Shown: positions 1-64,000 of the stretch, piece after piece | Layout of the letters: every line of letters begins with the position of its first letter | How positions within the stretch are numbered: the first letter of the stretch is position 1 | IMG/VR virus record: IMGVR_UViG_3300025732_000016 | Reading direction: 5' to 3' (one strand) | DNA from: a virus | Taxonomy: Duplodnaviria; Caudoviricetes | Length of the DNA stretch: 64,000 nt | Made by a program: the position numbers and the translations under genes | The notes under the pieces: generated by a model | What the model was told of the DNA's origin: nothing | What the model saw: only the letters and a program-made list of their open reading frames with translations | Database searches by the model: none

Positions 1-75
1 AGCGAAAGATCTGTCTTGCATGCGTTCCGTAACCAGAAATTGAGAGAGCAGGAGCTCTCAACACGACGCTCTTTC

Positions 76-1350
76 TCATATCGACACCACCTTCCAGTTC
101 CTGGACTTTTTCTTCTTCCACTCATCAATCAAGTTGCCAAGAGTTTCGTGCCACATGTCGATGGTATTTTGAAGGGAGAACTCGCTCTCTACGTAACTCT
201 TCGCCTTCTCTCCAAGATTCTTTCTCCCCTCTGACCCCATCTCATAGAGCTTCAAGATTCCCTCTGCTACAGTTTCATTGGTAACGTAGTCTTCGTAGAT
301 GTACGGGACCTGCTGGCTCCCTACGAGAGTTTTCATTTCAACGGGCAATGCGACCCCATTCTCAGTCCCATCCCTATGATCAACGACTTGACGAGTCAAA
401 CCGCCTGTCTTGAGAGCAACGATTGGCTTACCCACACTCATTGCCTCGAGTGTAGAAAGTCCGAAACCCTCTGCAAAAGAAATGTTTAGAGTAAAATCTG
501 AGATATTGTAGAGAACATTCATCTTCTGGAACTCTATTCTCTCAGCAGAAAATGTAACGTTGTTCTCTACGCCGAGCATCTTTGAAACTTCGATAAGATT
601 CGGTCCTTCCTGATCAAGAGGATCAGTGTGCATAAGAAGAGTGGCGTTCTTATGACCGTGTTTGGATTGCAGCTTATCGAGGAACAGTTTCCATGATTCA
701 ATGACGTCTGCAGGCCTCTTTCTCCTCGCATTGCGATTATTCCAGAAGCCTACAAAATGATCAGCTCTTCCCGGGCCGAGGAGCTGAGTCTTCCAGTTCT
801 TGACATCTGCTTCTGGCAGAATGTGGAATATCTCAGTGGGGACTGCGTGGGGAATGAAGTTCGTCTTTTCGGGGAACATTGACTTACAGATCTCATATGT
901 CAGATGTGAGTGGCAGTTGATGAGATCAGTTGCCTCGTACATGTAACGATTGAACTCAGGTGCAGGGTGATTATCCCACACATGCCACCAAGCGATGGGA
1001 CAAACCTGGTGGATCTCGTCCTCCATCTCAAATAACCAAGTGAAGAATCGAGGGTCAGTGAAGATGAGAATTGCGTCTGGTTTCTCAGTCGCTAGAGTTA
1101 CTCGCAGTAGGTTGCGATCTCCGAAGCCATCGATGGGCTTTATGATGAGATCTTCATTCACTGCGATAGTTTCGTAATTTGCGTGCTTTAGTGCAGCGCC
1201 AAACTGGCGGAAGGACCATCCGCCTTTCTGTATGAGACCCGTCAAGAGGTGTCTCGTTTGTGTACCAACTCCGCTCGTTGAGAGAGCGTGGTCAGACAGA
1301 ACTAGTACTTTCTTCTTTTGCAAGTTTGCCTCACGTATGATATCATCCAC
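76..1350 (-). CDS. Glycosyltransferase, GT-B fold (GT4-like)
   Basis: N-terminal 'VLVLSDH..SGVG', and C-terminal 'EGFGLSTLEAMSVGKPIV' (E-x7-E GT4 motif). GTG start. Confidence 0.88.
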   Translation of the reverse strand: MDDIIREANLQKKKVLVLSDHALSTSGVGTQTRHLLTGLIQKGGWSFRQFGAALKHANYETIAVNEDLIIKPIDGFGDRNLLRVTLATEKPDAILIFTDPRFFTWLFEMEDEIHQVCPIAWWHVWDNHPAPEFNRYMYEATDLINCHSHLTYEICKSMFPEKTNFIPHAVPTEIFHILPEADVKNWKTQLLGPGRADHFVGFWNNRNARRKRPADVIESWKLFLDKLQSKHGHKNATLLMHTDPLDQEGPNLIEVSKMLGVENNVTFSAERIEFQKMNVLYNISDFTLNISFAEGFGLSTLEAMSVGKPIVALKTGGLTRQVVDHRDGTENGVALPVEMKTLVGSQQVPYIYEDYVTNETVAEGILKLYEMGSEGRKNLGEKAKSYVESEFSLQNTIDMWHETLGNLIDEWKKKKSRNWKVVSI

Positions 1351-1378
1351 ACGTGAGGCCAGCAGTTAAGGATAAGTA

Positions 1379-2176
1379 TTACGGTAGACAGATTCCAGCC
1401 TTGCGATAGTCGCATAAATCGCAGGCGTACTTGTTCTTCATGAACTTGCCACGGCGGACGCCGCTCACCATGTTCTTGACGAGCTTCTCACCCCTCTCCA
1501 TGGGCTTTGGACCGACTGAGATATCATATCGAGCAATCGTAGAACCGGCCTTTGCACCCTTCTTCAACACTACGAATGCGCAGCCAACGTCTCGGCTCTG
1601 TAGATCCAGCTTACGAAGAAGGTAAGACTTGTAGAGCCACAGCTGTGCGAGGACGAGCTCATCTTCCAGCTTCTCCCGACGCCATCCATACGCTGGGCCT
1701 GTCTTCCAGTCGAGAATCCAGATCTTCCACTTGGTCTTCTCCTCGTTGAGAGGAGCCCTGATGACAGAGTCCACAAATCCCTTGAACTTTATGGTCTCTT
1801 CCTCAGGAATGTCCTCATAAAGAGGGAGCTCTGCACCGAGGAGCTCCCAACCAGGATGTTCGTTCTCCAACCAATCTGGGAAATCCGTGAGGATGTTGAG
1901 CGCCCACGTCTTCCACTTCTCGACATCAGGACGATTCTTCGCAGACCAGTCGTCCTCGATGAGTTTCAGGACTGCGGGAATGTCCATTGCCCGAGTCTTC
2001 AGGTAGTTCTCCACTCCGGAGTGCACATGCTTGCCGAAGTCAGCGTGGATCCAATCCTGGTCAGGAAGCTGAACCTTGTCTACATAGGAGAGCTTGTGCT
2101 TCCATCCACAGGAAGTCCAGCAAGCGACTTCAGAGTAAGAGACGTGCGGCTTGCCAGTGGGAAACTCAGAGCTCAT
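1379..2176 (-). CDS. PD-(D/E)XK nuclease, Cas4/RecB-like
   Basis: 'SYSEV..W..C.WK', 'KGFVDSV', 'ILDWKTG', 'QLWLY', and C-terminal 'CDLCDY...C' (four-Cys Fe-S pattern). Confidence 0.8.
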   Translation of the reverse strand: MSSEFPTGKPHVSYSEVACWTSCGWKHKLSYVDKVQLPDQDWIHADFGKHVHSGVENYLKTRAMDIPAVLKLIEDDWSAKNRPDVEKWKTWALNILTDFPDWLENEHPGWELLGAELPLYEDIPEEETIKFKGFVDSVIRAPLNEEKTKWKIWILDWKTGPAYGWRREKLEDELVLAQLWLYKSYLLRKLDLQSRDVGCAFVVLKKGAKAGSTIARYDISVGPKPMERGEKLVKNMVSGVRRGKFMKNKYACDLCDYRKAGICLP

Positions 2177-3266
2177 TTTCCTTCCTTGACTTTTGGAGTG
2201 CTGATCCGATCACTTGATGCATGTCGTAATACTTGTACTCAGAGAGGCGACCGCCAAAGAGAACGTTTGGAGTATTCTCAGCGATGTCTCGATACTTTCG
2301 ATAGATCTCATTATTCTTTTCGTCGCCGATGGGGTAGTATGGGACCGCGTCCCTGTGCCACTCAGCCGGAAACTCCTTTGTCCAGATCGTTCGCGGAGTC
2401 TTCTCGAGGTCCTGCGGTTGGAAGTACTTGTGTTCAGTGATTCGAGTGTAGGGAACTGCTGCGTCAGTGTAGTTCACTACTGCATTGCCTTGATAATCAC
2501 CGTCCTGTGAGGTGTGCTCGAACTGGAGCGTTCGATAGTCAAGCTCACCGTGAACGTAGTCAAAGTACTCATCGATCTTCCCAGTGAACACGACCTTCTT
2601 GGCCATCCCTTCCCACTTCGTCCGATCCTTGAAGAAGTCCTCTCCAAGAGCGAGGTCACATCCCTGGAGGAGACCCTTGAAGATCTCTGTGTAGCCACCT
2701 ATCGGAATGCCCTGGTATCGGTCATTGAAGTAGTTATCGTCAAAGTTCAAGCGGATCGGAAGACGCTTGATGATGGAGGCTGGGAGATCCTTCGGTTCAC
2801 GCATCCATTGCTTTGTCGTGTAACCGTGAATGAACGTCTCGTAGACTTCACGACCTACCTGTGAGAGGATCCACTCTTCAAGATTGCGGGGATTCTCACA
2901 TGGGACTCGGACTTCTTCAAGCTTCTGTCTGGCTTCTTCGGGCGTTGTCACACCCCAGAGCTGGTGAAGAGTCATCAGGTTGATCGGGAACGAGAAGATC
3001 CTTCCTTTGTAGTTCACCTTTGGGCGATTCACATAATCGTTGAAAGCCGTGAACTGATTCACGAACTTCCAAATCTTCTCATCAGATGTGTGGAAGATGT
3101 GTGGTCCATAGACGTGGACATCAACTCCTTCTCTCTTCTCTGTGTAGCAGTTTCCGCCAATGTGCGGACGCTTGTCAATCACGAGGACAGACTTCGCCTT
3201 GCGTCGAGCCTCATGAGCGAAGACAGAACCGAACAGCCCGGAACCAACAATGATGTAGTCGTACAT
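2166..3266 (-). CDS. glf: UDP-galactopyranose mutase
   Basis: 'YDYIIVGSGLFG', 'HIGGNCY', 'HVYGPHIFHT', 'YYPI', 'GRLSEYKYYDMHQVIGSAL'. Confidence 0.96.
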   Translation of the reverse strand: MYDYIIVGSGLFGSVFAHEARRKAKSVLVIDKRPHIGGNCYTEKREGVDVHVYGPHIFHTSDEKIWKFVNQFTAFNDYVNRPKVNYKGRIFSFPINLMTLHQLWGVTTPEEARQKLEEVRVPCENPRNLEEWILSQVGREVYETFIHGYTTKQWMREPKDLPASIIKRLPIRLNFDDNYFNDRYQGIPIGGYTEIFKGLLQGCDLALGEDFFKDRTKWEGMAKKVVFTGKIDEYFDYVHGELDYRTLQFEHTSQDGDYQGNAVVNYTDAAVPYTRITEHKYFQPQDLEKTPRTIWTKEFPAEWHRDAVPYYPIGDEKNNEIYRKYRDIAENTPNVLFGGRLSEYKYYDMHQVIGSALQKSRKENEL

Positions 3267-3296
3267 AAGACATTGTTGACAATTAGCGCAGATTGT

Positions 3297-3725
3297 TCAA
3301 GGTTCTTGTCTGTCAGCCATCGATCTGTAGATTTTCCTCTTCAAGCCAGTAAGAGAGTACTCATGATCTCGAGAACAGTAGAAGACAGGAATCCCAAGAT
3401 CATCGCCCGTGTACTTCTTCCCGATGTAGTCTGACCCGAGTATCCTAACATCAATGTGATCGGCCCACTGTCTCAGAAGCTCATAGAGTTCCGCTTCAGT
3501 ACAGTATCGCCACACCTCGTCGACGTCTCTCAGTGAAAGCAGAATCTCGGACCTCTCCTCCCATGTCTGGACTGGCTTACACTTATCAGGACGATCCACG
3601 GTCGGGTCGTCCTGCAGTAGAACAATCAACTGATCGCATGCTGTTTCTTTTGACTCTTTGAACATTCGAACATAGCCCGGGTGGATCAAGTCAAAAGACC
3701 CTGCTATCACTCCTCTTCTACTCAT
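3297..3725 (-). CDS. Cytidylyltransferase (TagD-like, HxGH family)
   Basis: 'AGSFDLIHPGY', 'RILGSDY', 'R.HEYSLTGLK'. Confidence 0.85.
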   Translation of the reverse strand: MSRRGVIAGSFDLIHPGYVRMFKESKETACDQLIVLLQDDPTVDRPDKCKPVQTWEERSEILLSLRDVDEVWRYCTEAELYELLRQWADHIDVRILGSDYIGKKYTGDDLGIPVFYCSRDHEYSLTGLKRKIYRSMADRQEP

Positions 3726-4689
3726 TTCTTTTGCTCACTGCTCTACCGACCTGCTTCTCCCAGTCCCTGTCTTCTGGGGGACGGACCTCGAGATTCTTGT
3801 CCCAAGCAGCTTGCATGACAGTGGGCCTCACTCCGCAACCTCTTGCGATGCTTATGAGAGCGTTGATATCCTTCGGAAAACAGTGTCCTCCGAAACCTCT
3901 CACATATCTTCCATCATGCGTAGGTACTGGACCTGGTACGGACCAATGGGTCTCTCCAAGTCTTTGATCGAATTTAGCGTATTCGACGACCTTATCATAG
4001 TCTACGTTGAGACCGTCCTTGTCAAGCTCTTCGCATATTTGAGAAACTTCATTCGCGAACGCGACCTTCACTGCAAGAAGGCAGTTGGTCGTGTACTTCA
4101 CCATCTCTGCTGTGGTAGAGCTCGTCTTGATGATTGGGACTCTTGGGAAAGCTCGCATGAAGATGTTTCTGACAGTGTTGATATACGGTCGCGGCCCTCC
4201 GAGGACTATCCTTCCCTGAGTGCGCATATCATCGAGCGCATTCGCTTCAGTGAGAAACTCCGGATTGAAGACAACGTGAAGATCTAGATCGCTAAATCTC
4301 TTGTTCCACTTCTCAGTTGATCCTGGTGGTACGGTTGACTTTATCACGGCGATTCTTTGTGGGCTGTCAGCCCCGTAGGGAGCTGACGCTATGAGTTCAA
4401 GGACATCTTCGACTATTCTTGTGTCAGGTGATCCGTCCTCATACATGGGAGTAGGAACACAAACAAAGTAAACTCCAGAAAACCCTGAGGTCCCTTCACA
4501 CTCCCTGACAAACTCAGTGATTGAGCTGGGGTACACGACGTCTCTCGTAATTTGTCTTGTAAAACCTGATATGCCTCCGCGAGCAGATTTGCCAATCTTG
4601 TCGTAGACGTAAACTGTTTCGCCCCTTTCTGAGAACACAGTGGTAAGACTACCGCCGACGAATCCCTGTCCGATGACTGCTATACTCAT
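3718..4689 (-). CDS. UDP-glucose/GDP-mannose dehydrogenase family protein
   Basis: '[10 protein letters not shown]', 'VCVPTP', 'KSTVPPG', 'NPEFL', 'AEMVKY', '[10 protein letters not shown]' (catalytic Cys). Confidence 0.9.
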
Positions 4690-5666
4690 TTGATCCTCTC
4701 TACCTCGTTGTTGAAATCAGACTCAAACATGAGTCTAGCAAGTTCTGTGAATGTCGTCTTGGGAGACCAGCCAAGGCTCTTTCTTGCTTTCGAGCAGTCT
4801 CCCTCCAACCAAGGGACCTCGTGAGGACGTTTGAGCCTGTCATCGATGACAAGGTGCTTGTCAACATTGAGACCTGCAATGTCGAATACCTCATGCAAAA
4901 ACTCACGCACAGTGTGAGTCTCACCGGTGGCGATCACGTAATCATCAGGCTTGTCCTGCTGGAGCATCATCCACATTGCCTCGACATAGTCCTTGGCGTA
5001 TCCCCAGTCGCGGAGAGCATCGAGATTGCCAAGAGCGATCTTGTCCTGTAGACCGAGCTTGATTCGTGCTGCGGCGAGGGTGATCTTCCTGGTGACGAAT
5101 GTCTCACCTCGACGTGGACTCTCATGGTTGAAGAGAATACCGGAGGAGGCGTGGATGCCGTATCCCTCGCGATAGTTCCTCGTGAGACCGTGAGCAAAGA
5201 CCTTGGCACAGGCGTATGGGGACGCTGGCATGAGACGGGTGGTCTCACTCTGCGGATGCTCTGGATTGTCGCCGTACATCTCAGAGGAGGATGCCTGATA
5301 GAATCGACAACCAGGTTGCATCGTACGGATACACTCAAGAAGACGAAGAGGGCCCATTGCAACTGTGTCTACCGTTTCCTCTGGAACCTCAAAAGACACT
5401 CGAACGTGTGATTGTGCTGCAAGATTGTAGACTTCATCAAACTTCTGGTTTGCGAACAAACGATAGAACGCACCAGAATCGTTCATGGAACCGTAGATTA
5501 GTTGAAAATTTGGGTGAGAGAGAAGATGATCGATTCTGTCAGTTGCAAGGAGTGATGTTCTTCGTTTCACTCCAACGACTCGATAACCTTTCTCGATGAG
5601 AAGCTCGGCAAGGTAGCTTCCATCCTGGCCGGTCACGCCTGTTATGAGAGCAGTCTTCATGCTCAA
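4686..5666 (-). CDS. gmd: GDP-mannose 4,6-dehydratase
   Basis: '[18 protein letters not shown]', '[13 protein letters not shown]', '[11 protein letters not shown]', '[16 protein letters not shown]', 'RDWGYAKDY'. Confidence 0.97.
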
Positions 5667-6604
5667 ATGGTAACACCTCGAACACGAGGGTATCTTTCTG
5701 TGAACGCTTTTATTGTCTCTCGAAGTCCATCACGAAGCGGTGTGTACTCACCCTTCCATCCAAGAGAAAGAAGTTTCTCGTTTGATGACGGCTTCTGGTA
5801 CTGGCCATCAGGCTTGCTCTTGTCGAAATTTCCTCCGCCCTCGTAACCGATCTCTTCAGCGATCATATTAGCGAGTGCCATGATAGAGACCTGCTCAGGA
5901 TTCCCGATGTTGATAGGTTCTTCTCCGTCATAGTTCTCGGCTAACCACAGGATGATCTTTGCGGCATCACGAGCAAACGTGAACTCTCTCAGGGGCTTGC
6001 CGCTCCCCCAGATATCGACATGATCGTAACCGTAGATCTTGGCCTCATGAAACTTCCTGATGAGAGCAGGTATCACGTGTCCGCTGTTGAGGTCGTAGTT
6101 GTCATTAGGACCGTAGAGATTATTCGGAATGACAGAGATGAAGTTGCAACCGTGTTGCTGGCGGTAGGCTCGAGTCTGTACTTCCAGCATTCTCTTTGCG
6201 TAGGCGTATCCGAAGTTTGATGGGTGCGGAGGACCCAAGTGAAGCTGGTCCTCCGTCAGAGGATACTTCACGTAGGGAGCGTCTGGGTAGATGCAGGTTG
6301 AGAGGACAGAAACAAGCTTGAGACCAGATTCCTTGCAGGCTCTCATGACATTCATATTCATCTTCATGTTGTCATCAAAGAAGTCTGCTACAAAATCTGT
6401 GTTGGCCTTGACACCGCCAACACGAGCCGCGCAGTGAATGACGGTAGCAGCGTGACCCGGGTCTAGAGATGTGATTACCGAAGCAGACTCTGTGAGATCG
6501 CAATCTTTCGAAGAGATCCCTGTTGAAGAATTGTGAAGGGCAACAATCTCGCTTCCAAGAAGTCCAGTCGAGCCAGTTATCAGATGCACGGTGATCTCCC
6601 ACAT
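5663..6604 (-). CDS. fcl: GDP-L-fucose synthase
   Basis: 'HCAARVGG', 'STCIYP', 'YAYAKR', '[11 protein letters not shown]', '[10 protein letters not shown]', '[10 protein letters not shown]'. Adjacent to gmd. Confidence 0.93.
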
Positions 6605-6629
6605 TTCGCAAGATACAGAAGTTCAACTC

Positions 6630-7385
6630 TCAGGTATCAACAATCTCTTCGCTATGGAAGAGAAGATCCCAGAAATATTCAAACATCCAGCCGAAACCCT
6701 CACCGTTTGGCATTCCGCCGTACTGCTCCATGACTTTCTCGCTTACCATTGCAGCAGGGTTGTATCCGTGGTTTCCAACGCAGAAGCCTGTGAAGTATTT
6801 GCTGTTGTCAAACTTGTCGAGACATTTGAGATACACGCTTTTCTCATTCTGGAGTATGAGATGCTTTGGCACAGCAAAAAGACCATGTATCCCGACTTTG
6901 TATTTCTTCGGTAAGTCTTTGTCAAAAAGCTCTCTGTAGAGAGAAAGATGGTTACCGTAGAAGAAGTTTACTCTTCGAAAGTTCTCATCGTCAAGCTGCT
7001 CTTGAAAGAACTTGTTCTGCTGTTCTACTTTGTAAGAGAAATTGTGATAATCTCTCTCACCAAGATTCTTGAGCATGCTCAAGAGAGCAGGTTGATGGTC
7101 GAACGGATTCCCTTGAATAAAAGCAGTTGTTTCTGCTAAATTTTCATAATTCTTCACTATGTGATAGAGATACGTGTGAGATTCTCTTCCAACGTTTGGA
7201 AGATCACAGTGCAAGATGCTTCCTTCGCGCCTATAGACTGGTACGCGGTCAAACTCTCTTGCACTCAGTGAATTGTCTTTGTGATACACGAAGACGTTGT
7301 ACTCACTCTCGAGCTCGTGTATCCACCTTGTGTCCTCTCTATAGTGAGCCACTACCAAGTCTTTCTTTTTCAAATTAGCTCTCAC
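6630..7385 (-). CDS. DUF3431-like protein (putative glycosyltransferase)
   Basis: 'LVVAHYREDTRW', 'LPNVGRESHTYLYHIVKNY..LA..T.FIQGNPFDH'. Confidence 0.7.
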   Translation of the reverse strand: MRANLKKKDLVVAHYREDTRWIHELESEYNVFVYHKDNSLSAREFDRVPVYRREGSILHCDLPNVGRESHTYLYHIVKNYENLAETTAFIQGNPFDHQPALLSMLKNLGERDYHNFSYKVEQQNKFFQEQLDDENFRRVNFFYGNHLSLYRELFDKDLPKKYKVGIHGLFAVPKHLILQNEKSVYLKCLDKFDNSKYFTGFCVGNHGYNPAAMVSEKVMEQYGGMPNGEGFGWMFEYFWDLLFHSEEIVDT

Positions 7386-8956
7386 TTTTTTGCGAAGATG
7401 TAATCTTCAACGACAACATAATCGAGCTCTGTGTTGTCAAGAACGTACAGAGCATCTTCTATTGTAGTGAGGATCGGCAATCCGCGAATGTTGAATGACG
7501 TGTTCAAAAGAACCCCATGTCTCGAAATTTTCGAGAACTCTGTAAGAAGTTCATAGAACTTCTTGTGTGAATCGCTAGTGACAGTTTGCAATCTTGAAGT
7601 CCCATCGGCATGAGTGATCGAAGGCAGCAGATTCTTATACTCGTCTTTCACTCTCGGAGCAAAACCCATGTATTCTAGATTGCTGTAGTCTCGAGTCTCA
7701 AAGTATCGTGGAGCATCTTCTAGTTTGCAAAAGGGAGCAAAGGGTCTATACCACTCCCTAAACTTGACCTTTGAGTTCAAGATGTCTTTCATCTCGAGAA
7801 TGCTTGGGTCGCAGACTATACTTCTGTTACCAAGAGCACGAGGTCCAACTTCCGAGTCTCCATACACGAAGCCGATGATCTTACCTTCCTTGAGCAACCT
7901 GGCTGTCTCTGCGGCAGTAGTCTTTCTAGCGCCTCTCCTTTCAACAATTTCACCGAGACTTCCTTTGTCTAGCAAGGGAATACCATTGTAAGTTACGTTA
8001 ACTCTTTCTTGGGGTCTCGTCATCGAGAATAAAGCTCCCAGCGAAAGACCGCAATCATTCGGATTGGGAGGAACAAAAACTTTCACACCAAATTCGTTCC
8101 TGATTCTCTCATTCAAGAGAACATTCAACCCACCACCGCCCGTGATTATGACTGGGTAGTTCGGAAACTTTTTGACAATTTCCGTGAACACGCTGATGAA
8201 CGCTTCTTCAAATGCTTTTTGAGCAGTAGCAGCCAGATCGTAAGCTTCCTGCTTATCAAACTTTGCATTTGCCATGGGGTTCTTCCATGGATCCTCAGAG
8301 TTTAGAAGACTAAGGCCGGTCAACTTTGACAGCTTTTGATAGTCTCTATCAAAGAAGAAGTCTCTGAAGTGTGGGAGAAGACTCTCTCGAGGGGAACCAT
8401 AAGCGCATAGACCCATCATCTTTCCAGCTAAAGAAAGCTGGTGTCTACTCTTTTCGCTTATCTCCTTGAGTATCGATGCGCAAAGAAGGTAACCTCCGCC
8501 AAAATCTGATTTTACGTTCTCTATGAGCTGGACGTTGCTTCTGCTACCATAGTAAATGTTGAAGAATCCGTCACTGCCACCACCATCAAATGAGAAGATA
8601 ATCGATTCATAGAAGGGAGACTGGTAGAAAGCGCTGGTAGCATGACACTCGTGATGCTTTCCAACCATGTAGATATTTTGAGTCTCAAAAACTCTTGAAA
8701 GAATGCTGACATCGTTAATCCCGCCATCAGCTGCAATGGCAACTGCGTCAAACCCGTCAAACTGCCAGTTGTTTATAGCGATGTCCTTACACTGACGTAA
8801 AAGAGACTCAATCTGTTCACCAGAATTGTCGACGTGAAGTCTAAAATAGCGCTTCTTCACCAAGCGCTCAAGTTCAATTACATGATATCTCTGGGTCTTG
8901 GAGTTGTAGAACGAAACGTTCGCGTCGTGACCAGCATAGATGCTTACGATTCTCAT
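7382..8956 (-). CDS. Carbamoyltransferase (NodU/CmcH family)
   Basis: 'GHDANV', 'ELERL', 'HHECHA', 'GKMMGL', 'GPRALGNRSI', 'KFREWYRPFAP', 'DGTSRLQTV', 'LLNTSFN'. Confidence 0.93.
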   Translation of the reverse strand: MRIVSIYAGHDANVSFYNSKTQRYHVIELERLVKKRYFRLHVDNSGEQIESLLRQCKDIAINNWQFDGFDAVAIAADGGINDVSILSRVFETQNIYMVGKHHECHATSAFYQSPFYESIIFSFDGGGSDGFFNIYYGSRSNVQLIENVKSDFGGGYLLCASILKEISEKSRHQLSLAGKMMGLCAYGSPRESLLPHFRDFFFDRDYQKLSKLTGLSLLNSEDPWKNPMANAKFDKQEAYDLAATAQKAFEEAFISVFTEIVKKFPNYPVIITGGGGLNVLLNERIRNEFGVKVFVPPNPNDCGLSLGALFSMTRPQERVNVTYNGIPLLDKGSLGEIVERRGARKTTAAETARLLKEGKIIGFVYGDSEVGPRALGNRSIVCDPSILEMKDILNSKVKFREWYRPFAPFCKLEDAPRYFETRDYSNLEYMGFAPRVKDEYKNLLPSITHADGTSRLQTVTSDSHKKFYELLTEFSKISRHGVLLNTSFNIRGLPILTTIEDALYVLDNTELDYVVVEDYIFAKK

Positions 8957-9630
8957 ACACGCGCCTCCTTCTCGTTGTTTGCAGCTCTAAGAACAAAAAC
9001 ATGGTTCCCCACGCCTCCAGCGTGAGTTTTCCAATTCTCCTTTAGACCGCTTAGGTGTGGAGTTGACTTTTCTACTCTCCAGCCGTTCGACTCAAAGCTG
9101 CGCTTCCACCACGTCTCATCCTCAGCTATCAAATGAGAAACTTCAGTGTGATACTCTGGGATCCTATACGTACCGTTGTCTCCCATAGGGATAACGCACA
9201 GTAAAGAGGGGGCTACTTTAGCAAGCGTCTTGAGCATGTCACTCAGCTGATCTTCTGTTAAGTGCTCGAGCATGTCCTTCACTACAACGTGAGTGTAATC
9301 TCGAGAAGGTCTCTTCTCCCAGTCTTGGCAATTCCAACAACCATCAGGGGCATAAGCGAGTGCATACTCGCTTATGTCACATCCATCAGCCTTGATCTCT
9401 AGTATTCTGAGAGCTTTGACCAGAAACCCCTTCGCGCAACCAACATCAAGAACGTAACTTTTCTCATCGAGCTCTAGATAGTCAGCTATTGCGATTGCTT
9501 CCCTAAGAGTTCGGCGTGGCATCCACCGATAATTCTCTAGCCATCCCTTGCCGGACTCTTTGCCTCTTTCAAAGTAGTCCTCATCATAAAAGTCACCAGT
9601 GAAAGGAGACCTCGAACTTTCATTACTCAT
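8953..9630 (-). CDS. Class I SAM-dependent methyltransferase
   Basis: 'VLDVGCAKGFLV', 'GCDISEYA', 'MLEHL'. Confidence 0.87.
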   Translation of the reverse strand: MSNESSRSPFTGDFYDEDYFERGKESGKGWLENYRWMPRRTLREAIAIADYLELDEKSYVLDVGCAKGFLVKALRILEIKADGCDISEYALAYAPDGCWNCQDWEKRPSRDYTHVVVKDMLEHLTEDQLSDMLKTLAKVAPSLLCVIPMGDNGTYRIPEYHTEVSHLIAEDETWWKRSFESNGWRVEKSTPHLSGLKENWKTHAGGVGNHVFVLRAANNEKEARV

Positions 9631-10682
9631 TATGCGAACTCGTTGTGGCTGGTAGGAGTAAGAGCGTCATCTATCAACTCATTTTGAGCGGCGTACTTGC
9701 AGTATGAGCAAGCATGATATCTTCTGACTCCGTTAGAATCTTGAACTCCATTATAGAAGTCAATGATTCCGTTTATATCACAAATTTTGAACTCTGGGTT
9801 CACTTTGTAGGAGTTTTCTACTGCCATCTCTGCGCAGGGACAAACGTAAACATTCCCATCAGTGAAGACAAACGGCTTGAAATTGTGCATGTAGCAGTGA
9901 TTGTTTCTTCTCTCCCCCTTCCAGTTGAAGTCTGACAGGAACGCGTACTTAAGGTTTCTTCCTTCGATGTCAACTCTTATCCTTTCGAGATCCTTTCTGA
10001 TCGTGTCAGCGTCTTTGATAGAGTTGAAAGCTATTCTAGTAGGAATCTTTTCCCTTTCCACAAATTCGAGCATTCTCTCAAAATGCTCAGGCGTTTGCTT
10101 GTTCTTTGACAGCTTCTTACCCTTCGTCTCAGACCAGTTTCCATGGATGTTCGGATTTTGTGAAGTCTCATGAGCTAGATCCCAAATGTAAGCAGCGCCA
10201 ATTTCAAGATTGGGATACTCTCTCAGAGACGCGATATCATATTCGTAGCCCTCTGTGAAACCGTACATCCCTAGTCTTATCCAAGTGAGCTTGTCCCAAA
10301 CTCCTCCGACCTTGTGCCACTTGTTGATCATCGTTCCGTTGGTTACGACACCAACTTTTAGACCCTTTTCATAAGCATAGTTTACTACTCTGCCAAAATC
10401 TGGGTGGAGAGTGGGCTCTCCACCACCGGTCAACTCCATCCCTGTTGCTCCAAGCTCAACGAAGGAGTCGATTGCCTTCTTCATTTGATCAAGTGTGAGC
10501 ATTTCCTTAAGAGCTCGATTCGCAAAGCAACAAAAGCTGCACGTCAGATTGCAAGGATTGCAAGGAGACATGTGAAACATGACTGGAGAGGGTCTCTTGC
10601 CGTCCTGCAAGAGTTGTATCTTTGGTAGATGCTTCAGTAGCTTCGAAACGTTAGAAGTGTATGTCTTTCCCTCAACCATCAA
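9630..10682 (-). CDS. Radical SAM protein with C-terminal SPASM/twitch-like Cys cluster
   Basis: 'CNLTCSFC' (CxxxCxxC), 'TGGGEPTLHP', 'VVTNG'. C-terminal 'CY...DGNVYVCPC...CSYC'. Confidence 0.9.
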   Translation of the reverse strand: MMVEGKTYTSNVSKLLKHLPKIQLLQDGKRPSPVMFHMSPCNPCNLTCSFCCFANRALKEMLTLDQMKKAIDSFVELGATGMELTGGGEPTLHPDFGRVVNYAYEKGLKVGVVTNGTMINKWHKVGGVWDKLTWIRLGMYGFTEGYEYDIASLREYPNLEIGAAYIWDLAHETSQNPNIHGNWSETKGKKLSKNKQTPEHFERMLEFVEREKIPTRIAFNSIKDADTIRKDLERIRVDIEGRNLKYAFLSDFNWKGERRNNHCYMHNFKPFVFTDGNVYVCPCAEMAVENSYKVNPEFKICDINGIIDFYNGVQDSNGVRRYHACSYCKYAAQNELIDDALTPTSHNEFA

Positions 10683-11377
10683 TAGTTCTCCTTATAGCCG
10701 TGAACGATGGGGTAATTTCGCCAATCAGGCTGTCTATGAACCTCAGCCAGCCACTCGGCAGCCTCATACTCAAACCCGCATCTGCTGAAGTGAAATGTCA
10801 TGTTACAGTCAAAAGCGCAAATGCTTCTGTCGCTAATCTCACTCGAGATTGGAGGATTATAGAACGTCGTGTCATGCTCTTCAAGAGAATAGTTCACTGC
10901 ACTTTCATAGACCTGCATGAAAGAACTTGACTTATAGACACTACCACCGCAGGCTCCAAACCTGCCTGATCCTACACAGCCGCGATTTCTGAGTATCTCG
11001 CTGATTCCTTTCGGAGGCATTTGGTTGGCAGTCGGACCCTTTATATCGAATCCATCAAAATCAACTCTTTTCTGCACTAGAACATCATCCTCAAGAATGA
11101 TGATGTAATCTGTCTGAGCATGCTCGACAGCCATCTTGTGGCGATTCCAGGCTTCGATTGTTCTTTCAGAGTTGTAGAAACCTCTGTCAACACCCAAAAT
11201 GTTGTGACGCATGATAAATTTCGCGTCATAGACTTCAGCAATGTCTGTGAAGTCGCTGCCGCCGTCAGAGATCAATAGCACCGGACTGTCCGGATAACAG
11301 GCACGAAAACTCTTCATGGCCGCTTCGGTAGCTTTCTTGTTCTTGTAAACTTGGAAGAAAGCGCCCAATGTCTTCAT
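10679..11377 (-). CDS. Glycosyltransferase, GT-A fold (GT2-like)
   Basis: 'LLISDGGSDF', 'YIIILEDDV'. Start moved to the ATG at 11377 (GGAG upstream) to avoid overlap with the next gene. Confidence 0.75.
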   Translation of the reverse strand: MKTLGAFFQVYKNKKATEAAMKSFRACYPDSPVLLISDGGSDFTDIAEVYDAKFIMRHNILGVDRGFYNSERTIEAWNRHKMAVEHAQTDYIIILEDDVLVQKRVDFDGFDIKGPTANQMPPKGISEILRNRGCVGSGRFGACGGSVYKSSSFMQVYESAVNYSLEEHDTTFYNPPISSEISDRSICAFDCNMTFHFSRCGFEYEAAEWLAEVHRQPDWRNYPIVHGYKENY

Positions 11378-11414
11378 GACGATCTCCGTGTGGCTTTTCA
11401 ATTCAAAAATAGAG

Positions 11415-12230
11415 CTATTGGGCCATCTGGTAAAATAACTCAAAGTTTCTGTGAACAGTGTTGACGTTGACTAAAACGAGAAAATCACTTACTCTTTCCT
11501 TGAGCAGATATCCGAGAGCTATCTGGTCGTTCCCAAGAAGATCATTCGGTAGCATTTTGCACGTTAGCACTTCATCAATCATCTTATGAAGTTTCTTTGC
11601 TCCATCACGATCGGTACCGAACAAGCCTCCCATAACATAAGAACGATTGTCGTTGAAGTATTCGGTTGGAAGTCTTTCTGCAGAGAACAGATCAGAGTAT
11701 GGGTAGACATAGGCTTGAATCAAAGACTTTCCCGGATGTTTGCTGATCTCATTCATGAACTGATTGCCTGGGAAATCTTTGCTGGAGCCAAAGTCAAAGT
11801 CTCCAACCAACCGAGAGAAGCCTGCGTCCATCCACACAAAGTAATCAGTGTCAAAATAGTTTTGCTCTGCAGCGTTGTTCAACCACGGGAACTTTGAAAA
11901 CTGGATTATCGAATAGAGGCTGGTCTTGCACTCGATTCGATGTGGATCCTTAACTTTAGCTTGATACTCAGCTTTGTTAAGAAGCTCATCCATCTTTGGC
12001 TTGAGATGAAAGTATGGAACTTCATCGAGTCTTTGGTTGATGATTTTAGTTTCTCTGCCTTCTGGTCTGTTCTCGAGTATGAAAGAGTTTAGCGACTCCT
12101 CACAATAAATGACCATGGAACAACTGAGCTTGAGAGTCTTGGAGAACCACTCGTAGTACTCTTCCATCCCTCTACCGTCGAACTCCTTACGACCGATGTC
12201 GAAGAGAGCAGTCACAACTGTCGCTTTCAT
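11415..12230 (-). CDS. HtrL/YibB (WlaTC)-like glycosyltransferase
   Basis: 'VVTALFDIGR', 'Y..IQFSKF..L', 'YFVWMDAG', 'GGLFG', 'DQI'. Confidence 0.72.
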   Translation of the reverse strand: MKATVVTALFDIGRKEFDGRGMEEYYEWFSKTLKLSCSMVIYCEESLNSFILENRPEGRETKIINQRLDEVPYFHLKPKMDELLNKAEYQAKVKDPHRIECKTSLYSIIQFSKFPWLNNAAEQNYFDTDYFVWMDAGFSRLVGDFDFGSSKDFPGNQFMNEISKHPGKSLIQAYVYPYSDLFSAERLPTEYFNDNRSYVMGGLFGTDRDGAKKLHKMIDEVLTCKMLPNDLLGNDQIALGYLLKERVSDFLVLVNVNTVHRNFELFYQMAQ

Positions 12231-13190
12231 TTACTCTCCATGTCTGCTCATTATCTGTAGCACTTTTGGCACGTACACATCAGAAACTATGTGAGACCAG
12301 TCGAAGTTCTTTGCGTAATCTCTTATCTGCTCTCTCATCTTCACAGATGCGTTTCTATTTTCTATAATCGCGCTCTCTACGAGACGTTTGTCGTCGATGT
12401 CTTTTTCTGGTATTACGCTGATAAAAGGCAGACTAGTGTCAAGATTTGCAGATGCGTATTCGGATATCACGATCCCAAGACCCGCTGATAACGCCTCTAG
12501 ACAAACGAGAGGGTGAGCTTCTCCGTCGCTCAACAGGACCAGGTTCGCAAAATCTGTAAGACCTTCATAGATTTGAGACTTCTTCCACTCCCCAAGATAG
12601 TCGGGAGAAGAAACATCGAATTTTGGGTCTACGCAATTTCCAACGAACTTTAGACCAGAGACTCCTTGAAATTGTGACTGCCTCTTCCTCGGGTCTATCT
12701 TCGCAAGATAGACAGATTCATTGGGTTTGTTGCACTTCTCTGTGAAGTGAAATAGATCAGTCCTGACTCCGTTAGGTATCACATGTAGCTTCTCTTGTGG
12801 AATGTTCGCCTTCTTGTAAACTTCTGCGATTCCTGAGCTGAGACAGAACACGTCAATGTTCGCATTGACAAAGCCCCAAAAGATGTTTCTATAGCTTGGG
12901 TCCCACCTGTTTGGTTGTTCTAGATAGCCATAGTGGCTTGTGACCGCTACTTTCTTACAATGAAAGTACTGAGACAGAAACACGAACTCATCATATTGAA
13001 TGTGTACGAAGTCAGGTTGCAGACTGTTCACTATGCCTACGATTAGATTCGGGTCTCTTGTGTTGACTATCTCTACACGATGACCAAGACTTTCTAGCGT
13101 TTTTCGATAGTCCTCGATGAGAATCTCAACAGCTCCCCAGCCTTGAGGGGGTATTGACATTGCTCCAGGACCGACTATGCAAATCTTCAT
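12231..13190 (-). CDS. Glycosyltransferase, GT-B fold
   Basis: 'SIPPQGWGAVE', 'IPNGV', 'KIDPRKRQ', 'GEAHPLVCLEALSAGL'. Confidence 0.82.
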   Translation of the reverse strand: MKICIVGPGAMSIPPQGWGAVEILIEDYRKTLESLGHRVEIVNTRDPNLIVGIVNSLQPDFVHIQYDEFVFLSQYFHCKKVAVTSHYGYLEQPNRWDPSYRNIFWGFVNANIDVFCLSSGIAEVYKKANIPQEKLHVIPNGVRTDLFHFTEKCNKPNESVYLAKIDPRKRQSQFQGVSGLKFVGNCVDPKFDVSSPDYLGEWKKSQIYEGLTDFANLVLLSDGEAHPLVCLEALSAGLGIVISEYASANLDTSLPFISVIPEKDIDDKRLVESAIIENRNASVKMREQIRDYAKNFDWSHIVSDVYVPKVLQIMSRHGE

Positions 13191-13915
13191 CTAACACCTG
13201 CGAATCTTGGAAACTCTTTCATATCTTTGTCAAGGTGAACGAACTTCGTCGGAAAGTTGTTCCTTACGTGTTCATATCCGTGTTGTGGTTGCGCAAACCC
13301 AGGGTGTAAGGTCTTTACAGAACTCTTTCTTTGTAAGAAGTATTTGTTCATGTGAGACTCATCGTGCCAAACAGCTACGATACCTTTCTCATAGTCTTCA
13401 TCAACTTTTGCCTCGAGCTCCTCTACCATCTTCACAAATTCAGTAGACTTACCGCCCCAAAGACAGCCTTGCCAGTAGTTGCTAAGATCGTAGTATCCGT
13501 CGAAGATGTTTGCTAGAGATCTGGTGTCAGTTTCGAATGTCCCGATCTTACCAATGAACCCTGGGTGTTGCACTCCGACGAGCTCATCAAGAACTTCTTC
13601 TCCAACTTCGTCGATACACCATAAGTCTGCGTCGACGAAAAAGACGTAATCGAAATCAAGCAATCTATCTCTTGCTTGATTAATGAACTTGAAGCGATGT
13701 AGAGTGATGAAGGGCCATTTTGCGTGTTCAATTTGATGAAGAGAGACTCTTTCTCTCTTGAATGTCGAATCAGAAACATCATCAGTGAACACAACATAGT
13801 TCTTCTCGAACTTTCGCAAGAAGTTCTTCTCTATTCCTTCGTAGAAGCCATCGAAGAACTTTCGATATCCTGCTGTGCCGATGAAAATTATGCCAACGTT
13901 CACAATCTCACCCAC
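13187..13915 (-). CDS. GT6 family alpha-1,3-Gal/GalNAc transferase (ABO-like)
   Basis: 'FIGTAGY..FF', 'YVVFTD', 'WPFITLHRF', 'FFVDAD' (DXD), 'HPGF', 'YWQGCLWGG', 'AVWHDESHMNKYF'. Confidence 0.9.
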   Translation of the reverse strand: MGEIVNVGIIFIGTAGYRKFFDGFYEGIEKNFLRKFEKNYVVFTDDVSDSTFKRERVSLHQIEHAKWPFITLHRFKFINQARDRLLDFDYVFFVDADLWCIDEVGEEVLDELVGVQHPGFIGKIGTFETDTRSLANIFDGYYDLSNYWQGCLWGGKSTEFVKMVEELEAKVDEDYEKGIVAVWHDESHMNKYFLQRKSSVKTLHPGFAQPQHGYEHVRNNFPTKFVHLDKDMKEFPRFAGVR

Positions 13916-14661
13916 CCAGGCTCATAAATAGTCTCCCAGGTCTTGGGACCTTTCTCCCCAAACCATTGATTCGGAGAGATTACGGCTTTGCTTCCCGAGA
14001 GCCAAGCTCCCCACCAGCTGAATGATGAGTTTGCGATCACGTGGATCGGACACATTGACATCATGCAAAGCGAAACTTCTTGTGAAGAGTCATCGACAGC
14101 AATTTGTTCTGGCAGATTCTCTTTGCACCACTTCGGATCATCGCTAAAAGCCAGAATTCTTGCGTTTGGTATGTTCTGAAGAACGACACTAATCGCGCTA
14201 TTATAGTAGTCTGAGTTGAGATTCTTATGATAACTCGAAAGGCTAAGATAGTCTCCCCTGCGTATGTGTAGGCTGCAGATTGGGCTTCCGTCCATGGATG
14301 AAAGCCTTTCTCTTGCAACTTCAACGGTTTCTTTCTTGAAGGAGAAAATCTTTCTCAAATGGTCTTGTACGTGATTGAAGTATCTCCCAGACTGGAAGTA
14401 ACCATAGAGATCAGTCTCATCTGGTACGAGAAACACGCTAGGGTCAAACTCAAAAACTCTCTCTTGATATTGGGTGAGATTTTGAGTTGTGTCTCTGTCA
14501 GAGACCTGTACTCCTTCCATCTCAAAAACTTTAGTGAGATCTTGTTCAGTTGGCAAGCAAACCTTGTAGCCTCTGGCGAAACCAACAGAGTAGAGAGTGG
14601 CAAATTGGAACATCTGGTTCCCAAGTCGCCCATTCTTACCGATACTTTGCGAAGTCAGCAT
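13900..14661 (-). CDS. GT11 family alpha-1,2-fucosyltransferase
   Basis: 'GRLGNQMFQFA', 'YGYFQS', 'LHIRRGDYL', 'FSDD..WC', 'IANSSFSWWGAWL'. Confidence 0.93.
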   Translation of the reverse strand: MLTSQSIGKNGRLGNQMFQFATLYSVGFARGYKVCLPTEQDLTKVFEMEGVQVSDRDTTQNLTQYQERVFEFDPSVFLVPDETDLYGYFQSGRYFNHVQDHLRKIFSFKKETVEVARERLSSMDGSPICSLHIRRGDYLSLSSYHKNLNSDYYNSAISVVLQNIPNARILAFSDDPKWCKENLPEQIAVDDSSQEVSLCMMSMCPIHVIANSSFSWWGAWLSGSKAVISPNQWFGEKGPKTWETIYEPGWVRL

Positions 14662-15332
14662 GTAATACCATACACTCTAGCGTAGTGATGTGCAACAGCT
14701 CTTGGAACTCTTGAGTCATACTTCGGATTGTGAACGTGATGGTAGGTGATCAAGCTCTCTTGTAGATTGCCGAGTCTAGCGTGGGGTAACATTCTCATCC
14801 ACAGATCCATGTCCTCGGCGAAAGGATAGAACTCCCAGTAAGAGCCTGATTTCTCGATCAAGGAACTTCTAAAAACGACAGACGGATGCCCAATAGGGTT
14901 TCGACTGTTGAAGAGCCAAGAACAGCACTCTTCATGAGTTAGCGGGTAAGAAGTGGATGAAGTCCCACTAGACTCTGAGACTATCATTTGTGTACCGAGA
15001 ACGTCAACTTCTCCTGTTTCTAAGACTTCTATCTGCTTTTTGAGTTTGTGTGGTAACCACTCATCGTCAGCATCTTGCCTCGCGATGTATTTGCCTTGTG
15101 AAATTTTGATTCCTACGTTTAATGCAGGGACTATTCCTGGCTGAGATTCAACAACTTTCACTCTAGAGTCTTTGATAGACTTTGCAATTTCGAGAGTTGA
15201 ATCTACGCTACCGTTTACGATGATGATGACTTCAATCTCTCGATAATCCTGCTTCACTACGCTGTCAACTGATCTCACAAGAGTCTCTGCAGAGTTTCTA
15301 GCAGGAATGATGACCGAGACGAGTGGATTCAT
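14655..15332 (-). CDS. Glycosyltransferase family 2
   Basis: 'VSVIIPARN', 'NGSVDST', 'YIARQDADD', 'HPSVVFR', 'EDMDLW'. Confidence 0.9.
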   Translation of the reverse strand: MNPLVSVIIPARNSAETLVRSVDSVVKQDYREIEVIIIVNGSVDSTLEIAKSIKDSRVKVVESQPGIVPALNVGIKISQGKYIARQDADDEWLPHKLKKQIEVLETGEVDVLGTQMIVSESSGTSSTSYPLTHEECCSWLFNSRNPIGHPSVVFRSSLIEKSGSYWEFYPFAEDMDLWMRMLPHARLGNLQESLITYHHVHNPKYDSRVPRAVAHHYARVYGITC

Positions 15333-17251
15333 CTAGATCTCTCTCTCCAACCGACCATTGAAGCCGGCTGTTCTCTTCTAATCTTCACGCTGGGAGTGGG
15401 ATTGTTGAAGTCAAGTCTCTTGTGGAAAATCCATCCTCCCATTTCACTTTCCATCTTCGCTGCAAGACTTCTGATTTCTTCTTCAGTAACTTCCGACCAT
15501 GACTTTTCGAAGAACATGTTATTCTCAGGAACGTCTTCTTGAGTTCTATTGTAGAGACTCATCCAGTGCTTTGACCAGTAATTTTTGTAAGTGTAGATCT
15601 TTCTCTCTATGTCATACCACGAGTAGTGATAAACTCCTGGCAGCTGCTCAGTGACAGCGTTAATCCACGATTCGTAATAAGCTAAAGCTTCTTCATTGCG
15701 CAAAAGCGCATGTTGTCTAGAGATCTCTCCTTCTCGAGACATAAAGGTCGCAAAGGGAACACTTTCTCCAGTGTCGCTGTAAATGTAATCGCAGCCATCA
15801 GAGCCAGAAGAATACATTGAGCCGTCAGCATCATAAGCTCTTTGGTCTAGTGGGACGCCATGAGTGATTCTTGGATTGTTGCGACTAAGCCTCCATTTCC
15901 ATGGGTTGACGTCAACTCTTACTTTCCCTTCTCGACCCCAAAATTCGACAAGTGGTAATGCGATAATGTCAACTTCTCTTGGGAAGCTCTTAACAAGATT
16001 TCTAATCTTCGAGTAATCTTCTTCATGAACTACCTCGTCGATATCAACTTGCCAGCAGAAGTCACCCGTGCAACGCTCTCGAGCAATCGCTTTCTGCTGT
16101 CCGTCATAAAGAGCGAATCTCTTGTCGTCCCAGTCTCTCGCGTGTTGAAACGGCTTCAGACGAGGCTCAGACTCAGCGAGCTCCTGCAGCTTCTCCCAGG
16201 TTCCGTCCGTTGACCCACCGTCAACGACGATGACTTCATCACAGAACCCGAGAAGAGAGTTGATGCTCTCAATCCAGGGATACCTCTGCTCAATGCAGTT
16301 CCTCGTCTGCGTGTAACCGCTAATCTTCGGTTCCCACTCCATTGCGCTCCTGATGCCGTTCCAGAATGTTTCCCTGGCGGCGTAAAGGTAGGATTCAGTG
16401 TCGAGTGGATCGCTGGACGTGAACCACTCCTCATTTGCATGCTCGACGTTGTCATTGGTGTGAAGCTTGCAACCGAGCAGCTTAGCCTCGATGACCATTC
16501 GAGGGCAAGTGTCGCCGCCCTTTGGGAGGTAGACGAGACCCTCAGCAGTCGAAAGCTTCGTGAGGAAGTCTCCAGGAGAGACTCCGTGGACTATCTCGTA
16601 GTCATGCCCCTGTGACTTGCACCACTCTACTGCGTCATCGACTCCCTTGATCCAGGACGTTGAGCCCAATACAATCCAGCCCTTTCTCTCAGCATTTGAG
16701 TTCTTCTCCCTGAGCTGCTTGAGAAGAACCCAGAAGTCCTCTTCGAAGACTGAGGACAGGACACTCTGTGGCACGTTCTCGAGAAATGGGAAGAGCTTCC
16801 AGTATCTCTTCTGCTGTCTCTCAGACATCCACCAGAGAGACTTTGCTCCAAGGTAGAAAGTCGAGGCGAGCTTGCCCGCACTGTCGTTCTGACAGTCACA
16901 GGGCTTCTTCTCTGCTACCTCGTGCTTCTCAGGAGAACGGTACTTGCAGAACTTGTAGTCGTACTCGAGCACTGAGTACTTCATGTTAGCAACTATTGTT
17001 GGGATGAGGTCTCTGTTCAACCCCGCCCAGTTCCCAAAGATCCAGAACTTGCTGTGACCCTCCTCAAGGTTCTGAAGAGAGACGTCCTTCGTGTGGAGTT
17101 TGAATACCCTGAATGGTGATGACTTTATGAGAGCCTCAGTTGTGAGCTCCGCGCCACCCACCAGGTCCTCAGCAAAGAAGTCTGCGACGAACACAACATC
17201 GCAGACGCTCGGAACGTGCTTGTTTTGAATTTGAAATTGGCTACTGAACAT
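15329..17251 (-). CDS. Two-domain glycosyltransferase (GT-B-like N-terminus fused to GT2 C-terminus)
   Basis: N-terminal 'GGAELTTEAL...DTCPRMVIEAKLLGC'; C-terminal 'SLLGFCDEVIVVDGGSTDGT...WQVDIDE'. Start taken as the ATG at 17251. Confidence 0.8.
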   Translation of the reverse strand: MFSSQFQIQNKHVPSVCDVVFVADFFAEDLVGGAELTTEALIKSSPFRVFKLHTKDVSLQNLEEGHSKFWIFGNWAGLNRDLIPTIVANMKYSVLEYDYKFCKYRSPEKHEVAEKKPCDCQNDSAGKLASTFYLGAKSLWWMSERQQKRYWKLFPFLENVPQSVLSSVFEEDFWVLLKQLREKNSNAERKGWIVLGSTSWIKGVDDAVEWCKSQGHDYEIVHGVSPGDFLTKLSTAEGLVYLPKGGDTCPRMVIEAKLLGCKLHTNDNVEHANEEWFTSSDPLDTESYLYAARETFWNGIRSAMEWEPKISGYTQTRNCIEQRYPWIESINSLLGFCDEVIVVDGGSTDGTWEKLQELAESEPRLKPFQHARDWDDKRFALYDGQQKAIARERCTGDFCWQVDIDEVVHEEDYSKIRNLVKSFPREVDIIALPLVEFWGREGKVRVDVNPWKWRLSRNNPRITHGVPLDQRAYDADGSMYSSGSDGCDYIYSDTGESVPFATFMSREGEISRQHALLRNEEALAYYESWINAVTEQLPGVYHYSWYDIERKIYTYKNYWSKHWMSLYNRTQEDVPENNMFFEKSWSEVTEEEIRSLAAKMESEMGGWIFHKRLDFNNPTPSVKIRREQPASMVGWRERSR

Positions 17252-17291
17252 GCAGAATAGTTGTCTTCTGCGCGTCACCAGTAAACAGAAG

Positions 17292-17334
17292 AAGACTCCA
17301 CCTCAGGGCTTGAACAACCGAAAGGCGGAGTCTT
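17292..17334 (-). terminator. Intrinsic terminator-like hairpin after the fibre gene
   Basis: Minus strand AAGACTCCGCCT...AGGTGGAGTCTT forms a 12-bp stem (one G-U), followed by CTTCTGTTT. Confidence 0.55.
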
Positions 17335-17379
17335 AATAATTGTTCAGTTCTTCTTCAGTAGAGAACTGATACTCAATCT

Positions 17380-19689
17380 CTAAGACTGCTCATCCAGCTC
17401 AGGGACTCTCTCAAGGAGGAACTTATACCGCTTCCCAGTCTTGTTGAACCTGATCGAGAGGAAGTCTGGCTCTTCTATCAGAGTGTAGTCTCCCCTCTCA
17501 TTTCTGAGATGAAGATCGCCGGTGTAGATGTTAGCCCAGCGAGCAGTTGAGCTTCCAAGGTCCAGCGTTCTGTCACCGCTCGGTAGTATCGTTGTGCTCA
17601 CCTTCGCATTTGCGAACGATACTTGATCAGTGTTGATGTCATTTCCGAATGTGGTGTTTCCATTGACGACGAGACTGCTGTTGACAGTGGTGGTTCCAGA
17701 CGCGTTTCCAATTGTCAGAGTTGTTGCAGCTCCAGCAAAGTTCACAGTCGTAGCGACAGTATTGAAGACGCTCTGCGTTGTCTGGTTACCGACTAATGTC
17801 CCACCCTGAATCGTTGTTGTTCCGCCATTTGCTCCGATTATGACTGATGAACCGCTCAGCGTGAGTTCCTGTGCAACCGATGTGTCTCCTGCTGCGATCC
17901 TGAGTCCAGCACCTGCGCCAATTGTACCGCTTACTACACCGATGGGCACACCATGTCTCTCGAGCTGGAAACCATTGTTTCCAGCATTCAACCGTATGAG
18001 CGCACCGCTGATGACCAGGTTCTTGTTGCTAACAGCGCCGAACACCGCTGGGTTGCCAGCTCCGCCATCTTTGAAGTTGATGTACGAGAAGCCGTTGACT
18101 TGGAAGTCAACAATACCTCCGGTATTGGGGTTGAGCTCGATTGTGCTGCCCTTGGACGTGAGCTTTGATCCATCCGAAGAAGTTACGAAAGCTGTCGGTC
18201 CACCAAGCTCAAGCTTACCAGCCCTAAACGCCTGATAATCAACAACATTTATCGCGGCACCCACAGCGGCCGCTGTGGGTGTTGTATCAGTTCTCGCAAC
18301 CGTGAAGCCATCCGCGCTCTCATCCCAGAACATTGCAACGCTGTTCTCTCCGACGAGACCTCCTATGAAACCTCTATCGCTCAACGAGCCTGCAACCGAA
18401 CCAGAAGCAAAGCCCAGGCCTATCACTGGGTCCTGGATCTCCATCACTGTGGAGTCGATCGTTGTCGTTGTTCCGCTGATGTAGAGGTCACCCTTGACAA
18501 TCAGATTCTTGTTGACAGTCAGGTCATTGTTGACAGTTGTAGTTCCTGTGGCTGCACCGATATTGACAGTTGTTGCGGCACCTGCAACGCTGAGAGTCGT
18601 GACAGTCGTATTGAGAAGGTCAAAAGACGTTTGAGTGGAGGTGATCTTGTTTGTACCAGCGCCCGACGTGCCATTGACTGCGAGGCTTCCTGCCACCGTT
18701 GTCGTGTCAGAAACAGCATTTCCAAGTGTGGTGTTACCGTCAACTGTAAGATCATTGTTGATCGACGTTGTACCGGTGGCAGCTCCAATCTCAAGCGTAG
18801 TTGCAGCACCGGCAAAATTGACCGTGGTTGCAGACGTATTGACGAGATTGAAAGTGGTAGATGTCGTTGTTAGATCGCCGCCGTTGACTGCAAGATCATT
18901 CGAAGCTGAAACCACACCGACGAGAGTTGAAGTCCCACCCACAGTGAGGTTCGCACCGGCCTGCAGGTCACTGGAACCACTGATCACTCCGCCGTTGCTA
19001 ATAGAAGCGATAACCCCCGATGCAGTCTTGATGCTGAAGGACCCAGAGGTTATTACATTGCCACCGAATAAGGTGGCATTTGACCCAGCAGTGCCGACAC
19101 CTGCATTTGAACCAGAGAAGTAGAAGACGACGTCCGTGCCCTTGTCACTCGCAGCAGTGATGGTCTCGCCAGTCCTTGCGCCCGTGAATGCAACAGTTCC
19201 TGAGTTGTAGATGACTCCCGCTGCCGTCTCAGTGAAGAAGTTCGAGCCACCACCACCACCAGTCGAAGCAATCGTAACTGCACCGTTAGAGCCCGTTGTG
19301 ATCGTAACGTTGGTACCTGCAATGAGGTAGCTTGTTCCGTCTGCGAGCTTCGTGAGCGAACCGGTGAGACCAGCTGTCGTCGTCATTGCGCCGGATACGA
19401 CGAGTCCGTTCCTTGCAATGACTTGATCACCAATGTAGAGCGGTGATCCACCGAACAGTGTGCCGCTGATTACGACGTCACCGCCGAACACCGTTGTTCC
19501 TCTAACTGTGTAATCAGGGCTTGCAGCCGGAGAACCCGGAGAACGAGCCGCTATGTTACCTGAGACAAAGAATACTGCGTCTACGCCAGGCAGCGAAGGA
19601 TAAGTGGCATTGGGCCTGTTGGCAACAATGACCGATCCTGTGATTGCAACTATCGAGTTTGACCCCGATACGCTTCCAACTAACGCCAT
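17380..19689 (-). CDS. Tail fibre/spike-like virion protein (G/T/S/V-rich, beta-rich repeats)
   Basis: Recurrent 'SGS' and 'TTVNFAGAATTL.IG.A.GTT.VN' units. C-terminal 'RWANIYTGDLHLRNERGDYTLIEE' domain is shared with the next gene. Confidence 0.7.
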   Translation of the reverse strand: MALVGSVSGSNSIVAITGSVIVANRPNATYPSLPGVDAVFFVSGNIAARSPGSPAASPDYTVRGTTVFGGDVVISGTLFGGSPLYIGDQVIARNGLVVSGAMTTTAGLTGSLTKLADGTSYLIAGTNVTITTGSNGAVTIASTGGGGGSNFFTETAAGVIYNSGTVAFTGARTGETITAASDKGTDVVFYFSGSNAGVGTAGSNATLFGGNVITSGSFSIKTASGVIASISNGGVISGSSDLQAGANLTVGGTSTLVGVVSASNDLAVNGGDLTTTSTTFNLVNTSATTVNFAGAATTLEIGAATGTTSINNDLTVDGNTTLGNAVSDTTTVAGSLAVNGTSGAGTNKITSTQTSFDLLNTTVTTLSVAGAATTVNIGAATGTTTVNNDLTVNKNLIVKGDLYISGTTTTIDSTVMEIQDPVIGLGFASGSVAGSLSDRGFIGGLVGENSVAMFWDESADGFTVARTDTTPTAAAVGAAINVVDYQAFRAGKLELGGPTAFVTSSDGSKLTSKGSTIELNPNTGGIVDFQVNGFSYINFKDGGAGNPAVFGAVSNKNLVISGALIRLNAGNNGFQLERHGVPIGVVSGTIGAGAGLRIAAGDTSVAQELTLSGSSVIIGANGGTTTIQGGTLVGNQTTQSVFNTVATTVNFAGAATTLTIGNASGTTTVNSSLVVNGNTTFGNDINTDQVSFANAKVSTTILPSGDRTLDLGSSTARWANIYTGDLHLRNERGDYTLIEEPDFLSIRFNKTGKRYKFLLERVPELDEQS

Positions 19690-19736
19690 GTGATCTCTCC
19701 TTTACGAGTTTCAATGATTATGTATACGACTGCGAT

Positions 19737-20819
19737 CTAATCAAGAGGTTGAAGCATCATCTTGTAGCGCTTTCCTGTCTTGTTGTTGATGACGCAGAGA
19801 AACTCTTCTTCCTCAAGGATTGTCCAGTCTCCACGATCGTTCCGCAGGTGTAGGTCGCCCGTGTACACGTTCTGCCAGCGGAGTGCAGGAGTTCCAAGAT
19901 TGTAGGTGAAGTCGGAGTTGGGAGTGATTGAACCCTTCAAGCCAATCGATCCCGTGATCTGCATTGAGCCCGACATGAAGATGTTTGTTATGCCACCGGT
20001 ATCAGTCGTTCCAATCCTGATATTCGTTGTAACACCCGGGTCTGCCCCAAGACCGAAGTTCAAGTTCTTTGTGCTACCAACCGCGGTGGCACCACACGCG
20101 AGGTTCAAAGTAACGTTGCCAGTCCTCGCAGAAGCGACGGTGAACGTGTGTGAAGTGCTGCCCGCAGAGTTTCCTATTGAGATGCTAGAAGCTGCACTGC
20201 CCAGAGAAATTGTCGATGCATTAGTGGGAAAAACGGTGACTGTGCTAGCGTTAGTTAGGAAGTCACCGCCATTTACTGTGAGGTCACCTTCAATTGCGAG
20301 ATTACCATTTGACTGCGTGGCAGTGATAGTTGCGTTACCGCCTGAGTCCTTTAGAGTGATGCTACCTGAGTAGACGGTATTTCCGCCGAAGAGAGTAGAC
20401 TTGGTGCCGTCTCTTGAACCAGACACATAGAAGAAGACGTCCGCTCCCTTGTCACTTGGAGAGTCAACAGAGCTTTCACCACCTCGGAATGCTGCAGATC
20501 CAGTGGTGAAAATTGATCCGTTTGTCGTTGAATCGAAGAATTCGTCGACTGTTAGAGTGACACCGGTCAGAGTGCCCGAGATGTGAACGTCGCCACCAAA
20601 TGTAACCCTGTCACTGCCGCCAGTAGAGCCAGAGATGAAAAGCCACGTGTCTGAACCTGTACCCGCAAGTATGAGGTTGCCAGTGTCGACGGTGACCCCA
20701 TCGTTCCCAGCAGCCCCTGATCCGATGAGCAGAAGTCTCGGGTTTGTTGAGCTCCCCGATGCGATAAGCCTCTCTGCACGTATGCCAGAAGACTTGAAAT
20801 CTGGTGGTCTTGTAGCCAT
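19737..20819 (-). CDS. Fibre-like virion protein, paralog of 17380..19689
   Basis: Shares 'SDKG.DV.FY.SGS', 'FGG.V.ISGTL' and C-terminal 'RWQNVYTGDLHLRNDRGDWTILEE'. Confidence 0.68.
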   Translation of the reverse strand: MATRPPDFKSSGIRAERLIASGSSTNPRLLLIGSGAAGNDGVTVDTGNLILAGTGSDTWLFISGSTGGSDRVTFGGDVHISGTLTGVTLTVDEFFDSTTNGSIFTTGSAAFRGGESSVDSPSDKGADVFFYVSGSRDGTKSTLFGGNTVYSGSITLKDSGGNATITATQSNGNLAIEGDLTVNGGDFLTNASTVTVFPTNASTISLGSAASSISIGNSAGSTSHTFTVASARTGNVTLNLACGATAVGSTKNLNFGLGADPGVTTNIRIGTTDTGGITNIFMSGSMQITGSIGLKGSITPNSDFTYNLGTPALRWQNVYTGDLHLRNDRGDWTILEEEEFLCVINNKTGKRYKMMLQPLD

Positions 20820-21064
20820 TAGCTTGTACTCGCAATGAGATATTCTGCAGTGCCGCCAGACGTATCAGACGTGATGACTAGAAAGATGTCATTTGTCTGC
20901 TTGTGAGGTGTGATAGACACGTTTGTGTGGGGAGTCATGACCACTCCGACGTTAATAGTAGAGTCTATTGCTGGATCTGTGGCAATCACTGATGACTGAT
21001 CCGCAGCCACTGACATGCTACCAAACTGTAGCACCACTTTGTTGGCTCCCAATTTCGCTCTCAT
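20819..21064 (-). CDS. Small beta-rich hypothetical protein (probable virion accessory)
   Basis: Tightly coupled ORF in the fibre operon. Confidence 0.55.
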   Translation of the reverse strand: MRAKLGANKVVLQFGSMSVAADQSSVIATDPAIDSTINVGVVMTPHTNVSITPHKQTNDIFLVITSDTSGGTAEYLIASTS

Positions 21065-21375
21065 TCTGACACCACAATGATGGAAACTGACTCAGAAGTG
21101 GCAAAGCTCGCACCGACGGTGACTGTATCAGTCGTGATTGCCTTGATGAACACATTGAAGCTGTCATTTTGAGCTGTTGCAACGACGACGGGAACGCTGG
21201 AGTACGTGTGCTTGAAGTTATAGACAACCTCGTTGCTGCCTCCGAAATCTACCACGGCGCTTTCAAGGACGACAGCATCATCCGACTGGTAGGTGTACTT
21301 CGGCTCCTTTCTAAGAAATGGGTAGACTTTCGCGTAGCGATTGAGATCAATCTTACGAAAGACTGCTGTCGCCAT
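21061..21375 (-). CDS. Small protein, H-type-lectin/fibre-tip-like
   Basis: 'VYNFKHTYSSVPVVVAT' resembles the F..F...P.V pattern of H-type lectin/gp53-like domains. Confidence 0.5.
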   Translation of the reverse strand: MATAVFRKIDLNRYAKVYPFLRKEPKYTYQSDDAVVLESAVVDFGGSNEVVYNFKHTYSSVPVVVATAQNDSFNVFIKAITTDTVTVGASFATSESVSIIVVSE

Positions 21376-21411
21376 GAATCACCTCTTCGAGCTAAATAGG
21401 AAGCTCAAAGC

Positions 21412-22725
21412 CTACAGTGATTGACTTGCCAACGTTGCGAGCGGAGATCTTTCACCACGATCGAGCCTGATGTGACCGAAAAGCTGAGAGCCCTTTAACC
21501 TCTCGATCGCGATTGTCAATCCGTTCGAGAACCTGTCGAGGTAGGGAGTGTCAACCTGCTCTGTGTCACCAAGCAGGACCATCTTAGTTCCCTCACCGCA
21601 CCTCGTCACGAGAGTCTTGATCTCGTGGATGGTGAGGTTCTGGGCCTCATCAACGATGATATAACAGTTGCTGAAGCTTCTTCCTCGAATGTAAGAAATG
21701 GGGCTCACTTCAATGATCCCGCGCTGTCTCATGGTCTCGAAATAGGTCGTGTCTCGGAAGGCATTGCGAAAGTTGTCAACGATGGGCATGAGCCACGGAG
21801 CCATCTTCTCATCGAGAGTCCCGGGCAGGTAGCCGAGATCTCTTCCCACGGGCTCGATAGATCTTGTGATGATGATTCGCTCATACTTCTTCGAGTTGAG
21901 ACCAGCCATTCCTGCCGTAAGAGCAAGGAATGTCTTTCCCGAACCAGCAAGGCCTGTCATTGCCACGAGGGGCACATCACCATCGTTCAGGAGGTGGATT
22001 GCCGCTTTCTGCTCCTTCGACCTGGGCGTTATTCCAATGGAGTCGACCTTTGCTTTTGGCTGGATGATCTTACCACCTTTCACCATTCCAATGAGGCTCT
22101 TCTGCGGATTCGTCTCTGAGACTCCCACCACGAGAGAGTTCTCACAGAGGCTCTCAGAGTTCACTGGAGTAACCCACCCATGCTGGTAATAGGATTCCAT
22201 GTCCTCATCACTCAGAGTCATCTGAGATTGGCCAGAGTACACAGGGTTACCTTCTCGAACTGCCTGTGGAACATCCCTGTAATAGTCCTCGGCAGTGATG
22301 CCAATTGCATCGGCCTTGAGCCGGAGGTTGATGTCTTTTGTGACGATGATGACCTGGTTGTCGGGCTTCGAGTGACGCAGCCAGGCAGCAACCCACAGGA
22401 GCTTGTGGTCGCCCTTCTTCAGGTCGAACTCCTTCGGAATGAGACCGTCCTCGATGTCAGACATCCCGTCGCTGACGACTCGGATGTTAACGTCGTTCTC
22501 TGGGAGGTGAATCCCATCGTGGAGACTTCCCTTCTTCCTCAAAGAGTCCAGGGACCTGTTCACTTCTCTCGCCGCGCTGCCGATGAGCTCTTTTCGATCC
22601 TTGAACCTATCGAGCTCCTCGAGAGCTATGAGCGGAATGACCACATCGTTGCCAGTGAATGCGAAGATGGAAGAAGAATCGTAAAGTAGGACGCTGGTGT
22701 CAATGACAAATGTCTTTCTGCTCAA
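21412..22725 (-). CDS. phoH: PhoH family protein (PIN domain plus PhoH ATPase)
   Basis: 'FVIDTSVLL', 'ELDRFK', 'VTKDINLRLKA', Walker A 'GLAGSGKT', 'GYLPG', 'RGRSF', 'DEAQN', 'GDTEQVD', 'ERSPLA'. TTG start at 22725 with GAGGGA upstream. Confidence 0.93.
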   Translation of the reverse strand: MSRKTFVIDTSVLLYDSSSIFAFTGNDVVIPLIALEELDRFKDRKELIGSAAREVNRSLDSLRKKGSLHDGIHLPENDVNIRVVSDGMSDIEDGLIPKEFDLKKGDHKLLWVAAWLRHSKPDNQVIIVTKDINLRLKADAIGITAEDYYRDVPQAVREGNPVYSGQSQMTLSDEDMESYYQHGWVTPVNSESLCENSLVVGVSETNPQKSLIGMVKGGKIIQPKAKVDSIGITPRSKEQKAAIHLLNDGDVPLVAMTGLAGSGKTFLALTAGMAGLNSKKYERIIITRSIEPVGRDLGYLPGTLDEKMAPWLMPIVDNFRNAFRDTTYFETMRQRGIIEVSPISYIRGRSFSNCYIIVDEAQNLTIHEIKTLVTRCGEGTKMVLLGDTEQVDTPYLDRFSNGLTIAIERLKGSQLFGHIRLDRGERSPLATLASQSL

Positions 22726-22782
22726 GTTATTGTCCCTCAGACAAGTTTCTATACATACTTCTGACTTTCGTAACCTTCTCTT

Positions 22783-23058
22783 ATGGCAAGAGAGAAACTT
22801 GAAGTCGTTCCCCACACTACCTGCTTTGCAGAGCACGAGAAGAGGTCACTCTCCTGTGAGAAGTCTTCCTGCCGAATGTGGGTAAAGGATGGTTCCTCGC
22901 TGAACTGCTGCCTCATAAAAGCGCGTGAGCCCCACACTCTCCAAGAGATCGGTGATCTCTTTGGCGTTACCCGCATGCGGATATGCCAACTAGAGAAGTC
23001 GATACTCCGGAAAGTGGAGGCTGCTAACGATCTGACTGAGCTCAACCCTTGCGCTTAG
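22783..23058 (+). CDS. Small sigma70 region-4 HTH protein with Cys/His-rich N-terminus
   Basis: 'HTLQEIGDLFGVTRMRICQLEKSILRK' matches sigma region 4.2. Upstream residues include C, H, C, C and CC. Confidence 0.8.
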   Translation: MAREKLEVVPHTTCFAEHEKRSLSCEKSSCRMWVKDGSSLNCCLIKAREPHTLQEIGDLFGVTRMRICQLEKSILRKVEAANDLTELNPCA

Positions 23059-23440
23059 ATGCCTTCGCGACAGGAGCTGCGGCAACAGGAGATTCCACCT
23101 CTACGGCGGGCTCCTGCGCTGGGGACTCAGGAGATGGCTCTGGAGTAACCACTGCGGGCTCAACCACAACCGGCTCCTCGATGAGTGCCGCAGCCGCAGC
23201 TGGAGGTTCAGAAGTGATGGCAGCAGGAGTCTCCTCAACCTGCTCTTCTCTGACGGGAAGAGCAACCCCAGCAACCCCAGCAACCTCAGTCTGAGTCTCA
23301 GTATGGGTCACGGGTGCATCTTCTGTCTGAGGCACCCAACCACGCGGTCGAGAAGGCTCAACAGGGTGAGACGGGGCAACCCCACGCGGCCGTGGCGCGG
23401 GTGGCTCAACAAGAGGAGCTACCCCACGGGGCAGTGACAT
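23042..23440 (-). CDS. Low-complexity Pro/Ala/Glu-rich protein with PRG(V/W) repeats
   Basis: 'PRGVAP' twice and 'PRGWVP' once, an acidic P/A/E body, and a basic tail 'KASKRKG'. Confidence 0.6.
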   Translation of the reverse strand: MSLPRGVAPLVEPPAPRPRGVAPSHPVEPSRPRGWVPQTEDAPVTHTETQTEVAGVAGVALPVREEQVEETPAAITSEPPAAAAALIEEPVVVEPAVVTPEPSPESPAQEPAVEVESPVAAAPVAKASKRKG

Positions 23441-23646
23441 TACTCTACCTTCTCTGACTTCCGAGACTTCTCAGTCTCAACAGTCACCTTTGTGAGCGCT
23501 GCAGCTCTCGCCTTCAGGGTACGAAGTCCCTTGCGAGCCCTGACTCCTGCCGATGCATTTCCAGCAGCGTTCTTACGAACATCGAGGTCAATGCCCTCAA
23601 CGATTCCCCGAATCTCGGTCCAAATCTCCAGGATCGAATTCTCCAC
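23440..23646 (-). CDS. Histone H1-like (Hc1-family) small nucleoid protein
   Basis: 'GNASAGVRARKGL' resembles the GN(K/A)AAG.RARK signature of Hc1-family proteins. Confidence 0.7.
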   Translation of the reverse strand: MENSILEIWTEIRGIVEGIDLDVRKNAAGNASAGVRARKGLRTLKARAAALTKVTVETEKSRKSEKVE

Positions 23647-23866
23647 TTGCTTTTTCTCCTTCGGGAGCGATGAGCTCCTCTTTGTTGATGATGTGAGGCT
23701 TGATGACCTCTAGTACCGAGAGCATCGCTTCTCGGTTCTCTAACTCCAGGCTGAGAAGCTCAATGAGCTTCATTCTCTGGTAGTCAGTGACTCCAAAATC
23801 GTTTATTCTCTGATTGATCTCGCGGCATGTCTGAATCTGCCTGAGCCAATCTGTGTCGATTGACAT
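23597..23866 (-). CDS. Hypothetical protein
   Basis: Coupled ORF, helical, 'IELLSLELEN'. Confidence 0.6.
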   Translation of the reverse strand: MSIDTDWLRQIQTCREINQRINDFGVTDYQRMKLIELLSLELENREAMLSVLEVIKPHIINKEELIAPEGEKASGEFDPGDLDRDSGNR

Positions 23867-24333
23867 TAGAATGTCTCCGTCATGTCGTATGACTCGATCT
23901 TGAACTTATTCGAGCCCTCAAAAGTGAGAGTCTTTCCCTTCACTTTACCATCCTCTGACTGCCTCGTCAAGACTATTCTCTCACCCCATCTCTGGTTTGA
24001 GTAGATGAAGTGAGCTTGTTCCCAAGTAGCTATGTCACACTCATAGCTTGCAAGAACATTAGAGAGCTCTGTGGGGATCATAAGCGAGATGTCTTTGACA
24101 GTGATTATCGACGATGATTTTTCTTTCGTAGTGATCTCAGACTTGCAAAAGTCAATGACAGAATGGATCACTCCGCAATTCGTACACTCAGCGTCCTTTG
24201 GTATTACGTTACCACCATCGTCCAACACCGAGAACACTACGAACGAGTGATACACAGGATTGGGCAACCTCCTTAAAGTAGGGAGGACGCAATGGCACTG
24301 CACGAGATGCTTGATCCCTTCCATTCTGCTCAC
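23866..24333 (-). CDS. Hypothetical protein, putative Zn-binding
   Basis: 'HLVQCHC', 'CTNCGVIH...C'. Overlapping start/stop with neighbours. Confidence 0.65.
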   Translation of the reverse strand: MSRMEGIKHLVQCHCVLPTLRRLPNPVYHSFVVFSVLDDGGNVIPKDAECTNCGVIHSVIDFCKSEITTKEKSSSIITVKDISLMIPTELSNVLASYECDIATWEQAHFIYSNQRWGERIVLTRQSEDGKVKGKTLTFEGSNKFKIESYDMTETF

Positions 24334-24551
24334 TTACGAAAAAATTTCTGAACCTGTCCCCAAAGCGACGGGTAAGCGTTGTTCGCAGACTGCTCAATGC
24401 TTAGCTGCACAGCTGCAACAATCTTCTGCGTCACTCTATCATCGATCCCTTCTTGACGACAAATCGTGATAATGTTGTTAGAAGTCGTGTCCTTCACTGC
24501 ACCGAAAACATTGAAGTACTGTCTTCCAAAATCAGCTTCATTCATGTACAC
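24330..24551 (-). CDS. Hypothetical protein
   Basis: First ORF of a coupled run, with GAGG SD. Confidence 0.55.
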   Translation of the reverse strand: MYMNEADFGRQYFNVFGAVKDTTSNNIITICRQEGIDDRVTQKIVAAVQLSIEQSANNAYPSLWGQVQKFFRK

Positions 24552-24590
24552 CTCATGTTGTATCGAATCATCAAGAGCGATAGTGTAAAC

Positions 24591-25046
24591 TTACCTTGCA
24601 CTCTTATCAGCCAGTGTTGAAGATACCCAAGAGTTAGGCTTCACCTGGCACTTGAAGCCGTAGGCTCCCACCATTGCAGTGAGCTCTTTTACGTACTTCG
24701 AAGACTTGTGGACGGCAGTGTTGAGATCGAGGTGAACCTCTGGGTCCCTTCCAAACTCATCTCGAATTTCGCTTGCAACTGTGAGAGATCTAACAGCCTC
24801 CTCAGTAAGCCGCTGGTGTAGGTGGCGAAAATCAGACTTTTGCGCCTGGTCCCTGACGTAGAAGAACCTGCCTCCCTTGCCCGGGTAGTACACTGCAATC
24901 ACTGTCGCAAACACCCACTGTCCACCGAGCATGTGTGAGTCTGATCCAACGAAGATCTGGACTTCCTTGTCACGAATGAGAGACTCGAGCTCTTCTGTTT
25001 TTGCCGTCTCTCCGCTTGGCCACTTCCACTTTCTTGTCGATAACAA
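24591..25046 (-). CDS. RNase H-like YkuK (DUF458) family protein
   Basis: 'IFVGSDS', 'FATVI', 'GGRFFY', 'RL.EEA.RSL', 'VHLDLN', 'VKPNSWVSS.LADK'. Confidence 0.8.
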   Translation of the reverse strand: MLSTRKWKWPSGETAKTEELESLIRDKEVQIFVGSDSHMLGGQWVFATVIAVYYPGKGGRFFYVRDQAQKSDFRHLHQRLTEEAVRSLTVASEIRDEFGRDPEVHLDLNTAVHKSSKYVKELTAMVGAYGFKCQVKPNSWVSSTLADKSAR

Positions 25047-26232
25047 GGGCGCCTCCCGTATTTCTAACTAGCTGTCTGAACGCTTCATACGTTGAGAGGG
25101 CAATTTTGTAAGAGTCACCTGGGTACGCCCTACACCCAATCATCGTGATTCCCTTTCTCCTTGACACGAGGAAGCATCTCATGCCATGGTCAAATCTTTC
25201 TTTCACTATCTCTCTTGTATCGCCGAACTCTTCACCGATGCAGACAGAAACTCTCCTCGAAGAGATTCTCGAGATGCGATTCTGCAACATTCGCAAGATA
25301 TCAGGATCGCTGAACTGTGAGATCTCACCCCGCAGCTTTCTCAATAACTCATCTCGCCCAGCAGTATCTCTCAAGTGAACCTTGAGCTTACCGTTCTCTA
25401 CGACAACATCGTGACAGTTAGAGTCGTCCTCGTGGGAGATGAGGTTGACAGTCTCCTGCCCAATGACCGTGCTCAAGTCTGAGATCGTAAATTCGTCCTC
25501 GACCGAGGTTCCGGGAGTGAGGGGCACGATGTCAAAAACTCCCCTCTGGTTGTTGGCGAAGATCGTGCTGGCCACCTCTGAAGAGAACGCTCTCGCAACG
25601 AGCAGGACTCGAGAATTGTCAAGTGAACACTTCTCGAGGAATGTGTTCACTTGACCGACGCTCTCGATGACCCCGTCAAAAACGACTATTTGTCTGGAAG
25701 TTAGGGATCGAGAGGTGTGAAAGCTCGGAGAGACTATCACTGGATAGGACGATGACTCGTCAACAGAGATGTGTGTAATGCCTCCGACTGAGACTGAGAC
25801 ATTCCCTGTGGCTCCCGCCTGCCCGATGCTGTCGAGTAACAGGCTTCTCACCGTCTCGTCTTGGACATCGTCGATGAGAGCCGGGAGGTCGCTCTCCAAC
25901 ATCGTCCTTGTACCCGATGCCACCAGTTTTTCGCCTGATAGAAGACGCAAGAAGAGGTATGAAGAGGCGGGTGAAGCCTGCTCAGCCCTGTACGCCGACA
26001 ACAGGACCAATGAGCGAGCGATTCTTTCAATGTCACTCTTGGACTTCCAAGACGACAGGACCCTGAGAGAGTCTGCGGGTGACCCTCCCAGTGCCCTGTC
26101 CTTGAAGACCTCGACTATCGAAGAACCGATAGTCTCGATAGTCCCTTGAGCTATCTTCCTCGCCGCGGCAAGGACAGACTCACCGTCACCAGTGAGTCGT
26201 CTAGCTGTCTCTCCAGAGGTTGTTGGCGGCAA
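24970..26232 (-). CDS. Highly divergent GroEL/Cpn60-like protein
   Basis: Apical-domain-like 'IVVFDGVIESV..V..FLEK...VLLVARAFSSEV..T...N..RG...IVP', then 'LQNRISRI...V.V.IG' (cf. LQERLAKL.GGVAVIKVG). Probable TTG start at 26232 with GAGGAG 10 nt upstream. Confidence 0.65.
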   Translation of the reverse strand: MPPTTSGETARRLTGDGESVLAAARKIAQGTIETIGSSIVEVFKDRALGGSPADSLRVLSSWKSKSDIERIARSLVLLSAYRAEQASPASSYLFLRLLSGEKLVASGTRTMLESDLPALIDDVQDETVRSLLLDSIGQAGATGNVSVSVGGITHISVDESSSYPVIVSPSFHTSRSLTSRQIVVFDGVIESVGQVNTFLEKCSLDNSRVLLVARAFSSEVASTIFANNQRGVFDIVPLTPGTSVEDEFTISDLSTVIGQETVNLISHEDDSNCHDVVVENGKLKVHLRDTAGRDELLRKLRGEISQFSDPDILRMLQNRISRISSRRVSVCIGEEFGDTREIVKERFDHGMRCFLVSRRKGITMIGCRAYPGDSYKIALSTYEAFRQLVRNTGGALVIDKKVEVAKRRDGKNRRARVSHS

Positions 26233-28126
26233 AGGTGATAATCTCCTCAGCAGATTCTGGTGTGTAGCCGTAGTCTTGTACAAGCGCATTGACCATTTCT
26301 GAGTACTTCTTCTGCTGCTCGTTGTCTCTGCTCTTTGACTTCGTGACAATTCGCGCCATGTCCTTCACTGAGGAGATGAGGTAGCCCTCGATCGCCTCAC
26401 GGAGGGGCTCGTAGGAGCGGTAGTCGACCTTCGTTCCGCGCCGAATCTTCGCGAACATGTAGGCCGTCACGTCAGCTCGGAACCCGTCCTTCATCGAGCC
26501 CGTGATCCCGATCTGCTCCTCGAGAGCCTTCATGAACTTCTCGTCAGGCTCTCTCTCCTCGGAGGTGACCCTGTCCTTCATCTTCTGTCGAGTCGTGAAG
26601 GCCTCTGCGTTGTCGAGGTAGTTGTCGAAGAGAGACTGGGCCTGCTCCTCGTAGGCGGTGACGAACGCCTTTGCGATCTCTCCCTCGAGGATCTTCAGGT
26701 ACTCCTCACGGATGACCTTCTGGAGGATCTCGAGATAGTTCTTCTTCTTCTCCTCGTCGACAACCTGCTCCTTCACCTGCTTGATGAGAGCTTCGACGAC
26801 TCTCATCGGAGTGATGAAACCCTTGTCAGAGTCGGTGAGTGCAGAGTCAATTGCCTTCGTGATGAATCGGGTAGAGATTCCCTCCATACCCTCGTGCTTT
26901 GCCTCATCACGGAGGTCAGTGATGTCGACCTTGCGCGTCCTGCCCTTCTCGACAATCTCCTGGCCGTCGTAGATCTTCATCTTGGTGAGGAGGTCACACT
27001 TCTGGGAAGGCTTGAGGCGGCTCATCACCGAGAACATTGCCGCGACCTTGATCGTATGGGGAGCGAGGTGATACTTGAAGTCGGACTTGCGAAGCATCTT
27101 CTCGTAGATCTTCATCTCCTGCGTGAGCTCCAGGACGTATGGAACCTCGATCTTCACGACGCGATCGAGGATGGCCTCGTTCGTGTGCTCAGACTTGAAG
27201 CGATTCCACTCTGCCTCGTTGCAGTGTGAGAGGATGACACCGTCGAAGTAGAGCATCGAGTTCTTGCCCGGTGTCGGAACATTCTTCTCCTGGGTCGCAG
27301 TGAGGATCGTGTGGAGGAACTCGATCTCGTTCTTGAAGATCTCGACAAATTCCACCACACCGCGGTTACCGACGTTGAATGCACCGTTGAGGTTCAGGAC
27401 TCGGGGATCGTCCTCGGAGAACTTGTCCAGCTTTGAGATGTCCTCTGAGCCGATGAGGGCCGAAACGTCCTGAGAGTTGGCATCCATGGGAGGGACGACC
27501 GCGATACCCCTGCGCGCTCTCTGCGAGAAGGATGAGCGGACCACAGGGAACTTCTCGTACTCGCCCTTGAACTCTTCCATGAGCCTGTATCGACAGACCG
27601 GACAGAGGTCTCCCTCGATGTGGACACCGAGGATCTTCTCGAACTCCTCCCTCAATGACCTCGGAAGGAGGTGAAGCGGCTCCTCGCGAACTGGGCAGCC
27701 ATCGAGATGGTAGACGGGCTCTGCAGCCTTCTCAAGAGCCTTCTTCACCGCGTCGGCAAGTGCGCTCTTTCCTGATCCGACAGGTCCCATGAGAAGCAGG
27801 ACCTGCCTGCTTTCCTCACCCTTCAGGGCAGCGGACTTCAGGAATCGCATGAGCTTTGCAATGACGCGCTCATGGCCGTAGAATTCGTCCCTGAAGTAGC
27901 TGTAGGTCTTTAGCTTGTCGCTGCCGAACAGCTTTCGGCAGCGAGGATCAGTCTCATCCATTGTGCTCACACCGTATGACTCTACGGCGTCAACGAGTCT
28001 CCTCGCGGCGAGCTTTGTCACGTCAGGATCTTCCTTGACGAGCTTCAGGTAGTCGATGAAACTACCCTTCCAAGAGTCCTTCTGCGACTCAACCCTTTGC
28101 TTCTTAATGATGTCGAGAAAATCCAC
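26201..28126 (-). CDS. prkA: PrkA/YeaG family AAA+ protein (serine kinase annotation)
   Basis: Walker A 'GPVGSGKS', 'CPVREEPLHL', 'GNRGVVEFVEIFK', 'LLTATQE'-like 'ILTATQE', 'H.NEAEW', 'EAILDR', 'EGMEGISTRF'. Confidence 0.93.
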   Translation of the reverse strand: MDFLDIIKKQRVESQKDSWKGSFIDYLKLVKEDPDVTKLAARRLVDAVESYGVSTMDETDPRCRKLFGSDKLKTYSYFRDEFYGHERVIAKLMRFLKSAALKGEESRQVLLLMGPVGSGKSALADAVKKALEKAAEPVYHLDGCPVREEPLHLLPRSLREEFEKILGVHIEGDLCPVCRYRLMEEFKGEYEKFPVVRSSFSQRARRGIAVVPPMDANSQDVSALIGSEDISKLDKFSEDDPRVLNLNGAFNVGNRGVVEFVEIFKNEIEFLHTILTATQEKNVPTPGKNSMLYFDGVILSHCNEAEWNRFKSEHTNEAILDRVVKIEVPYVLELTQEMKIYEKMLRKSDFKYHLAPHTIKVAAMFSVMSRLKPSQKCDLLTKMKIYDGQEIVEKGRTRKVDITDLRDEAKHEGMEGISTRFITKAIDSALTDSDKGFITPMRVVEALIKQVKEQVVDEEKKKNYLEILQKVIREEYLKILEGEIAKAFVTAYEEQAQSLFDNYLDNAEAFTTRQKMKDRVTSEEREPDEKFMKALEEQIGITGSMKDGFRADVTAYMFAKIRRGTKVDYRSYEPLREAIEGYLISSVKDMARIVTKSKSRDNEQQKKYSEMVNALVQDYGYTPESAEEIITFAANNLWRDS

Positions 28127-28134
28127 GTTCCCTC

Positions 28135-29460
28135 CTACGAGATCTCAAATTCTTCATTTTCTACGTCAGTGAACAGCTTGACGGGACCGTGCCAGATGTT
28201 CCTGATGAGCTTGACGCAGTTGTCTGCGTAATCGAGCTCGAGGTCCCTTCCGTCATGTTCATGCCGCAGTTCTAATGTATTGTCCTTTGCCACGTGATCG
28301 ACGTATATCGTCGGAATCATATTGCCGGCAATGCTCTGCAGGAGGGCGGCCCTCACCTCCTGCCAGCTTTCGTCGTCTTCGACAATGTCGTCAACTGTCC
28401 AATCAGGGTTCTTCTTGCCCTTCGGACTGAAGGTGAAGAGGTTGAGCTCTCTCGCCTTCTCCTCGGTGAGGTACTGCATGATGAAGTTCTCGTCGTTGCA
28501 GACCTCTCTCGCAAGGAAGCACTCCTCTATGCCGAATCTCTTCTCGATGTCCTTGAAGATTTCAAAACCGAGGTGGTATGGGTTGATCTTGAGACCCCAC
28601 GGTCGAAGGACAGCGTTGTGAGTCTTGAGGAAAGGGAGGTGATGCTCATCAGCGAGCTCAAGGTCATGGAGAATTCTGTAGTGCCAGAAGCTCGCCCACC
28701 CCTCATTCATAACCTTTGTCCTGATCTGCGGCCAGAAGTAGAGAGACTCGTCATGGACTATCGAGATGATGTCCCGCTGCCAATCTGTGAGCTTGTGATT
28801 GTTGTCAAGGACAAACTGGAGGATGTCATACTCAGGCTCAAGCGGGAGGTCATCGATATTGAAGTCCTTCCACTCTCCCTTCTCGTCGTTCTTGATGAGG
28901 TCGATGTACTTCTTACGAAGCTCTCTCTCGGACGGTCTCGTCCTGCCGCGACGATCGGTCTGGTAAGTGAATGCGTGGCAGGCATCGATGATCTTCTCCA
29001 CGGCCTCAATCCCTATCGTCGGGTCCTCGATGTAGGCCTTAATCCGCTTTCCGGCATTCCTGAACCTCATCGTGACGGTCGCGGCGTCAGTGTCCTTGAA
29101 CGTCCGATTGTTCTTGAAGAAGTCCGAGTGGCCGACGCAGTGCGCCATGATGAGAATCTGGAGGTACAGCGGGTTCTCCAGCATCAGGTATGCGATTGAC
29201 GGATCAGAGTTGATGATGAGCTCATACGGAAGGCCCTCAGCGCCCGCGTTGTACATGAAGTGCGTCCTCTCGAACGTCTTTCCGTACGACCAGTGTGCAT
29301 AGTGAGAGGGCATCCCGTGGTAAGCCATGTGACCGATCATCTCACGGTAGTCACAGGTCTCATAGGCTATCGGGTACCAGTCGAGGCCGTGCTTTCTCGC
29401 GATCTCGCAGATCTTCTCGTCCCATTCCTCGAGATCACTCAAGTTGTAGTCACCCATCAC
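28135..29460 (-). CDS. spoVR: SpoVR/YcgB family protein
   Basis: 'GMPSHYAHWSYGK', 'YELIINSDPSIAYLM..N', 'AHCVGHSDFFKNN', 'TKVMNEGWASFWH', 'NPYHLG', 'HDGRDL'. Confidence 0.93.
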   Translation of the reverse strand: MMGDYNLSDLEEWDEKICEIARKHGLDWYPIAYETCDYREMIGHMAYHGMPSHYAHWSYGKTFERTHFMYNAGAEGLPYELIINSDPSIAYLMLENPLYLQILIMAHCVGHSDFFKNNRTFKDTDAATVTMRFRNAGKRIKAYIEDPTIGIEAVEKIIDACHAFTYQTDRRGRTRPSERELRKKYIDLIKNDEKGEWKDFNIDDLPLEPEYDILQFVLDNNHKLTDWQRDIISIVHDESLYFWPQIRTKVMNEGWASFWHYRILHDLELADEHHLPFLKTHNAVLRPWGLKINPYHLGFEIFKDIEKRFGIEECFLAREVCNDENFIMQYLTEEKARELNLFTFSPKGKKNPDWTVDDIVEDDESWQEVRAALLQSIAGNMIPTIYVDHVAKDNTLELRHEHDGRDLELDYADNCVKLIRNIWHGPVKLFTDVENEEFEIS

Positions 29461-30632
29461 TCACTCCCAAAGAACTTGCTAAAGACAGGCCAAACGTCAT
29501 CCTTACTCACCAGCGTGGCAGTGCGAAGAACTGGCGAGAGAGCCTTGAGATTGTTCATGAGCTTCGAGGCAGAGTCACTCTGCCAAGCGGGAGTCGAGCC
29601 CTTCGGCTTGATCTCACAGTAGCCGACCATCTGGCTGATGTCACAGAGATCCCTGTACATGTCGAAGGCCTTCGCGTTGTCTTCTTCGAAGTTGTCGCCG
29701 TCCGTGCAGTGGAACACATAGACGTTCCAAGCCGAAGGATGGTACCGCTCGTTCGCAATCTCAATCGCGAGCTCAGGAGCCGAGGAGACGTGCGTGCCAC
29801 CGGATGATCCCCTCTTGAAGAAGGAGTCCTCATCAGTCTCGAAAGCCTCAGTCGTGTGACCGATGAAGACAATCTCGACCTTCTCGTACTTGTGGCGGAT
29901 GAACTGGTAGAGGAGGAAGTAGAAGGACCTTGCGATGAACTTGATGTCCTGGGTCATCGAGCCGGAGACGTCCATCATGAAGAAGATGACGGCGTTTGTC
30001 GCCTCCTTCGGTTTCGCCTTGATGTGGTGGTACCGGAGGTCGTTGTCGTGGAATGGGAAGACCTCATTGCCGTCCTCATCCACCTCCACCTCTCCGGCCC
30101 TTCGTGCTGCCGCGAGGCGCTTTATCCGCTGGATGGCAGACTCTCTCTTGTCGAGCCGCGGTGGAATGCCCTGGGGGCGTGTGCCATGTCGCTTTGGCCT
30201 CTCCTCGAGAACTGTTCGCAGCTTCTTCCTCTCTAGCTCTGGGAGATTCAACGAGGAGAAGAGGTACTCTGCGAGCTCTTCGAGGGTAATCTCGACCTCG
30301 TAGAACTCCTCTCCCTTGTCCTTACCAGCCTTGCTGCCGGAGCCCTGCCCCTGCTGTTGACCCTTCCTTACGACCTGCCCCTTTTGGATGTCGGCGTTAG
30401 GAGCAGAGCCCACCTGCTTCTGACCCTCGTTGTCGCCATAGACGAACTGCCACTCCTTGATGCCACGAACAGGAATGCGGATCTTCTTCTTCCCATCCTG
30501 CCCAATGATCGACTCTTCAGAGACGATATCTGTGATGCCGTCTTTGATCGCTTTCTCAATCTTTTGCTTGTGACGAGAACGGTCCGCTGCGGAGCGGTCT
30601 GCTGAAGTCTTGTGTTCACGGAAGATAGACAT
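29457..30632 (-). CDS. YeaH/YhbH (DUF444) vWA-domain protein
   Basis: 'D..RH..KI...I', 'IPVRGIKE..F', 'LNLPEL..K', MIDAS 'MDVSGSM', 'SGGT..SSA', 'DGDN'. Confidence 0.92.
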   Translation of the reverse strand: MSIFREHKTSADRSAADRSRHKQKIEKAIKDGITDIVSEESIIGQDGKKKIRIPVRGIKEWQFVYGDNEGQKQVGSAPNADIQKGQVVRKGQQQGQGSGSKAGKDKGEEFYEVEITLEELAEYLFSSLNLPELERKKLRTVLEERPKRHGTRPQGIPPRLDKRESAIQRIKRLAAARRAGEVEVDEDGNEVFPFHDNDLRYHHIKAKPKEATNAVIFFMMDVSGSMTQDIKFIARSFYFLLYQFIRHKYEKVEIVFIGHTTEAFETDEDSFFKRGSSGGTHVSSAPELAIEIANERYHPSAWNVYVFHCTDGDNFEEDNAKAFDMYRDLCDISQMVGYCEIKPKGSTPAWQSDSASKLMNNLKALSPVLRTATLVSKDDVWPVFSKFFGSE

Positions 30633-30672
30633 CTAGTAATAGATATCCATCCCGTGCCACTAGTAACCAGTG

Positions 30673-31041
30673 TCAGCCGTAAGACTTCTCTTTTGCCCAC
30701 TGCACTGCTGGATACAGGAAGTCTGGGCAATTCTCTTCAAGAGTTCGCCACGGCACGTACATCATGCCCTTCCTTGAGTTCGGCTTTTTGCCGCTCATCA
30801 CGACGAAGGTGACAAGGTCGCCGACTTTGTAAGAGTCTTCGGTGAGGAAATCACTCTCACTCACCCGAATGCCGCAGTCGCGCCAGGCTTCTCGCAGTGC
30901 AGTTCTCATGAGGGGTTCGTTGTGTTCTCTGCTGCCCCGTGGAATGTTGAGATAATCTCCGTCCTCAAAGACCAGGACTTTGTCGAGTGTGGGGCTAACA
31001 ATGAAGAGGCCAGCGCCCTCTTGGCGCCTGTAAGTTGTCAT
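30673..31041 (-). CDS. Nudix-fold protein with degenerate Nudix box
   Basis: 'PRGSREHNEPLMRTALREAWRDCGI' follows Gx5Ex7RE, but the usual EE is RD. Confidence 0.65.
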   Translation of the reverse strand: MTTYRRQEGAGLFIVSPTLDKVLVFEDGDYLNIPRGSREHNEPLMRTALREAWRDCGIRVSESDFLTEDSYKVGDLVTFVVMSGKKPNSRKGMMYVPWRTLEENCPDFLYPAVQWAKEKSYG

Positions 31042-31042
31042 T

Positions 31043-31423
31043 TTATACTACGTGAAATACCATCGGCATTAGTTTCTTTCGAATTGTTCGGCAACGAGAC
31101 GCCGCTTCCCTGTGCCGGTGTTCTCTCATGACCATCATGAGAAGCTTTCTAAAAATCATCGCGAGGCTCTCGCATATGTGAGAGATTTTATCATCGCCGT
31201 CGCACAATGATAGGCCTTCTTCTGCAAGAGCCTCGAGCTTGAGAAAATGTTTTGTGATGCAATCAGGACACTGCTTCGACTGGTGATTGAGGTGGTCTTC
31301 CAGCAGCGTCAGCTCCTTGCAGATCTCGCGAAGATTGTGCTCCGGCTTCATGATGGGGAGCATTGACTCTGAGAGTTTCATTCTCAGCGTGAGTGACTTA
31401 GATCCGCAAGACTTGCAATGCAT
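31043..31423 (-). CDS. Hypothetical Cys/His-rich protein
   Basis: 'CKSC', 'LREICKELTLLEDHL', 'CPDCITKH', 'LEALAEE'. Start moved to the ATG at 31423. Confidence 0.6.
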   Translation of the reverse strand: MHCKSCGSKSLTLRMKLSESMLPIMKPEHNLREICKELTLLEDHLNHQSKQCPDCITKHFLKLEALAEEGLSLCDGDDKISHICESLAMIFRKLLMMVMREHRHREAASRCRTIRKKLMPMVFHVV

Positions 31424-31427
31424 GCAA

Positions 31428-31781
31428 CTATGTATCTCTTGCGTAGTCATCCTCAAGGCGAACGACGTCATCGAGCTCAGGAGTTGAGACCTCAACAATG
31501 TCAACGTCTCCCTTGTAAGCGCAGAAACGGTGGACAGTGCCGGGAGTGACGTGGAATGTGCTTCCTTCGCAGTAGTCGAACCGGTGCTCGACATTTGGAC
31601 CAGTCTCGATGGTCAAAAGACCGCTAAGAACCCTGATCGTCTCTTCTTTCTTGAGATGGTACTGCCTGCTCAGACGATGACCATTGTTGATGTGAAGAAT
31701 CTTACCAACGTACTTTGGCGTCTCAGCCCAAATCTCTTCGTGGCCCCAGGGCTTTTTTACTATTCTCACGCTTTCCCTCAT
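31428..31781 (-). CDS. Cupin (mannose-6-P-isomerase C-terminal-like)
   Basis: 'VKKPWGHE', 'LSRQYH..KEET', 'PGTVHRF', 'EVSTPELDDVVRLEDDY'. Confidence 0.85.
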   Translation of the reverse strand: MRESVRIVKKPWGHEEIWAETPKYVGKILHINNGHRLSRQYHLKKEETIRVLSGLLTIETGPNVEHRFDYCEGSTFHVTPGTVHRFCAYKGDVDIVEVSTPELDDVVRLEDDYARDT

Positions 31782-32184
31782 AAACCAGATCATATCCTAC
31801 AACAGCAGAGAAAGCGTTTACAAGCTCACCGGCAACTTTGTTGGCTTCGTCTTCTAAATCAGAAGAGAAGTGAAGCTCGTCATATTCGATTCCGCCATTT
31901 TCATGTTGAGCCAAGTGAGATAGTTCGTGAGCCATCGATCTTAGAACATCTACGAACGCTCTTCCCTTTCCGTAGATGCGAACACTTCCCTCCTCAGGGA
32001 AGCAAATTGCAGTCGTTTCTATTGAGTAACGCTTTCGGTCGTCAACGATGTAGATCGAGTAGTCACTCTCCAGCTTCATAGCTCTCACACAGAAATCTAC
32101 AAAATTTCGCATCAGCTTCTTTTTCTCGCCCCCAGGAACGAGATCAAGGGAAGTGAAGAATACTCTGACGTTACCTCTTTTCAT
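31723..32184 (-). CDS. Putative zinc metallopeptidase-like protein
   Basis: 'LRSMAHELSH..Q' (HExxH) followed by 'EDEAN..AG'. Confidence 0.6.
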   Translation of the reverse strand: MKRGNVRVFFTSLDLVPGGEKKKLMRNFVDFCVRAMKLESDYSIYIVDDRKRYSIETTAICFPEEGSVRIYGKGRAFVDVLRSMAHELSHLAQHENGGIEYDELHFSSDLEDEANKVAGELVNAFSAVVGYDLVYEGKRENSKKALGPRRDLG

Positions 32185-32665
32185 TCTTGATTGCCGCAAC
32201 CAGATCAGAGGAGGATTGAATCTTCCCTCCTCCTACTCCAAATATCACCTTCGTTCCAAGCTTTTCACAGACATCGAACTCTGGAACATTTGCTGCAGCA
32301 TCTCTGTCTCCGCCCTTAGTGAAAGCGAAAGGCTTTAGAATTTCAATTGCGCCTACGACAGTTTGACTGCCGTCGTCCCAGGGAACTACATAATCAACTC
32401 CCCTGACTCCCGCGATGATCTCCATCCGCTCCTCAATGGGCATGAAAGCGTACCCCTTCTTACGAAGTAAGAATCCATCACCGTTGACTATGATAGCGAG
32501 TCTTGTTTTTCTGCCAATCTTTCTGACGAAGTCAGCTGACTCTTGCAGACATCGAAGATGACCGACATGCATGGGATCGAACCCGCCAGAAGTAACTACA
32601 AGTCTTTCCCCTCTAATCTCAGCTTGGAGCTTCAAGTCATGTGCGTTGTGCAGAATCTCACTCAT
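32171..32665 (-). CDS. Cytidylyltransferase-like nucleotidyltransferase (RfaE-II/FAD-synthase-like)
   Basis: 'TSGGFDPMHVGH', 'L.RKKG', 'ERMEI', 'KGGDR', 'KIQSSS'. Confidence 0.87.
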   Translation of the reverse strand: MSEILHNAHDLKLQAEIRGERLVVTSGGFDPMHVGHLRCLQESADFVRKIGRKTRLAIIVNGDGFLLRKKGYAFMPIEERMEIIAGVRGVDYVVPWDDGSQTVVGAIEILKPFAFTKGGDRDAAANVPEFDVCEKLGTKVIFGVGGGKIQSSSDLVAAIKNEKR

Positions 32666-32694
32666 GAAGGATTGTAGAACTAACTTATAGAATG

Positions 32695-34317
32695 TTATCC
32701 CCTCAAAGATCGCCTGAACGACTCCGGGAACAGGTCAGAGTGACGATCATAGAACCTGTTCCAGTCAGCATCGAGAATGTAGCTCACGGCGTGGTCATTG
32801 GAACTGCGAACGGATCGACCGATGGACTGCACGATGGTCTTTGCGGTCTGGAGGGGATACCACCACGGCCAGCGGTGCATCCGCTTCTTCACGATCTTGT
32901 CACCGAGGTACGGGTACGGGACCTTGCAGATGATCTGGAATCGTGAGAGGTCGTCCTTCAAGTCAACGCCTTCCTGCATCGAGGGAGAGAGGAGGACGGT
33001 GGGCTTGTCGGAAGTCATGTGCTCCTGCAATTTCTGGATTCGATCCTCGCTTCCGTGAATGAGGAGTCGGTTGGACTTCACATTCTGCTGGAGGTACTTC
33101 GCGATCTTGAAGGTGTGGCAGTGAATGATGCCCTTCTCGTTCGGGTGCTGAGCAAGGATCGCACGGACCGCCTCCGCGAGCTTTGGGAGGTCCTGATCGA
33201 TCGTCCCTGCCGACATCTTCGCGATCGGGTAGGTGAAGATTGGGTGATTCTCCGGGGGGAACGGAGACGGGATGGAGATGAACGCGCAGTCGTCCTCACC
33301 GATGCCGAGCATCTTGCAGAAGCCCTCTCGATTGAGGATCGTGGCAGACATGAGGAGAACCCGTCGACCGTTCTTGAAGAGGATCTGCTCTGCATAACCC
33401 GAGACGTCAATGGGCTTGAACTCGAGCTTTCGCATCCCGCGGCCCTCTCCCTCTGTGAGGTTGAAGACCCAATTCTCCTCGTCGTAGAGCTCCATGAAGC
33501 GGTGAACCTTGCAGATGTGCTTGTCGAGCATCTCATACTGCTTCGCAAGAGCGACGAAGTCGGTCTTCATCTTGTCGGCGAGGTTGAACTTCTCGATCAT
33601 CTCCTCGTAGTGCTTCACGTGTGACTTGAGCTTCGGCTCGTACTCGTCGGTGATCCAACGCCAGGCCTGCTTCTGGGTCGTGATCTCTGGCATCTCGAGC
33701 TTGAGGGCCTGCTTTGCAAAGCGCTCGGACATCGTGATCTCGATGAAGCCGCTCAGCTCGGTGTCGGTGTTGTGGGCCTCATCGATGACCAGCAGAGAGC
33801 GGGGAACGAGCTTACCAGAATAGACCGTCTCGGCGAGGAAGTAGCTGAAGTTCGTCACGGACTCCGTGCTCTGCATGAACTTTCGCTTCTCCTCCTTGTA
33901 GACGCAACCGTATGAGCAGGATCTCGCGAACTTTGAGGTCGGGTCCTTCTCAAGCTTCAATTGACGAAGCGACTCTGCACAGCTCTGTCGCTTGTGGAAC
34001 TTGCACTGGTAGTTCGCGGACGACATCACCTGACACATCGTCTCACCGAAGTCCTTGATGTACTGCTCCTGCAGGATCTTCTGTGTGGTGAGGAAGTAGG
34101 CTCCCGGCTGGAACCCGCTGTCACTGCGCTCAGGGTAGTTCGCAGTGAGGTAGCGAGCGATGGTCAGGCCGATCGCAGACTTTCCCACTCCTGTTCCAGC
34201 CTCGAGTACGACGAACCTCTTACCGGATGAGAAAGCATCCAGCGCGAAGTCAATCGCATTCTTCTGGGGCTCGCGGACTTCGCCGAAGGGAAAGTGACCA
34301 GTGTACTCGAAGCTCAT
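32695..34317 (-). CDS. ATP-dependent DNA helicase, DinG/Rad3-like
   Basis: Q-motif 'REPQ', 'EAGTGVGKS', 'DEAH', 'MSAT', 'EGVDL', 'KVPYP', 'QSIGRSVR...D'. Confidence 0.92.
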   Translation of the reverse strand: MSFEYTGHFPFGEVREPQKNAIDFALDAFSSGKRFVVLEAGTGVGKSAIGLTIARYLTANYPERSDSGFQPGAYFLTTQKILQEQYIKDFGETMCQVMSSANYQCKFHKRQSCAESLRQLKLEKDPTSKFARSCSYGCVYKEEKRKFMQSTESVTNFSYFLAETVYSGKLVPRSLLVIDEAHNTDTELSGFIEITMSERFAKQALKLEMPEITTQKQAWRWITDEYEPKLKSHVKHYEEMIEKFNLADKMKTDFVALAKQYEMLDKHICKVHRFMELYDEENWVFNLTEGEGRGMRKLEFKPIDVSGYAEQILFKNGRRVLLMSATILNREGFCKMLGIGEDDCAFISIPSPFPPENHPIFTYPIAKMSAGTIDQDLPKLAEAVRAILAQHPNEKGIIHCHTFKIAKYLQQNVKSNRLLIHGSEDRIQKLQEHMTSDKPTVLLSPSMQEGVDLKDDLSRFQIICKVPYPYLGDKIVKKRMHRWPWWYPLQTAKTIVQSIGRSVRSSNDHAVSYILDADWNRFYDRHSDLFPESFRRSLRG

Positions 34318-34646
34318 TCACGCTTCCTGTTGAAATTGAACGGGATGATGGTGCCATTCTGTTCGTTGTTGGGCTCTTCTGCGTCCCGGGCAAAGGACAG
34401 AAAGTCCTTCCTCGAGACAGTGTAGATCTCGTCGCTGCTCTCATCGTCCAAGAGAGCATAGTTGACGTGGAAGTCTGTCACACCCTTCACCCTCACCTTT
34501 CCGAGGCGGGGCAGGTACCAGATCTGACCTGGGAAGTAGGGAGCCTTGAGAGCGACTTCCCTGAGGTGCGCTCGAAGGATTGGAGCGTAGAGAAAGTCCG
34601 CCAGCATGTGACAGACAATTGCGATCACGTCGAACAGCTTTCTCAC
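34314..34646 (-). CDS. Hypothetical protein
   Basis: GTG start overlaps the upstream TGA (GTGA). Confidence 0.5.
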   Translation of the reverse strand: MRKLFDVIAIVCHMLADFLYAPILRAHLREVALKAPYFPGQIWYLPRLGKVRVKGVTDFHVNYALLDDESSDEIYTVSRKDFLSFARDAEEPNNEQNGTIIPFNFNRKRE

Positions 34647-34954
34647 TTCTCTCTCCTTGACCTTCTCGGCTTGACGGGCTTCTCTTTGTGCAGCCGGCCT
34701 GAAGAGAAGCTTCTCCACATGCCCTTCATCTCATCCCACACAGTGAACGCGATGTTGCCGTTCGGCTGTTCCCTAATCTCTCTGATGGTTCCCCAAGCGT
34801 ACTTCTCACCCACAAGAGAGGTGTTGAACCACACTTTGTCTCCCACTTTGAAGCCATCGTGCTCCTCCATCGGAACGAAGACTGGTATATCGGGAACTGT
34901 CGGGGCTTGGACGCTAGTGAAGTCTCTCTTGGTCTTCTTAGAAGCCCTTCTCAT
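34643..34954 (-). CDS. Hypothetical protein, SH3-like
   Basis: 'FKVGDKVWF...GTIREI...VWD'. Confidence 0.6.
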   Translation of the reverse strand: MRRASKKTKRDFTSVQAPTVPDIPVFVPMEEHDGFKVGDKVWFNTSLVGEKYAWGTIREIREQPNGNIAFTVWDEMKGMWRSFSSGRLHKEKPVKPRRSRREK

Positions 34955-34966
34955 AAAGAGATAGTA

Positions 34967-35296
34967 TCACTCGGTGGAGTAGAGTTCAAATTTCCGGGCC
35001 TGGAGCTTCGGGTTCGTGCCCATCTTCTTCTTGTGGAGCTTCATCACCTCATTGCGGGCCCAGAACTTCGCGCTCGTCTCGTCGCTGAAGAAGCGCATGG
35101 GAGTGTCGCCCTCTCTGTCCTCGGTGGTGATCTTCACGTACCAGCCTCCCTGGGAGGGCGCAGGGCTCACATCGGCGTGGATGCCGTCCATGTGACGCCA
35201 ATCCTGCATGACATCCTCAGCGGGTGGGCTGCGCATGTTTCGACCGAGCTCTTCCCGGATGATGTCCCTGAGAATTCGAAGCGTGTCTTTCTTCAT
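34967..35296 (-). CDS. Hypothetical protein with LRxIIREEL leader
   Basis: 'LRILRDIIREELG'; ATAGTTA lies just upstream. Confidence 0.6.
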   Translation of the reverse strand: MKKDTLRILRDIIREELGRNMRSPPAEDVMQDWRHMDGIHADVSPAPSQGGWYVKITTEDREGDTPMRFFSDETSAKFWARNEVMKLHKKKMGTNPKLQARKFELYSTE

Positions 35297-35308
35297 CTCA
35301 TTAACTAT

Positions 35309-36103
35309 TCAGCGCTTCCTCTCACCGTCACGAAGCGCTTCACAAGCCTGCCAGAAGATCTCCTCGTCCCTCTCCACGCAGACCCACTTTCGACCGAGGT
35401 TCCTTGCCGCCCAAGCTGTCGTCATGGAGCCGGCAAAGGGATCGAAGACCCAGTCGCCGGGATTGGTGTTCGTCTCGATCGGTATCTCCATCACTCTCAG
35501 CGGCTTCTGTGTCGGGTGGACCTTCCCCTGCATGATCTCGGTGACGTCCATCCAGACGTTGGTCCGCCGGTAGAACTCTGACTTGCAAACGTAAGTCTTC
35601 TTACCTGGTTTCGGGGTATATCCCGGGTACCCCCGTTTCTCTGAGAGTAACGGAATGTTGAAGGTAATAGGTTTCCTTATGTCACCCTTCACGAGGTACA
35701 GGAGGTCTTCCCGTGTTTGGAGATAGTTGTGCTTCACTCCGTAGGCCCTCTTCTTGGACCAAGTGATGATGTTGGACATCCGCCAAGGGGTCTCGGACTC
35801 GAGGCGTGAGACATACTCGAAGAGTGGTCGGAAACCGGGTTTGCCGTACCCACCCCACACGTACATTGCGCCACCGTCGACAACCAGCTCGCTGAAGCGG
35901 TTTGACCAACTGATCATCCAGTCCGCGAATGACTTCTGGTCCCCGTCCCACTTGTCCCAGTCCTCGCTGACAAGGTTCCCGTAGGGCGGGTCTGTCGCAA
36001 CGAGCTTCAGGGGTCCACAGGTTCTCCTGACAAAGTCGACCACCTCATCCGAGGCGCAGTCACCCTGAATGGCGTACCCGTCAGGAAATTCGTGTACTAG
36101 CAT
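35309..36103 (-). CDS. DNA N6-adenine/N4-cytosine methyltransferase (beta class order)
   Basis: 'QGDC', 'TDPPY', 'HPTQKP', 'VFDPFAGS.TT', 'VERDE'. Confidence 0.92.
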   Translation of the reverse strand: MLVHEFPDGYAIQGDCASDEVVDFVRRTCGPLKLVATDPPYGNLVSEDWDKWDGDQKSFADWMISWSNRFSELVVDGGAMYVWGGYGKPGFRPLFEYVSRLESETPWRMSNIITWSKKRAYGVKHNYLQTREDLLYLVKGDIRKPITFNIPLLSEKRGYPGYTPKPGKKTYVCKSEFYRRTNVWMDVTEIMQGKVHPTQKPLRVMEIPIETNTNPGDWVFDPFAGSMTTAWAARNLGRKWVCVERDEEIFWQACEALRDGERKR

Positions 36104-36112
36104 CTTAAATGA

Positions 36113-36150
36113 GTAAACCTCCCGAGGCCTGTGTAACCTGGGAGGTTTAC
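36113..36150 (-). terminator. Hairpin downstream of Hsp20
   Basis: GTAAACCTCCC / GGGAGGTTTAC perfect 11-bp inverted repeat. Confidence 0.6.
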
Positions 36151-36165
36151 GACTAGCTTGGTGAG

Positions 36166-36546
36166 CTACTCTACGGAGATGACCCGCTTTGTCGTCTTCT
36201 GAACGGGAACCTCAACGTAGAGAATGCCAGCATCGTAACGTGCCGAGATGCCCTCCTGCGTGACATTCTCACCGAGGCTCCAGGAGCGGAAGTAGGTGGA
36301 CTTCGTGCCGTTCACCTCACGAGTTCCGGTGACGGTGAGGTAGTCATTCTCGGTGGAGACCTCGATGTCAGAGCGACTGAGGCCCGGCATCTCCACGGCA
36401 ATGGAGTAGCCCTTGTCGTTCTCGTTGATCTGTGCACGGGTCTGTACGGCCGTCTTCGTGGTGCCACGATTGCTTCGATCGTCGAGGAACGTGTCGAGGA
36501 AGGTGTCGAAGCTGGCGTGGGGATTGCGGGTCATGAGGCTGAACAT
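36166..36546 (-). CDS. Small heat-shock protein (Hsp20/alpha-crystallin)
   Basis: 'VEMPGLSRSDIEV', 'FRSWSL', 'ISARYDAGILYV.VP'. ATG at 36546 with AAGGAG SD. Confidence 0.92.
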   Translation of the reverse strand: MFSLMTRNPHASFDTFLDTFLDDRSNRGTTKTAVQTRAQINENDKGYSIAVEMPGLSRSDIEVSTENDYLTVTGTREVNGTKSTYFRSWSLGENVTQEGISARYDAGILYVEVPVQKTTKRVISVE

Positions 36547-36602
36547 GCTGTTTTCTCCTTGTTTCTGGTTGACCGGAGGAACCATTCCTCCATGATCTAA
36601 AG

Positions 36603-36866
36603 TTAAACACCGTTCTTGGAGAGAACACCCTTTTTCTTCACTTTCTTCTCAATTCTTGTGACCCACTTTGACCAGTCCTCCCTCTCATACTCTTCCTTCG
36701 TGCAAACACAGTGCTCGTGAAAGACTCCGATGAATCCGAGCGGGCACTCTGGGACTCCAGCGAGGTAGAGGCGGCGCTCATCGTCAGGGTGAACAGTTCC
36801 CTCGAAACCACCGGAAGTGGGCTTGGTCACTGTCACCCTGACGATGGGTCCGGCGTACGTCCTCAC
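36603..36866 (-). CDS. Hypothetical protein (start uncertain)
   Basis: The frame carries 'VGDLVYVRTYAG...'. The nearest in-frame start is GTG at 36866. Confidence 0.4.
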   Translation of the reverse strand: MRTYAGPIVRVTVTKPTSGGFEGTVHPDDERRLYLAGVPECPLGFIGVFHEHCVCTKEEYEREDWSKWVTRIEKKVKKKGVLSKNGV

Positions 36867-36897
36867 ATAGACGAGATCACCGACCCTTCGCCGAGTC

Positions 36898-37452
36898 TCA
36901 TGCTGTCTTGAGTTGTAGCTGTCTGCGCTCGGAGGCAGACTCTGGAAAGAGCTGCCTTTCCAGCTCCCTACGTTCTCTAGCCTTCTCTCGTTTATTGCTG
37001 GGCCGCATGATCTCGGTGCAGAAGAGCTCGGTGAGCTCGGGGACCTCCGCACCACTCTCAATGGCTCTTTGGAGCTGAGGTGACTTCCTGATTGCAACTG
37101 CTACTCTCCGTACTGATTTCTTAACGCTGTGTTGATCGCTCGTGGTCATGTTGCTTCCAAGGCCGTTCTTATTGAGCTGGAAGACTCCCCTTGAGTTTCC
37201 ACTGTCCCCGACAGCCTTTGGATTGAATCTGCTCTCTGCGTAAGCATTCAGCAGGGCAGCCTTGATTAGTGGGGAATCGAACCCCTCATCTCTCATCACC
37301 TGCTCAATTTCGCAGGCCACTTCTCTATTTTCTATCTCGGTCGAAATGTCCTCACAGACCAGACCTTTCCTGTAGTGTTGCTCAACCTCGGGCTCAGGAC
37401 CTATGGGGGTCGTAAGGAGCAGGAGGAGAGCGAAATGCAGGTGCAGCATCAT
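36898..37452 (-). CDS. Lysozyme/lytic-transglycosylase-like protein with signal peptide
   Basis: Hydrophobic N-terminus 'FALLLLLT', then 'NAYAESRFNP.A.GD.G.SRGVFQL' (catalytic ES plus G..Q motif). Confidence 0.72.
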   Translation of the reverse strand: MMLHLHFALLLLLTTPIGPEPEVEQHYRKGLVCEDISTEIENREVACEIEQVMRDEGFDSPLIKAALLNAYAESRFNPKAVGDSGNSRGVFQLNKNGLGSNMTTSDQHSVKKSVRRVAVAIRKSPQLQRAIESGAEVPELTELFCTEIMRPSNKREKARERRELERQLFPESASERRQLQLKTA

Positions 37453-37515
37453 TCTCCGTTGTGGTTATTCGATCAAAGTGGGCTTGGACCACAGATCGAA
37501 AAGATAGGTATACTC

Positions 37516-37821
37516 TCACTCGTCGTTATCTATGGGCGTGAGGTTGACATAGCGCTCGATGATGTACCACTTCACTCGACTCTGTCTCTTCTCGTAAGAT
37601 GCTCGCTCAGTGCTGGCGTTTTGCGATTTCCTGAGCAATTTTCGAAACTTTCTTTTTGCCTTTCGAGCATCAGCTGGGTCAAGCTGACTGAGACAAGAGT
37701 CAAGGCTTCCTTGAGAATTTCTTGGATAGTGGGAAGGAGGAACAAGGCCAAGATCGACATACGCCATGTCTGTCAATAGCTGCTGCATCTCCCAATGAAA
37801 GTAAGCTTTTGATGCTCTCAT
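37516..37821 (-). CDS. Hypothetical protein
   Basis: Basic helical ORF, 'ARKAKRKFRKL'. Confidence 0.55.
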   Translation of the reverse strand: MRASKAYFHWEMQQLLTDMAYVDLGLVPPSHYPRNSQGSLDSCLSQLDPADARKAKRKFRKLLRKSQNASTERASYEKRQSRVKWYIIERYVNLTPIDNDE

Positions 37822-38074
37822 CTTTCCTTGTAGGTTACTCAGGATTGTGGACCTCTCTCCCTTTCACCTGGTACAACCACCCGGTCACCAGCACCAGTCC
37901 AGGGCGCAACTCGCCGCAGAGAAACGACGTTGATAGCGTTATCTGGTCAGCTATCAAAAACCCAAAGCCCTCAAGTAGGCTTCCTCTGCAGGCACCAGCA
38001 TTGGCGCCTGAATAAGGTTACTATGGCAGTGTGAAGTTTACACTGAACGTGATAGTTACTTCAGAGGAGTCACA

Positions 38075-38485
38075 ATGTCTTCAAACTGGCCGAAGCCAAC
38101 TCACAACTACGTTCCCGAGTACCAGCAGTCGGGCATCCCATACGTCACAAGCTCTGCAGCGAACGAGGTTGGAGCGACGGCCATCCAAGTCTCGTTCCCC
38201 TACGTGACAAGGTGGGTGCAGGTCTTCAACACCGATGGAGTTGCAGGTGACACAATGAGAGTGGGCTTCACGCAAAATGGTGTGAACTCGATTGAATCTG
38301 CAAATTACTTCATCCTGAGCGGTAGCCAGTCCACCGACAGGCTGGAGCTCAAGTGCACGGGACTGTGGTTCCTGAAGCACGGTGCAAACCCGGCGAGCTT
38401 CAGCGTCGTAGCAGGCCTCACGAACGTTCCTGCAGCGGGCTTCCCGATCCTCTCAGGCTCCAACGAGGTCGCCGGAGTCGGTTAA
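38075..38485 (+). CDS. Hypothetical beta-rich protein (possibly virion)
   Basis: 'VPEYQQSGIPYVTSS', 'FPYVTRW', 'N.F.LSGS'. GAGGAG SD and ATAGTTA upstream. Confidence 0.65.
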   Translation: MSSNWPKPTHNYVPEYQQSGIPYVTSSAANEVGATAIQVSFPYVTRWVQVFNTDGVAGDTMRVGFTQNGVNSIESANYFILSGSQSTDRLELKCTGLWFLKHGANPASFSVVAGLTNVPAAGFPILSGSNEVAGVG

Positions 38486-38490
38486 AACAG

Positions 38491-38520
38491 CGCTCCCGGG
38501 GACATTCAACCCCGGGAGCG
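38491..38520. terminator. Hairpin between convergent genes
   Basis: CGCTCCCGGGG / CCCCGGGAGCG perfect 11-bp stem. Confidence 0.7.
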
Positions 38521-38535
38521 ACAGGTGTTTGGTGA

Positions 38536-38787
38536 TTAGGGCTTTGCGGGCTCAGCCGCAGGTGCCGCCTCAGCGGCAGGAGCAGCCTCACTGGTGGCCG
38601 GAGCAGCAGCTTCCGCCGCGGGAGCTGCCGGAGCAGCCTCAGCGGGTGCGCCAGCGGGTGCCTCCTCAGCAGCTGGTGCCTCGACCTTCTCTTCTCCGCC
38701 AAAAAGTCCGGTGGAGAGCGCAGTGAGACCAGCAATGATGGCAGCGAGGATCGCCGCAATGACCTTGTTGTTCTTGATGAGTTCCAT
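38536..38787 (-). CDS. Membrane-anchored Ala/Pro/Glu-rich small protein
   Basis: TM segment 'VIAAILAAIIAGLTALSTGLF' followed by EAPAA repeats. ATG at 38787. Confidence 0.7.
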   Translation of the reverse strand: MELIKNNKVIAAILAAIIAGLTALSTGLFGGEEKVEAPAAEEAPAGAPAEAAPAAPAAEAAAPATSEAAPAAEAAPAAEPAKP

Positions 38788-38800
38788 TGTGTCCTCTTGG

Positions 38801-38914
38801 TTACTCCGCCGCCGAGTCAGCGGCAGAATCAGTACCGCTCGAGTCTTCGTCGCTACCGGTGCAGCCACCGAGGAAGAGAAGACCGAGAGCGAAAATTGCA
38901 GTGATGAACTTCAT
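38801..38914 (-). CDS. 37-aa acidic lipoprotein (not in the ORF track)
   Basis: MKFITAIFALGLLFLGGC-TGSDEDSSGTDSAADSAAE. Lipobox LGGC, GGAG SD. Confidence 0.72.
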   Translation of the reverse strand: MKFITAIFALGLLFLGGCTGSDEDSSGTDSAADSAAE

Positions 38915-39012
38915 TTGATGCTCCATTCCCTTGATTGGGTAATCAGATTCTATACCTCACAATCGAGTGTACAGAACGCTCAGTAACTATAGCTTGGCGT
39001 GAGTTTGTGTAA

Positions 39013-40902
39013 TCAACGCAGAGTGTAATCGCTGCAGAACTTTCTCTCATGAGAAGTAAGATTATGTTCACTGCGGATTGGAAGAGAGTCTGCAGACTCC
39101 ATGAGAGTCTTTGAGACTCTTGAAGCAGATTCATCGTTGTTGTCCCATACGTCCTCGAAGAGTCTATCGACTACCTTGCGACGCGAGTTGAGAAAGTGCT
39201 CAACTAATTCACGGTTAGGTGAAACCTTTAAGCTCACCCCGATTCTCTCTTCAGTCTGAGCTCTCGATAGGGTTAGGGCCATAACTGCAAGTTCAGCCCC
39301 GATGTCGACCAACCTACCGAGTATGAGCTGTCGCATCTCAAGCTTTGGTCCTCTCAGAAGCATCTGGTGAAACAAAGTTAGGGCGAGCTTTCTTGTTTTT
39401 GATTCTATCCAGTTGAGGTGTGCAACAAAAGAGTCATCGAACTCAAGAAATTTATCTGTTATTGGACCGAACAAGTTTCCGATGTACCACTTCGGATAGA
39501 TGAGCGCGCACTTTCCGACCACCTTGAGCTTGTCCCAAAGAGTGGCTCCCTTCTTGAAAAGACCACCGGCATTCTTCAGGTGACCGTCAAGGGCCTCGCG
39601 GGCAATGAAGAGGTGCATGATGTCCGTGGTCCCTTCGACAATACGGTTGATTCGAGTGTCACGAAGTGCTCTCTCTATCGGAAATCCGACCTCGCCTCTT
39701 CCCTCAACCGACTTTTCTGTTTCAAATCCGCGACCACCTCTCAACTGGAGAGCGGTGTCAACCACCTCCCAACTCCTCTCGCTGTTCCACATCTTGGCGG
39801 TGGCAGCTTCCATACGGATGTCCACATCATGCTTGTCACTGAGGGCTGCGCCGTAAAGTGCTAGCGTCTCCATCGCATACGTGAGCCCTGCAATGTCTGC
39901 CAACTTCTGCGCACCTGCCTCGTGTTCACCCACCGCCTTACCCCACTGAGTCCGACTCTTGGCCCATGAGGCAGAGAAGTCTCGGATGTCCTTGGAGACG
40001 AAGGCTGCCACAGCGGGAATTCCCAGACGACCGTCATTGAGAGTGGTGAGAGCCAGCTTGAGACCCTTGCCCTCACCGAGGATGACATTGTCACCGGGAA
40101 CCTTGACATTCCTGAAACGGATGAGACCGTTCTCGATGGCACGGATACCGAGGAAACGACAGCGGTGAACGACCTCCAAGCCCTCTGAGCGTCCCTCGAC
40201 CACGAATGCCGTGATTCCCTTCCTTCCATCCTCCGAGGTGGTGCGCGCCATGACGACGTAGAGGTCTGCAAGGGTTCCGTTGGTACACCAGAGCTTCTCA
40301 CCATTGAGGACCCATGAACCATCAGGCTGCTTCACGGCCTCAGTAACCATGCTGGCTGGATCAGATCCAGCACCGGGCTCAGTGAGAGCGAATGCCGATA
40401 GCTCACCCTTGGCGATTCGAGGAAGCCACTTCTGCTTCTGTTCCTCGGTGCCAAAGAGCTTCAGTGGCTGTGGAACGCCGATGGACTGGTGTGCTGAAAG
40501 CGTCGCTGCGGTGGAACCGCAGTACTTTGCTACTGTGCCAAGTATCCGCACGTAGTTTGTCTGCGACATTCCAAGGCCACCGTACTTCTTGTCAATCTTG
40601 ATGCCAAAGAGACCGAGATCTGCGAGTCCGCGCCACACATGTGGAGGAATCTCCTGGTTCTTGTCAATGAGGTCTCCGTCAAGATTGCCTTGTGCCCATG
40701 CTTCAAACTTCTCGATCACTGAGTCTCCCTCCTTCCTGTCCTCCTCACTCTGCAGTGGGAACGGGAAAGCAAGGCCCATATCAAGTTCACCCATGAACAT
40801 GGATCCCATGAATGACTTGGACTTCCAGTCGAGCTCACGGCTCTCTTCTGCGACCTGGATCGACTTTGCCTCTTCCTGTGTGCGATTCTTGTTCTCTATC
40901 AT
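39013..40902 (-). CDS. Acyl-CoA dehydrogenase (long, VLCAD/ACAD9-like)
   Basis: 'LGLFG..I...YGG', 'AHQSIG', 'AFALTEPGAGSD', 'NGEKLWCTNG', 'L..GRLGI', 'QLRGGRG', 'RINRIVEGT'. Confidence 0.93.
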   Translation of the reverse strand: MIENKNRTQEEAKSIQVAEESRELDWKSKSFMGSMFMGELDMGLAFPFPLQSEEDRKEGDSVIEKFEAWAQGNLDGDLIDKNQEIPPHVWRGLADLGLFGIKIDKKYGGLGMSQTNYVRILGTVAKYCGSTAATLSAHQSIGVPQPLKLFGTEEQKQKWLPRIAKGELSAFALTEPGAGSDPASMVTEAVKQPDGSWVLNGEKLWCTNGTLADLYVVMARTTSEDGRKGITAFVVEGRSEGLEVVHRCRFLGIRAIENGLIRFRNVKVPGDNVILGEGKGLKLALTTLNDGRLGIPAVAAFVSKDIRDFSASWAKSRTQWGKAVGEHEAGAQKLADIAGLTYAMETLALYGAALSDKHDVDIRMEAATAKMWNSERSWEVVDTALQLRGGRGFETEKSVEGRGEVGFPIERALRDTRINRIVEGTTDIMHLFIAREALDGHLKNAGGLFKKGATLWDKLKVVGKCALIYPKWYIGNLFGPITDKFLEFDDSFVAHLNWIESKTRKLALTLFHQMLLRGPKLEMRQLILGRLVDIGAELAVMALTLSRAQTEERIGVSLKVSPNRELVEHFLNSRRKVVDRLFEDVWDNNDESASRVSKTLMESADSLPIRSEHNLTSHERKFCSDYTLR

Positions 40903-40949
40903 GTGACTCCTCAATGAAAGGATAACAAAGAATCAACGATGTATCAAAG

Positions 40950-41316
40950 TGGTGGACCCGAGGGGAGTCGAACCCCTGTCCGAAGCATTATCATCCTTCC
41001 GAGATACGTGGCCTGCCGGAAGCTCACCGGCGAGTGTCGGAACCTTTGGTCCCCGTCACGGTGTCCTGTCTATCTTCGTTCCCCGACCGTCCACCGATCC
41101 GTCGGTTCACTGCGGGTCTGAAACTCACCCGGAAGGATTCGACCATTCTCCTTCCGAACGCCACGGGGTCTAGATGCCCCGGGACTTCAATCAGGCCGCG
41201 AGGGCCTCGCTGAAGTGGTCAGTGTTGTTGGCACTTACTTGCTTGGTCCGATGCGGGAGACCACCCCTGCCACGCCCTTCAGGAATCCGACACCCCGTCG
41301 AAGCCAGTACGGGCCC
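40950..41316 (-). ncRNA. ssrA: tmRNA; tag peptide ANNTDHFSEALAA (41191..41232)
   Basis: 5' GGGCCCG pairs with 3' CGGGUCC-A-CCA, including the G3:U70 Ala determinant. T-arm GGGG-TTCGACT-CCCC. Internal reading frame ends in ALAA*. Confidence 0.95.
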
Positions 41317-41421
41317 ATGAAATGATTGCGGCTTTGACCCAGAGCCGCGAACTGGCCGACCTACGATTCGAGCAGGATTGCTGTCAGGATACCTGCGGTT
41401 ACGATCCCTGATCAGGGGCGA

Positions 41422-41709
41422 TTAGGCCGGAGGAGTCTCGGCAGTGTCTCCGCCCGTGTCCTCGGTCCCGGTGTCGCTGGTGCCCGTGTCCGAGCCAGTG
41501 TCGACCGGGTCGGTGGCAGTGTCACCGGTGTCAGCCCCCGTGTCAACGGGGTCGATTGCAGTGTCAGCGGTATCAGCGGTGTCGCCGGTATCGACCGGAG
41601 TTCCCGTGTCGTCGCCGCACTCGACAGCGGTGTCCTCCTTCACCTCCTCATCAGTAGAGCATGCGAAGAGGAGGAAGGGGAGAGTGAGGAACAGAACTAC
41701 GAAACGCAT
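41422..41709 (-). CDS. Lipoprotein with Asp-Thr-Gly (DTG) repeats
   Basis: Signal 'MRFVVLFLTLPFLLFAC' (lipobox), then 'DTGDTADT/PVDTG' repeats. Confidence 0.8.
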   Translation of the reverse strand: MRFVVLFLTLPFLLFACSTDEEVKEDTAVECGDDTGTPVDTGDTADTADTAIDPVDTGADTGDTATDPVDTGSDTGTSDTGTEDTGGDTAETPPA

Positions 41710-41746
41710 TATTTTCTCCTTGTGTTGGAAAGGCTAAGTATGGGGA

Positions 41747-41833
41747 CGGAGACGGCAGGATTTGAACCTGCGACCAGCTTTCGCCGGTGATCCCTTAGCA
41801 AGGGATTGGTTTGAGCCGCTCACCCACGTCTCC
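41747..41833 (-). tRNA. tRNA-Ser(GCT), no encoded CCA
   Basis: Acceptor GGAGACG/CGTCTCC; anticodon arm ATCCC-TTGCTAA-GGGAT; long variable arm. Confidence 0.92.
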
Positions 41834-41841
41834 AAAGTAAA

Positions 41842-41930
41842 TGGCGGAAGGAGTGAGATTCGAACTCACGGTGGTGTTTACCCACGGCGGTTTTCAAGAC
41901 CGCTGCCTTAAACCACTCGGCCATCCTTCC
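41842..41930 (-). tRNA. tRNA-Ser(TGA)
   Basis: GCGGT-CTTGAAA-ACCGC; long variable arm; CCA end. Confidence 0.95.
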
Positions 41931-41934
41931 ATAA

Positions 41935-42009
41935 TGGAGCCCGAAGTCGGGATTGAACCGACGACCTGCTGCTTACAAGGCAGCTGCTCTACCACTGAGC
42001 TATTCGGGC
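41935..42009 (-). tRNA. tRNA-Thr(TGT)
   Basis: GCTGC-CTTGTAA-GCAGC; CCA end. Confidence 0.95.
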
Positions 42010-42034
42010 ATTGGTTCCTGTTAGGAACATTGTT

Positions 42035-42063
42035 AATGTAGTCACACCGTCAAAGGTGTACAC
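42035..42063 (-). promoter_or_regulatory. Sigma70-like promoter for the Thr-Ser-Ser tRNA run
   Basis: GTGTAC-N17-TACATT. Confidence 0.5.
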
Positions 42064-42082
42064 ATTGCTCTCAACTTCTTTC

Positions 42083-42205
42083 GGTTCACCAGTTGCTCTC
42101 TGTTGAACCCGGGTCCATGGTAAGGTATATCCTAATCACCTAAACCCGAGTAACACAGAGTATCACAGGGTTCAACGGGTGTCATCGTGGTTTCGGTGTG
42201 GAACC
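42083..42205 (-). ncRNA. Candidate structured ncRNA (family unassigned)
   Basis: Nested helices GGTTC(C)AC/GTGAACC, GTTGAACCC/GGGTTCAAC, GTGATAC/GTGTTAC and GGGTTTA/TGGACCC. The G-U pairs favour the minus strand. Confidence 0.45.
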
Positions 42206-42206
42206 T

Positions 42207-43301
42207 TCAAGCCAACCTCACAAGTCTGACCCAGTTTGCGTTGATCGCACCGAGTCCGATGACTTCCTTCTCCTGTGCGAAGAAGTTAACCTCTTCCATC
42301 TCAACGTCGTACAGGCCCTCGGCATCGAGAAACTTCCCAGAGTTCTCTCCTGAGCTCGCTGCAAAGATGACCGAGTATGTGTTGCTTTCCCACTGGCTAC
42401 GACGACCCAATGAGAAACCGTCAGCGACCTCAATGTCAGATGACCAAGAGGAAGAGAACCTGTCACCCGTGGGTGTGATCTCGAAATTGCCCCGCAGCTC
42501 CTGCTTCCCGCCGTCTGGGTCCAGCTCAGTGATGTCCACTCCCATCCTCTCGAGCTCATCTAGCGTGAGGGACATCCCGCGGAAGTATGTTCCGGGCGGA
42601 GCTTCCCTGAAGACGTCCGTGTAGAGTCCATCCCTGATGAATCCCATGATAAGGTTGGCCTGCTGCCTTGTGAGCGGCCTGTTCCCCTCAAAGTGGTTGA
42701 TGATGGACCGGAGGAGGGCAGACTCAACAGGCGTGTTCCTCTCCATCGGAGGACGCTTCTTGGCAGCCTGGCGCTGGGGTGAGAATGCGTACTTCCCAAG
42801 GGGCGAGCCAATGGGAGCCGTGGGCTCATAGGAGGCGGCATACTCAGCCTCCTCTCGCTCTGCCCCATCCAGCTCGGCAATCCGGCTCATCCTGAGAATC
42901 TCCTTCGACTGGCGCCTCATCTCCTTTCCGATTCTCTCGATGGCTCGTGAGACCCTGAGGTCCCTCCTGTCATCGTTATCCACGAACTTGACGAGCTGCC
43001 TGTAGACACCATCGAGGAACTTTCCACCAGGGTCGAATCCCATGACGCTCTCGAAGGGGATGTCGGGAGACTCTTCCCTGCCGTACTCATACGTGAACCC
43101 GGGAATTGCCTTCTGGAAGATCTCGACGTACTCTCCGTATGTCGGCCACCTCCCACTGATGTCCTTGAAGTCGCTTCGCAAGAAGTATCGCCAGAATTCG
43201 AAGACACCGTGGATGGAGTCTCCACCTGGGTGCTGGGACTTCGCTTCGGCGAGGAGGGTCTCGCGGATGAGATGTCGAAGCGTAGACTCAGTGATTCGCA
43301 T
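42207..43301 (-). CDS. Putative ADP-ribosyltransferase (R-S-E clade) with MRITES leader
   Basis: C-terminal 'TYFRGM' (R), 'FSSSWS' (S-x-S), 'QEKEV' (E-x-E). Confidence 0.55.
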   Translation of the reverse strand: MRITESTLRHLIRETLLAEAKSQHPGGDSIHGVFEFWRYFLRSDFKDISGRWPTYGEYVEIFQKAIPGFTYEYGREESPDIPFESVMGFDPGGKFLDGVYRQLVKFVDNDDRRDLRVSRAIERIGKEMRRQSKEILRMSRIAELDGAEREEAEYAASYEPTAPIGSPLGKYAFSPQRQAAKKRPPMERNTPVESALLRSIINHFEGNRPLTRQQANLIMGFIRDGLYTDVFREAPPGTYFRGMSLTLDELERMGVDITELDPDGGKQELRGNFEITPTGDRFSSSWSSDIEVADGFSLGRRSQWESNTYSVIFAASSGENSGKFLDAEGLYDVEMEEVNFFAQEKEVIGLGAINANWVRLVRLA

Positions 43302-43305
43302 GATA

Positions 43306-43905
43306 CTAACTATTCGGCCTCACGCCACTTCGCAGGACAATCTCGCAGATGTGGTCGAGCCTCTCGATGTGCTCGTACGCCGACCATGGGTCACCCGCCA
43401 CCGAGCACACCCCGTGGTTCGCCTGACCCACGACATCGAAGGCGAGCTTCCCGTTCCCGTCCAACATCGCGGAGGCAGTCGCACGTGCCAACTCAGGTGA
43501 TGTGGCAGGCAGGACCGGGACTGTCGGGCCCACCCTCGTGTACCGGCTCACCTCAGGGAACTCACTTGCGATCCTCTGCAGGTCCCAGCCTGCGTAGACA
43601 GCAGCGACAATGTGGGTCGGATGGACATGGACGACTGCACGGGTGGAGCTGTTACCCAGCTGGAGGAGACGGTGCATCTCCAGTTCACCGGATGGGCTTG
43701 AGTCCTTCGGCACGTCAAGCGTCCCGTCGAAGCCGAACCTCACCTTGACGACGTGTTCAGGATGGATGATGGTCTTACGCCAGCCGGAGGGTGTGATGTA
43801 GAGTGTCTGAGAACCTCTCTTTCGCAGCGAGATGTTACCGTCCCTCGTAGTTATCCATCCCTTGTCGTAGCATCTCCTCATCACATCACCGATAGCAGTG
43901 AGCAT
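43306..43905 (-). CDS. Class II aldolase/adducin family protein
   Basis: 'DGNISLR', 'ITPSG', 'SGELEMH', 'VVHVHP', 'NHGV'. Confidence 0.88.
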   Translation of the reverse strand: MLTAIGDVMRRCYDKGWITTRDGNISLRKRGSQTLYITPSGWRKTIIHPEHVVKVRFGFDGTLDVPKDSSPSGELEMHRLLQLGNSSTRAVVHVHPTHIVAAVYAGWDLQRIASEFPEVSRYTRVGPTVPVLPATSPELARATASAMLDGNGKLAFDVVGQANHGVCSVAGDPWSAYEHIERLDHICEIVLRSGVRPNS

Positions 43906-43934
43906 CTTTCCTCCGGGAGGTAAGTATTAAAAGA

Positions 43935-43962
43935 ATATGGCCCGGTAGAAACCGGGCCATAT
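43935..43962 (-). terminator. Intrinsic terminator after tRNA-Glu
   Basis: ATATGGCCCGGT / ACCGGGCCATAT 12-bp stem, followed by TCTTTT on the minus strand. Confidence 0.75.
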
Positions 43963-44036
43963 GGCGATCCCACCGGGAGTTGAACCCGGCTTCCGGGGAT
44001 GAAAACCCCGTGTCCTAACCGATAGACGATGGGATC
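43962..44036 (-). tRNA. tRNA-Glu(TTC)
   Basis: CGGGG-TTTTCAT-CCCCG; CCA end. Confidence 0.93.
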
Positions 44037-44040
44037 AAAG

Positions 44041-44116
44041 TGGTGGGACCAATGGGGATCGAACCCATGACCCTCGGATTAAAAGTCCGGTGCTCTACCT
44101 GCTGAGCTATAGTCCC
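44041..44116 (-). tRNA. tRNA-Lys(TTT)
   Basis: Anticodon loop CTTTTAA; canonical D and T arms; CCA end. Confidence 0.94.
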
Positions 44117-44145
44117 AAATGACCGGCCAAAGTTTGACCTATGAG

Positions 44146-44173
44146 ATTGTAACAAGCTCTCACAGGTTGACAA
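44146..44173 (-). promoter_or_regulatory. Sigma70-like promoter for the Lys-Glu tRNAs
   Basis: TTGTCA-N16-TACAAT with an extended -10 TG. Confidence 0.55.
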
Positions 44174-44184
44174 CTTCTCGGGAA

Positions 44185-45003
44185 CTATTTGATCTTGCAG
44201 GTCACTTTCTTCGCCGAAGCCTGATCGCCGAGGTCAACGGGCCAGAGAGCCTTCGCAGTCGCAGACTTGTCGAGGCCCGCGGGGACCGGGAACGTGATGC
44301 CAGTCACTCCCTCGATGGCAGAGATCGAGACTGCGCTGGGGAGCGGGTCAGAGGGCTGCTTCTCGATCTGCCTGAAGACGAAGGCGAGCGACTCTCCGGT
44401 CGTTCCGTCGATGACGATCTTGTAGAGGGAGTCCGGCACAACGACCTTGCTTTCGCCGATCGTCTTGCTCTTGCCGACCTCGTAGATGTTCCCGGCGTAG
44501 ACTGTGAGATTGTGCTTCCGTCCCCAAGCCCACGCACGGGTGCTCGCCTCGATGCCCTTCCAGACTCCCCGGTTGAGGTTCGGGAGCTGCGGGCTCATGT
44601 TGCTCATGAGGAACGATTCCTGCTCGGCCTGGAGGCTCCAGCTGAGGTCGGCGTCGGGAGTGAGGTGACCCTTGTCGTAGCCCGACTTCGCGTAGTCACC
44701 GGGAGTGGACCTCCCGTCCTTCGGGAGAGACTCGTCTGCGACAAAAGCGTCCTTGCGAGGGACGCATCCAACAGTCTCTTCGGGCGTGACAGTCCACGCG
44801 GTCCAAACGGGGACCTTCGCGGTGTTGTCGTGGAGAGTCGCATAGCCCTCTCTGCAGAGGAGAGTCGTGTTCACTTTCTGGGACTGCGGGACTCCCCAGG
44901 GAAGCTCAGCCGAGCACTGCTCAATCGGCTTGTTGGGCTTCTGGTCCCACGCGAGGGCTACCAGAGGAAGCGCGAGCAGTGCTGCAATTACGAGTCTCTT
45001 CAT
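44185..45003 (-). CDS. DNA/RNA non-specific endonuclease (NucA/Serratia-like), secreted
   Basis: Signal peptide, 'SGYDKGHL.P' (DRGH-like), 'F.MSNMSPQ...LNRG.W..IE', 'VPDSLYKI'. Confidence 0.9.
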   Translation of the reverse strand: MKRLVIAALLALPLVALAWDQKPNKPIEQCSAELPWGVPQSQKVNTTLLCREGYATLHDNTAKVPVWTAWTVTPEETVGCVPRKDAFVADESLPKDGRSTPGDYAKSGYDKGHLTPDADLSWSLQAEQESFLMSNMSPQLPNLNRGVWKGIEASTRAWAWGRKHNLTVYAGNIYEVGKSKTIGESKVVVPDSLYKIVIDGTTGESLAFVFRQIEKQPSDPLPSAVSISAIEGVTGITFPVPAGLDKSATAKALWPVDLGDQASAKKVTCKIK

Positions 45004-45042
45004 GTTCTCTCCGTGTGCTATGTATGCTTCACGAAGAGAAAG

Positions 45043-45117
45043 TGGTTGGGGCGGAAGGATTCGAACCTTCGGATGTGGGAGTCAAAGTCCCATGTCTTAC
45101 CACTTGACGACGCCCCA
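45043..45117 (-). tRNA. tRNA-Gln(TTG)
   Basis: TGGGA-CTTTGAC-TCCCA; CCA end. Confidence 0.94.
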
Positions 45118-45118
45118 G

Positions 45119-45194
45119 TGGTGCCCCGAGCGGGATTCGAACCCGCCCTACAGGAATTTTAAGTTCCCTGACTCTGCCGCTGGTCTATCGGGGC
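45119..45194 (-). tRNA. tRNA-Leu(TAA), short variable loop
   Basis: GGGAA-CTTAAAA-TTCCT; 5-nt variable loop; A73; CCA end. Confidence 0.85.
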
Positions 45195-45198
45195 AAAG

Positions 45199-45282
45199 TG
45201 GTGCGCGAAGAGGGACTTGAACCCTCACACCTTCCGGCACGGGCTCCTAAGACCCGCGTGTCTGCCATTCCACCATTCGCGC
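45199..45282 (-). tRNA. tRNA-Leu(TAG)
   Basis: CGGGT-CTTAGGA-GCCCG; long variable arm; CCA end. Confidence 0.94.
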
Positions 45283-45287
45283 ATTTG

Positions 45288-45361
45288 TGGTCGGGGTGGC
45301 CAGAATCGAACTGGCGATAAATGCTCCCAAAGCACTCGTGTTACCTCTACACTACACCCCG
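45288..45361 (-). tRNA. tRNA-Pro(TGG)
   Basis: C1 start CGGGGTG; loop TTTGGGA; CCA end. Confidence 0.92.
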
Positions 45362-45963
45362 AAAATCTGTCTTAGTCTCTCTTCGATGTTCTCTTTAGAC
45401 CTGATCCGAACAACATTGTATCCAAGAGAGACCAGCTTTTCATCTCTGGTTTTGTCTTTTTCGTTCCCTTCTGGGTGCCAGTGCTCACCGTCTATTTCGA
45501 TCACTAGCTGATCGATGACAAAATCAGCGTAAAAGTTGTCGATTCTGACTTGAGTCAGAAACTGGACGTCGTTCTTTGTGAGCCAATCAAAAGCTATTCT
45601 TTCCGGGAAAGACATCCTTTGTCTGTTGTTGGAAACGATTCTGTTCGGATGCTTGTCGGGTGATTCCTTGAATAGTAATTTCTTCTCATCAGAGACTCTC
45701 TTTCTTCTTGAATCGTCCCACCAGTCTTTAGTGAATGGAGAAGAGACGCTTCCGTCTTTCAACTTTTGCTTCATAATGACAGAATTCTTCTCTGCCATTG
45801 AGGCAAGACCGGAGTGATCAGTCTTCTTTACACCGTAGTTCCACGCTTTCTTGCCTTGCATCCCATTCTTATAGTTTCTGTCTGGATTCTTTGGGCAAGT
45901 TCTCTCATGATGAGAGAGAGATCGTTTATTCTTACAGTCTTTTTCGCAAAATGAGCAGTTCAT
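45352..45963 (-). CDS. DUF559/Vsr-like PD-(D/E)XK endonuclease with Zn-finger N-terminus (homing-endonuclease-like)
   Basis: 'CSFC...H...C' N-terminus; 'SFPERI', 'YADFVI', 'IEIDGEHWH', 'RDEKL...GYNVVRI'. The stop codon lies inside tRNA-Pro. Confidence 0.8.
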   Translation of the reverse strand: MNCSFCEKDCKNKRSLSHHERTCPKNPDRNYKNGMQGKKAWNYGVKKTDHSGLASMAEKNSVIMKQKLKDGSVSSPFTKDWWDDSRRKRVSDEKKLLFKESPDKHPNRIVSNNRQRMSFPERIAFDWLTKNDVQFLTQVRIDNFYADFVIDQLVIEIDGEHWHPEGNEKDKTRDEKLVSLGYNVVRIRSKENIEERLRQIFGV

Positions 45964-45997
45964 GTCTTAAGTATGAGGCAGACGCTCTACTAAGATG

Positions 45998-46072
45998 TGG
46001 TTGTCGAGATCGGGATTGAACCGATGACCCTCGCCTTGTAAGGGCGGTGCTCTTCCGCTGAGCTACTCGACA
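45998..46072 (-). tRNA. tRNA-Val(TAC)
   Basis: Loop CTTACAA; acceptor TGTCGAG/CTCGACA; CCA end. Confidence 0.9.
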
Positions 46073-46077
46073 CTGTT

Positions 46078-46154
46078 TGGTAGGTCCGGGCCGACTTGAA
46101 CGGCCGACCTCTGCCTTATCAGGGCAGCACTCTAACCAGCTGAGCTACGAACCT
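46078..46154 (-). tRNA. tRNA-Ile(GAT)
   Basis: CTGCC-CTGATAA-GGCAG; CCA end. Confidence 0.94.
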
Positions 46155-46158
46155 TCAG

Positions 46159-46234
46159 TGGTGGAGGCGAGGGGGTTCGAACCCCTGACCCCCGGCTTGC
46201 AAAGCCGGTGCTCTCCCAACTGAGCTACGCCCCC
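46159..46234 (-). tRNA. tRNA-Ala(TGC)
   Basis: G3:U70; CCGGC-TTTGCAA-GCCGG; CCA end. Confidence 0.96.
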
Positions 46235-46246
46235 AAAGGATAGTCT

Positions 46247-46275
46247 ACTGTATCTGACATCAGGACTTTGTTCAC
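46247..46275 (-). promoter_or_regulatory. Sigma70-like promoter for the Ala-Ile-Val tRNAs
   Basis: GTGAAC-N17-TACAGT. Confidence 0.45.
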
Positions 46276-46293
46276 CAAATGGGTGAAACGGGA

Positions 46294-46701
46294 CTACTTC
46301 CCTGCCGGCTTCACTCTCAGGATCTGGTCCTCGGTCCTATAGCCGACGGGTCCTGAAGGGAAGAAGCGACGCTGCATTGCGTCCCAATCGAAAGTCCTTT
46401 CGTTACCACTGTCACCCTTGAATTTCAGGTAGCTCTGGTAAGCCTCGCCGCTGAGACCCTCGCGGCCTGCTCCGAAGAACTTCGTCATGAGACCGAGACC
46501 AGACTTCTCGTCCTCACCGGCCTTTGAGACGAGCCAGTCAATGAAGGTCCAGGTTCCTTCCATCCCATTGATCTCATACTTTGCGCCCTTCTTCAGGACT
46601 TTTGCAAAATTCTTCGCATCAAGCTCGACAAATCCCTCCGCCGCCTCACGAAGCAGCTCTTCACGGATGACCTGACGTAGACGTGACTCGGTGATTCTCA
46701 T
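46294..46701 (-). CDS. Hypothetical protein with MRITES leader
   Basis: 'MRITESRLRQVIREELLREAA'. Confidence 0.7.
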   Translation of the reverse strand: MRITESRLRQVIREELLREAAEGFVELDAKNFAKVLKKGAKYEINGMEGTWTFIDWLVSKAGEDEKSGLGLMTKFFGAGREGLSGEAYQSYLKFKGDSGNERTFDWDAMQRRFFPSGPVGYRTEDQILRVKPAGK

Positions 46702-46754
46702 TGCGGTAACCCCATTCTGCTCACTATCTATTCGATGAGCAGCAGACTTTATGA

Positions 46755-46955
46755 CTATCCTGTCACGTCCTCGACCTCTCCGTCAAAGGAGAGGCAGAGC
46801 TCAGGTTCACGAGGGTGCTCCGTTGACCAGTCCATCGAGCACTCCCTGGAGAAGTGCTCCACCAGCGTGGGATGATTGCGCTCGCACCACTGGCGGAGCG
46901 CCTCGTGAACCTCGTCCCTGCTGAAGTAGAGGTTCACCATCTTCATCTGCCTCAT
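46755..46955 (-). CDS. Small hypothetical protein
   Basis: ATGA-coupled to the upstream small ORF. Confidence 0.55.
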   Translation of the reverse strand: MRQMKMVNLYFSRDEVHEALRQWCERNHPTLVEHFSRECSMDWSTEHPREPELCLSFDGEVEDVTG

Positions 46956-47053
46956 CCGCCCGCCGCCATCACGAGGACTGGCATCGAGAAGAGGACGATG
47001 ATACCGATGACGACTGCCACAAACTCAATCTTGCTCTTTGTCTCGAAACTCAT
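46952..47053 (-). CDS. 33-aa single-TM protein (not in the ORF track)
   Basis: MSFETKSKIEFVAVVIGIIVLFSMPVLVMAAGG. ATGA overlaps on both sides. Confidence 0.6.
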   Translation of the reverse strand: MSFETKSKIEFVAVVIGIIVLFSMPVLVMAAGG

Positions 47054-47412
47054 GCTTGCTCCTTGATCCGAAGTGTTTTGATGGGCTGACCGTAGTTGGT
47101 CTTCTCGCTATCCGTAATCTCGAGAAGACCCGCCTTGAGGAGCTTCCGAATCTGGCGGTGGACGTTGGTGAAGCCGTCTCCCTCCGCAAGGTAGATTCCT
47201 GACCTGAACCAGGGCCCCGTCGACCAGATGCTGATGCTACCGAATCCGATAGCCTCCTCGAAGCTCATCATGCGCATCGTTCCTGGACAGATGTACCCCC
47301 TGGAACGGGATGCAACGAGGAACTTGGAGTCCTTGAGCTTGTTGAGCAGCTCCTGTAGTTCTTCCATTAGAACGCTCCGGTGAGGAAGGACCACGCGAAA
47401 CTGAGGATCCAC
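47050..47412 (-). CDS. Hypothetical protein
   Basis: Coupled ORF with GTG start. Confidence 0.5.
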   Translation of the reverse strand: MDPQFRVVLPHRSVLMEELQELLNKLKDSKFLVASRSRGYICPGTMRMMSFEEAIGFGSISIWSTGPWFRSGIYLAEGDGFTNVHRQIRKLLKAGLLEITDSEKTNYGQPIKTLRIKEQA

Positions 47413-47555
47413 GCCGAGAACCAGATGACGACAGACGAAAGAAACACTGCGAGGCTGAATCCGAGAACTCCGTAGGCAAGACCGAGAGTCTTGCTGAATG
47501 GGTCATCAGTGAACTCGCTCCAGTGCTTCATTGCGATTGCCTTGACACTTTCCAT
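47367..47555 (-). CDS. Small membrane protein
   Basis: Long hydrophobic C-terminus; AAGGAG SD before the ATG at 47555. Confidence 0.55.
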   Translation of the reverse strand: MESVKAIAMKHWSEFTDDPFSKTLGLAYGVLGFSLAVFLSSVVIWFSAWILSFAWSFLTGAF

Positions 47556-47575
47556 GTTTTCTCCTTTATTCGACA

Positions 47576-48454
47576 TTAGACTTCAGGACAGGGTTGTTCA
47601 ATCTGATTAAGGGCCCAGTCAACCTGAATGGTTTGTCCGTTTGCCCTCATCTGGTAGGTGTCACCCCCAATCTCAATGTTCTCCGTCCACTTTCCGAGGA
47701 ACATGATGAGGTCGGACTTTTCGATGTGACCGCCGCTGGCAAGCCTCTTCACGGCATTCTGGACGCCGTGGAGGTGACGTTCGGTGAACTCTGGGAAGTT
47801 GTCACCCGCAGCCTTCGCAAGCCACTCCACGAGGAGGGGATACGAGGACTCCTCGATGCCGTCGTAGCCTCGATACTTCATATACTTCAGGATTCGAGAT
47901 CCGAGGAACGGAGAGTGGATCTGGTTGATGCGAAGCTTTCGACTGGCCTCCAACTCGCGCCAGTCCTTCGGATGGATGAGGACATCACCCACCAGGGCAA
48001 CCTGACAGTTGACCATGTCGAAGCGGGAGATGCATTCCTCTGGGGTCTTGCTGATAAGGTCAGGCCTGTCGATGAGCTGGACTTTGAAGTTGATGTCCCG
48101 CTTCTCAGGGATGGCCGCGGAATTAATCGAGACCCAGTCCATGGTCTCCTGTGCAAAACCCGCCATGGAACGACGATCCTTGAAGGAGCTCGTCGTCTTC
48201 TTGGCGCCCTCCTCCGAGGTGAAGAAGACGTCGACATCGCCTGCGTGTGTATAGACACCTTTCCCGTCGTCCTGGCTGACGTACTCGTGCAGAGAGTCGC
48301 CCCGGAGGAGAGCGCGAGCAAACCCGCCGGCGATGAAACCGCCGTTGTGAAACGAATTTCGCAAGCGAGCCGAACCGTGGAGAATCGCTCTCATGATCTC
48401 CATGTTCTCGCCCTTGACGACATCGAGGACGTGGGTCTCTACGAACTGGGACAA
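47576..48454 (-). CDS. Nucleotidyltransferase, poly(A) polymerase/CCA-adding head-domain-like
   Basis: 'FIAGGFARALL...GDVDVFF', 'KVQLI', 'I.RFD...CQVAL'. Lies next to tRNA genes. Confidence 0.65.
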   Translation of the reverse strand: MSQFVETHVLDVVKGENMEIMRAILHGSARLRNSFHNGGFIAGGFARALLRGDSLHEYVSQDDGKGVYTHAGDVDVFFTSEEGAKKTTSSFKDRRSMAGFAQETMDWVSINSAAIPEKRDINFKVQLIDRPDLISKTPEECISRFDMVNCQVALVGDVLIHPKDWRELEASRKLRINQIHSPFLGSRILKYMKYRGYDGIEESSYPLLVEWLAKAAGDNFPEFTERHLHGVQNAVKRLASGGHIEKSDLIMFLGKWTENIEIGGDTYQMRANGQTIQVDWALNQIEQPCPEV

Positions 48455-48479
48455 TGTGCACCCGTGGTTTGGACGTAGA

Positions 48480-48555
48480 TGGTGGACCGGGTGGGGAACG
48501 ATCCCACGACCTGCGGATTAAGAGTCCGACGCTCTACCGACTGAGCTACCGGTCC
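48480..48555 (-). tRNA. tRNA-Lys(CTT), atypical T-loop ATCGTTC
   Basis: Anticodon loop CTCTTAA; acceptor GGACCGG/CCGGTCC; CCA end. Confidence 0.9.
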
Positions 48556-48559
48556 AGTG

Positions 48560-48647
48560 TGGTGGGGAAGGAGAGAATTGAACTCCCGACGTCCTTAGGA
48601 ACCGGATTTACAGTCCGGTGCTAGCTACCAGCACTAGCAACTTCCCC
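48560..48647 (-). tRNA. tRNA-Tyr(GTA)
   Basis: CCGGA-CTGTAAA-TCCGG; long variable arm; CCA end. Confidence 0.93.
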
Positions 48648-48651
48648 AAAG

Positions 48652-48728
48652 TGGCCTCCCCTGCAGGACTCGAACCTGCTACCTCCGACTTAGAAGGACG
48701 GCGCTCTATCCAGATGAGCTAAGGGGAG
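48652..48728 (-). tRNA. tRNA-Arg(TCT)
   Basis: Loop CTTCTAA; acceptor CTCCCCT/AGGGGAG; CCA end. Confidence 0.9.
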
Positions 48729-48782
48729 AAGTTTTATCCGTCTTTCCGGACCGCCAGACTGGTTATCTCACAATCATTGAAG

Positions 48783-48858
48783 TGGTAGGCGGGGTGGGGT
48801 TTGAACCCACGACCGGTCGGATATAAGCCGACTGCTCTGACCGCTGAGCTACCCGCCT
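48783..48858 (-). tRNA. tRNA-Ile(TAT)
   Basis: GTCGG-CTTATAT-CCGAC; acceptor AGGCGGG/CCCGCCT; CCA end. Confidence 0.9.
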
Positions 48859-48920
48859 GTAAGGGGCAGAGATCTTGTTGAGCAGATTTATTGGCATCCA
48901 CGACCGGACCAGCATGGTAG

Positions 48921-48949
48921 AATATAAATCAGGGAACCAGATTGTTCAA
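48921..48949 (-). promoter_or_regulatory. Sigma70-like promoter for the Ile-Arg-Tyr-Lys tRNAs
   Basis: TTGAAC-N17-TATATT. Confidence 0.55.
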
Positions 48950-49257
48950 AGGCTCCGCAACTTTTCGATCAGGACCTTCACGCTCGACTCGGTGGCCCCG
49001 ACAAGCGTGTCAATCCGCTCACCGTTGTGAAACCCGATGACGGTTGGAACGGCCTGCACCTTCATCTTCTGGGAGAACTGCTCACCGCCCTCGATGTCGA
49101 CGTATGCAAAGACGATATCAGGAGTCTCAAAAGAGATCTTCTCGACCTTGGGCTTCAGGAGCTTGCAGGGCATGCACCACGTGGCCCCGAACTGGACGAT
49201 CACGTGAGTGTTGCCGTCGATGAGTTCCTGGATGTTGTCGTCGTTCCGGTTGATCAT
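48946..49257 (-). CDS. Thioredoxin
   Basis: 'QFGATWCMPCK', 'YVDI', 'VQAVPT'. Confidence 0.92.
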   Translation of the reverse strand: MINRNDDNIQELIDGNTHVIVQFGATWCMPCKLLKPKVEKISFETPDIVFAYVDIEGGEQFSQKMKVQAVPTVIGFHNGERIDTLVGATESSVKVLIEKLRSL

Positions 49258-49529
49258 CTCTTCTCCCTGTATGGGGTCACAGAAGCTATGAATTTGGTTG
49301 GATCCACTCGCATGTAGCTCTTGGTCGAGTGGGGATTGCCCTCTTCAGTGCGGACAATCGTAATCTCGTTTGTGAGAAGGTGGTGTTCTACGACCTCAGC
49401 GACGTACCTCTTCATGTAGGTGCCGTATCCCCACTTCGTTCCGATCGCAGGGAACCTTGATGATCGCTGGCGCATGAACCACGCGATGTGAACGGTAGCG
49501 GCGATGAGGAGGGATAGCCCGAACAGCAT
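49254..49529 (-). CDS. Hypothetical protein with N-terminal hydrophobic segment
   Basis: Coupled to thioredoxin; ATACTTA upstream. Confidence 0.55.
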   Translation of the reverse strand: MLFGLSLLIAATVHIAWFMRQRSSRFPAIGTKWGYGTYMKRYVAEVVEHHLLTNEITIVRTEEGNPHSTKSYMRVDPTKFIASVTPYREKR

Positions 49530-49546
49530 TGCTATGGGACTAAGTA

Positions 49547-49623
49547 TGGCTCCCGATCCCTGATTTGAACAGGGGACCCACGGATTAACAGTCCGTTGCT
49601 CTAACCAACTGAGCTAATCGGGA
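49547..49623 (-). tRNA. tRNA-Asn(GTT)
   Basis: ACGGA-CTGTTAA-TCCGT; CCA end. Confidence 0.95.
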
Positions 49624-49629
49624 ATGAAG

Positions 49630-49703
49630 TGGAGCGGGCACCGGGATTCGAACCCGGTTATCCAGCTTGGAAGGCTGGTGCACAACCCATATGCCATGCC
49701 CGC
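49630..49703 (-). tRNA. tRNA-Gly(TCC)
   Basis: CCAGC-CTTCCAA-GCTGG; CCA end. Confidence 0.93.
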
Positions 49704-49712
49704 GATTTGAAA

Positions 49713-49807
49713 GAACATGGAGACCCGGAGCTTGTACAGCGTCGGCCAACCCGGTTCGGCTGTGCTCCCCACTCACATGGGATACTGTACACCCGCCGTC
49801 CATGTTC
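49713..49807 (-). ncRNA. Candidate structured ncRNA between tRNA-Arg and tRNA-Gly
   Basis: GAACATGGA/TCCATGTTC encloses TGTACAG/CTGTACA and a CCCAT-GTGA-GTGGG GNRA hairpin. Possible GGAGC/GCTCC pseudoknot. Confidence 0.5.
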
Positions 49808-49811
49808 AAAG

Positions 49812-49888
49812 TGGCGTCCACGACAGGATTCGAACCTGTGACCTATCGCTTAGGAAGCGATTGCTCTATCCAGCTGAGCTACGAGGAC
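49812..49888 (-). tRNA. tRNA-Arg(CCT)
   Basis: ATCGC-TTCCTAA-GCGAT; one acceptor mismatch; CCA end. Confidence 0.92.
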
Positions 49889-49926
49889 TTGTTCCGTTGA
49901 TTGGTTTGGTTCCAACCAACATGCGT

Positions 49927-49955
49927 AATATAATTTACCTGTGAAAACTGGACAA
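49927..49955 (-). promoter_or_regulatory. Sigma70-like promoter for the Arg-ncRNA-Gly-Asn run
   Basis: TTGTCC-N17-TATATT. Confidence 0.55.
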
Positions 49956-49963
49956 CTTTTCCT

Positions 49964-50230
49964 TCACTTATTTTCTCTCGGGATCAAGTGATCCTCGGTG
50001 AACCAGAGATTGCGCCCACCCACGTAGACGAGCCACATGGTGAAGCGACCGCCCGTGTCCTTCTCTGGACCGTCAATCACGAGGCCCACCTCGCCGGGCT
50101 GTGGGAAGTACCCCCGACCCGGCATGATCCTGTCGGTGAGGTCCCTCGAGACGAGGCCCTCTGCGAATACGAGGTCCACTGAGGTTTCGATGGGGCAGAA
50201 AGAGACGAGGGCTCCAGTCTTGATGCTCAC
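49964..50230 (-). CDS. Hypothetical protein, SH3-like
   Basis: 'IKTGALV...GEVGLVI...WLVYV'. GTGA-coupled start. Confidence 0.55.
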   Translation of the reverse strand: MSIKTGALVSFCPIETSVDLVFAEGLVSRDLTDRIMPGRGYFPQPGEVGLVIDGPEKDTGGRFTMWLVYVGGRNLWFTEDHLIPRENK

Positions 50231-50646
50231 TTTCTTTTCTCGTCGCAAGGGATGCACAGGGTCTTCACCCAGCCCCCTCGAATGGGCTTACCGGGACTGC
50301 CGCACTGTTCACAAGTCCTCACGGACATCGCCTCGGCCATCTGGATGATTCCCCTCACGTAGTCGTCAGAGTTGTCCACGTAGAAGCGGAGTCCCCCGAA
50401 CTTCTCCTTCACCTGCGCAGCCTTCGTCTGGAACTGCTCCTCGAACTCGGTGGGAGTTAGGTGGCGCTTTGCCCTGTGGTGGTTGAGGTGGTTCTGCACG
50501 CTTGAGCACAGGCAGTCGATGATGTTGTACCAGCCATCGCCCACCGAGATCCCGTAGCTGACGACCTCGTTCTCACCGTACGCGTTCGTTCGGGTGAAGA
50601 TTTCAGGGTACTTCTCAATGAGCTTGTTCTCGAGTTCTGGTGACAC
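50227..50646 (-). CDS. Conserved phage hypothetical protein
   Basis: 'GDGWYNII', 'QVKEKFGGLRFY', 'S.RTCE.CG', 'TLC..C'. Confidence 0.75.
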   Translation of the reverse strand: MSPELENKLIEKYPEIFTRTNAYGENEVVSYGISVGDGWYNIIDCLCSSVQNHLNHHRAKRHLTPTEFEEQFQTKAAQVKEKFGGLRFYVDNSDDYVRGIIQMAEAMSVRTCEQCGSPGKPIRGGWVKTLCIPCDEKRK

Positions 50647-50981
50647 TAGCTCTCCTTCGGTTTAGAGATCTCTTCAACGTACCCGGGGTAGAACCCAGTG
50701 CCCTCTTTCAGGTGTCGAACGAGATTTTGCGGGCCATAACCCTCGTCATCGCAGTGGGACCCCCAGTGCTCGACGATCTCCTCGTGGGCTGCGAGCATCA
50801 CGGTCCGGAGACGAAGGTTCTCCTGCGCAAGTCGAGTGACCTCGTTCTGTAGCGCAATCACCTTGCTGGGCTCACTCACCCACTGCGCAAACTGCCTGAT
50901 GACGCCCTTCTCGGATTGGAGGAGCTTCTTGATGTCCTCCTCGTCAATGTGGTGCAGCCACTTGGGAAGCGCTTCACTCAT
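50646..50981 (-). CDS. Hypothetical protein (coiled coil)
   Basis: Coupled ORF. Confidence 0.55.
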   Translation of the reverse strand: MSEALPKWLHHIDEEDIKKLLQSEKGVIRQFAQWVSEPSKVIALQNEVTRLAQENLRLRTVMLAAHEEIVEHWGSHCDDEGYGPQNLVRHLKEGTGFYPGYVEEISKPKES

Positions 50982-51309
50982 CTCTCTTCTCCTTCTTCAA
51001 CTTGAGACTCTCTAACCATCCATTGAAAGCTTCGGGATCCCAGTTGTCCTTCTTGTGGTCGAACGAAGGGTCTTGGCCCCACTGCGAGCTCGTCCATCCC
51101 TCGACAATCTTTCGCCAGAGCGTGACATCAATTCGAAGGAGCAGGCTCGGAAGCTTGCCTTCTCCCCGCCGCCAGTCTACTCTGTCAGTATCGAGAGACG
51201 CGCCCCATCCCTCACCGTCGAGCTGGAGGTAGACGTTGTCACTCTCAAAGCACTCCTGGTAGAGGTGAAAGTCTTTCTGGTCGTAGGCGATGGTGCAACG
51301 GGTGCTCAT
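50974..51309 (-). CDS. Hypothetical protein
   Basis: Coupled ORF, GGAG SD. Confidence 0.55.
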   Translation of the reverse strand: MSTRCTIAYDQKDFHLYQECFESDNVYLQLDGEGWGASLDTDRVDWRRGEGKLPSLLLRIDVTLWRKIVEGWTSSQWGQDPSFDHKKDNWDPEAFNGWLESLKLKKEKRDE

Positions 51310-51380
51310 TAGCGCTCCAATAATTGATTGTTTCCAATCACTCGACAGTGTTCAACGTCTCGAAAAGGATACATTAAGGC

Positions 51381-52115
51381 ATGCGCATTGGAATCTTCGG
51401 CGGCGGATTCAAGCCGTTCACTTCAGGTCACTTCTCGAAGCTTGCTCTCGCGTCTGCAGAGAACGATGAGGTCCTCCTCTTCTACGGCATCGCCGAGAGG
51501 AAGAAGGGCTCAGACTACCTCTACACGAAGGAGATGGCAGAACAGGTCTTCGAGATCGCGAAGAGTGCAATCGAAAGAGAGATGCCCAACGTCAATGTCA
51601 TCAAGGCGAAACCGACTCCCATCGTCATGGCTTTCGAGGCGATACAGACGTTTGCGGGAGTTCTCGACGCTCCCAGGTTCTTTCGCTACTCCGACTACGG
51701 AATCGACGTGAACAGCATCGACGAGGTGACTCTCTACGGCGACCAGGAGACGGTGGGAGAGTATCTGGCTTATGCCGATGACCCTGTGAAGGGACCGAGG
51801 TACTACGGCACGACTCTACAGGACGGGACCCTCCATTTCGACACGGGTATGGCGGATGGCGATGATGCGAGAATCATCAACGCAGTCCAGTCCTTCCACC
51901 CGGGTTGCAGTCGAGAAGAGGTGAGGGCAAGAAACCTTGTCCGAGGCTCAGAGGTTCGGGCTTCCATCGCATCCCGCAACCCAGAGGCGATCACTCGCTT
52001 CCTCCCACCCATCTACAGCCCTGAGGAGAAGGCGGCGGTGATAGACATCCTCTACAGGGGACTCTGCGAGTCCACCCTTCGCAAGACAATCAGAACCATG
52101 ATACTGGTGGGATGA
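51381..52115 (+). CDS. HUP-fold (cytidylyltransferase/NMNAT-like) nucleotidyltransferase
   Basis: 'GIFGGGFKPFTSGH' (HIGH-like), and C-terminal 'RGSEVRA.I......RFLP' (SxT.IR-like). Confidence 0.75.
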   Translation: MRIGIFGGGFKPFTSGHFSKLALASAENDEVLLFYGIAERKKGSDYLYTKEMAEQVFEIAKSAIEREMPNVNVIKAKPTPIVMAFEAIQTFAGVLDAPRFFRYSDYGIDVNSIDEVTLYGDQETVGEYLAYADDPVKGPRYYGTTLQDGTLHFDTGMADGDDARIINAVQSFHPGCSREEVRARNLVRGSEVRASIASRNPEAITRFLPPIYSPEEKAAVIDILYRGLCESTLRKTIRTMILVG

Positions 52116-53389
52116 TGATCAGACAGCTTATCCGTGAGATGCTCATGCTGGAGAACGGTCCCGAGGCCCACATCCTCAACTTCTATGAGGACCTCGACAT
52201 GCCCCTCTCCGAGTTCAAGGAGGCCATCAGGGCCCTCCTCGATGCCCAGGTGGAGGACGTCGAGGAGAAGATGGACGGGCAGAATCTCACCTTCACCGTG
52301 AGGAACGGCGAGGTGGAGACGTTCTCCAAGGGAGCCTCCTGGGCATCCGTCCAGCGCGGCGGAAAGAAGATCGCCGACTACGAGGCCCAGTACGCTGACC
52401 GTCCGCAGGTGAGGGACGCCTTCAAGAGGGCGTACGCATCCCTCCAGGCCGCGGCAGATGTCGATCCGGCCCTCACCTCCCGGCTCTTCAGGGACGGCGG
52501 AGTGGTGGTGGAGTCCCTCATGATGCTCCCCGAGAACCCCAACACCATCGTCTACGACAGGCCCACCATCCGATTCGTGAGGGCCTACCCGATGGACCCG
52601 GCGCTCGGTGGACAGGTGGACCAGGAGGCGTACAGACAGTTCCTCGCTTCAGCTTCCTCGCTGGACGTCGCCGTCCCGATGGGTGAGGTTCCCATCCTGA
52701 AACTGAAGAAGGTCCTCAATTCTGACCAGGTCGCAGCCGAACTTGAGACAGACCTCGATGCGCTCATGGCCGAGGCCGGTGTCAACGACTCGTCCACCAT
52801 GGGTGATCTCATTGTCGGACTCGTGAAGACCCGCCTCGAGTCCGATGGGATGAGTCCTGATGTCGCGACAAAGGTCGCCATCCGTCTCGGTCGCGGTGAG
52901 AAGGCGGCGTTCTCCGCGAAGGACGCGAAGGCGGTGGGACCCGGCGTCTGGGAGAAGGTCCAGGGAATGGAGTCCGGCCCATACGTCGACGAGGCCATCA
53001 TCCCCATCGAGAGGATCCTCCAGAAGCTCGCCGTCCAGGTCTTCCGCAACCTGGAGTTCGTCCTCTCCTCCAACCGCACCGAGTCAGGTGACGCTCTTCG
53101 ATCCTTCGTCCGGCAGACCCGAGACGCAGTGAGGGGCGGGAGGCTCATCGCCGACCCATCCCAGACCGAGTCCATCAGGGTTGCACTCGAGAGGATCGGT
53201 GACGAGGCAGCATTCGAGAAGGCGGTTGAGGGAATCGTCTTCCGGTGGAAGGGAAAGACCCGGAAGCTCACCGGACTCTTCACGCCCATCAACAAGCTCC
53301 GCGGATTCTTCGCCTATGGTAAGACTCCAGCGAGGATATCGCAGAATGAGTCTCGAAAGAGATACTTACCATTCGGAAGGGTCGGATAA
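52112..53389 (+). CDS. ATP-grasp/ligase-like nucleotidyltransferase (RNA-ligase-like motifs)
   Basis: 'EEKMDGQN' (KxDG, motif I), 'EGIVF' (motif IV) and 'KLTG.F' (motif V-like). IRQLIRE leader. Confidence 0.55.
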   Translation: MMIRQLIREMLMLENGPEAHILNFYEDLDMPLSEFKEAIRALLDAQVEDVEEKMDGQNLTFTVRNGEVETFSKGASWASVQRGGKKIADYEAQYADRPQVRDAFKRAYASLQAAADVDPALTSRLFRDGGVVVESLMMLPENPNTIVYDRPTIRFVRAYPMDPALGGQVDQEAYRQFLASASSLDVAVPMGEVPILKLKKVLNSDQVAAELETDLDALMAEAGVNDSSTMGDLIVGLVKTRLESDGMSPDVATKVAIRLGRGEKAAFSAKDAKAVGPGVWEKVQGMESGPYVDEAIIPIERILQKLAVQVFRNLEFVLSSNRTESGDALRSFVRQTRDAVRGGRLIADPSQTESIRVALERIGDEAAFEKAVEGIVFRWKGKTRKLTGLFTPINKLRGFFAYGKTPARISQNESRKRYLPFGRVG

Positions 53390-53440
53390 TGAGAATCACA
53401 GAATCACAGCTTAGAAAGTACGGATCAGGCGGGCACTGAG

Positions 53441-54247
53441 ATGGGAGGAGAGGCATTCAAGGGTCCCGACGGAGAGCCACTAGCCACGGGCATAAAGCAG
53501 GCAGAGGTTGGTCCGACTCTCGACTCTCTTCTTCGAGATGTCCTCCGCCCCGTGGGCATCGATTCCTACGTCCCGCTGGGCTCGACGGGCAAGAAGCCGA
53601 TCTCTAGTGACCTTGACATCGCAGTCGGACCTGTCCCGATGGATGACCCGAAGGCTCTGAAGGCTCTGAAGGACGCGCTACTGGCGAACATCCAGGCGGT
53701 TGTCGGACCTGACAACGCGAAGCTCGTCGGTCAGAACATCGCGATACTTCAGCCCATTGCTGGCTCTCCCGATCGTTTCGTGCAGGTCGATCTCATGCTG
53801 TCGGGTGACCCACAGAAGACGGGCTGGCTGATGTCTGGTACGGGTTCGGGCGTGAAGGGAGTCTATCGCAACCTCATGCTAGCATACATCGCGAAGCTCC
53901 GTTCTGAGGAGCAGCCTGGTACCAAGATCACCATCTCATACCCAGGCGGCATCCAGGTCGTCAAGGATGGGCAGACAGTGGTGCCGAGGACTGAGGACGC
54001 GGAAGCGATTGTCTCCACTCTCGGAATCCCTGCGAAGCCCTCAGAGATCAATACTTTTGAGGAACTAGTAACCATATTGGCAAGGGACCCGAGCATCTCT
54101 GGTAAGCTCGAGGGTTACGAGACATACATCGGAAGGTATCTCCAGGATCCGAAAACTGCAGTAGAGGCCCAAAAGTCGATTGCTGCCCTTAAAACAGCTC
54201 GCGGTCTCATGGAGACCGTGAGACTGCTGGTTCGCTCTCTCAGGTGA
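53441..54247 (+). CDS. Pol-beta-superfamily nucleotidyltransferase
   Basis: 'LGSTGKKPISSDLDIAV' (GS..DxD) and a third Asp in 'VQVDLM'. The leader appears frameshifted at 53389-53440. Confidence 0.72.
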   Translation: MGGEAFKGPDGEPLATGIKQAEVGPTLDSLLRDVLRPVGIDSYVPLGSTGKKPISSDLDIAVGPVPMDDPKALKALKDALLANIQAVVGPDNAKLVGQNIAILQPIAGSPDRFVQVDLMLSGDPQKTGWLMSGTGSGVKGVYRNLMLAYIAKLRSEEQPGTKITISYPGGIQVVKDGQTVVPRTEDAEAIVSTLGIPAKPSEINTFEELVTILARDPSISGKLEGYETYIGRYLQDPKTAVEAQKSIAALKTARGLMETVRLLVRSLR

Positions 54248-54758
54248 TTCGGATTCCCTTCACAGACATCTGAAGGGTCGTAAACCACGGATCCTTCACT
54301 TCCCGGTCGAGCTCATCAACTGCGATGGCGACCGGGATTGCTGTCATCTCCCACTGCTCAATGCGCTCGCCCTCGTGATCACTCACGACCATCTTCACCT
54401 TGCGCTCAAGGGGCTTTTGGAGCCATGAGAAGACGCCAGCGTTCATGCCAGGCTTAGCTCTGACCTCAACGACCATCTGTCCCGAAGAGTTCTCTCCGGG
54501 TGTGAAGACCGAGAACTTCACGCCGCCGGACTCGAGGGGCTGCATGCCTTCGATGGAGATCTCCCACTTCGGAGACTCATCGACCTCGGGCTCCTCGCCT
54601 TCTCCGCCAGCTCCCAGAGCCCCTGCAAGACCGACCTTCTGCATGAGCTCCTCCATCGTGACAAATTCTACGGGAGGAGTCGCGACCTCACTCGGAGCAT
54701 CAGCGACAGAAGTCTCAACAAGAGCATCTTCCTTCTTCTTACGACGAAATCTCATCAA
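54240..54758 (-). CDS. Hypothetical protein; C-terminus resembles T4 gp19-like tail-tube fold
   Basis: 'F.WL....R.V.M.V.D..G..IEQW.M...P.AI..DELD.....W..TLQMSV'. Confidence 0.45.
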   Translation of the reverse strand: MMRFRRKKKEDALVETSVADAPSEVATPPVEFVTMEELMQKVGLAGALGAGGEGEEPEVDESPKWEISIEGMQPLESGGVKFSVFTPGENSSGQMVVEVRAKPGMNAGVFSWLQKPLERKVKMVVSDHEGERIEQWEMTAIPVAIAVDELDREVKDPWFTTLQMSVKGIRIT

Positions 54759-54973
54759 GCGCCTGCCTTCTCTTCAGATTCAATAGACTCACGGATGACT
54801 TTCACGAACTCACGCTGTGCTCGTTCCTCATCCCACTCTGTCACTCCCCAAGCCTTCATGAGGATGCATTTCACATCCTCATCAAACTCGATGTTGATCT
54901 TTGCAGAGCCGTCGGGCTGCTCCTCAACGCTTGCCACCCTGATGGGAACCTGGAGCTGCTTTCTCTGTTTCAC
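54755..54973 (-). CDS. Small hypothetical protein
   Basis: Coupled ORF; ATAGTTA upstream. Confidence 0.55.
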   Translation of the reverse strand: MKQRKQLQVPIRVASVEEQPDGSAKINIEFDEDVKCILMKAWGVTEWDEERAQREFVKVIRESIESEEKAGA

Positions 54974-55010
54974 GAAACCTCCGAGAATACTGTAACTATC
55001 ACCCTAAACT

Positions 55011-55808
55011 TTACACTGCCTTCTTCTTGCGGGGCTTGCGGACCTTCGGGAAGATGAGCTTCTCAGCGTCCGATGTCACCACGGTACCCTCGAGCAGGAC
55101 GTCCACCATGACCATCCCGTAGCCAGAGAAGGTGCGGTTCCCGATGATGAGAATGTCGATGGGTGTGTTGTCGTCACCGTTCTTCCAGGCCCGACCCGGA
55201 ATGTGCCACGGCCTCACCTGACAGAGGGACCCGACCTTCTCGGGGATGGATTCCCAGAGGGCAACCACTGCCCTGAACTGGGACTTCAGGAAGTCCACGT
55301 CCTCGACCTCGACCTCGCTCTGGTAGAGAATCTTGTTGGCGATCCGGTCGATGCGGTTGGAGGTCGCCGGCTTGTTGCCCCAGTAGTACTGGGACATGCG
55401 GGACTTCCGATTGAAGAGGCCCGCGGTGAGCTGGCGGAGCTCGTCGTCAACCTGGATCGAGTTGATGGGACGCTGGGCACCCGCCACGATCCGCTCGGCG
55501 TACGCCTTCTGGCGCTCGGTGAGGTCCCGACCCTGGAGGACCTGGCCGGCAAAGCTCCGGAGAGTGTCGGCCTCGTCCTTGCGGACGCAGGTCTCGGCCA
55601 CGGCCAGCCAGTCCTTCGCCTTCTGCCATGACGGCCAGGTCTCGGGCGCTCCCTTCGCGAGTAGGTCGCGGAGGATGTTGACGCCGTTCCCACGGGGCTG
55701 CTTACCCTCGGCCGAGAGGGACGCGAGGAAGCCACCCGGCCAGGTGCCACCGAGGCCGGCGGCCTGGTAGGCCTGTGAGAGGGACCGGACCTTGTCGAGG
55801 TCGAACAT
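55011..55808 (-). CDS. Hypothetical protein (putative early gene)
   Basis: Strong GC3 codon bias; AAGGAGG SD; preceded by the 52-bp promoter cassette. Confidence 0.7.
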   Translation of the reverse strand: MFDLDKVRSLSQAYQAAGLGGTWPGGFLASLSAEGKQPRGNGVNILRDLLAKGAPETWPSWQKAKDWLAVAETCVRKDEADTLRSFAGQVLQGRDLTERQKAYAERIVAGAQRPINSIQVDDELRQLTAGLFNRKSRMSQYYWGNKPATSNRIDRIANKILYQSEVEVEDVDFLKSQFRAVVALWESIPEKVGSLCQVRPWHIPGRAWKNGDDNTPIDILIIGNRTFSGYGMVMVDVLLEGTVVTSDAEKLIFPKVRKPRKKKAV

Positions 55809-55811
55809 TCC

Positions 55812-55863
55812 ATTCCTCCTTACATTAAGACTATACCACACTTTTCAACAGATTGGAATAGGC
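55812..55863 (-). promoter_or_regulatory. 52-bp promoter/leader cassette, copy 1
   Basis: Gapless match to 59311..59362: GCCTATTCCAAT...TG(G/T)TAT...TAATGTAAGGAGGAAT. Confidence 0.75.
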
Positions 55864-55881
55864 CCGCGCAAAATAGTGATT

Positions 55882-55918
55882 AAAAGAGAACCGCCGAGCC
55901 AGTTACCCGACTCGGCGG
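55882..55918 (-). terminator. Intrinsic terminator
   Basis: CCGCCGAG/CTCGGCGG stem followed by TTCTCTTTT. Confidence 0.7.
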
Positions 55919-55941
55919 CTTGCGCTCTCCCGAGGAAGGGA

Positions 55942-56127
55942 TCAGTCGATGGCCTCCTTCGCGAGCTTGACGGAAAGCGCCGCGACAGCCTTCGCGATCT
56001 TCTTACCCTCTTCCTTCGTGATGTTCACCTTCCCATTCTCGTCCTTCTTCAGGGACTCTCCGATCAGCTTCGCGAGCTTCTCGAGTTCAGGTGCGAGCAC
56101 TATGAGCTCATCTGGTGTCAATGCCAT
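55942..56127 (-). CDS. Small hypothetical protein
   Basis: GAGGAGG SD; ATAGTTA upstream; terminator downstream. Confidence 0.65.
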   Translation of the reverse strand: MALTPDELIVLAPELEKLAKLIGESLKKDENGKVNITKEEGKKIAKAVAALSVKLAKEAID

Positions 56128-56208
56128 TTTGAAGTCCTCCTCTAGAGGCGGGGTTTCCGCGCTCTAAGGATAACTATCATCGAAGCCGCAGATATAGTTA
56201 CGATAGGA

Positions 56209-57165
56209 GTGCAAATGCATAGAAACGAAGCTGTGGTGAGGAGCCTTATTCGTGAATGGCTCATAATCGAACAGGCAGCTGATGACGGCGCGAGCGCAGG
56301 AGCTGAAGCTGCTGGAGAGCTCAGCGGACTTGGATCTTTGGAGAGCCAAGTTGATGCTGCTCTCGATAAGATTGAAGACAAGATAGAAGACAAGAGTGAA
56401 GCAGTTGTCGCTCTTGCTTTAGGGCTCGGTCTCTCGATCCCCACGCTCGGAAAGTGGGCCGCAAAGGCAATAGCTCTCATCGTCAAAGGTTACGTCAAGC
56501 TCGCATCGAAGTTCGGCAAACCTGAACAGTCTGGTGGGCTTGCGTGGGCTGCAAAAGTAGAGGCTGCGGGAGAATCCTTCTACGAGAAAGGTCATCACAT
56601 GATCGAAAGCTTCTATACAAAAATTGTGAAAGCCCTGTTTCTTCTTCTGTGCGCAATGGGAGACGTGGGAGGAATTGATGCTTACAAAGCTTACGCAGAC
56701 TCACCAGCGGGACAAGAAGCTTTCACAAAAGTAGCAAAGCTGATCGATCTTGCAGTAACGTGTATCCTCGCAGTCTATAGCGTCCAGGGGGCTATCGGAG
56801 CGATTCAGGCAGCTCACGCAGGACTCGCCGCGACCGAGGGCGTTCTTTCTGCTGCAAAGGGAGCGCACATAGGAGCTGCAGTCGCAGAGTCAATAGTAGA
56901 GGCTTCTAGAGCATTTGCAAGAGCATTTGCTGAAGCGGGTGTAGCCTCGGCCCTGATCTCGGACATCATGAAGAAAGCTTCATCTTTCTTCGAAGCCATC
57001 AAAGAGACGATTATGGGCGGCATCGAAGTCACTAAAAAGGCTGCTCAGGCTGCTGGACTCTCAGTTGCTCTCGCTGCAGGATCGGCAGTAGCCAGTGATG
57101 CTCCTGCCGACAGTGCTGCCTCTGCGCAGGACAGCGGAGTTGTTAGAGCTGATTCATCTCGTTGA
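56209..57165 (+). CDS. Ala-rich protein with several hydrophobic helices and an LIRE-type leader
   Basis: 'EAVVRSLIREWLIIEQ'; hydrophobic segments 'VVALALGLGLSIP' and 'LIDLAVTCILAVYSV'. Confidence 0.65.
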   Translation: MQMHRNEAVVRSLIREWLIIEQAADDGASAGAEAAGELSGLGSLESQVDAALDKIEDKIEDKSEAVVALALGLGLSIPTLGKWAAKAIALIVKGYVKLASKFGKPEQSGGLAWAAKVEAAGESFYEKGHHMIESFYTKIVKALFLLLCAMGDVGGIDAYKAYADSPAGQEAFTKVAKLIDLAVTCILAVYSVQGAIGAIQAAHAGLAATEGVLSAAKGAHIGAAVAESIVEASRAFARAFAEAGVASALISDIMKKASSFFEAIKETIMGGIEVTKKAAQAAGLSVALAAGSAVASDAPADSAASAQDSGVVRADSSR

Positions 57166-57442
57166 CAACCTCTTCTGTGCGCTTGTCACGGCCTCCCCAG
57201 TCGCGGGCCTCAATCCATTCAGTGACAGTTCCGCTCTCGTCACACGGGAAGACAAGAGTCTCATTGATGGTGAACATTCCGTTGCCGTGCTGGGCGTCAG
57301 AGATCGCGAAGTGTCGACCGTCAGTCATGACAACGTGACTTCGGAAGATGATGCCGCCCTTCTTCACCAGCCTCCCACTCTCGAAGTAATCTTCAATGAC
57401 GACTGGTTCCTTGAACTTGATGAAACGATCGATCATTCTCAC
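57143..57442 (-). CDS. Hypothetical protein
   Basis: ATGA-coupled to the MT-A70 gene. Confidence 0.55.
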   Translation of the reverse strand: MRMIDRFIKFKEPVVIEDYFESGRLVKKGGIIFRSHVVMTDGRHFAISDAQHGNGMFTINETLVFPCDESGTVTEWIEARDWGGRDKRTEEVVNEMNQL

Positions 57443-57990
57443 TCCTTCACGTTGATCTCGATGTCAGAAACGACCTCATCACCCCACACGTCCCAGCCCG
57501 GTGCCTTCTCACGCGCAAACAGTTCAAGCTTTCGCTGCGTCGGAAACATCTGCTCGATCCTACTTCTCACCTCGAGGGGCTTCGCAGAGTGCTCCCTGCG
57601 CTTTTCAGAGAGGAATTGCCTCACATTACGAGAACCTCGTGGCTGAGGTATCTTACCCTTCTTTCCGATAAGACAGAGCTCGACCTGGGACATCGTGTAG
57701 AAGCCCGGATTGACTTTCTGCTTGTCCCAGGCAAAACCAACGGTCGCCCACTGGAATCCCCACGACTTCATCAGGTCAATCGCCTGGTCCAAGTGGGGCG
57801 ACGTCGACCAGAGAAACAGTAGGCAGTCGGGAGCACAGTGCTCCGCCACGTTGTACTGTTTGAGGTCATCGAGAGTGAGAGTCCCGTAGTGGTTCTTTGC
57901 TCCGCCTGAAGTGGGACCTCCACGACCGGTGTGCTGCACCTGTCCCTTGTAGTCCCACGGTGGGTCGCAGTAGATGATTTCGTAGCTCAA
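57439..57990 (-). CDS. MT-A70 family N6-adenine methyltransferase
   Basis: 'IIYCDPPW', 'LFLWSTSP', 'WGF', 'G.YT....ELCLIG', 'HSAKP', 'LELFAR....GWDVWG'. Confidence 0.92.
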   Translation of the reverse strand: MSYEIIYCDPPWDYKGQVQHTGRGGPTSGGAKNHYGTLTLDDLKQYNVAEHCAPDCLLFLWSTSPHLDQAIDLMKSWGFQWATVGFAWDKQKVNPGFYTMSQVELCLIGKKGKIPQPRGSRNVRQFLSEKRREHSAKPLEVRSRIEQMFPTQRKLELFAREKAPGWDVWGDEVVSDIEINVKE

Positions 57991-59309
57991 GCCTTCTCCT
58001 TCCAGGTGTCGTAAGCGGCGAGGACCTTGGGGTCCACATCAGAGGGGTCTCGGAAGCGGCAAAATACGGGAAAGCGGAGCTTCCCATCCGGGGTGAACGG
58101 GGGCTGGTGTTCGCATTCCACGATCCGACCGATGTAGGAATCAGGCGCCGAGTTCACCTCGGTCTTGAGTCGATCGGAGTATCCACCACCGACCCGGGTA
58201 ACCACGCCATTGGGCGTGAGGACCTTGAATCCACCGAACTGGCCTGCCCGCTTCGTGGCCTTTGACGCCTCGTACCAGCCGACCACCACACCCTCCTCGG
58301 TGGCCACCGGCTTGAGCTTGAGGATGGCCGAGGAGCGCTTCCACTGGTACTTGGCTTTGACGTCCTTGAGCATCACACCCTCGTAGCCGGCGTCGAGGCA
58401 GGTCGAGTAGAACTCTCGGAGCTCATCCTCATTTGCGCAGGTCTTCGCCTTCACGTACCGGAAGGGACCCTGGGAGAGCATTGGGCCAGCCCCGATGATG
58501 GTGACCAGGTCTGCCAGACGCTGCTCGTAGGTGAGCTCGGTCCTTTGGGCCTGCCAGTCAGTGAGGGGAACGCAATCGAAGACGTGGTAGCACATGGTCG
58601 AGTCGTCCTTCTTGGACTTGGCCGACATCACCACCGAGGCCGACTCATTCCAGTCCTCACCCATGGCCTCGCCGTCGAGGACGAAATCATCGGAGGAGAG
58701 GGACTCGATTGCCGCCTTGATGCGGGGGAGAGTCTCGAGCACCGTGCCATTGCGAGTGTAGAGAGTGACCTCACTCTTGGACTTCACCGCCACCACTCGG
58801 AGGCCATCGAGCTTCGCCTCGACTCGGACGGGATAGGTCACCGGCTCGGAGAAGACGAAGTTTCCGTTGACTCCCTTGGTGGGGAGAGTGCCGGCGAGAG
58901 CCACCGCGAATGGGACCACCGTGCCCGGCCAGAGCTTGTTGATCGTGGTCACCGAGACCCCGCAGCGGAGGTTCCGCCAGAGGAGGCGTTCGAGCCACTT
59001 CTGGGCGACCCCGTCACCGGACTGGATGAGATCGGAGACCGCCTTCTTGGCTGCGTTACCTTTGAGTTCCCGCTTGTCGAGGCGAACCAGGAGATCGAGG
59101 AACTCGGTGACCAGGTCATCGCCGTGACCCCGGGTGCCGGGCGCCTTCGGGCGATCGTACTTGGCCACGCCCCAGTTCTTCCAGGGATCGAAGGCAAGCG
59201 AGAAGAAGCGGTGGAGGAGCGGATTGCCGCGATTCTCCTCCATGACGGCGCCCTTTGCGTTCCGGCCGCCGTCCGCCTCGAGAGTTTCCAGGATGTCCAG
59301 GACTTCCAT
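57987..59309 (-). CDS. ATP-dependent DNA ligase
   Basis: 'EAKLDGLR' (KxDG), 'VLDGE', 'YHVFD', 'EGVMLK', 'KRS..ILKLKP', OB domain 'LRFPVF..FR'. Confidence 0.95.
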   Translation of the reverse strand: MEVLDILETLEADGGRNAKGAVMEENRGNPLLHRFFSLAFDPWKNWGVAKYDRPKAPGTRGHGDDLVTEFLDLLVRLDKRELKGNAAKKAVSDLIQSGDGVAQKWLERLLWRNLRCGVSVTTINKLWPGTVVPFAVALAGTLPTKGVNGNFVFSEPVTYPVRVEAKLDGLRVVAVKSKSEVTLYTRNGTVLETLPRIKAAIESLSSDDFVLDGEAMGEDWNESASVVMSAKSKKDDSTMCYHVFDCVPLTDWQAQRTELTYEQRLADLVTIIGAGPMLSQGPFRYVKAKTCANEDELREFYSTCLDAGYEGVMLKDVKAKYQWKRSSAILKLKPVATEEGVVVGWYEASKATKRAGQFGGFKVLTPNGVVTRVGGGYSDRLKTEVNSAPDSYIGRIVECEHQPPFTPDGKLRFPVFCRFRDPSDVDPKVLAAYDTWKEKA

Positions 59310-59310
59310 G

Positions 59311-59362
59311 ATTCCTCCTTACATTATGATAATAACACATTAGAGCACAAATTGGAATAGGC
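59311..59362 (-). promoter_or_regulatory. 52-bp promoter/leader cassette, copy 2
   Basis: Gapless match to 55812..55863; directly upstream of the ligase gene. Confidence 0.75.
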
Positions 59363-59436
59363 TGGGGACCTTTTTGCAAAGAAATGTTTACTTAGTTGAG
59401 GCAACGCTAGAATGATCGGTTGCCCAAGGAGCAGAT

Positions 59437-59925
59437 ATGGATCCGTTAGACACGACTGGCGAGCTCGTTGAACCGCCTCCCGCTGATGAAGCTGCCGCGC
59501 CTGTTGTCGAGGGATCCTCGACTGGTGCAAATCTCGTTGAAGTTGCTGATGCAAAATCGCAAACTATCGCGCTTGACAAGGATGGCGACAAGATTTACCC
59601 GAGCCTGTATGACACAGTCCCAACAACATTCGGGGCAATCGTTCTCGGCGGTCTCATCATCGGCGGCATTCAGTGGATAGTGAAGAAGATCTTCGAGCGT
59701 GAAAAGAAGGAGCACAAGGCTCTCACGCAGTTTGTCACTTCGATGTTTGCTTTCATCATTGGAGTTTGGATCGCTGACAAGATCATCGCGGGACCCACAG
59801 CTAACATTCTCGACCCAGCTGAGAGCAAGGAACTTCTCACCTTCATCAAGGACATCACGCTGATGGTGTTCGCATACTACTTCGGAACAAAAGCGAACGT
59901 TCCAAAGGATGACGTCGATGGATAA
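59437..59925 (+). CDS. Membrane protein with three TM segments (holin-like)
   Basis: Acidic N-terminus, TM helices, 'DITLMVFAYYFG'. Confidence 0.6.
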   Translation: MDPLDTTGELVEPPPADEAAAPVVEGSSTGANLVEVADAKSQTIALDKDGDKIYPSLYDTVPTTFGAIVLGGLIIGGIQWIVKKIFEREKKEHKALTQFVTSMFAFIIGVWIADKIIAGPTANILDPAESKELLTFIKDITLMVFAYYFGTKANVPKDDVDG

Positions 59926-60403
59926 CGCAGCAGACATCATTAGCGCCGCAGGAGGCGGCAACATCTGGGCCGTGCTCGGTCTCGCTATCTCAGGCGCCCT
60001 CGGCAAGTACGCTTGGGACTTCTACAAGAAAAAGGCTGACCTCAACTTCAAGGAGAAGGACAACCTCCGCAAGGACAGCAAGGAAGAGCGTCTCCTCGAC
60101 CGCAAGGAGAAGAACGAGTTCAAGGACGACCTGAAGGAGAGAGTGGCCGCTCTTGAAGTGAAGCTCGAGGCGGCATTGCAGGCGAAGGAGGACCTCCTCG
60201 AGCAGGTTGGAGAGCTGAAGGCGAAGCTCGCCAAGATCGAAACCAAGCTCGAGATCCTCCTCGCGGGCGGCAAGGTTGCGCCAGAGCCGCCCACAGACGA
60301 GAAGCCGAAACCCAGGGCAAAAGCGAAGGCCGCGCCTGCACCCACACCAGCTCCAGAGCCGACGCCCGCTCCGAAGCGTGGCCGAGCCAAGAAGAATGGC
60401 TGA
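59918..60403 (+). CDS. TM plus coiled-coil protein with Pro/Ala/Lys tail
   Basis: 'IWAVLGLAISGALG..AW', then a heptad region 'LKERVAALEVKLE...LKAKLAKIE'. Confidence 0.7.
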   Translation: MDNAADIISAAGGGNIWAVLGLAISGALGKYAWDFYKKKADLNFKEKDNLRKDSKEERLLDRKEKNEFKDDLKERVAALEVKLEAALQAKEDLLEQVGELKAKLAKIETKLEILLAGGKVAPEPPTDEKPKPRAKAKAAPAPTPAPEPTPAPKRGRAKKNG

Positions 60404-61073
60404 TCCTTGTTTCATCAAATCCGGTGAGATTGTCACAATAGACGACCCACGTTTAAGTGACACTGATTGCGTGATAGAGGCGGGCGTCATCATTCGTCCG
60501 CCCGCAGACGAGACAACAGTCAAGGAAGTCGAGAAACATGTTGAGGAGAAGACAGAGGTCAAGGAGATAAAGCACACTGTCAAGAAGAGGGTGGAACTAC
60601 CCTTAGAACCAGAGCCTCCTCCCGCTGTAGTTGAGACTCCTCCAGTCAAGACTGTTGTTACAAATCCGACAACAGTCTCTACAGCAGCAACAGCGGTTCC
60701 TGCCCCTGCTCCAAAGGAAGAAATTTACTTTGGGATGTCACCTGAAATGGCGACTGTTGCAGCAGTTGGCACAATCGCTGCAGTGGGTGGTGCGGTCGCA
60801 GCTTCAACGATGGGAGGTTTCAGTGCTGTTCAAGCAAAGCTCGCTTCGATCTTTGGTTCAAAAGCTGCTGCAACTGCTACAGCGGCGGTCGCAGTGACGG
60901 CGGGAACCATCGCCGCCGTGAAGGCCCTCGAGGGAAAGGTGGGCAAGTTCGAGGAGGACATGAAGAAGGCGAAGGAGGAGGTCGGTGGTGCAGCCTCTTC
61001 AATCGACCGGATCGATGCCCTACTGAGCCGGCTTGGCGGCGACAACGACGACGAACTCGACCCTTCGGTTTAG
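60396..61073 (+). CDS. Membrane-associated hypothetical protein
   Basis: Start re-called at 'MADPC' (60396). Pro/Thr linker, two Ala-rich hydrophobic segments, C-terminal coiled coil. Confidence 0.6.
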   Translation: MADPCFIKSGEIVTIDDPRLSDTDCVIEAGVIIRPPADETTVKEVEKHVEEKTEVKEIKHTVKKRVELPLEPEPPPAVVETPPVKTVVTNPTTVSTAATAVPAPAPKEEIYFGMSPEMATVAAVGTIAAVGGAVAASTMGGFSAVQAKLASIFGSKAAATATAAVAVTAGTIAAVKALEGKVGKFEEDMKKAKEEVGGAASSIDRIDALLSRLGGDNDDELDPSV

Positions 61074-64000
61074 GGCCTGCCCCTCGGGAGTCCCGGAGGT
61101 GTCGAGCGGTGCCGTGTCTCCCTTACCCTCGATGGAGATGCGCCCCGCATCGACACCCTTGCCGATGAGGTAGTCAGCAGCGACCTTCGCTCTTTCCCGT
61201 GAGAGTTCCTCAGGGTGCTTGAACTCCATTTCCGAGGAGTCCGCGTATCCGACGACCTTCACGCCGTATCCCGGTCGAAGATTAAGGACCGTCCAGACAC
61301 CGTCGAGTGTCGCCCGGGCCTTAGTGTTGAGCTTCGTGTCGCCTGGAAGGAAACCGATTCCGACCTCCTGCTTCGGAGGTAAGGTGACATCAGGCTTCGC
61401 CGGGACTACTATCACGATGGGCTGGAGCGGTTCTTCCTGAACCTTACACTCACATGCGGTCTGGGGCGAAACTTCGGGAGTAGCGTCTTCCTCTTCCTCA
61501 TCTGAGGGACCGAAAGTAATCTGCATTGTTGCCTGCCAATCTCCATCGCCAGGTTGACGAATGACACCCTTGCTCAGTGCACCGCCAATCGAGAAGTTGC
61601 CGACAGTCCACTCCAGTGAAGACCCTATGAAGAGAGATGAGACAGGCGACTCTCCAAGGTTGTGAAACGCCTGCGAGTCTACTCCAATCGTGAAGTCGCC
61701 GACTGAATAAGATCCTGCCGCCGTGATGTAGGGCCCGGATCCAAGCTCGTATCCTTCGAGATCGACCTTCGGGTAGACCATGAAACCAGCCCCGAGGAGC
61801 CCCCCGACGTTACCGAACTGGGCCTCGGCTCCTGCTTCGAGTGTCGTTGCCCACCCAGGATGTGAGACACCGAGTCCTACTCCGGTGGGAGCAACCAACG
61901 ACACATCGCCGTAGGCTCCCAGGCCATCGACACTGAAGGCTTTCGAGTTCACGCGGAGACCGCCCCAGACATCACCGAGGCGAACTACTCCATCGTTAGC
62001 GATGGATGCTGGCACGCCGAAGTCGACAGAGAAGTGCTCGAAAGTGTAACGATTGGTCGTCCAGCCCCAGTAGACGTCATCGATGACCACGACCTCGTCA
62101 CCCTGCGGGTTGATGTAGGAGAGGGGATCGGTGACCACACCACCGACGATGGCAGTCTCATCTCCGAGGAACCTCGACTCACCCCTCGGTGGGAGGGGCA
62201 CCACACTCATCTCGGGGACCTCACCCCCAGAAGCTCCCATCAGGAGCGGGAATCCGAGGAGGAAAGAGAAGAGGCCCCTCCGCCTTGAGGCGAGCACCGC
62301 GCCGAGGGTCATGAGAATGAGGCTTCCGCTTCCACCGCCGCCGGTCGTGGAGCAACCGCCGCCCGGGACATATGACCCCTTCGGAGCGGGATTCTCGTCC
62401 GTGTCATCGACCGGTGGGGCGCCAGTCTCGTCGGCACTATCAACGGCTGAATCGGAACCGGTATCGATCGAGGTATCGTGGCCACTGTCGCCCGTGTCGA
62501 TCACCACACCGCTGTCACCAGAATCTCCTGTATCGATTGGCCTGTCATCGACAGGATCACATGCATCACCGACTCCGTCTCCATCAACGTCGGACTGGTC
62601 ATTGGAGAGACCTGGACAGTTGTCGGTCACATCGTCAGCCCCGTCTCCGTCGGCGTCTGGATCGCAGATATCACCAAGACCGTCTCCGTCGATGTCTGCT
62701 TGGTCGGAGTTGAAGGCATCCGAGCAGTTGTCAGATAGACCGCAGAGCCCGTCCTCATCAGCGTCGTTTGTCGCATCATCCGGACAGGCATCGACATCAC
62801 CACAGATTCCGTCGGCATCGATGTCGTTGTCAGCATCGAACTCGCATGGATCGGTGTCGGCACATGCTCCGTCACCATCGACATCGTCGCTTGGATCGAG
62901 CGGGCAGACGTCCAGTGATTCACAGGCTCCGTCGCCGTCCCGATCATCGAGGGAGTCATTGGGGCAGATGTCCTCGTCACCGCAGGTCCCGTCACCGTCG
63001 ATGTCGTTCAGCTCATCGAGCGGGCAGGTGTCACAGTCATCTGAGAGGCCGTCCTCGTCCGAATCTACCGTGTCATCAGCGCCCGGGCAGATATCTGCAG
63101 AATCGCAGGATCCGTCACCGTCGGAATCATCGGCTGAGTCCGCCGGGCAGGCATCGCAACCATTCGGGATGCCATCACTGTCAGTATCGAGTGTGTCATC
63201 AGCGCCCGGGCAGATATCGTCGGAGTCGCATGAACCATCCGCATCACTGTCACCGAGTGCATCGAATGGGCAGGTGTCGCAACCGTCGGGGGTGTAGTCA
63301 CCATCAGTGTCGATGCGGTCATCTGAGCCGGGGCAGATGTCGTTCTCAGCACAGACGCCATCGGAATCGGAGTCATTGTCTGCGTCATACTTGCAGGCAT
63401 CGCAACCATTCGGGATGCCATCTGAGTCGGAATCCACCAGGTCACTGTAGCCCTCGCAGACATCCACATCTCCGCAGACTCCGTCACCGTCAGCGTCATC
63501 GTATGGGTCTGACGGGCAAGAGTCGCAGCCATCTGGCGTGTAATCAGCGTCCGCATCAGCGAGGTCATCGTATCCTTCGCAGGCATCAACATCACCGCAG
63601 ACACCGTCGGCATCTGCGTCGTCATACGGATCGGATGGGCAGGAATCGGAGGAGTCTGGGATTCCGTCGCCGTCCGCATCCGGTTCAACAGGGGCTTCGG
63701 CGCAGTCCGTTGCAGCGGAGACCGCAGTCTCGTCAAGGGTGTAGATGACCCTGAATGTCTCGGACTGCCCAGGAGCCATATCACCGAGGCTCACCGCAAG
63801 CGAGATCGCCGCATCATCGGAGACCGAAGATCCCACTGTGGAGTAGAATCCTGAGCCGTTCCAGATGTCCGAGGCATCGGTGTTGAAGAACCCACCATGG
63901 GTGACCCTTGCACGACTGTCGGAGGCGATGAGGTAGAGATCCGCGCCATCTCCCCCGGTCGCCCTAACTGAGGCAAGATCGGTGGATGAGTCAGGTTGCG
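61020..64000 (-). CDS. Large surface protein (5'-truncated by the window): TSP3 repeats, DTG linker, internal MYXO-CTERM-like motif, beta-barrel-like region, OmpA C-terminal domain
   Basis: The frame is open to 64000. About 19 DxDxDG..D.C units; 'GGGCSTTGGGGSGSLILMTLGAVLASRRR'; amphipathic beta region; OmpA motifs 'V.VVGYAD', 'LS.ERA..AADYL..KGV...RI...GKG', 'ALNRRVEF'. Confidence 0.88.
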   Translation of the reverse strand, partial: QPDSSTDLASVRATGGDGADLYLIASDSRARVTHGGFFNTDASDIWNGSGFYSTVGSSVSDDAAISLAVSLGDMAPGQSETFRVIYTLDETAVSAATDCAEAPVEPDADGDGIPDSSDSCPSDPYDDADADGVCGDVDACEGYDDLADADADYTPDGCDSCPSDPYDDADGDGVCGDVDVCEGYSDLVDSDSDGIPNGCDACKYDADNDSDSDGVCAENDICPGSDDRIDTDGDYTPDGCDTCPFDALGDSDADGSCDSDDICPGADDTLDTDSDGIPNGCDACPADSADDSDGDGSCDSADICPGADDTVDSDEDGLSDDCDTCPLDELNDIDGDGTCGDEDICPNDSLDDRDGDGACESLDVCPLDPSDDVDGDGACADTDPCEFDADNDIDADGICGDVDACPDDATNDADEDGLCGLSDNCSDAFNSDQADIDGDGLGDICDPDADGDGADDVTDNCPGLSNDQSDVDGDGVGDACDPVDDRPIDTGDSGDSGVVIDTGDSGHDTSIDTGSDSAVDSADETGAPPVDDTDENPAPKGSYVPGGGCSTTGGGGSGSLILMTLGAVLASRRRGLFSFLLGFPLLMGASGGEVPEMSVVPLPPRGESRFLGDETAIVGGVVTDPLSYINPQGDEVVVIDDVYWGWTTNRYTFEHFSVDFGVPASIANDGVVRLGDVWGGLRVNSKAFSVDGLGAYGDVSLVAPTGVGLGVSHPGWATTLEAGAEAQFGNVGGLLGAGFMVYPKVDLEGYELGSGPYITAAGSYSVGDFTIGVDSQAFHNLGESPVSSLFIGSSLEWTVGNFSIGGALSKGVIRQPGDGDWQATMQITFGPSDEEEEDATPEVSPQTACECKVQEEPLQPIVIVVPAKPDVTLPPKQEVGIGFLPGDTKLNTKARATLDGVWTVLNLRPGYGVKVVGYADSSEMEFKHPEELSRERAKVAADYLIGKGVDAGRISIEGKGDTAPLDTSGTPEGQALNRRVEFVVVVAAKPAQ
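63070..63422. repeat. Exact DNA repeats within the TSP3 coding array
   Basis: 26-bp repeat at 63070..63095 and 63193..63218; 30-bp repeat at 63147..63176 and 63393..63422. Confidence 0.85.

What the first reader, a model, noticed from the sequence alone, without database searches (positions are those of the whole stretch)
51381..54247. Plus-strand operon of three different nucleotidyltransferase folds
Seen: an isolated plus-strand unit in a minus-strand region, with tightly overlapping junctions (ATGA and TAATG). It encodes a HIGH-type adenylyl/cytidylyltransferase, a KxDG/EGIV/K ligase-like enzyme and a GS-DxD-D pol-beta NTase. All three carry the leader-like helix at an N- or C-terminus. 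Established: these folds respectively make NAD/CoA-type nucleotides, seal RNA/DNA via Lys-AMP, and add nucleotides or make cyclic oligonucleotides (the CD-NTase fold). Inference: a co-packaged pathway for RNA repair, NAD+ restoration, or making a decoy nucleotide signal against host immunity. I know of no described system with this composition.
Basis: partly seen in the sequence, partly recalled or inferred. Interest (0 to 1): 0.8.

Follow-up and report, generated by a model that had tools for sequence, protein, structure and literature searches.

The report
Phage polymerase-ligase-nucleotidyltransferase repair module
Three coupled genes of an uncultured freshwater giant phage encode a miniature repair-type polymerase, an RNA-ligase-like joining enzyme and a small adenylyl/cytidylyl-transferase; many phages keep them together or fuse them into one protein, so they probably form an unstudied kit for mending broken nucleic acid, likely loaded into the phage head.

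Summary
ORF1 (51381-52115), ORF2 (52112-53389) and ORF3 (53441-54247) are a plus-strand unit among minus-strand genes.

- **Junctions:** the ATGA overlap is real. The TAATG opens only a 16-codon mini-ORF. ORF3 starts 2 nt after that mini-ORF's stop and is full length.
- **ORF1:** a TxGH (HIGH-type) nucleotidyltransferase at the NMNAT/PPAT border.
- **ORF2:** a ligase-fold enzyme with invariant motif I Lys, motifs IV and V, and no OB domain. It is closest to RNA ligases (Z about 8).
- **ORF3:** not CD-NTase-like. It is a minimal family X polymerase, palm plus thumb (Pol beta Z 10.5, ASFV Pol X Z 8.9).
- **Conservation:** the trio keeps its order in 19 of 22 related viral loci. It is fused pairwise or triply in dozens of proteins. 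The ORF2 family has about 1,700 clusters.
- **Tags:** the helices sit next to [L/I/V]-x-E sites (39 of 41 ORF3 domain starts), matching T4 gp21 processing. Five of five related records encode that protease. Head loading is therefore plausible but unproven.

Best reading: a fill-and-seal repair kit, RNA favoured over DNA, with the role of ORF1 open. This scan met the same module before on other DNA. I found no paper describing it.

The parts
51381..52115 (+). ORF1, 244 aa: HIGH-type (TxGH) Rossmann-like nucleotidyltransferase of the cytidylyl/adenylyl-transferase superfamily
   Evidence: It carries GGGFKPFTSGHF (nt 51402-51434) and RGSEVR, both conserved in 21 aligned relatives. Family hits are all weak and sub-threshold: TIGR00125 E 1.5e-4, CoaD E 2.7e-4, NMNAT E 6e-3, phrog_3462 NMNAT E 0.003, and a PDB profile hit to PPAT E 0.02. 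Atlas neighbours are viral CTP_transf_like clusters.
52071..52112 (+). C-terminal tag helix of ORF1 (STLRKTIRTMILVG), preceded by L-C-E
   Evidence: [LIVMF]-x-E followed by a basic amphipathic tail occurs in 15 of 18 unfused family members. In fused relatives the same helix links the ORF1 and ORF2 domains.
52112..53389 (+). ORF2, 425 aa: covalent (lysyl-NMP) nucleotidyltransferase of the ligase fold. It is RNA-ligase-like, has no OB domain, and carries a helical insert of about 170 aa between motifs IIIa and IV.
   Evidence: Motif I EEKMDGQN lies at nt 52262-52285 (K53). Motifs IV and V, EGIVFRWKGKTRKLTG, lie at nt 53228-53275. These positions are invariant in 40 sequences. The AF2 model has pLDDT 91.4. 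Foldseek top hits are all RNA ligases. VIA-align gives Z 8.2 for Rnl2 and NgrRnl, 8.0 for Trl1 and 7.5 for Rnl1, against 4.6-6.5 for DNA ligases (one outlier, the ASFV DNA ligase, scores 7.5) and 4.2 for LigA.
52112..52153 (+). N-terminal tag helix of ORF2 (MMIRQLIREMLMLE), ending in M-L-E before NG
   Evidence: Residues 1-13 are detached from the fold (pLDDT below 50). The helix is optional within the family. The same motif heads window ORFs that start at 43301(-), 46701(-), 35296(-) and 56209(+).
53389..53439 (+). 16-codon mini-ORF (MRITESQLRKYGSGGH, then stop): a truncated copy of the tag. It is probably a deletion scar that now couples translation of ORF2 (TAATG) to ORF3 (TGA-g-ATG).
   Evidence: Sequence. 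In relatives L003-L005 this site holds one to five small genes that each begin MRITES.LR. L005 also has a 17-codon remnant directly before ORF3. Strain variants diverge exactly at 53418 and 53441 (loose ends).
53441..54247 (+). ORF3, 268 aa: minimal family X (Pol beta-like) polymerase with palm plus thumb, followed by a C-terminal helical extension
   Evidence: GSTGKKPISSDLDIAV lies at nt 53579-53626 and D117 at nt 53789-53791. G47, S48, D57, D59 and D117 are invariant. The AF2 model has pLDDT 93.3. The Foldseek top 50 are all Pol lambda, mu, beta or PolX. VIA wide gives Pol beta Z 10.5 (182 aa, rmsd 3.8, model 8-210 against Pol beta 141-338), TdT 9.2, TthPolX 9.1 and ASFV Pol X 8.9 (162 of 176 aa).
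54215..54244 (+). C-terminal tag helix of ORF3 (TVRLLVRSLR), preceded by L-M-E
   Evidence: [LIVMF]-x-E plus a basic tail occurs in 32 of 38 family members. Members that carry an N-terminal tag lack the C-terminal one.

Best explanation
The three genes encode one virus-specific enzyme module for mending or joining broken nucleic-acid strands.

Proposed steps:
1. ORF3, a minimal family X polymerase, adds the missing nucleotide(s) to a 3'-OH end.
2. ORF2, an OB-less RNA-ligase-type enzyme, activates itself on Lys53 and seals the 3'-OH/5'-phosphate break.
3. ORF1, a HIGH-type nucleotidyltransferase, supplies or recycles a nucleotide-linked cofactor, or activates an end. Its substrate is unknown.

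The preferred substrate is RNA (tRNA-type breaks made by host nucleases), with DNA nicks or gaps as the main alternative.

The proteins carry a removable amphipathic tag next to [L/I/V]-x-E sites. I read this as T4-type head targeting and prohead-protease processing, so the enzymes would be loaded into the capsid and delivered with the DNA.

Shown: the folds, the catalytic motifs, co-conservation, the fusions and the site pattern. Inferred: the chemistry, the substrate, the packaging and the role of ORF1.
For: **Functional unit**
- The order ORF1-ORF2-ORF3 is kept in 19 of 22 IMG/VR loci, with ORF2 identity ranging from 27 to 97%.
- Seven loci hold all three in a single ORF, and seven more hold ORF2+ORF3 in one ORF.
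- Among 216 family proteins, 20 are ORF1-ORF2 fusions, 17 are ORF2-ORF3 and at least 6 are triple.
- P0025 is ORF1+ORF2 (37% identity over the full length). P0048 is ORF2+ORF3 (42% identity).
- Even 23%-identical ORF2 relatives are fused to CTP_transf_like domains.

**Folds**
- ORF2 is ligase-like and nearest to RNA ligases, with invariant K53, E373/G374 and K385.
- ORF3 matches PolX palm plus thumb at Z 8-10.5, well above other Pol beta NTases.

**RNA leaning**
- ORF2 has no OB domain after motif V.
- RNA ligases outrank all but one DNA ligase, the ASFV ligase.
- A canonical DNA ligase with an OB domain already lies at 57987-59309.
- The unit lies 1.5 kb from a block of 19 tRNA genes plus a tmRNA gene.
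- Published analogy: RlaP with RNA ligase restores lost nucleotides before ligation (PMC7824862; preprint 10.64898/2025.12.29.696909).

**Packaging**
- [LIVMF]-x-E sits directly before the invariant GG.AF in 39 of 41 extended or fused ORF3 domains.
- The same motif sits at ORF1/ORF2 junctions and before the C-terminal tags.
- A T4 gp21-type protease (PF03420) is present above cut-off in 5 of 5 related records.
- T4 targeting sequences, cleavage after Glu and processing of Alt at both ends are described in PMC9026906.
Against: - No activity, substrate or virion protein has been measured.
- The Z score of about 8 for ORF2 is only middling by the tool's own note. RNA ligases, at Z 6.8-8.2, only partly clear DNA ligases: the ASFV DNA ligase scores 7.5, above T4 Rnl1 and the archaeal RNA ligases, while the other DNA ligases score 4.6-6.5.
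- PolX enzymes are classically DNA repair polymerases, which favours the DNA rival.
- No end-healing kinase or phosphatase lies in or beside the unit.
- ORF1 has no assigned substrate, and its place in a repair scheme is conjecture.
- The window's own genome is not held, and no gp21-type protease lies in the window. Packaging therefore rests on relatives and on a short motif.
- ORF2's own site is M-L-E, with Met rather than Leu or Ile at P3.
Confidence: 0.5

Rival explanations
1. A DNA repair kit. The minimal PolX fills short gaps and ORF2 seals nicks in the phage genome. Possible settings are base-excision-type repair, packaging or injection damage, or restriction nicks. This would resemble ASFV Pol X with the ASFV ligase, or the PgV PolX-ligase fusion.
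For: ORF3's best structural matches are DNA repair polymerases, including full-length ASFV Pol X (Z 8.9, 162 of 176 aa). The ASFV DNA ligase is among ORF2's better matches (Z 7.5). A PolX-ligase fusion with proven gap-fill and seal activity exists in a giant virus (PMC5537341).
Against: ORF2 lacks the OB domain that all classic ATP-dependent DNA ligases carry. Apart from the ASFV ligase, DNA ligases score 4.6-6.5, below the RNA ligases at 6.8-8.2. The phage already encodes a standard DNA ligase with an OB domain. ORF3 lacks the 8-kDa lyase and fingers subdomains, because the alignment starts at Pol beta residue 139-142.
Confidence: 0.25
2. A nucleotide-metabolism or immune-signal module. ORF1 remakes NAD+, ORF3 makes cyclic or linear oligonucleotide signals like a CD-NTase, and ORF2 modifies a small molecule or protein.
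For: ORF1's weak best hits include NMNAT families, and JGI labels some relatives as NMNAT. The Pol beta core of ORF3 is shared with CD-NTases (Z 6.3-7.6 over about 100 aa).
Against: ORF3 has the PolX thumb that binds the nascent base pair and aligns with PolX over about 180 aa. ORF2 keeps all the ligase motifs. ORF1 is equally close to PPAT, and every hit is below its cut-off. No NadV or Nudix partner lies in the unit.
Confidence: 0.06
3. The shared helices are not head-targeting tags. They could be flexible linkers or docking helices that hold the three enzymes together in the cytoplasm, with the [L/I/V]-x-E pattern a by-product of helix-capping preferences.
For: The helix lies at every domain boundary in fused forms, as a linker would. 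No virion data exist. The window shows no prohead protease.
Against: Unfused ORF3 starts M-GG.AF, whereas fused forms have E-GG.AF in 39 of 41 cases, so the Glu is not part of the fold. A given ORF3 carries the tag at its N-terminus or its C-terminus, not both. The same tag heads unrelated proteins in the window. Relatives encode gp21-type proteases. T4 Alt is cut at both ends (PMC9026906).
Confidence: 0.2
4. An end-tailoring rather than repair system. The polymerase adds a short tail, the ligase joins or circularises, and ORF1 caps an end. The target would be phage genome ends or a phage RNA, to protect them from host exonucleases.
For: TdT and Pol mu, which act without a template or across ends, are among ORF3's matches (Z 9.2 and 8.1). 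HIGH-type enzymes chemically join an NMP to a phosphate monoester, which a 5'-phosphate end is (established chemistry of the family; the application here is an inference).
Against: No direct evidence. No precedent for a HIGH-type enzyme acting on polynucleotide ends was found in the searches.
Confidence: 0.08

Closest known systems
RlaP (PF10127) with ATP-dependent RNA ligase: an RNA repair pair of bacteria and jumbo phages (PMC7824862 section 3.4.9; preprint 10.64898/2025.12.29.696909)
   Same: A Pol beta-superfamily nucleotide adder is genetically tied to an RNA-ligase-fold enzyme. The proposed logic is to restore lost nucleotides at a 3'-OH and then seal.
   Different: ORF3 gives no PF10127 hit, and related records hold none. 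Its fold is PolX palm plus thumb. ORF2 belongs to no curated Rnl family. A HIGH-type transferase is a constant third partner. The parts are often fused and carry tags.
ASFV Pol X (174 aa) with the ASFV DNA ligase, and the Phaeocystis globosa virus PolX-ligase fusion (PMC5537341)
   Same: A minimal PolX, or a PolX core, is paired or fused with a ligase in a large DNA virus as a fill-and-seal system. ORF3 aligns with nearly all of ASFV Pol X.
   Different: Those ligases are DNA ligases: an ATP type with an OB domain, or a LigA type that uses NAD+. ORF2 has no OB domain and is nearest to RNA ligases, with LigA at only Z 4.2. Those systems act in eukaryotic viruses and have no HIGH-type partner.
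T4 RNA ligases Rnl1 and Rnl2, Naegleria NgrRnl (Rnl5) and fungal Trl1 ligase domain
   Same: The nucleotidyltransferase fold, motif I Lys, motifs IV and V, and the absence of an OB domain.
   Different: Sequence identity is only 10-17%. Pfam RNA_ligase scores below its cut-off (18.7 against 27). ORF2 has a unique helical insert of about 170 aa between motifs IIIa and IV, and a conserved N-terminal H-x3-FYED segment.
T4 capsid targeting sequences and gp21 processing of internal proteins and Alt (PMC9026906)
   Same: A short terminal peptide lies next to a hydrophobic-x-Glu site on unrelated enzymes of one phage. Relatives encode the gp21-type protease.
   Different: The tag sequence is different (MRITES.LR..IRE..) and longer. 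It also occurs at C-termini and between fused domains. Nothing has been shown experimentally for these phages.

Membership tests
Family X DNA polymerases (ORF3) | Pol beta-type palm with a G-S loop and three catalytic carboxylates | tested here: met
   G47, S48, D57, D59 and D117 are invariant in 40 sequences. The palm is superposed on Pol beta.
Family X DNA polymerases (ORF3) | Thumb (nascent base-pair binding) subdomain following the palm | tested here: met
   Model residues 8-210 align with Pol beta 141-338 (Z 10.5, 182 aa, rmsd 3.8). All of ASFV Pol X aligns (Z 8.9).
Family X DNA polymerases (ORF3) | 8-kDa lyase and fingers (helix-hairpin-helix) subdomains | tested here: not met
   The protein begins at the palm and nothing precedes residue 7. 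The same is true of ASFV Pol X, so this does not exclude the minimal subgroup.
Family X DNA polymerases (ORF3) | Recognition by the curated sequence models (DNA_pol_B_palm and DNA_pol_B_thumb) | tested here: not met
   No Pfam hit for ORF3 at E up to 1. One relative gives only a weak DNA_pol_B_palm hit (E 0.076).
Family X DNA polymerases (ORF3) | Template-directed or terminal nucleotide addition | not testable with these tools
   Needs an enzyme assay.
ATP-dependent RNA ligases (ORF2) | Motif I K-x-D-G with the adenylylated lysine | tested here: met
   E52, K53, D55 and G56 are invariant.
ATP-dependent RNA ligases (ORF2) | Motifs IV (E-G-h-h) and V (lysine) on adjacent strands | tested here: met
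   E373, G374, V376, F377 and K385 are invariant. The strands are 374-379 and 382-386.
ATP-dependent RNA ligases (ORF2) | Ligase nucleotidyltransferase fold without an OB domain | tested here: met
   About 190 residues are superposed on Rnl2, NgrRnl, Rnl1 and Trl1 at Z 7.5-8.2. Only one helix follows motif V.
ATP-dependent RNA ligases (ORF2) | Score above the Pfam RNA_ligase (PF09414) gathering cut-off | tested here: not met
   The window protein scores 18.7 bits against a cut-off of 27. One relative, P0038, reaches 28.4.
ATP-dependent RNA ligases (ORF2) | Lysine adenylylation and strand joining | not testable with these tools
   Needs labelled ATP or NAD+ and defined substrates.
HIGH-type (cytidylyltransferase-like) nucleotidyltransferases (ORF1) | (H/T)-x-G-H motif after the first strand, and a second basic motif near the C-terminus | tested here: met
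   GGGFKPFTSGHF and RGSEVR are conserved.
HIGH-type (cytidylyltransferase-like) nucleotidyltransferases (ORF1) | Score above curated cut-offs (PF01467, TIGR00125) | tested here: not met
   TIGR00125 scores 21.9 against 27.7, and there is no PF01467 hit for ORF1. Fused distant relatives do pass PF01467 (22.9 against 21).
NMN adenylyltransferase (ORF1) | Equivalog-level match to NadD, NadR or archaeal NMNAT models | tested here: not met
   The best hit is 16.3 bits against a cut-off of 127, and CoaD scores as well or better.
RlaP (PF10127) (ORF3) | Match to the family model | tested here: not met
   No hit for ORF3. Nothing was found in five related records.
CD-NTases (ORF3) | cGAS/DncV-like fold beyond the shared Pol beta core | tested here: inconclusive
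   CdnE, CdnG and CdnD align over about 100 core residues (Z 6.3-7.6), or over the whole chain only at rmsd above 8. This is below PolX.
T4-type capsid-targeted, gp21-processed head proteins | Hydrophobic-x-Glu site next to a short terminal peptide | tested here: met
   Found in 39 of 41 ORF3 domain starts, 15 of 18 ORF1 tails and 32 of 38 ORF3 tails. ORF2 ends its tag with M-L-E.
T4-type capsid-targeted, gp21-processed head proteins | gp21-type prohead protease in the same genome | tested here: inconclusive
   Present in 5 of 5 related records. Not in this window, and the rest of the genome is not held.
T4-type capsid-targeted, gp21-processed head proteins | Presence in virions with processed termini | not testable with these tools
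   Needs virion mass spectrometry.

The most novel reading that the evidence does not exclude
The module is a ready-made repair machine loaded in the capsid and delivered with the DNA. In it the HIGH-type enzyme is an obligatory partner of the ligase. It would either activate 5'-phosphate ends directly (NMN-like chemistry applied to a polynucleotide end) or make the ligase's nucleotide donor on site. Either would be a division of labour not known for any ligase system.
Probability: 0.15. Interest if true: 0.85.

Novelty: new variant of a known kind. Interest (0 to 1): 0.62.

Why it matters
The ORF2 family alone spans about 1,700 clusters at 50% identity. In what I sampled, Pfam recognised only CTP_transf_like domains and its RNA_ligase model in a few members, and one source named it only 'cytidylyltransferase like protein'.

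If the reading is right, many large phages of lakes and seas carry a pre-assembled polymerase-ligase kit. It could undo nuclease-based host defences at the moment of entry, before any phage gene is translated.

It would also add a new ligase clade and a new minimal PolX clade to the enzyme toolbox. It poses a concrete question about why a HIGH-type nucleotidyltransferase is welded to a ligase.

The tag-and-site pattern gives a testable rule for predicting which proteins such phages load into their heads.

Tried and rejected
- **Complex prediction, ORF2 with ORF1:** score 0.11, below the mark of 0.32. No verdict, so it counts neither for nor against binding.
- **blastn and tblastn against isolated phages:** no DNA match. 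ORF1 and ORF3 gave no protein match. ORF2 matched only two huge-phage assemblies and Microcystis phage Mel-JY01.
- **PDB sequence search with ORF2:** noise only.
- **PDB profile search with ORF3:** only summed weak matches to designer PPR repeats over residues 187-259. I treat these as spurious.
- **Extra C-terminal domains of fused relatives:** heterogeneous, with no Pfam family and no counterpart in the window.
- **Promoter and terminator scan:** nothing above shuffled expectation.
- **Search for healing enzymes in related records:** an AAA_33 kinase only in the two complete records, Tpt1 only in LR756500, and no RlaP. Fragmentary records make this uninformative.
- **RNA-library contigs X23 and X24:** they cover parts of ORF2 and ORF3 at 90-97% likeness. 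They come from relatives and do not show transcription.
- **Frameshift idea for ORF3:** rejected. ORF3 is full length, and an independent contig confirms the sequence.
- **LigA-like NAD+ dependence of ORF2:** not supported by fold (Z 4.2), though the cofactor remains untested.
- **Whole genome:** not held.


Full report
**What is there**

The region holds three plus-strand ORFs: 51381-52115 (ORF1, 244 aa), 52112-53389 (ORF2, 425 aa) and 53441-54247 (ORF3, 268 aa). Minus-strand genes end at 51309 and at 54240 on either side. The window is phage-like. It carries 19 tRNA genes and a tmRNA gene at 40950-49888, a standard ATP-dependent DNA ligase and an MT-A70 methylase. Notes from this scan place it in a genome of more than 200 kb. 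The DNA occurs in freshwater metagenomes.

ORF1 and ORF2 overlap by ATGA. The TAATG at the end of ORF2 is real, but its ATG opens only a 16-codon ORF that stops at 53437-53439. ORF3's ATG follows two bases later, in another frame.

**The mini-ORF is a scar, not a frameshift**

ORF3 begins MGG.AF exactly as its roughly 267-aa homologues do. In three close relatives, the same spot between ORF2 and ORF3 holds one to five small genes that each start MRITES.LR. One relative has a 17-codon remnant directly before ORF3.

Contigs from two freshwater runs diverge from the window exactly at 53418 and 53441. One contig covers 53351-53748 without any difference.

So this site is a hot spot where tag-bearing cassettes come and go. 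The window keeps only a stub, which probably still passes ribosomes from ORF2 to ORF3 (inference).

**The three enzymes**

*ORF1* has the TxGH form of the HIGH motif and a second RGSEVR motif, both conserved. Every curated model scores below its cut-off. PPAT, NMNAT and the generic cytidylyltransferase domain are about equally close. Its Atlas neighbours are viral cytidylyltransferase-like clusters. I can name the superfamily but not the substrate.

*ORF2* has an invariant motif I (E52, K53, D55, G56), motif IV (E373, G374) and a motif V lysine (K385) across 40 sequences. The motifs persist in relatives at about 20% identity.
- The AlphaFold model is confident (pLDDT 91.4). Residues 1-13 are detached from the fold, and a helical insert of about 170 residues lies between motifs IIIa and IV. 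Nothing but one helix follows motif V.
- Foldseek's best matches are all RNA ligases.
- A search of 48,161 PDB representatives that does not depend on Foldseek ranks as follows:

| Match | Z |
|---|---|
| Rnl2 | 8.2 |
| NgrRnl | 8.2 |
| Trl1 | 8.0 |
| REL1 | 7.7 |
| Rnl1 | 7.5 |
| ASFV DNA ligase | 7.5 |
| Other DNA ligases | 4.6-6.5 |
| Capping enzymes | 4.7-5.2 |
| LigA | 4.2 |

*ORF3* has the invariant G-S loop and three carboxylates, and a confident model (pLDDT 93.3).
- The 50 best Foldseek matches are all Pol lambda, mu, beta or bacterial PolX.
- The wide search shows what sets it apart. Family X enzymes align over about 160-180 residues covering palm and thumb: Pol beta Z 10.5, TdT 9.2, Thermus PolX 9.1, ASFV Pol X 8.9 over 162 of its 176 residues.
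- CD-NTases, TUTases, poly(A) polymerases and a CCA enzyme share only the roughly 100-residue core (Z 5.6-7.6).
- ORF3 is therefore a minimal PolX of the ASFV type plus a helical C-terminal extension, not a cGAS-like enzyme.

**Are they one system? Yes.**

- Of 22 IMG/VR loci whose ORF2 is 27-97% identical, 19 carry ORF1, ORF2 and ORF3 in the same order and direction. One more is cut by the contig end.
- In seven loci all three lie in a single reading frame of 934-1565 residues. In seven others ORF2 and ORF3 are fused, with ORF1 just upstream.
- Direct comparisons confirm this. P0025 is ORF1+ORF2 (37% identity to the whole of ORF1). P0048 is ORF2+ORF3 (42% identity).
- Among 216 family members I tallied 20 ORF1-ORF2 fusions, 17 ORF2-ORF3, at least 6 triple fusions and many with further unknown domains.
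- Very distant ORF2 relatives are again fused to cytidylyltransferase-like domains, in either order. These include Microcystis phage Mel-JY01 and two huge-phage assemblies.
- The family is large: 1,710 clusters at 50% identity reach E 0.001, and 724 reach E 1e-30.

**The helix**

The motif MRITES.LR..IRE..L heads several unrelated ORFs of the window. It is the detached N-terminus of ORF2.

In fused relatives, an amphipathic helix followed by [L/I/V]-x-E lies at each domain boundary. In 39 of 41 ORF3 domains that have anything upstream, that Glu directly precedes the invariant GG.AF. Unfused proteins have Met there, so removal of the initiator Met would leave the same mature end (inference).

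The C-terminal helices of ORF1 and ORF3 are likewise preceded by [LIVMF]-x-E, in 15 of 18 and 32 of 38 members. ORF3 members with an N-terminal tag lack the C-terminal one.

Hydrophobic-x-Glu is the site of the T4 gp21 prohead protease, which acts inside proheads. T4 loads internal proteins through a short targeting peptide and trims Alt at both ends (PMC9026906). All five related records I could search encode a gp21-type protease above the Pfam cut-off.

The window itself has none, and its genome is not held. Head loading is therefore a well-motivated inference, not a finding.

**Most likely mechanism**

A polymerase that extends a 3'-OH, tied to a ligase-fold enzyme, is the logic of fill-and-seal repair. 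Two published analogues frame the choice:
- RlaP with RNA ligase adds one or two nucleotides to damaged RNA before sealing (PMC7824862; preprint 10.64898/2025.12.29.696909).
- PolX with a DNA ligase acts in ASFV and in the PgV fusion protein (PMC5537341).

I favour RNA for four reasons:
- ORF2 lacks an OB domain.
- ORF2 sits nearest to RNA ligases.
- The phage already has a normal DNA ligase.
- The unit lies beside a large tRNA block.

DNA remains a serious rival, because the PolX fold is classically a DNA repair fold.

ORF1's part is open. Its family joins an NMP to a phosphate monoester. That could mean making a dinucleotide cofactor or, more speculatively, activating a 5'-phosphate end.

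**Comparison and novelty**

ORF3 fails the RlaP model. ORF2 fails the curated RNA_ligase cut-off. ORF1 fails all equivalog models. None should be filed as a member of those named families, although each works like its superfamily.

My searches found no paper on this three-part composition. Other agents of this scan reported the same or very similar modules on other genomes and reached similar readings. I used two of their literature leads and checked the claims on this window myself.

I class it as a new variant of a known kind of system.

Noticed in passing
window 53389-53441; L003 5483-5704; L004 7272-7903; L005 7269-8579: The gap between ORF2 and ORF3 is a hot spot. Close relatives hold one to five small genes there, each beginning MRITES.LR. 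Strain variants in two freshwater runs break away from the window exactly at 53418 and 53441. The repeated tag-coding DNA may itself drive cassette gain and loss.
   Followed up: partly
window 35302-35310, 43307-43315, 46725-46733 (all minus strand): The motif GAATAGWTA occurs three times (0.2 expected, none of 100 shuffles reached 3). Each copy lies a few bases upstream of a gene that starts with the tag helix. It may be a shared promoter or translation signal for tagged genes.
   Followed up: partly
window 47576-48454 (-): A 292-aa protein directly beside the tRNA block matches phrog_1614 'nucleotidyltransferase' (E 7e-5) and has no Pfam hit. It could be a further RNA-end enzyme.
   Followed up: no
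window 44185-45003 (-): A 272-aa protein set among the tRNA genes matches phrog_14168 'nuclease' strongly (E 8e-43).
   Followed up: no
window 40950-49888: A block of 19 tRNA genes plus a tmRNA gene (tag peptide ANNTDHFSEALAA), all on the minus strand and interleaved with tag-bearing protein genes.
   Followed up: no
window 56209-57165 (+): This is the only other plus-strand gene nearby. It encodes a 318-aa Ala-rich hydrophobic protein with the tag helix followed by I-I-E. It has no Pfam or PHROG match.
   Followed up: no
window 42207-43301 (-) and 46294-46701 (-): Two proteins start with near-identical tags (MRITESTLRHLIRETLLAE and MRITESRLRQVIREELLRE), each ending in L-x-E before Ala. They have no family match.
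   Followed up: no
P0009-P0012 (685-704 aa; about 62% identical to ORF2): In these relatives, an unknown domain of about 270-290 aa is fused in front of the ORF2 domain. A separate ORF1-family protein appears to lie on the same short contigs, judged only from matching contig lengths. The extra domain has no Pfam family.
   Followed up: no
L009, L012, L019, L020 and other loci, downstream of the ORF3 domain: Fused relatives carry a fourth C-terminal region of 280-600 aa. It differs between clades and has no Pfam match and no counterpart in this window.
   Followed up: partly

What the first reader, a model, noticed from the sequence alone, without database searches (positions are those of the whole stretch)
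61020..64000. Phage-encoded TraA/TraB-like adhesin with an internal MYXO-CTERM motif
Seen: an N-terminal domain (truncated), about 19 Cys/Asp TSP3 repeats, a DTG linker, GGGC-(G/S)-hydrophobic-RRR (about 62275-62380), a second hydrophobic stretch, a beta-barrel-like region and an OmpA domain, all in one ORF. Established: MYXO-CTERM is a myxobacterial surface-sorting tag. TraA (Cys-rich repeats, MYXO-CTERM) and TraB (beta-barrel, TSP3 repeats, OmpA) drive kin recognition and outer-membrane exchange in Myxococcus. Inference: the phage displays a single-chain TraAB-like adhesin on infected cells to aggregate hosts, hijack membrane exchange or alter kin recognition. This also points to a Myxococcota host, for which huge phages are poorly described.
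Basis: partly seen in the sequence, partly recalled or inferred. Interest (0 to 1): 0.8.

Follow-up and report, generated by a model that had tools for sequence, protein, structure and literature searches.

The report
Phage-borne fused adhesin-and-anchor envelope precursor
A large freshwater phage carries one gene that joins a myxobacteria-style surface adhesin, still bearing its "end-of-protein" sorting tag, to an outer-membrane barrel and cell-wall anchor through a second export signal; the design is known from Myxococcus, but finding it conserved in phages is new and hints at the host.

Summary
The minus-strand ORF 61020-63998 (992 aa here, about 1193 aa in full) holds about 19 Cys/Asp TSP3-like repeats and a DTG linker. 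A GGGC-helix-RRR motif follows and passes the MYXO-CTERM models when excised. Then come a signal-peptide-like segment ending in GAS|GG, a predicted 12-14-strand outer-membrane barrel and an OmpA domain.

The fusion is not an artefact. At least 13 distinct phage-type sequences keep it, with GCS and LMGASGGEVPEMSV invariant. Phage genes flank it on both sides.

The nearest cellular relatives of its head domain are Myxococcota proteins that end in true MYXO-CTERM tags. One is followed by a separate TraB-like barrel/OmpA gene, and one is fused in frame to it.

It is not a TraA or TraB homologue. The HMMs fail, the head is a galactose-mutarotase-like supersandwich rather than PA14, and the barrel is an orphan.

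The design is already known. MXAN_5598 is described in one paragraph of PMC11980579, and this scan has met it before in at least 12 myxobacterial genomes. The phage-borne family is the new part.

The most likely mechanism is that one precursor is cut in the inner membrane into a lipid-anchored surface adhesin and a wall-bound barrel. A Myxococcota host is plausible but unproven.

The parts
63705..63998 (-). C-terminal third of the head domain (residues 1-98 of the window ORF). The rest, with the signal peptide MRKILLSLLFLTPTLAQA|SGFCEV, lies about 600 nt beyond the window edge.
   Evidence: P0057 ends with P0001. The start was read on contig L086. The AF2 model of the homologous head has pTM 0.83. 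It matches galactose-mutarotase-like supersandwich domains of GH94 and GH116 enzymes at TMq 0.5-0.57.
62550..63704 (-). Stalk of about 19 Cys/Asp calcium-binding-type TSP3-like repeats (residues 99-483).
   Evidence: Pfam TSP_3 scores 31.7 bits. NCBIfam MtsC scores 72 bits, below its cut-off of 350.
62364..62549 (-). Asp/Thr/Gly/Ser-rich low-complexity linker (residues 484-545). It is hypervariable, with indels, among relatives.
62277..62363 (-). Internal MYXO-CTERM-type tag, GGGCSTTGGGGSGSLILMTLGAVLASRRR (residues 546-574), with Cys549 as the candidate lipidation site.
   Evidence: TIGR03901 scores 22.5 against 20 and TIGR03382 scores 21.9 against 15.85 on the excised piece. G-C-S is invariant in 14 fused relatives.
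62229..62276 (-). Internal signal-peptide-like segment, G-LFSFLLGFPLLMGAS (residues 575-590). The RRR before it serves as the n-region, and the predicted signal peptidase I site is GAS|GG.
   Evidence: Hydropathy is. P.LMGASGGEVPEMSV is invariant in 14 relatives. Analogous AxA-type sites follow internal tags in other families and in the bacterial fusion L011.
61494..62228 (-). Predicted outer-membrane beta-barrel of about 12-14 strands (residues 591-835). The last strand, ...MQITF, ends in an aromatic residue.
   Evidence: The AF2 model has pLDDT 65-82 over the barrel. Foldseek against PDB gives FapF at 2e-9, then COG4313, NanC and porins. AFDB barrel/OmpA clusters also match. Only 2 clusters were found among 1.84 billion representatives.
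61359..61493 (-). Acidic, Pro-rich linker with a conserved CxC (residues 836-880).
   Evidence: pLDDT below 50.
61065..61352 (-). OmpA-like peptidoglycan-binding domain (residues 883-978). The GYAD and NRRVEF motifs are kept.
   Evidence: Pfam PF00691 scores E 7.8e-15.
61020..61022 (-). Stop codon of the ORF. It lies inside the 3' end of the convergent plus-strand ORF 60276-61073.

Best explanation
The gene encodes a two-in-one envelope precursor of the MXAN_5598 / TraA+TraB design, carried by a large freshwater phage.

Proposed pathway (all steps inferred):
1. The N-terminal signal peptide sends the chain through Sec.
2. The tag helix stops transfer. The Arg cluster stays in the cytoplasm and doubles as the n-region of a second signal peptide, which re-initiates export. 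The chain therefore sits as a helical hairpin in the inner membrane, with both large parts in the periplasm.
3. A host myxosortase-type CPBP protease cuts after the lipidated tag Cys. Signal peptidase I cuts at GAS|GG.
4. The N-terminal product is a glycan-binding-type supersandwich head on a stalk of about 19 Ca-binding repeats. It is moved to the cell surface and held by its lipid.
5. The C-terminal product is inserted by BAM as a 12-14-strand barrel. Its OmpA domain grips peptidoglycan.

Shown: the parts themselves, their conservation, the phage context, and the existence of split and fused cellular counterparts.

My best guess at the role is that the phage decorates the infected cell with a wall-anchored adhesin. 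This would change what the cell sticks to, or what can reach its surface (adhesion to neighbours or particles, or exclusion of other phages).
For: - Parts and HMM scores.
- Barrel fold.
- Conservation of the fusion: at least 13 distinct fused sequences of 1157-1254 aa keep the junction. G-C-S and P.LMGASGGEVPEMSV are invariant, while the linker is hypervariable.
- Independent confirmation of the junction: a lake-metagenome contig from another study bridges it without indels.
- The tag works as a real C-terminal tag in relatives. P0066 (61% identical), P0067, P0068, P0140 and P0163 stop 4 residues after the basic cluster.
- Recurrence of the junction design: other phage-type families repeat GGWGC-helix-RR(N)KK followed by an h-region and an AxA site (AFA|G, AKA|Q, VFA|E, GAA|P) before unrelated C-terminal domains.
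- Cellular counterparts: Myxococcota MAGs carry the same head domain (42-46% identity) ending in true MYXO-CTERM. L012 has a separate signal-peptide/barrel/TSP3/OmpA gene 49 nt downstream. L011 has the same two genes fused in frame with ...RRRRR-ATPGRTKGGKASR-WLPFLLVALAALSIPRGAHA|Q. Each of these three genomes has one myxosortase core match above the cut-off.
- Literature: MrtX cleaves MYXO-CTERM, and MXAN_5598 has an internal tag plus barrel plus OmpA, proposed to be processed (PMC11980579). TraA and TraB form a 1:1 pair from overlapping genes (PMC3325183, PMC12045341).
- Phage context on both flanks.
Against: - No cleavage, lipidation or surface display has been shown for this protein, or for any internal MYXO-CTERM.
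- The tag scores lie near the cut-offs (15-24 bits across relatives). Single MYXO-CTERM hits outside Myxococcota were judged false positives by the model's author.
- The host is unknown. The phage GC of 53% is far below the 65-73% of the Myxococcota loci, and a related phage contig is 32% GC.
- No myxosortase gene is seen in the window or in the related phage fragments.
- The barrel model is of moderate confidence (8 sequences, pLDDT 65-82). It has no detectable relative outside this phage group.
- The biological role is a guess.
Confidence: 0.6

Rival explanations
1. The protein is not cut. The tag helix and the second hydrophobic segment form a permanent inner-membrane hairpin, so both halves stay tethered in the periplasm. 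The OmpA domain binds the wall and the repeats act as a periplasmic calcium-binding scaffold.
For: Two hydrophobic stretches separated by RRRG are the classic shape of a helical hairpin. No processing has been shown for any internal tag. Tag scores are borderline.
Against: - The second segment is only about 13 hydrophobic residues and is followed by an invariant small-residue site, like a cleaved signal peptide.
- The C-terminal domain folds as an outer-membrane barrel, which must leave the inner membrane.
- Split versions exist in which each half is an independent exported protein.
- The G-C-S signature would not need to be invariant for a plain anchor.
Confidence: 0.15
2. The precursor design is as proposed, but the host is not a member of Myxococcota. 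The Cys-helix-Arg tag would then be served by another, undescribed sorting enzyme, or it is a relic of a gene captured from a myxobacterium and now used only as a stop-transfer anchor.
For: - Phage GC is 53%, and a related phage contig with the same head, tag and internal signal is 32% GC, against 65-73% for the Myxococcota loci.
- The phage is widespread in lake-water metagenomes.
- The head-domain tree does not nest the phage clade inside a Myxococcota clade.
- Cys-bearing C-terminal tags on homologues also occur in a Campylobacteraceae MAG.
- The nearest cultured phages by helicase infect Acidobacteriota, Bacillus and Xanthomonas.
Against: - The best-matching sorting-signal model for every tag tested is MYXO-CTERM.
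- The highest identities of the head domain are to Myxococcota.
- Among the loci whose gene ends I inspected, true MYXO-CTERM tails occurred in the Myxococcota-type loci. Of those, one has the barrel/OmpA partner split and one fused.
- The signature residues are under strong constraint in the phage family.
Confidence: 0.3
3. The protein belongs to the lysis or envelope-disruption machinery rather than to surface display. It would link the outer membrane and the wall, much as spanins link membranes.
For: In the related contig L003 the gene directly upstream matches an endolysin PHROG (4e-18). GH46 lysozyme-like genes lie near the homologues in L005 and L006. Three small membrane-protein ORFs converge on the gene in the window.
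Against: A 1193-aa protein with a lectin-like head and a long Ca-binding stalk is unlike any known holin, spanin or disruptin. On this phage's own contig no endolysin family is recorded for the genes just upstream. Cellular counterparts are ordinary chromosomal adhesin/anchor pairs.
Confidence: 0.07
4. The single ORF is an assembly or sequencing artefact that welds two adjacent genes.
For: In M. xanthus traA and traB overlap by 4 nt. One relative (L005) has two overlapping ORFs next to a C6 run.
Against: The same in-frame junction occurs in at least 13 non-identical sequences from JGI, ENA, NCBI and Logan assemblies. It is also seen in three IMG/VR contigs and in an independent contig that bridges it without indels.
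Confidence: 0.02

Closest known systems
MXAN_5598 of Myxococcus xanthus (internal MYXO-CTERM, then outer-membrane barrel and OmpA domain; PMC11980579, Discussion)
   Same: The order of parts is the same: a large adhesin region, a MYXO-CTERM motif in mid-protein, an outer-membrane beta-barrel and an OmpA wall-binding domain. It is read the same way, as a TraA+TraB-like gene fusion whose N-terminal part is processed and surface-anchored.
   Different: MXAN_5598 is chromosomal and sits in a cell-division cluster. This one is in a phage. No NCBIfam equivalog links them; the only matches are MtsC at 71 bits and OmpA-type models. The head domain and the barrel differ. Processing is untested in both.
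TraA/TraB outer-membrane exchange pair of M. xanthus (PMC3325183, PMC12045341)
   Same: The two-component logic is the same. A signal-peptide/head/Cys-rich-stalk/MYXO-CTERM surface protein is paired with a signal-peptide/barrel/OmpA anchor. They are encoded back to back and act 1:1.
   Different: TraA and TraB are two overlapping genes, not one. TraA has a PA14-like head and TIGR04201 repeats, whereas here there is a supersandwich head and TSP3-like repeats. The TraB HMM matches only the OmpA part (30.5 bits against 700). TraB has TSP3 repeats between barrel and OmpA, and here that linker has none. Nothing here shows homotypic recognition or membrane exchange.
Uncharacterised Myxococcota head/MYXO-CTERM proteins with TraB-like partners (loci L012 split, L011 fused)
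   Same: The head domain is homologous (42-46% identity). They have Cys-rich acidic repeats and a MYXO-CTERM tag. The barrel/OmpA partner is either 49 nt downstream or fused through a basic stretch plus a signal peptide.
   Different: Their partner is a recognisable TraB relative (206-229 bits) with TSP3 repeats. The phage barrel shows no similarity to it. Their repeats are of TIGR02232 type. GC is 69-73%.
Outer-membrane proteins and sortase substrates of huge phages (bioRxiv 10.64898/2026.10.24.761521)
   Same: Large phages encode OmpA-type and other barrels, and also signal-peptide proteins with C-terminal sorting signals. These were proposed to decorate the host envelope.
   Different: That work reports separate 8- to 22-strand outer-membrane proteins and Gram-positive-type sortase B substrates. 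A term search found no 'MYXO', 'Myxococc', 'thrombospondin' or 'adhesin' in it, so I saw no sign of a MYXO-CTERM tag or a fused adhesin-anchor precursor there. I did not read the whole text.

Membership tests
MYXO-CTERM sorting domain (TIGR03901 / TIGR03382) | Signature with an invariant Cys, then a hydrophobic helix, then an Arg cluster | tested here: met
   GGGC-STTGGGGSG-SLILMTLGAVLAS-RRR at residues 546-574. G-C-S is invariant in 14 relatives.
MYXO-CTERM sorting domain (TIGR03901 / TIGR03382) | HMM score above the curated cut-off | tested here: met
   The excised piece scores 22.5 against 20 and 21.9 against 15.85. Within the long protein, TIGR03382 still passes at 17.5 and TIGR03901 falls to 16.4. 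Relatives score 15-24 bits.
MYXO-CTERM sorting domain (TIGR03901 / TIGR03382) | Located at the C-terminus of the protein | tested here: not met
   418 residues follow the Arg cluster. Unfused relatives such as P0066 do end there.
MYXO-CTERM sorting domain (TIGR03901 / TIGR03382) | N-terminal signal peptide on the same protein | tested here: met
   MRKILLSLLFLTPTLAQA|SGFCEV on contig L086. Homologues P0034 and P0035 have the same. No predictor was run.
MYXO-CTERM sorting domain (TIGR03901 / TIGR03382) | Organism encodes myxosortase (MrtX/MrtC), which cleaves the tag | not testable with these tools
   The host is unknown and no genome is held for the window. No multi-helix CPBP-like ORF is in the window, and none is in the related phage fragments. 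Three Myxococcota MAGs with homologues each have one hit above the cut-off.
TraA (outer membrane exchange receptor) | PA14-like variable head domain | tested here: not met
   The head model (pTM 0.83) matches galactose-mutarotase-like supersandwich domains. No PA14 structure is among the top 50. No Pfam family matches.
TraA (outer membrane exchange receptor) | TIGR04201 Cys-rich repeats and a match to the TraA family model | tested here: not met
   NCBIfam scans of the head, the repeats and residues 1-1075 list only MtsC, Omp28_seleno and MYXO-CTERM-type models.
TraB (NF033763) | Family HMM at or above 700 bits over barrel, TSP3 and OmpA | tested here: not met
   It scores 30.5 bits, with profile positions 427-498 (the OmpA part) only. 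The barrel gives no BLAST or hhalign similarity to TraB-like P0175 and P0176.
TraB (NF033763) | Architecture: signal peptide, outer-membrane barrel, OmpA wall-binding domain | tested here: met
   Signal-like segment with a GAS|GG site. Barrel fold. OmpA. The TSP3 linker of TraB is absent here.
OmpA-like domain (PF00691) | Pfam gathering score, with the conserved Asp and Arg of the peptidoglycan site kept | tested here: met
   It scores 55.5 bits against 27.2. GYAD and NRRVEF are present and invariant in relatives. The role of these residues is from my own knowledge of OmpA-like domains and was not tested.
Classical (type Va) autotransporter | Passenger joined to a C-terminal 12-strand barrel by a helix that fills the pore, with no internal export signal | tested here: not met
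   The barrel is not C-terminal, because an OmpA domain follows. The junction is a hydrophobic hairpin with an Arg cluster and a signal-peptidase-type site. Split two-gene versions exist. No autotransporter Pfam family matches.

The most novel reading that the evidence does not exclude
A whole group of large freshwater phages uses the pairing of a sorting tag with an internal signal peptide as a general cassette. It would deliver two stoichiometric envelope proteins from one gene: a host-mimicking, lectin-headed adhesin and an exchangeable anchor. These would rewire the contacts of infected myxobacteria-like cells. For example, they could glue infected cells to uninfected kin to seed the next round of infection, or mask the receptor against rival phages.
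Probability: 0.2. Interest if true: 0.8.

Novelty: new variant of a known kind. Interest (0 to 1): 0.58.

Why it matters
Three reasons.

1. It moves a design so far noted only in myxobacterial chromosomes into viruses. That design is an internal MYXO-CTERM tag that splits one precursor into an adhesin and its anchor. The phage family is compact, abundant and conserved, and its junction has only a handful of invariant residues. That makes a clean test case for whether internal sorting tags are really cut.

2. It adds a concrete case to the recent claim that huge phages remodel the host envelope.

3. The gene is one of the few host clues for this uncultured lake phage of more than 200 kb. It points to Myxococcota or a neighbour with a myxosortase-type enzyme. 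If that holds, it offers a handle on phages of social, predatory bacteria.

Tried and rejected
- No genome is held for the window.
- An exact 42-mer from the window edge is not in IMG/VR. Megablast of 59000-64000 against GenBank phages found nothing.
- tblastn of the whole protein against cultured phages found only OmpA domains, plus the head domain in one 642-kb uncultured phage.
- The helicase's nearest cultured phages are jumbo phages of Tunturiibacter, Bacillus and Xanthomonas, at 31-36% identity. They give no host clue.
- A regex scan of all frames of the window and five loci found no other credible Cys-helix-Arg tag.
- A hydropathy scan found no CPBP-like multi-helix ORF in the window.
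- The TraB family search of phage fragment G001 gave no match.
- The phage barrel profile (A5) gave nothing in 3 Myxococcota MAGs or in 201 sampled Myxococcota genomes. With no positive control, this says little.
- hhalign of the phage barrel against TraB-like barrels gave probability 0.2%.
- Complex prediction of the barrel with the stalk end gave no verdict. The score was 0.00 and the partner pLDDT was 28.
- Laid contigs from two metatranscriptome libraries cover parts of the gene with 0-3 differences. Contigs of RNA libraries cannot show transcription, and they do not cover the junction.
- Pfam found nothing in the C-terminal halves of the other internal-tag families or in P0174.
- P0003, P0004 and P0005 looked like stand-alone barrel/OmpA genes. 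P0003 begins 17 nt from a contig end. P0004 and P0005 lie on contigs of 1.6-2.1 kb that I did not fetch and are probably fragments too.
- The reading of L005 as a frameshifted fusion was considered, because a C6 run lies at the overlap. I dropped it because joining the frames would remove any second export signal.

Full report
**What is there**

The minus strand of 61020-63998 is one open frame of 992 codons that runs off the window.

Pfam places an OmpA domain at residues 883-978 (E 7.8e-15) and finds TSP_3 repeats. A motif count gives 19-20 units of about 20 residues of the form DxDxDGxCxxxDxCP. The region is 32% Asp and 9% Cys, and an Asp/Thr/Gly/Ser linker follows.

Residues 546-574 read GGGCSTTGGGGSGSLILMTLGAVLASRRR, at window 62363-62277. 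Residues 576-590 form a second hydrophobic stretch, LFSFLLGFPLLMGAS.

Cut out so that it ends at the Arg cluster, the motif scores 22.5 bits on TIGR03901 MYXO-CTERM (cut-off 20) and 21.9 on TIGR03382 (cut-off 15.85). No other sorting-signal model competes. In its long context TIGR03382 still passes, while TIGR03901 drops to 16.4.

**The full gene**

A protein-collection search returned P0057. It is 1185 aa, listed without source as the window's own protein, and its last 992 residues are P0001.

Its contig L086 shows an ATG 8 codons further upstream. This gives MRKILLSLLFLTPTLAQA|SGFCEV and a protein of about 1193 aa.

**Folds**

An AlphaFold2 model of residues 530-992 was built from an 8-sequence alignment. 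It gives a long antiparallel meander with pLDDT 65-82 over residues 612-829. Foldseek matches it to 12-strand outer-membrane barrels: FapF at 2e-9, then COG4313, NanC and porins. AFDB barrel-plus-OmpA clusters also match.

By sequence the barrel is an orphan. HMMER over 1.84 billion representatives found only two clusters, both of this phage type.

The head domain was modelled from 15 sequences (pTM 0.83). It is a galactose-mutarotase-like supersandwich, as in the N-terminal domains of GH94 and GH116 enzymes. It is not a PA14 domain.

**Not an artefact, not host flank**

At least 13 non-identical sequences of 1157-1254 aa share the whole architecture. In an alignment of 14 junctions, the linker is hypervariable with indels and the two hydrophobic segments vary freely. 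G-C-S of the signature, a basic cluster, and P.LMGASGGEVPEMSV stay fixed.

A contig from another lake study bridges the junction without indels.

The window carries phage genes: PhoH, helicase, ATP-dependent ligase, a virion structural protein and several strong PHROG families. On this phage's own contig and on the related IMG/VR contigs, the other flank carries an AAA ATPase, phrog_1569 and an endolysin-like gene. The refuter "flanking host DNA" fails.

**What the junction is**

Three comparisons bear on this.

1. Close relatives of the adhesin half stop four residues after the basic cluster. These are P0066 at 61% identity, P0067, P0068, P0140 and P0163. There the motif is a real C-terminal tag.

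2. Other phage-type families with the same head repeat the pattern GGWGC-helix-RR(N)KK. It is followed by a second hydrophobic stretch and an AxA-type site (AFA|G, AKA|Q, ANA|Q, VFA|E, GAA|P) before unrelated C-terminal domains. One such gene sits on a PhoH-bearing, phage-like contig of 32% GC.

3. A scan of one genome per species found the head domain in 201 stretches. Nine of the 11 highest-ranked loci (42-46% identity) are Myxococcota by record title or by the tree's taxonomy.
   - Several of those proteins end in textbook MYXO-CTERM tags (L007, L009, L012, L019, L027, L081).
   - In L012 a signal-peptide/barrel/TSP3/OmpA gene starts 49 nt downstream.
   - In L011 the same two genes are one frame, joined by ...VLRRRRR-ATPGRTKGGKASR-WLPFLLVALAALSIPRGAHA|QVGTLDRF....
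   - Those partner proteins hit the TraB model at 206 and 229 bits. This is below the 700-bit equivalog cut-off, so they are TraB relatives and not TraB.
   - All three genomes tested have one myxosortase core match above the cut-off, while none of 14 control genomes does.

Together these show that the internal motif is a C-terminal sorting tag. It has been joined to the signal peptide of the next gene, and the Arg cluster serves both.

**Mechanism**

I infer a Sec-inserted hairpin that is cut twice. A myxosortase-type protease cuts at the tag, as MrtX does for TraA (PMC11980579). Signal peptidase I cuts at GAS|GG.

This yields a lipid-anchored surface adhesin and a barrel with a wall-binding OmpA domain, in 1:1 amounts. 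None of these steps has been tested for any internal tag.

The barrel's last strand ends ...MQITF, an aromatic end of the kind BAM substrates carry. That is my reading of the sequence, not a test.

**Known or new**

Earlier notes of this scan led me to a paragraph in PMC11980579, which I read. MXAN_5598 of M. xanthus has an internal MYXO-CTERM followed by an outer-membrane barrel and an OmpA domain. The authors compare it with TraA plus TraB and propose processing.

The scan has also met the design in at least 12 myxobacterial genomes, and as unchecked first-reader notes in one other phage genome. So the design is known.

The new parts are a conserved family in large freshwater phages, its orphan barrel and its lectin-like head.

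A recent preprint reports outer-membrane proteins and sortase substrates in huge phages. A term search found no mention of MYXO-CTERM, Myxococcota, thrombospondin or adhesin in it.

**TraA/TraB membership fails**

- The TraB HMM scores 30.5 bits, on the OmpA part only.
- No TraA or TIGR04201 match appears.
- The head is not PA14.
- The barrel shows no BLAST or profile similarity to TraB-like barrels.
- MtsC, a TSP3/MYXO-CTERM cohesion protein, is the best named match at 72 bits against 350.

**Host**

For a Myxococcota host:
- the tag model;
- the identity ranking of the head domain;
- the split and fused barrel/OmpA partner, seen in two of the Myxococcota loci I inspected.

Against:
- The head-domain tree leaves the phage clade (19 rows, full support) in an unresolved three-way split with a Myxococcota clade and a Bacteroidota-rich clade.
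- Phage GC is 53% (60% in the gene) against 65-73% in the Myxococcota loci, and a related phage contig is 32% GC.
- The phage occurs in lake-water metagenomes of about 20 studies.

I put a myxosortase-bearing host at roughly 55-60%.

**Role**

The role is unknown. A wall-anchored, glycan-binding-type adhesin on infected cells could change adhesion or block other phages. The endolysin-like neighbour in one relative and the small convergent membrane proteins keep a lysis-linked role alive at low odds.

Noticed in passing
window 59437-61073 (+): Three tightly packed plus-strand ORFs encode small membrane proteins and converge on the adhesin gene. They are 59437-59925 (two hydrophobic helices), 59909-60403 (N-terminal helix, coiled-coil-like, Pro/Lys-rich tail) and about 60390-61073 (two helices). 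The last overlaps the adhesin's 3' end by 54 nt. The arrangement is conserved in L001, L086 and the contig of P0002. It might be a holin/spanin-like set.
   Followed up: partly
L003 6907-7497 (+); L005 615-1319; L006 13645-14361: In relatives, a lysozyme-type gene lies next to the adhesin gene. It is an endolysin PHROG at 4e-18 in L003 and Glyco_hydro_46 in L005 and L006. No such family is recorded for the genes just upstream on the window phage's own contig L086.
   Followed up: partly
proteins P0070, P0073, P0074, P0090-P0092, P0100, P0101, P0119; locus L006 10001-12922: Other phage-type families carry an internal GGWGC-helix-RR(N)KK tag, then a second signal peptide with an AxA site, then C-terminal domains of 350-500 aa without OmpA and without any Pfam match. 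Most share the same head domain, but P0100 and P0101 have a different N-terminal region. L006 is 32% GC. The tag-plus-internal-signal cassette seems to be reused with different partners.
   Followed up: partly
L005 4146-5087 (+): The unfused relative P0066 ends in a true C-terminal tag. The next ORF overlaps it by 26 nt in another frame beside a C6 run. That ORF lacks a convincing signal peptide and encodes a beta-rich region plus a Pro-rich linker unrelated to the window's barrel.
   Followed up: partly
window 26201-30632 (-): Three consecutive genes match PHROGs 22605, 35217 and 19072 very strongly (E 1e-93 to 1e-141). The third also hits a 'sporulation protein' PHROG. A GroEL-like ORF (24970-26349) overlaps the first. 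Earlier notes read this as a PrkA/YeaH/SpoVR set.
   Followed up: no
window 76-17278 (-): A long run of overlapping minus-strand genes has 44-50% GC, lower than the rest of the window. It includes glycosyltransferases and a Nol-like carbamoyltransferase (E 3e-125). This looks like a phage-borne glycan-building cluster that could act on the same cell surface.
   Followed up: no
LR756502.1 415691-416572 (hit H16): A 642-kb uncultured huge phage in GenBank encodes the same head domain (35.5% identity over 290 aa). The head is therefore shared among distant huge phages.
   Followed up: no
L010 341-6442 (Campylobacteraceae MAG, 38% GC): A 2034-aa homologue of the head domain ends in ...GEQCQTSDNVPVLGGISAFLIMLLTGFMGIFLLRKKEK. 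This is a Cys-bearing helix-plus-basic tail outside Myxococcota, so similar tags may have a wider range than the curated model implies.
   Followed up: no
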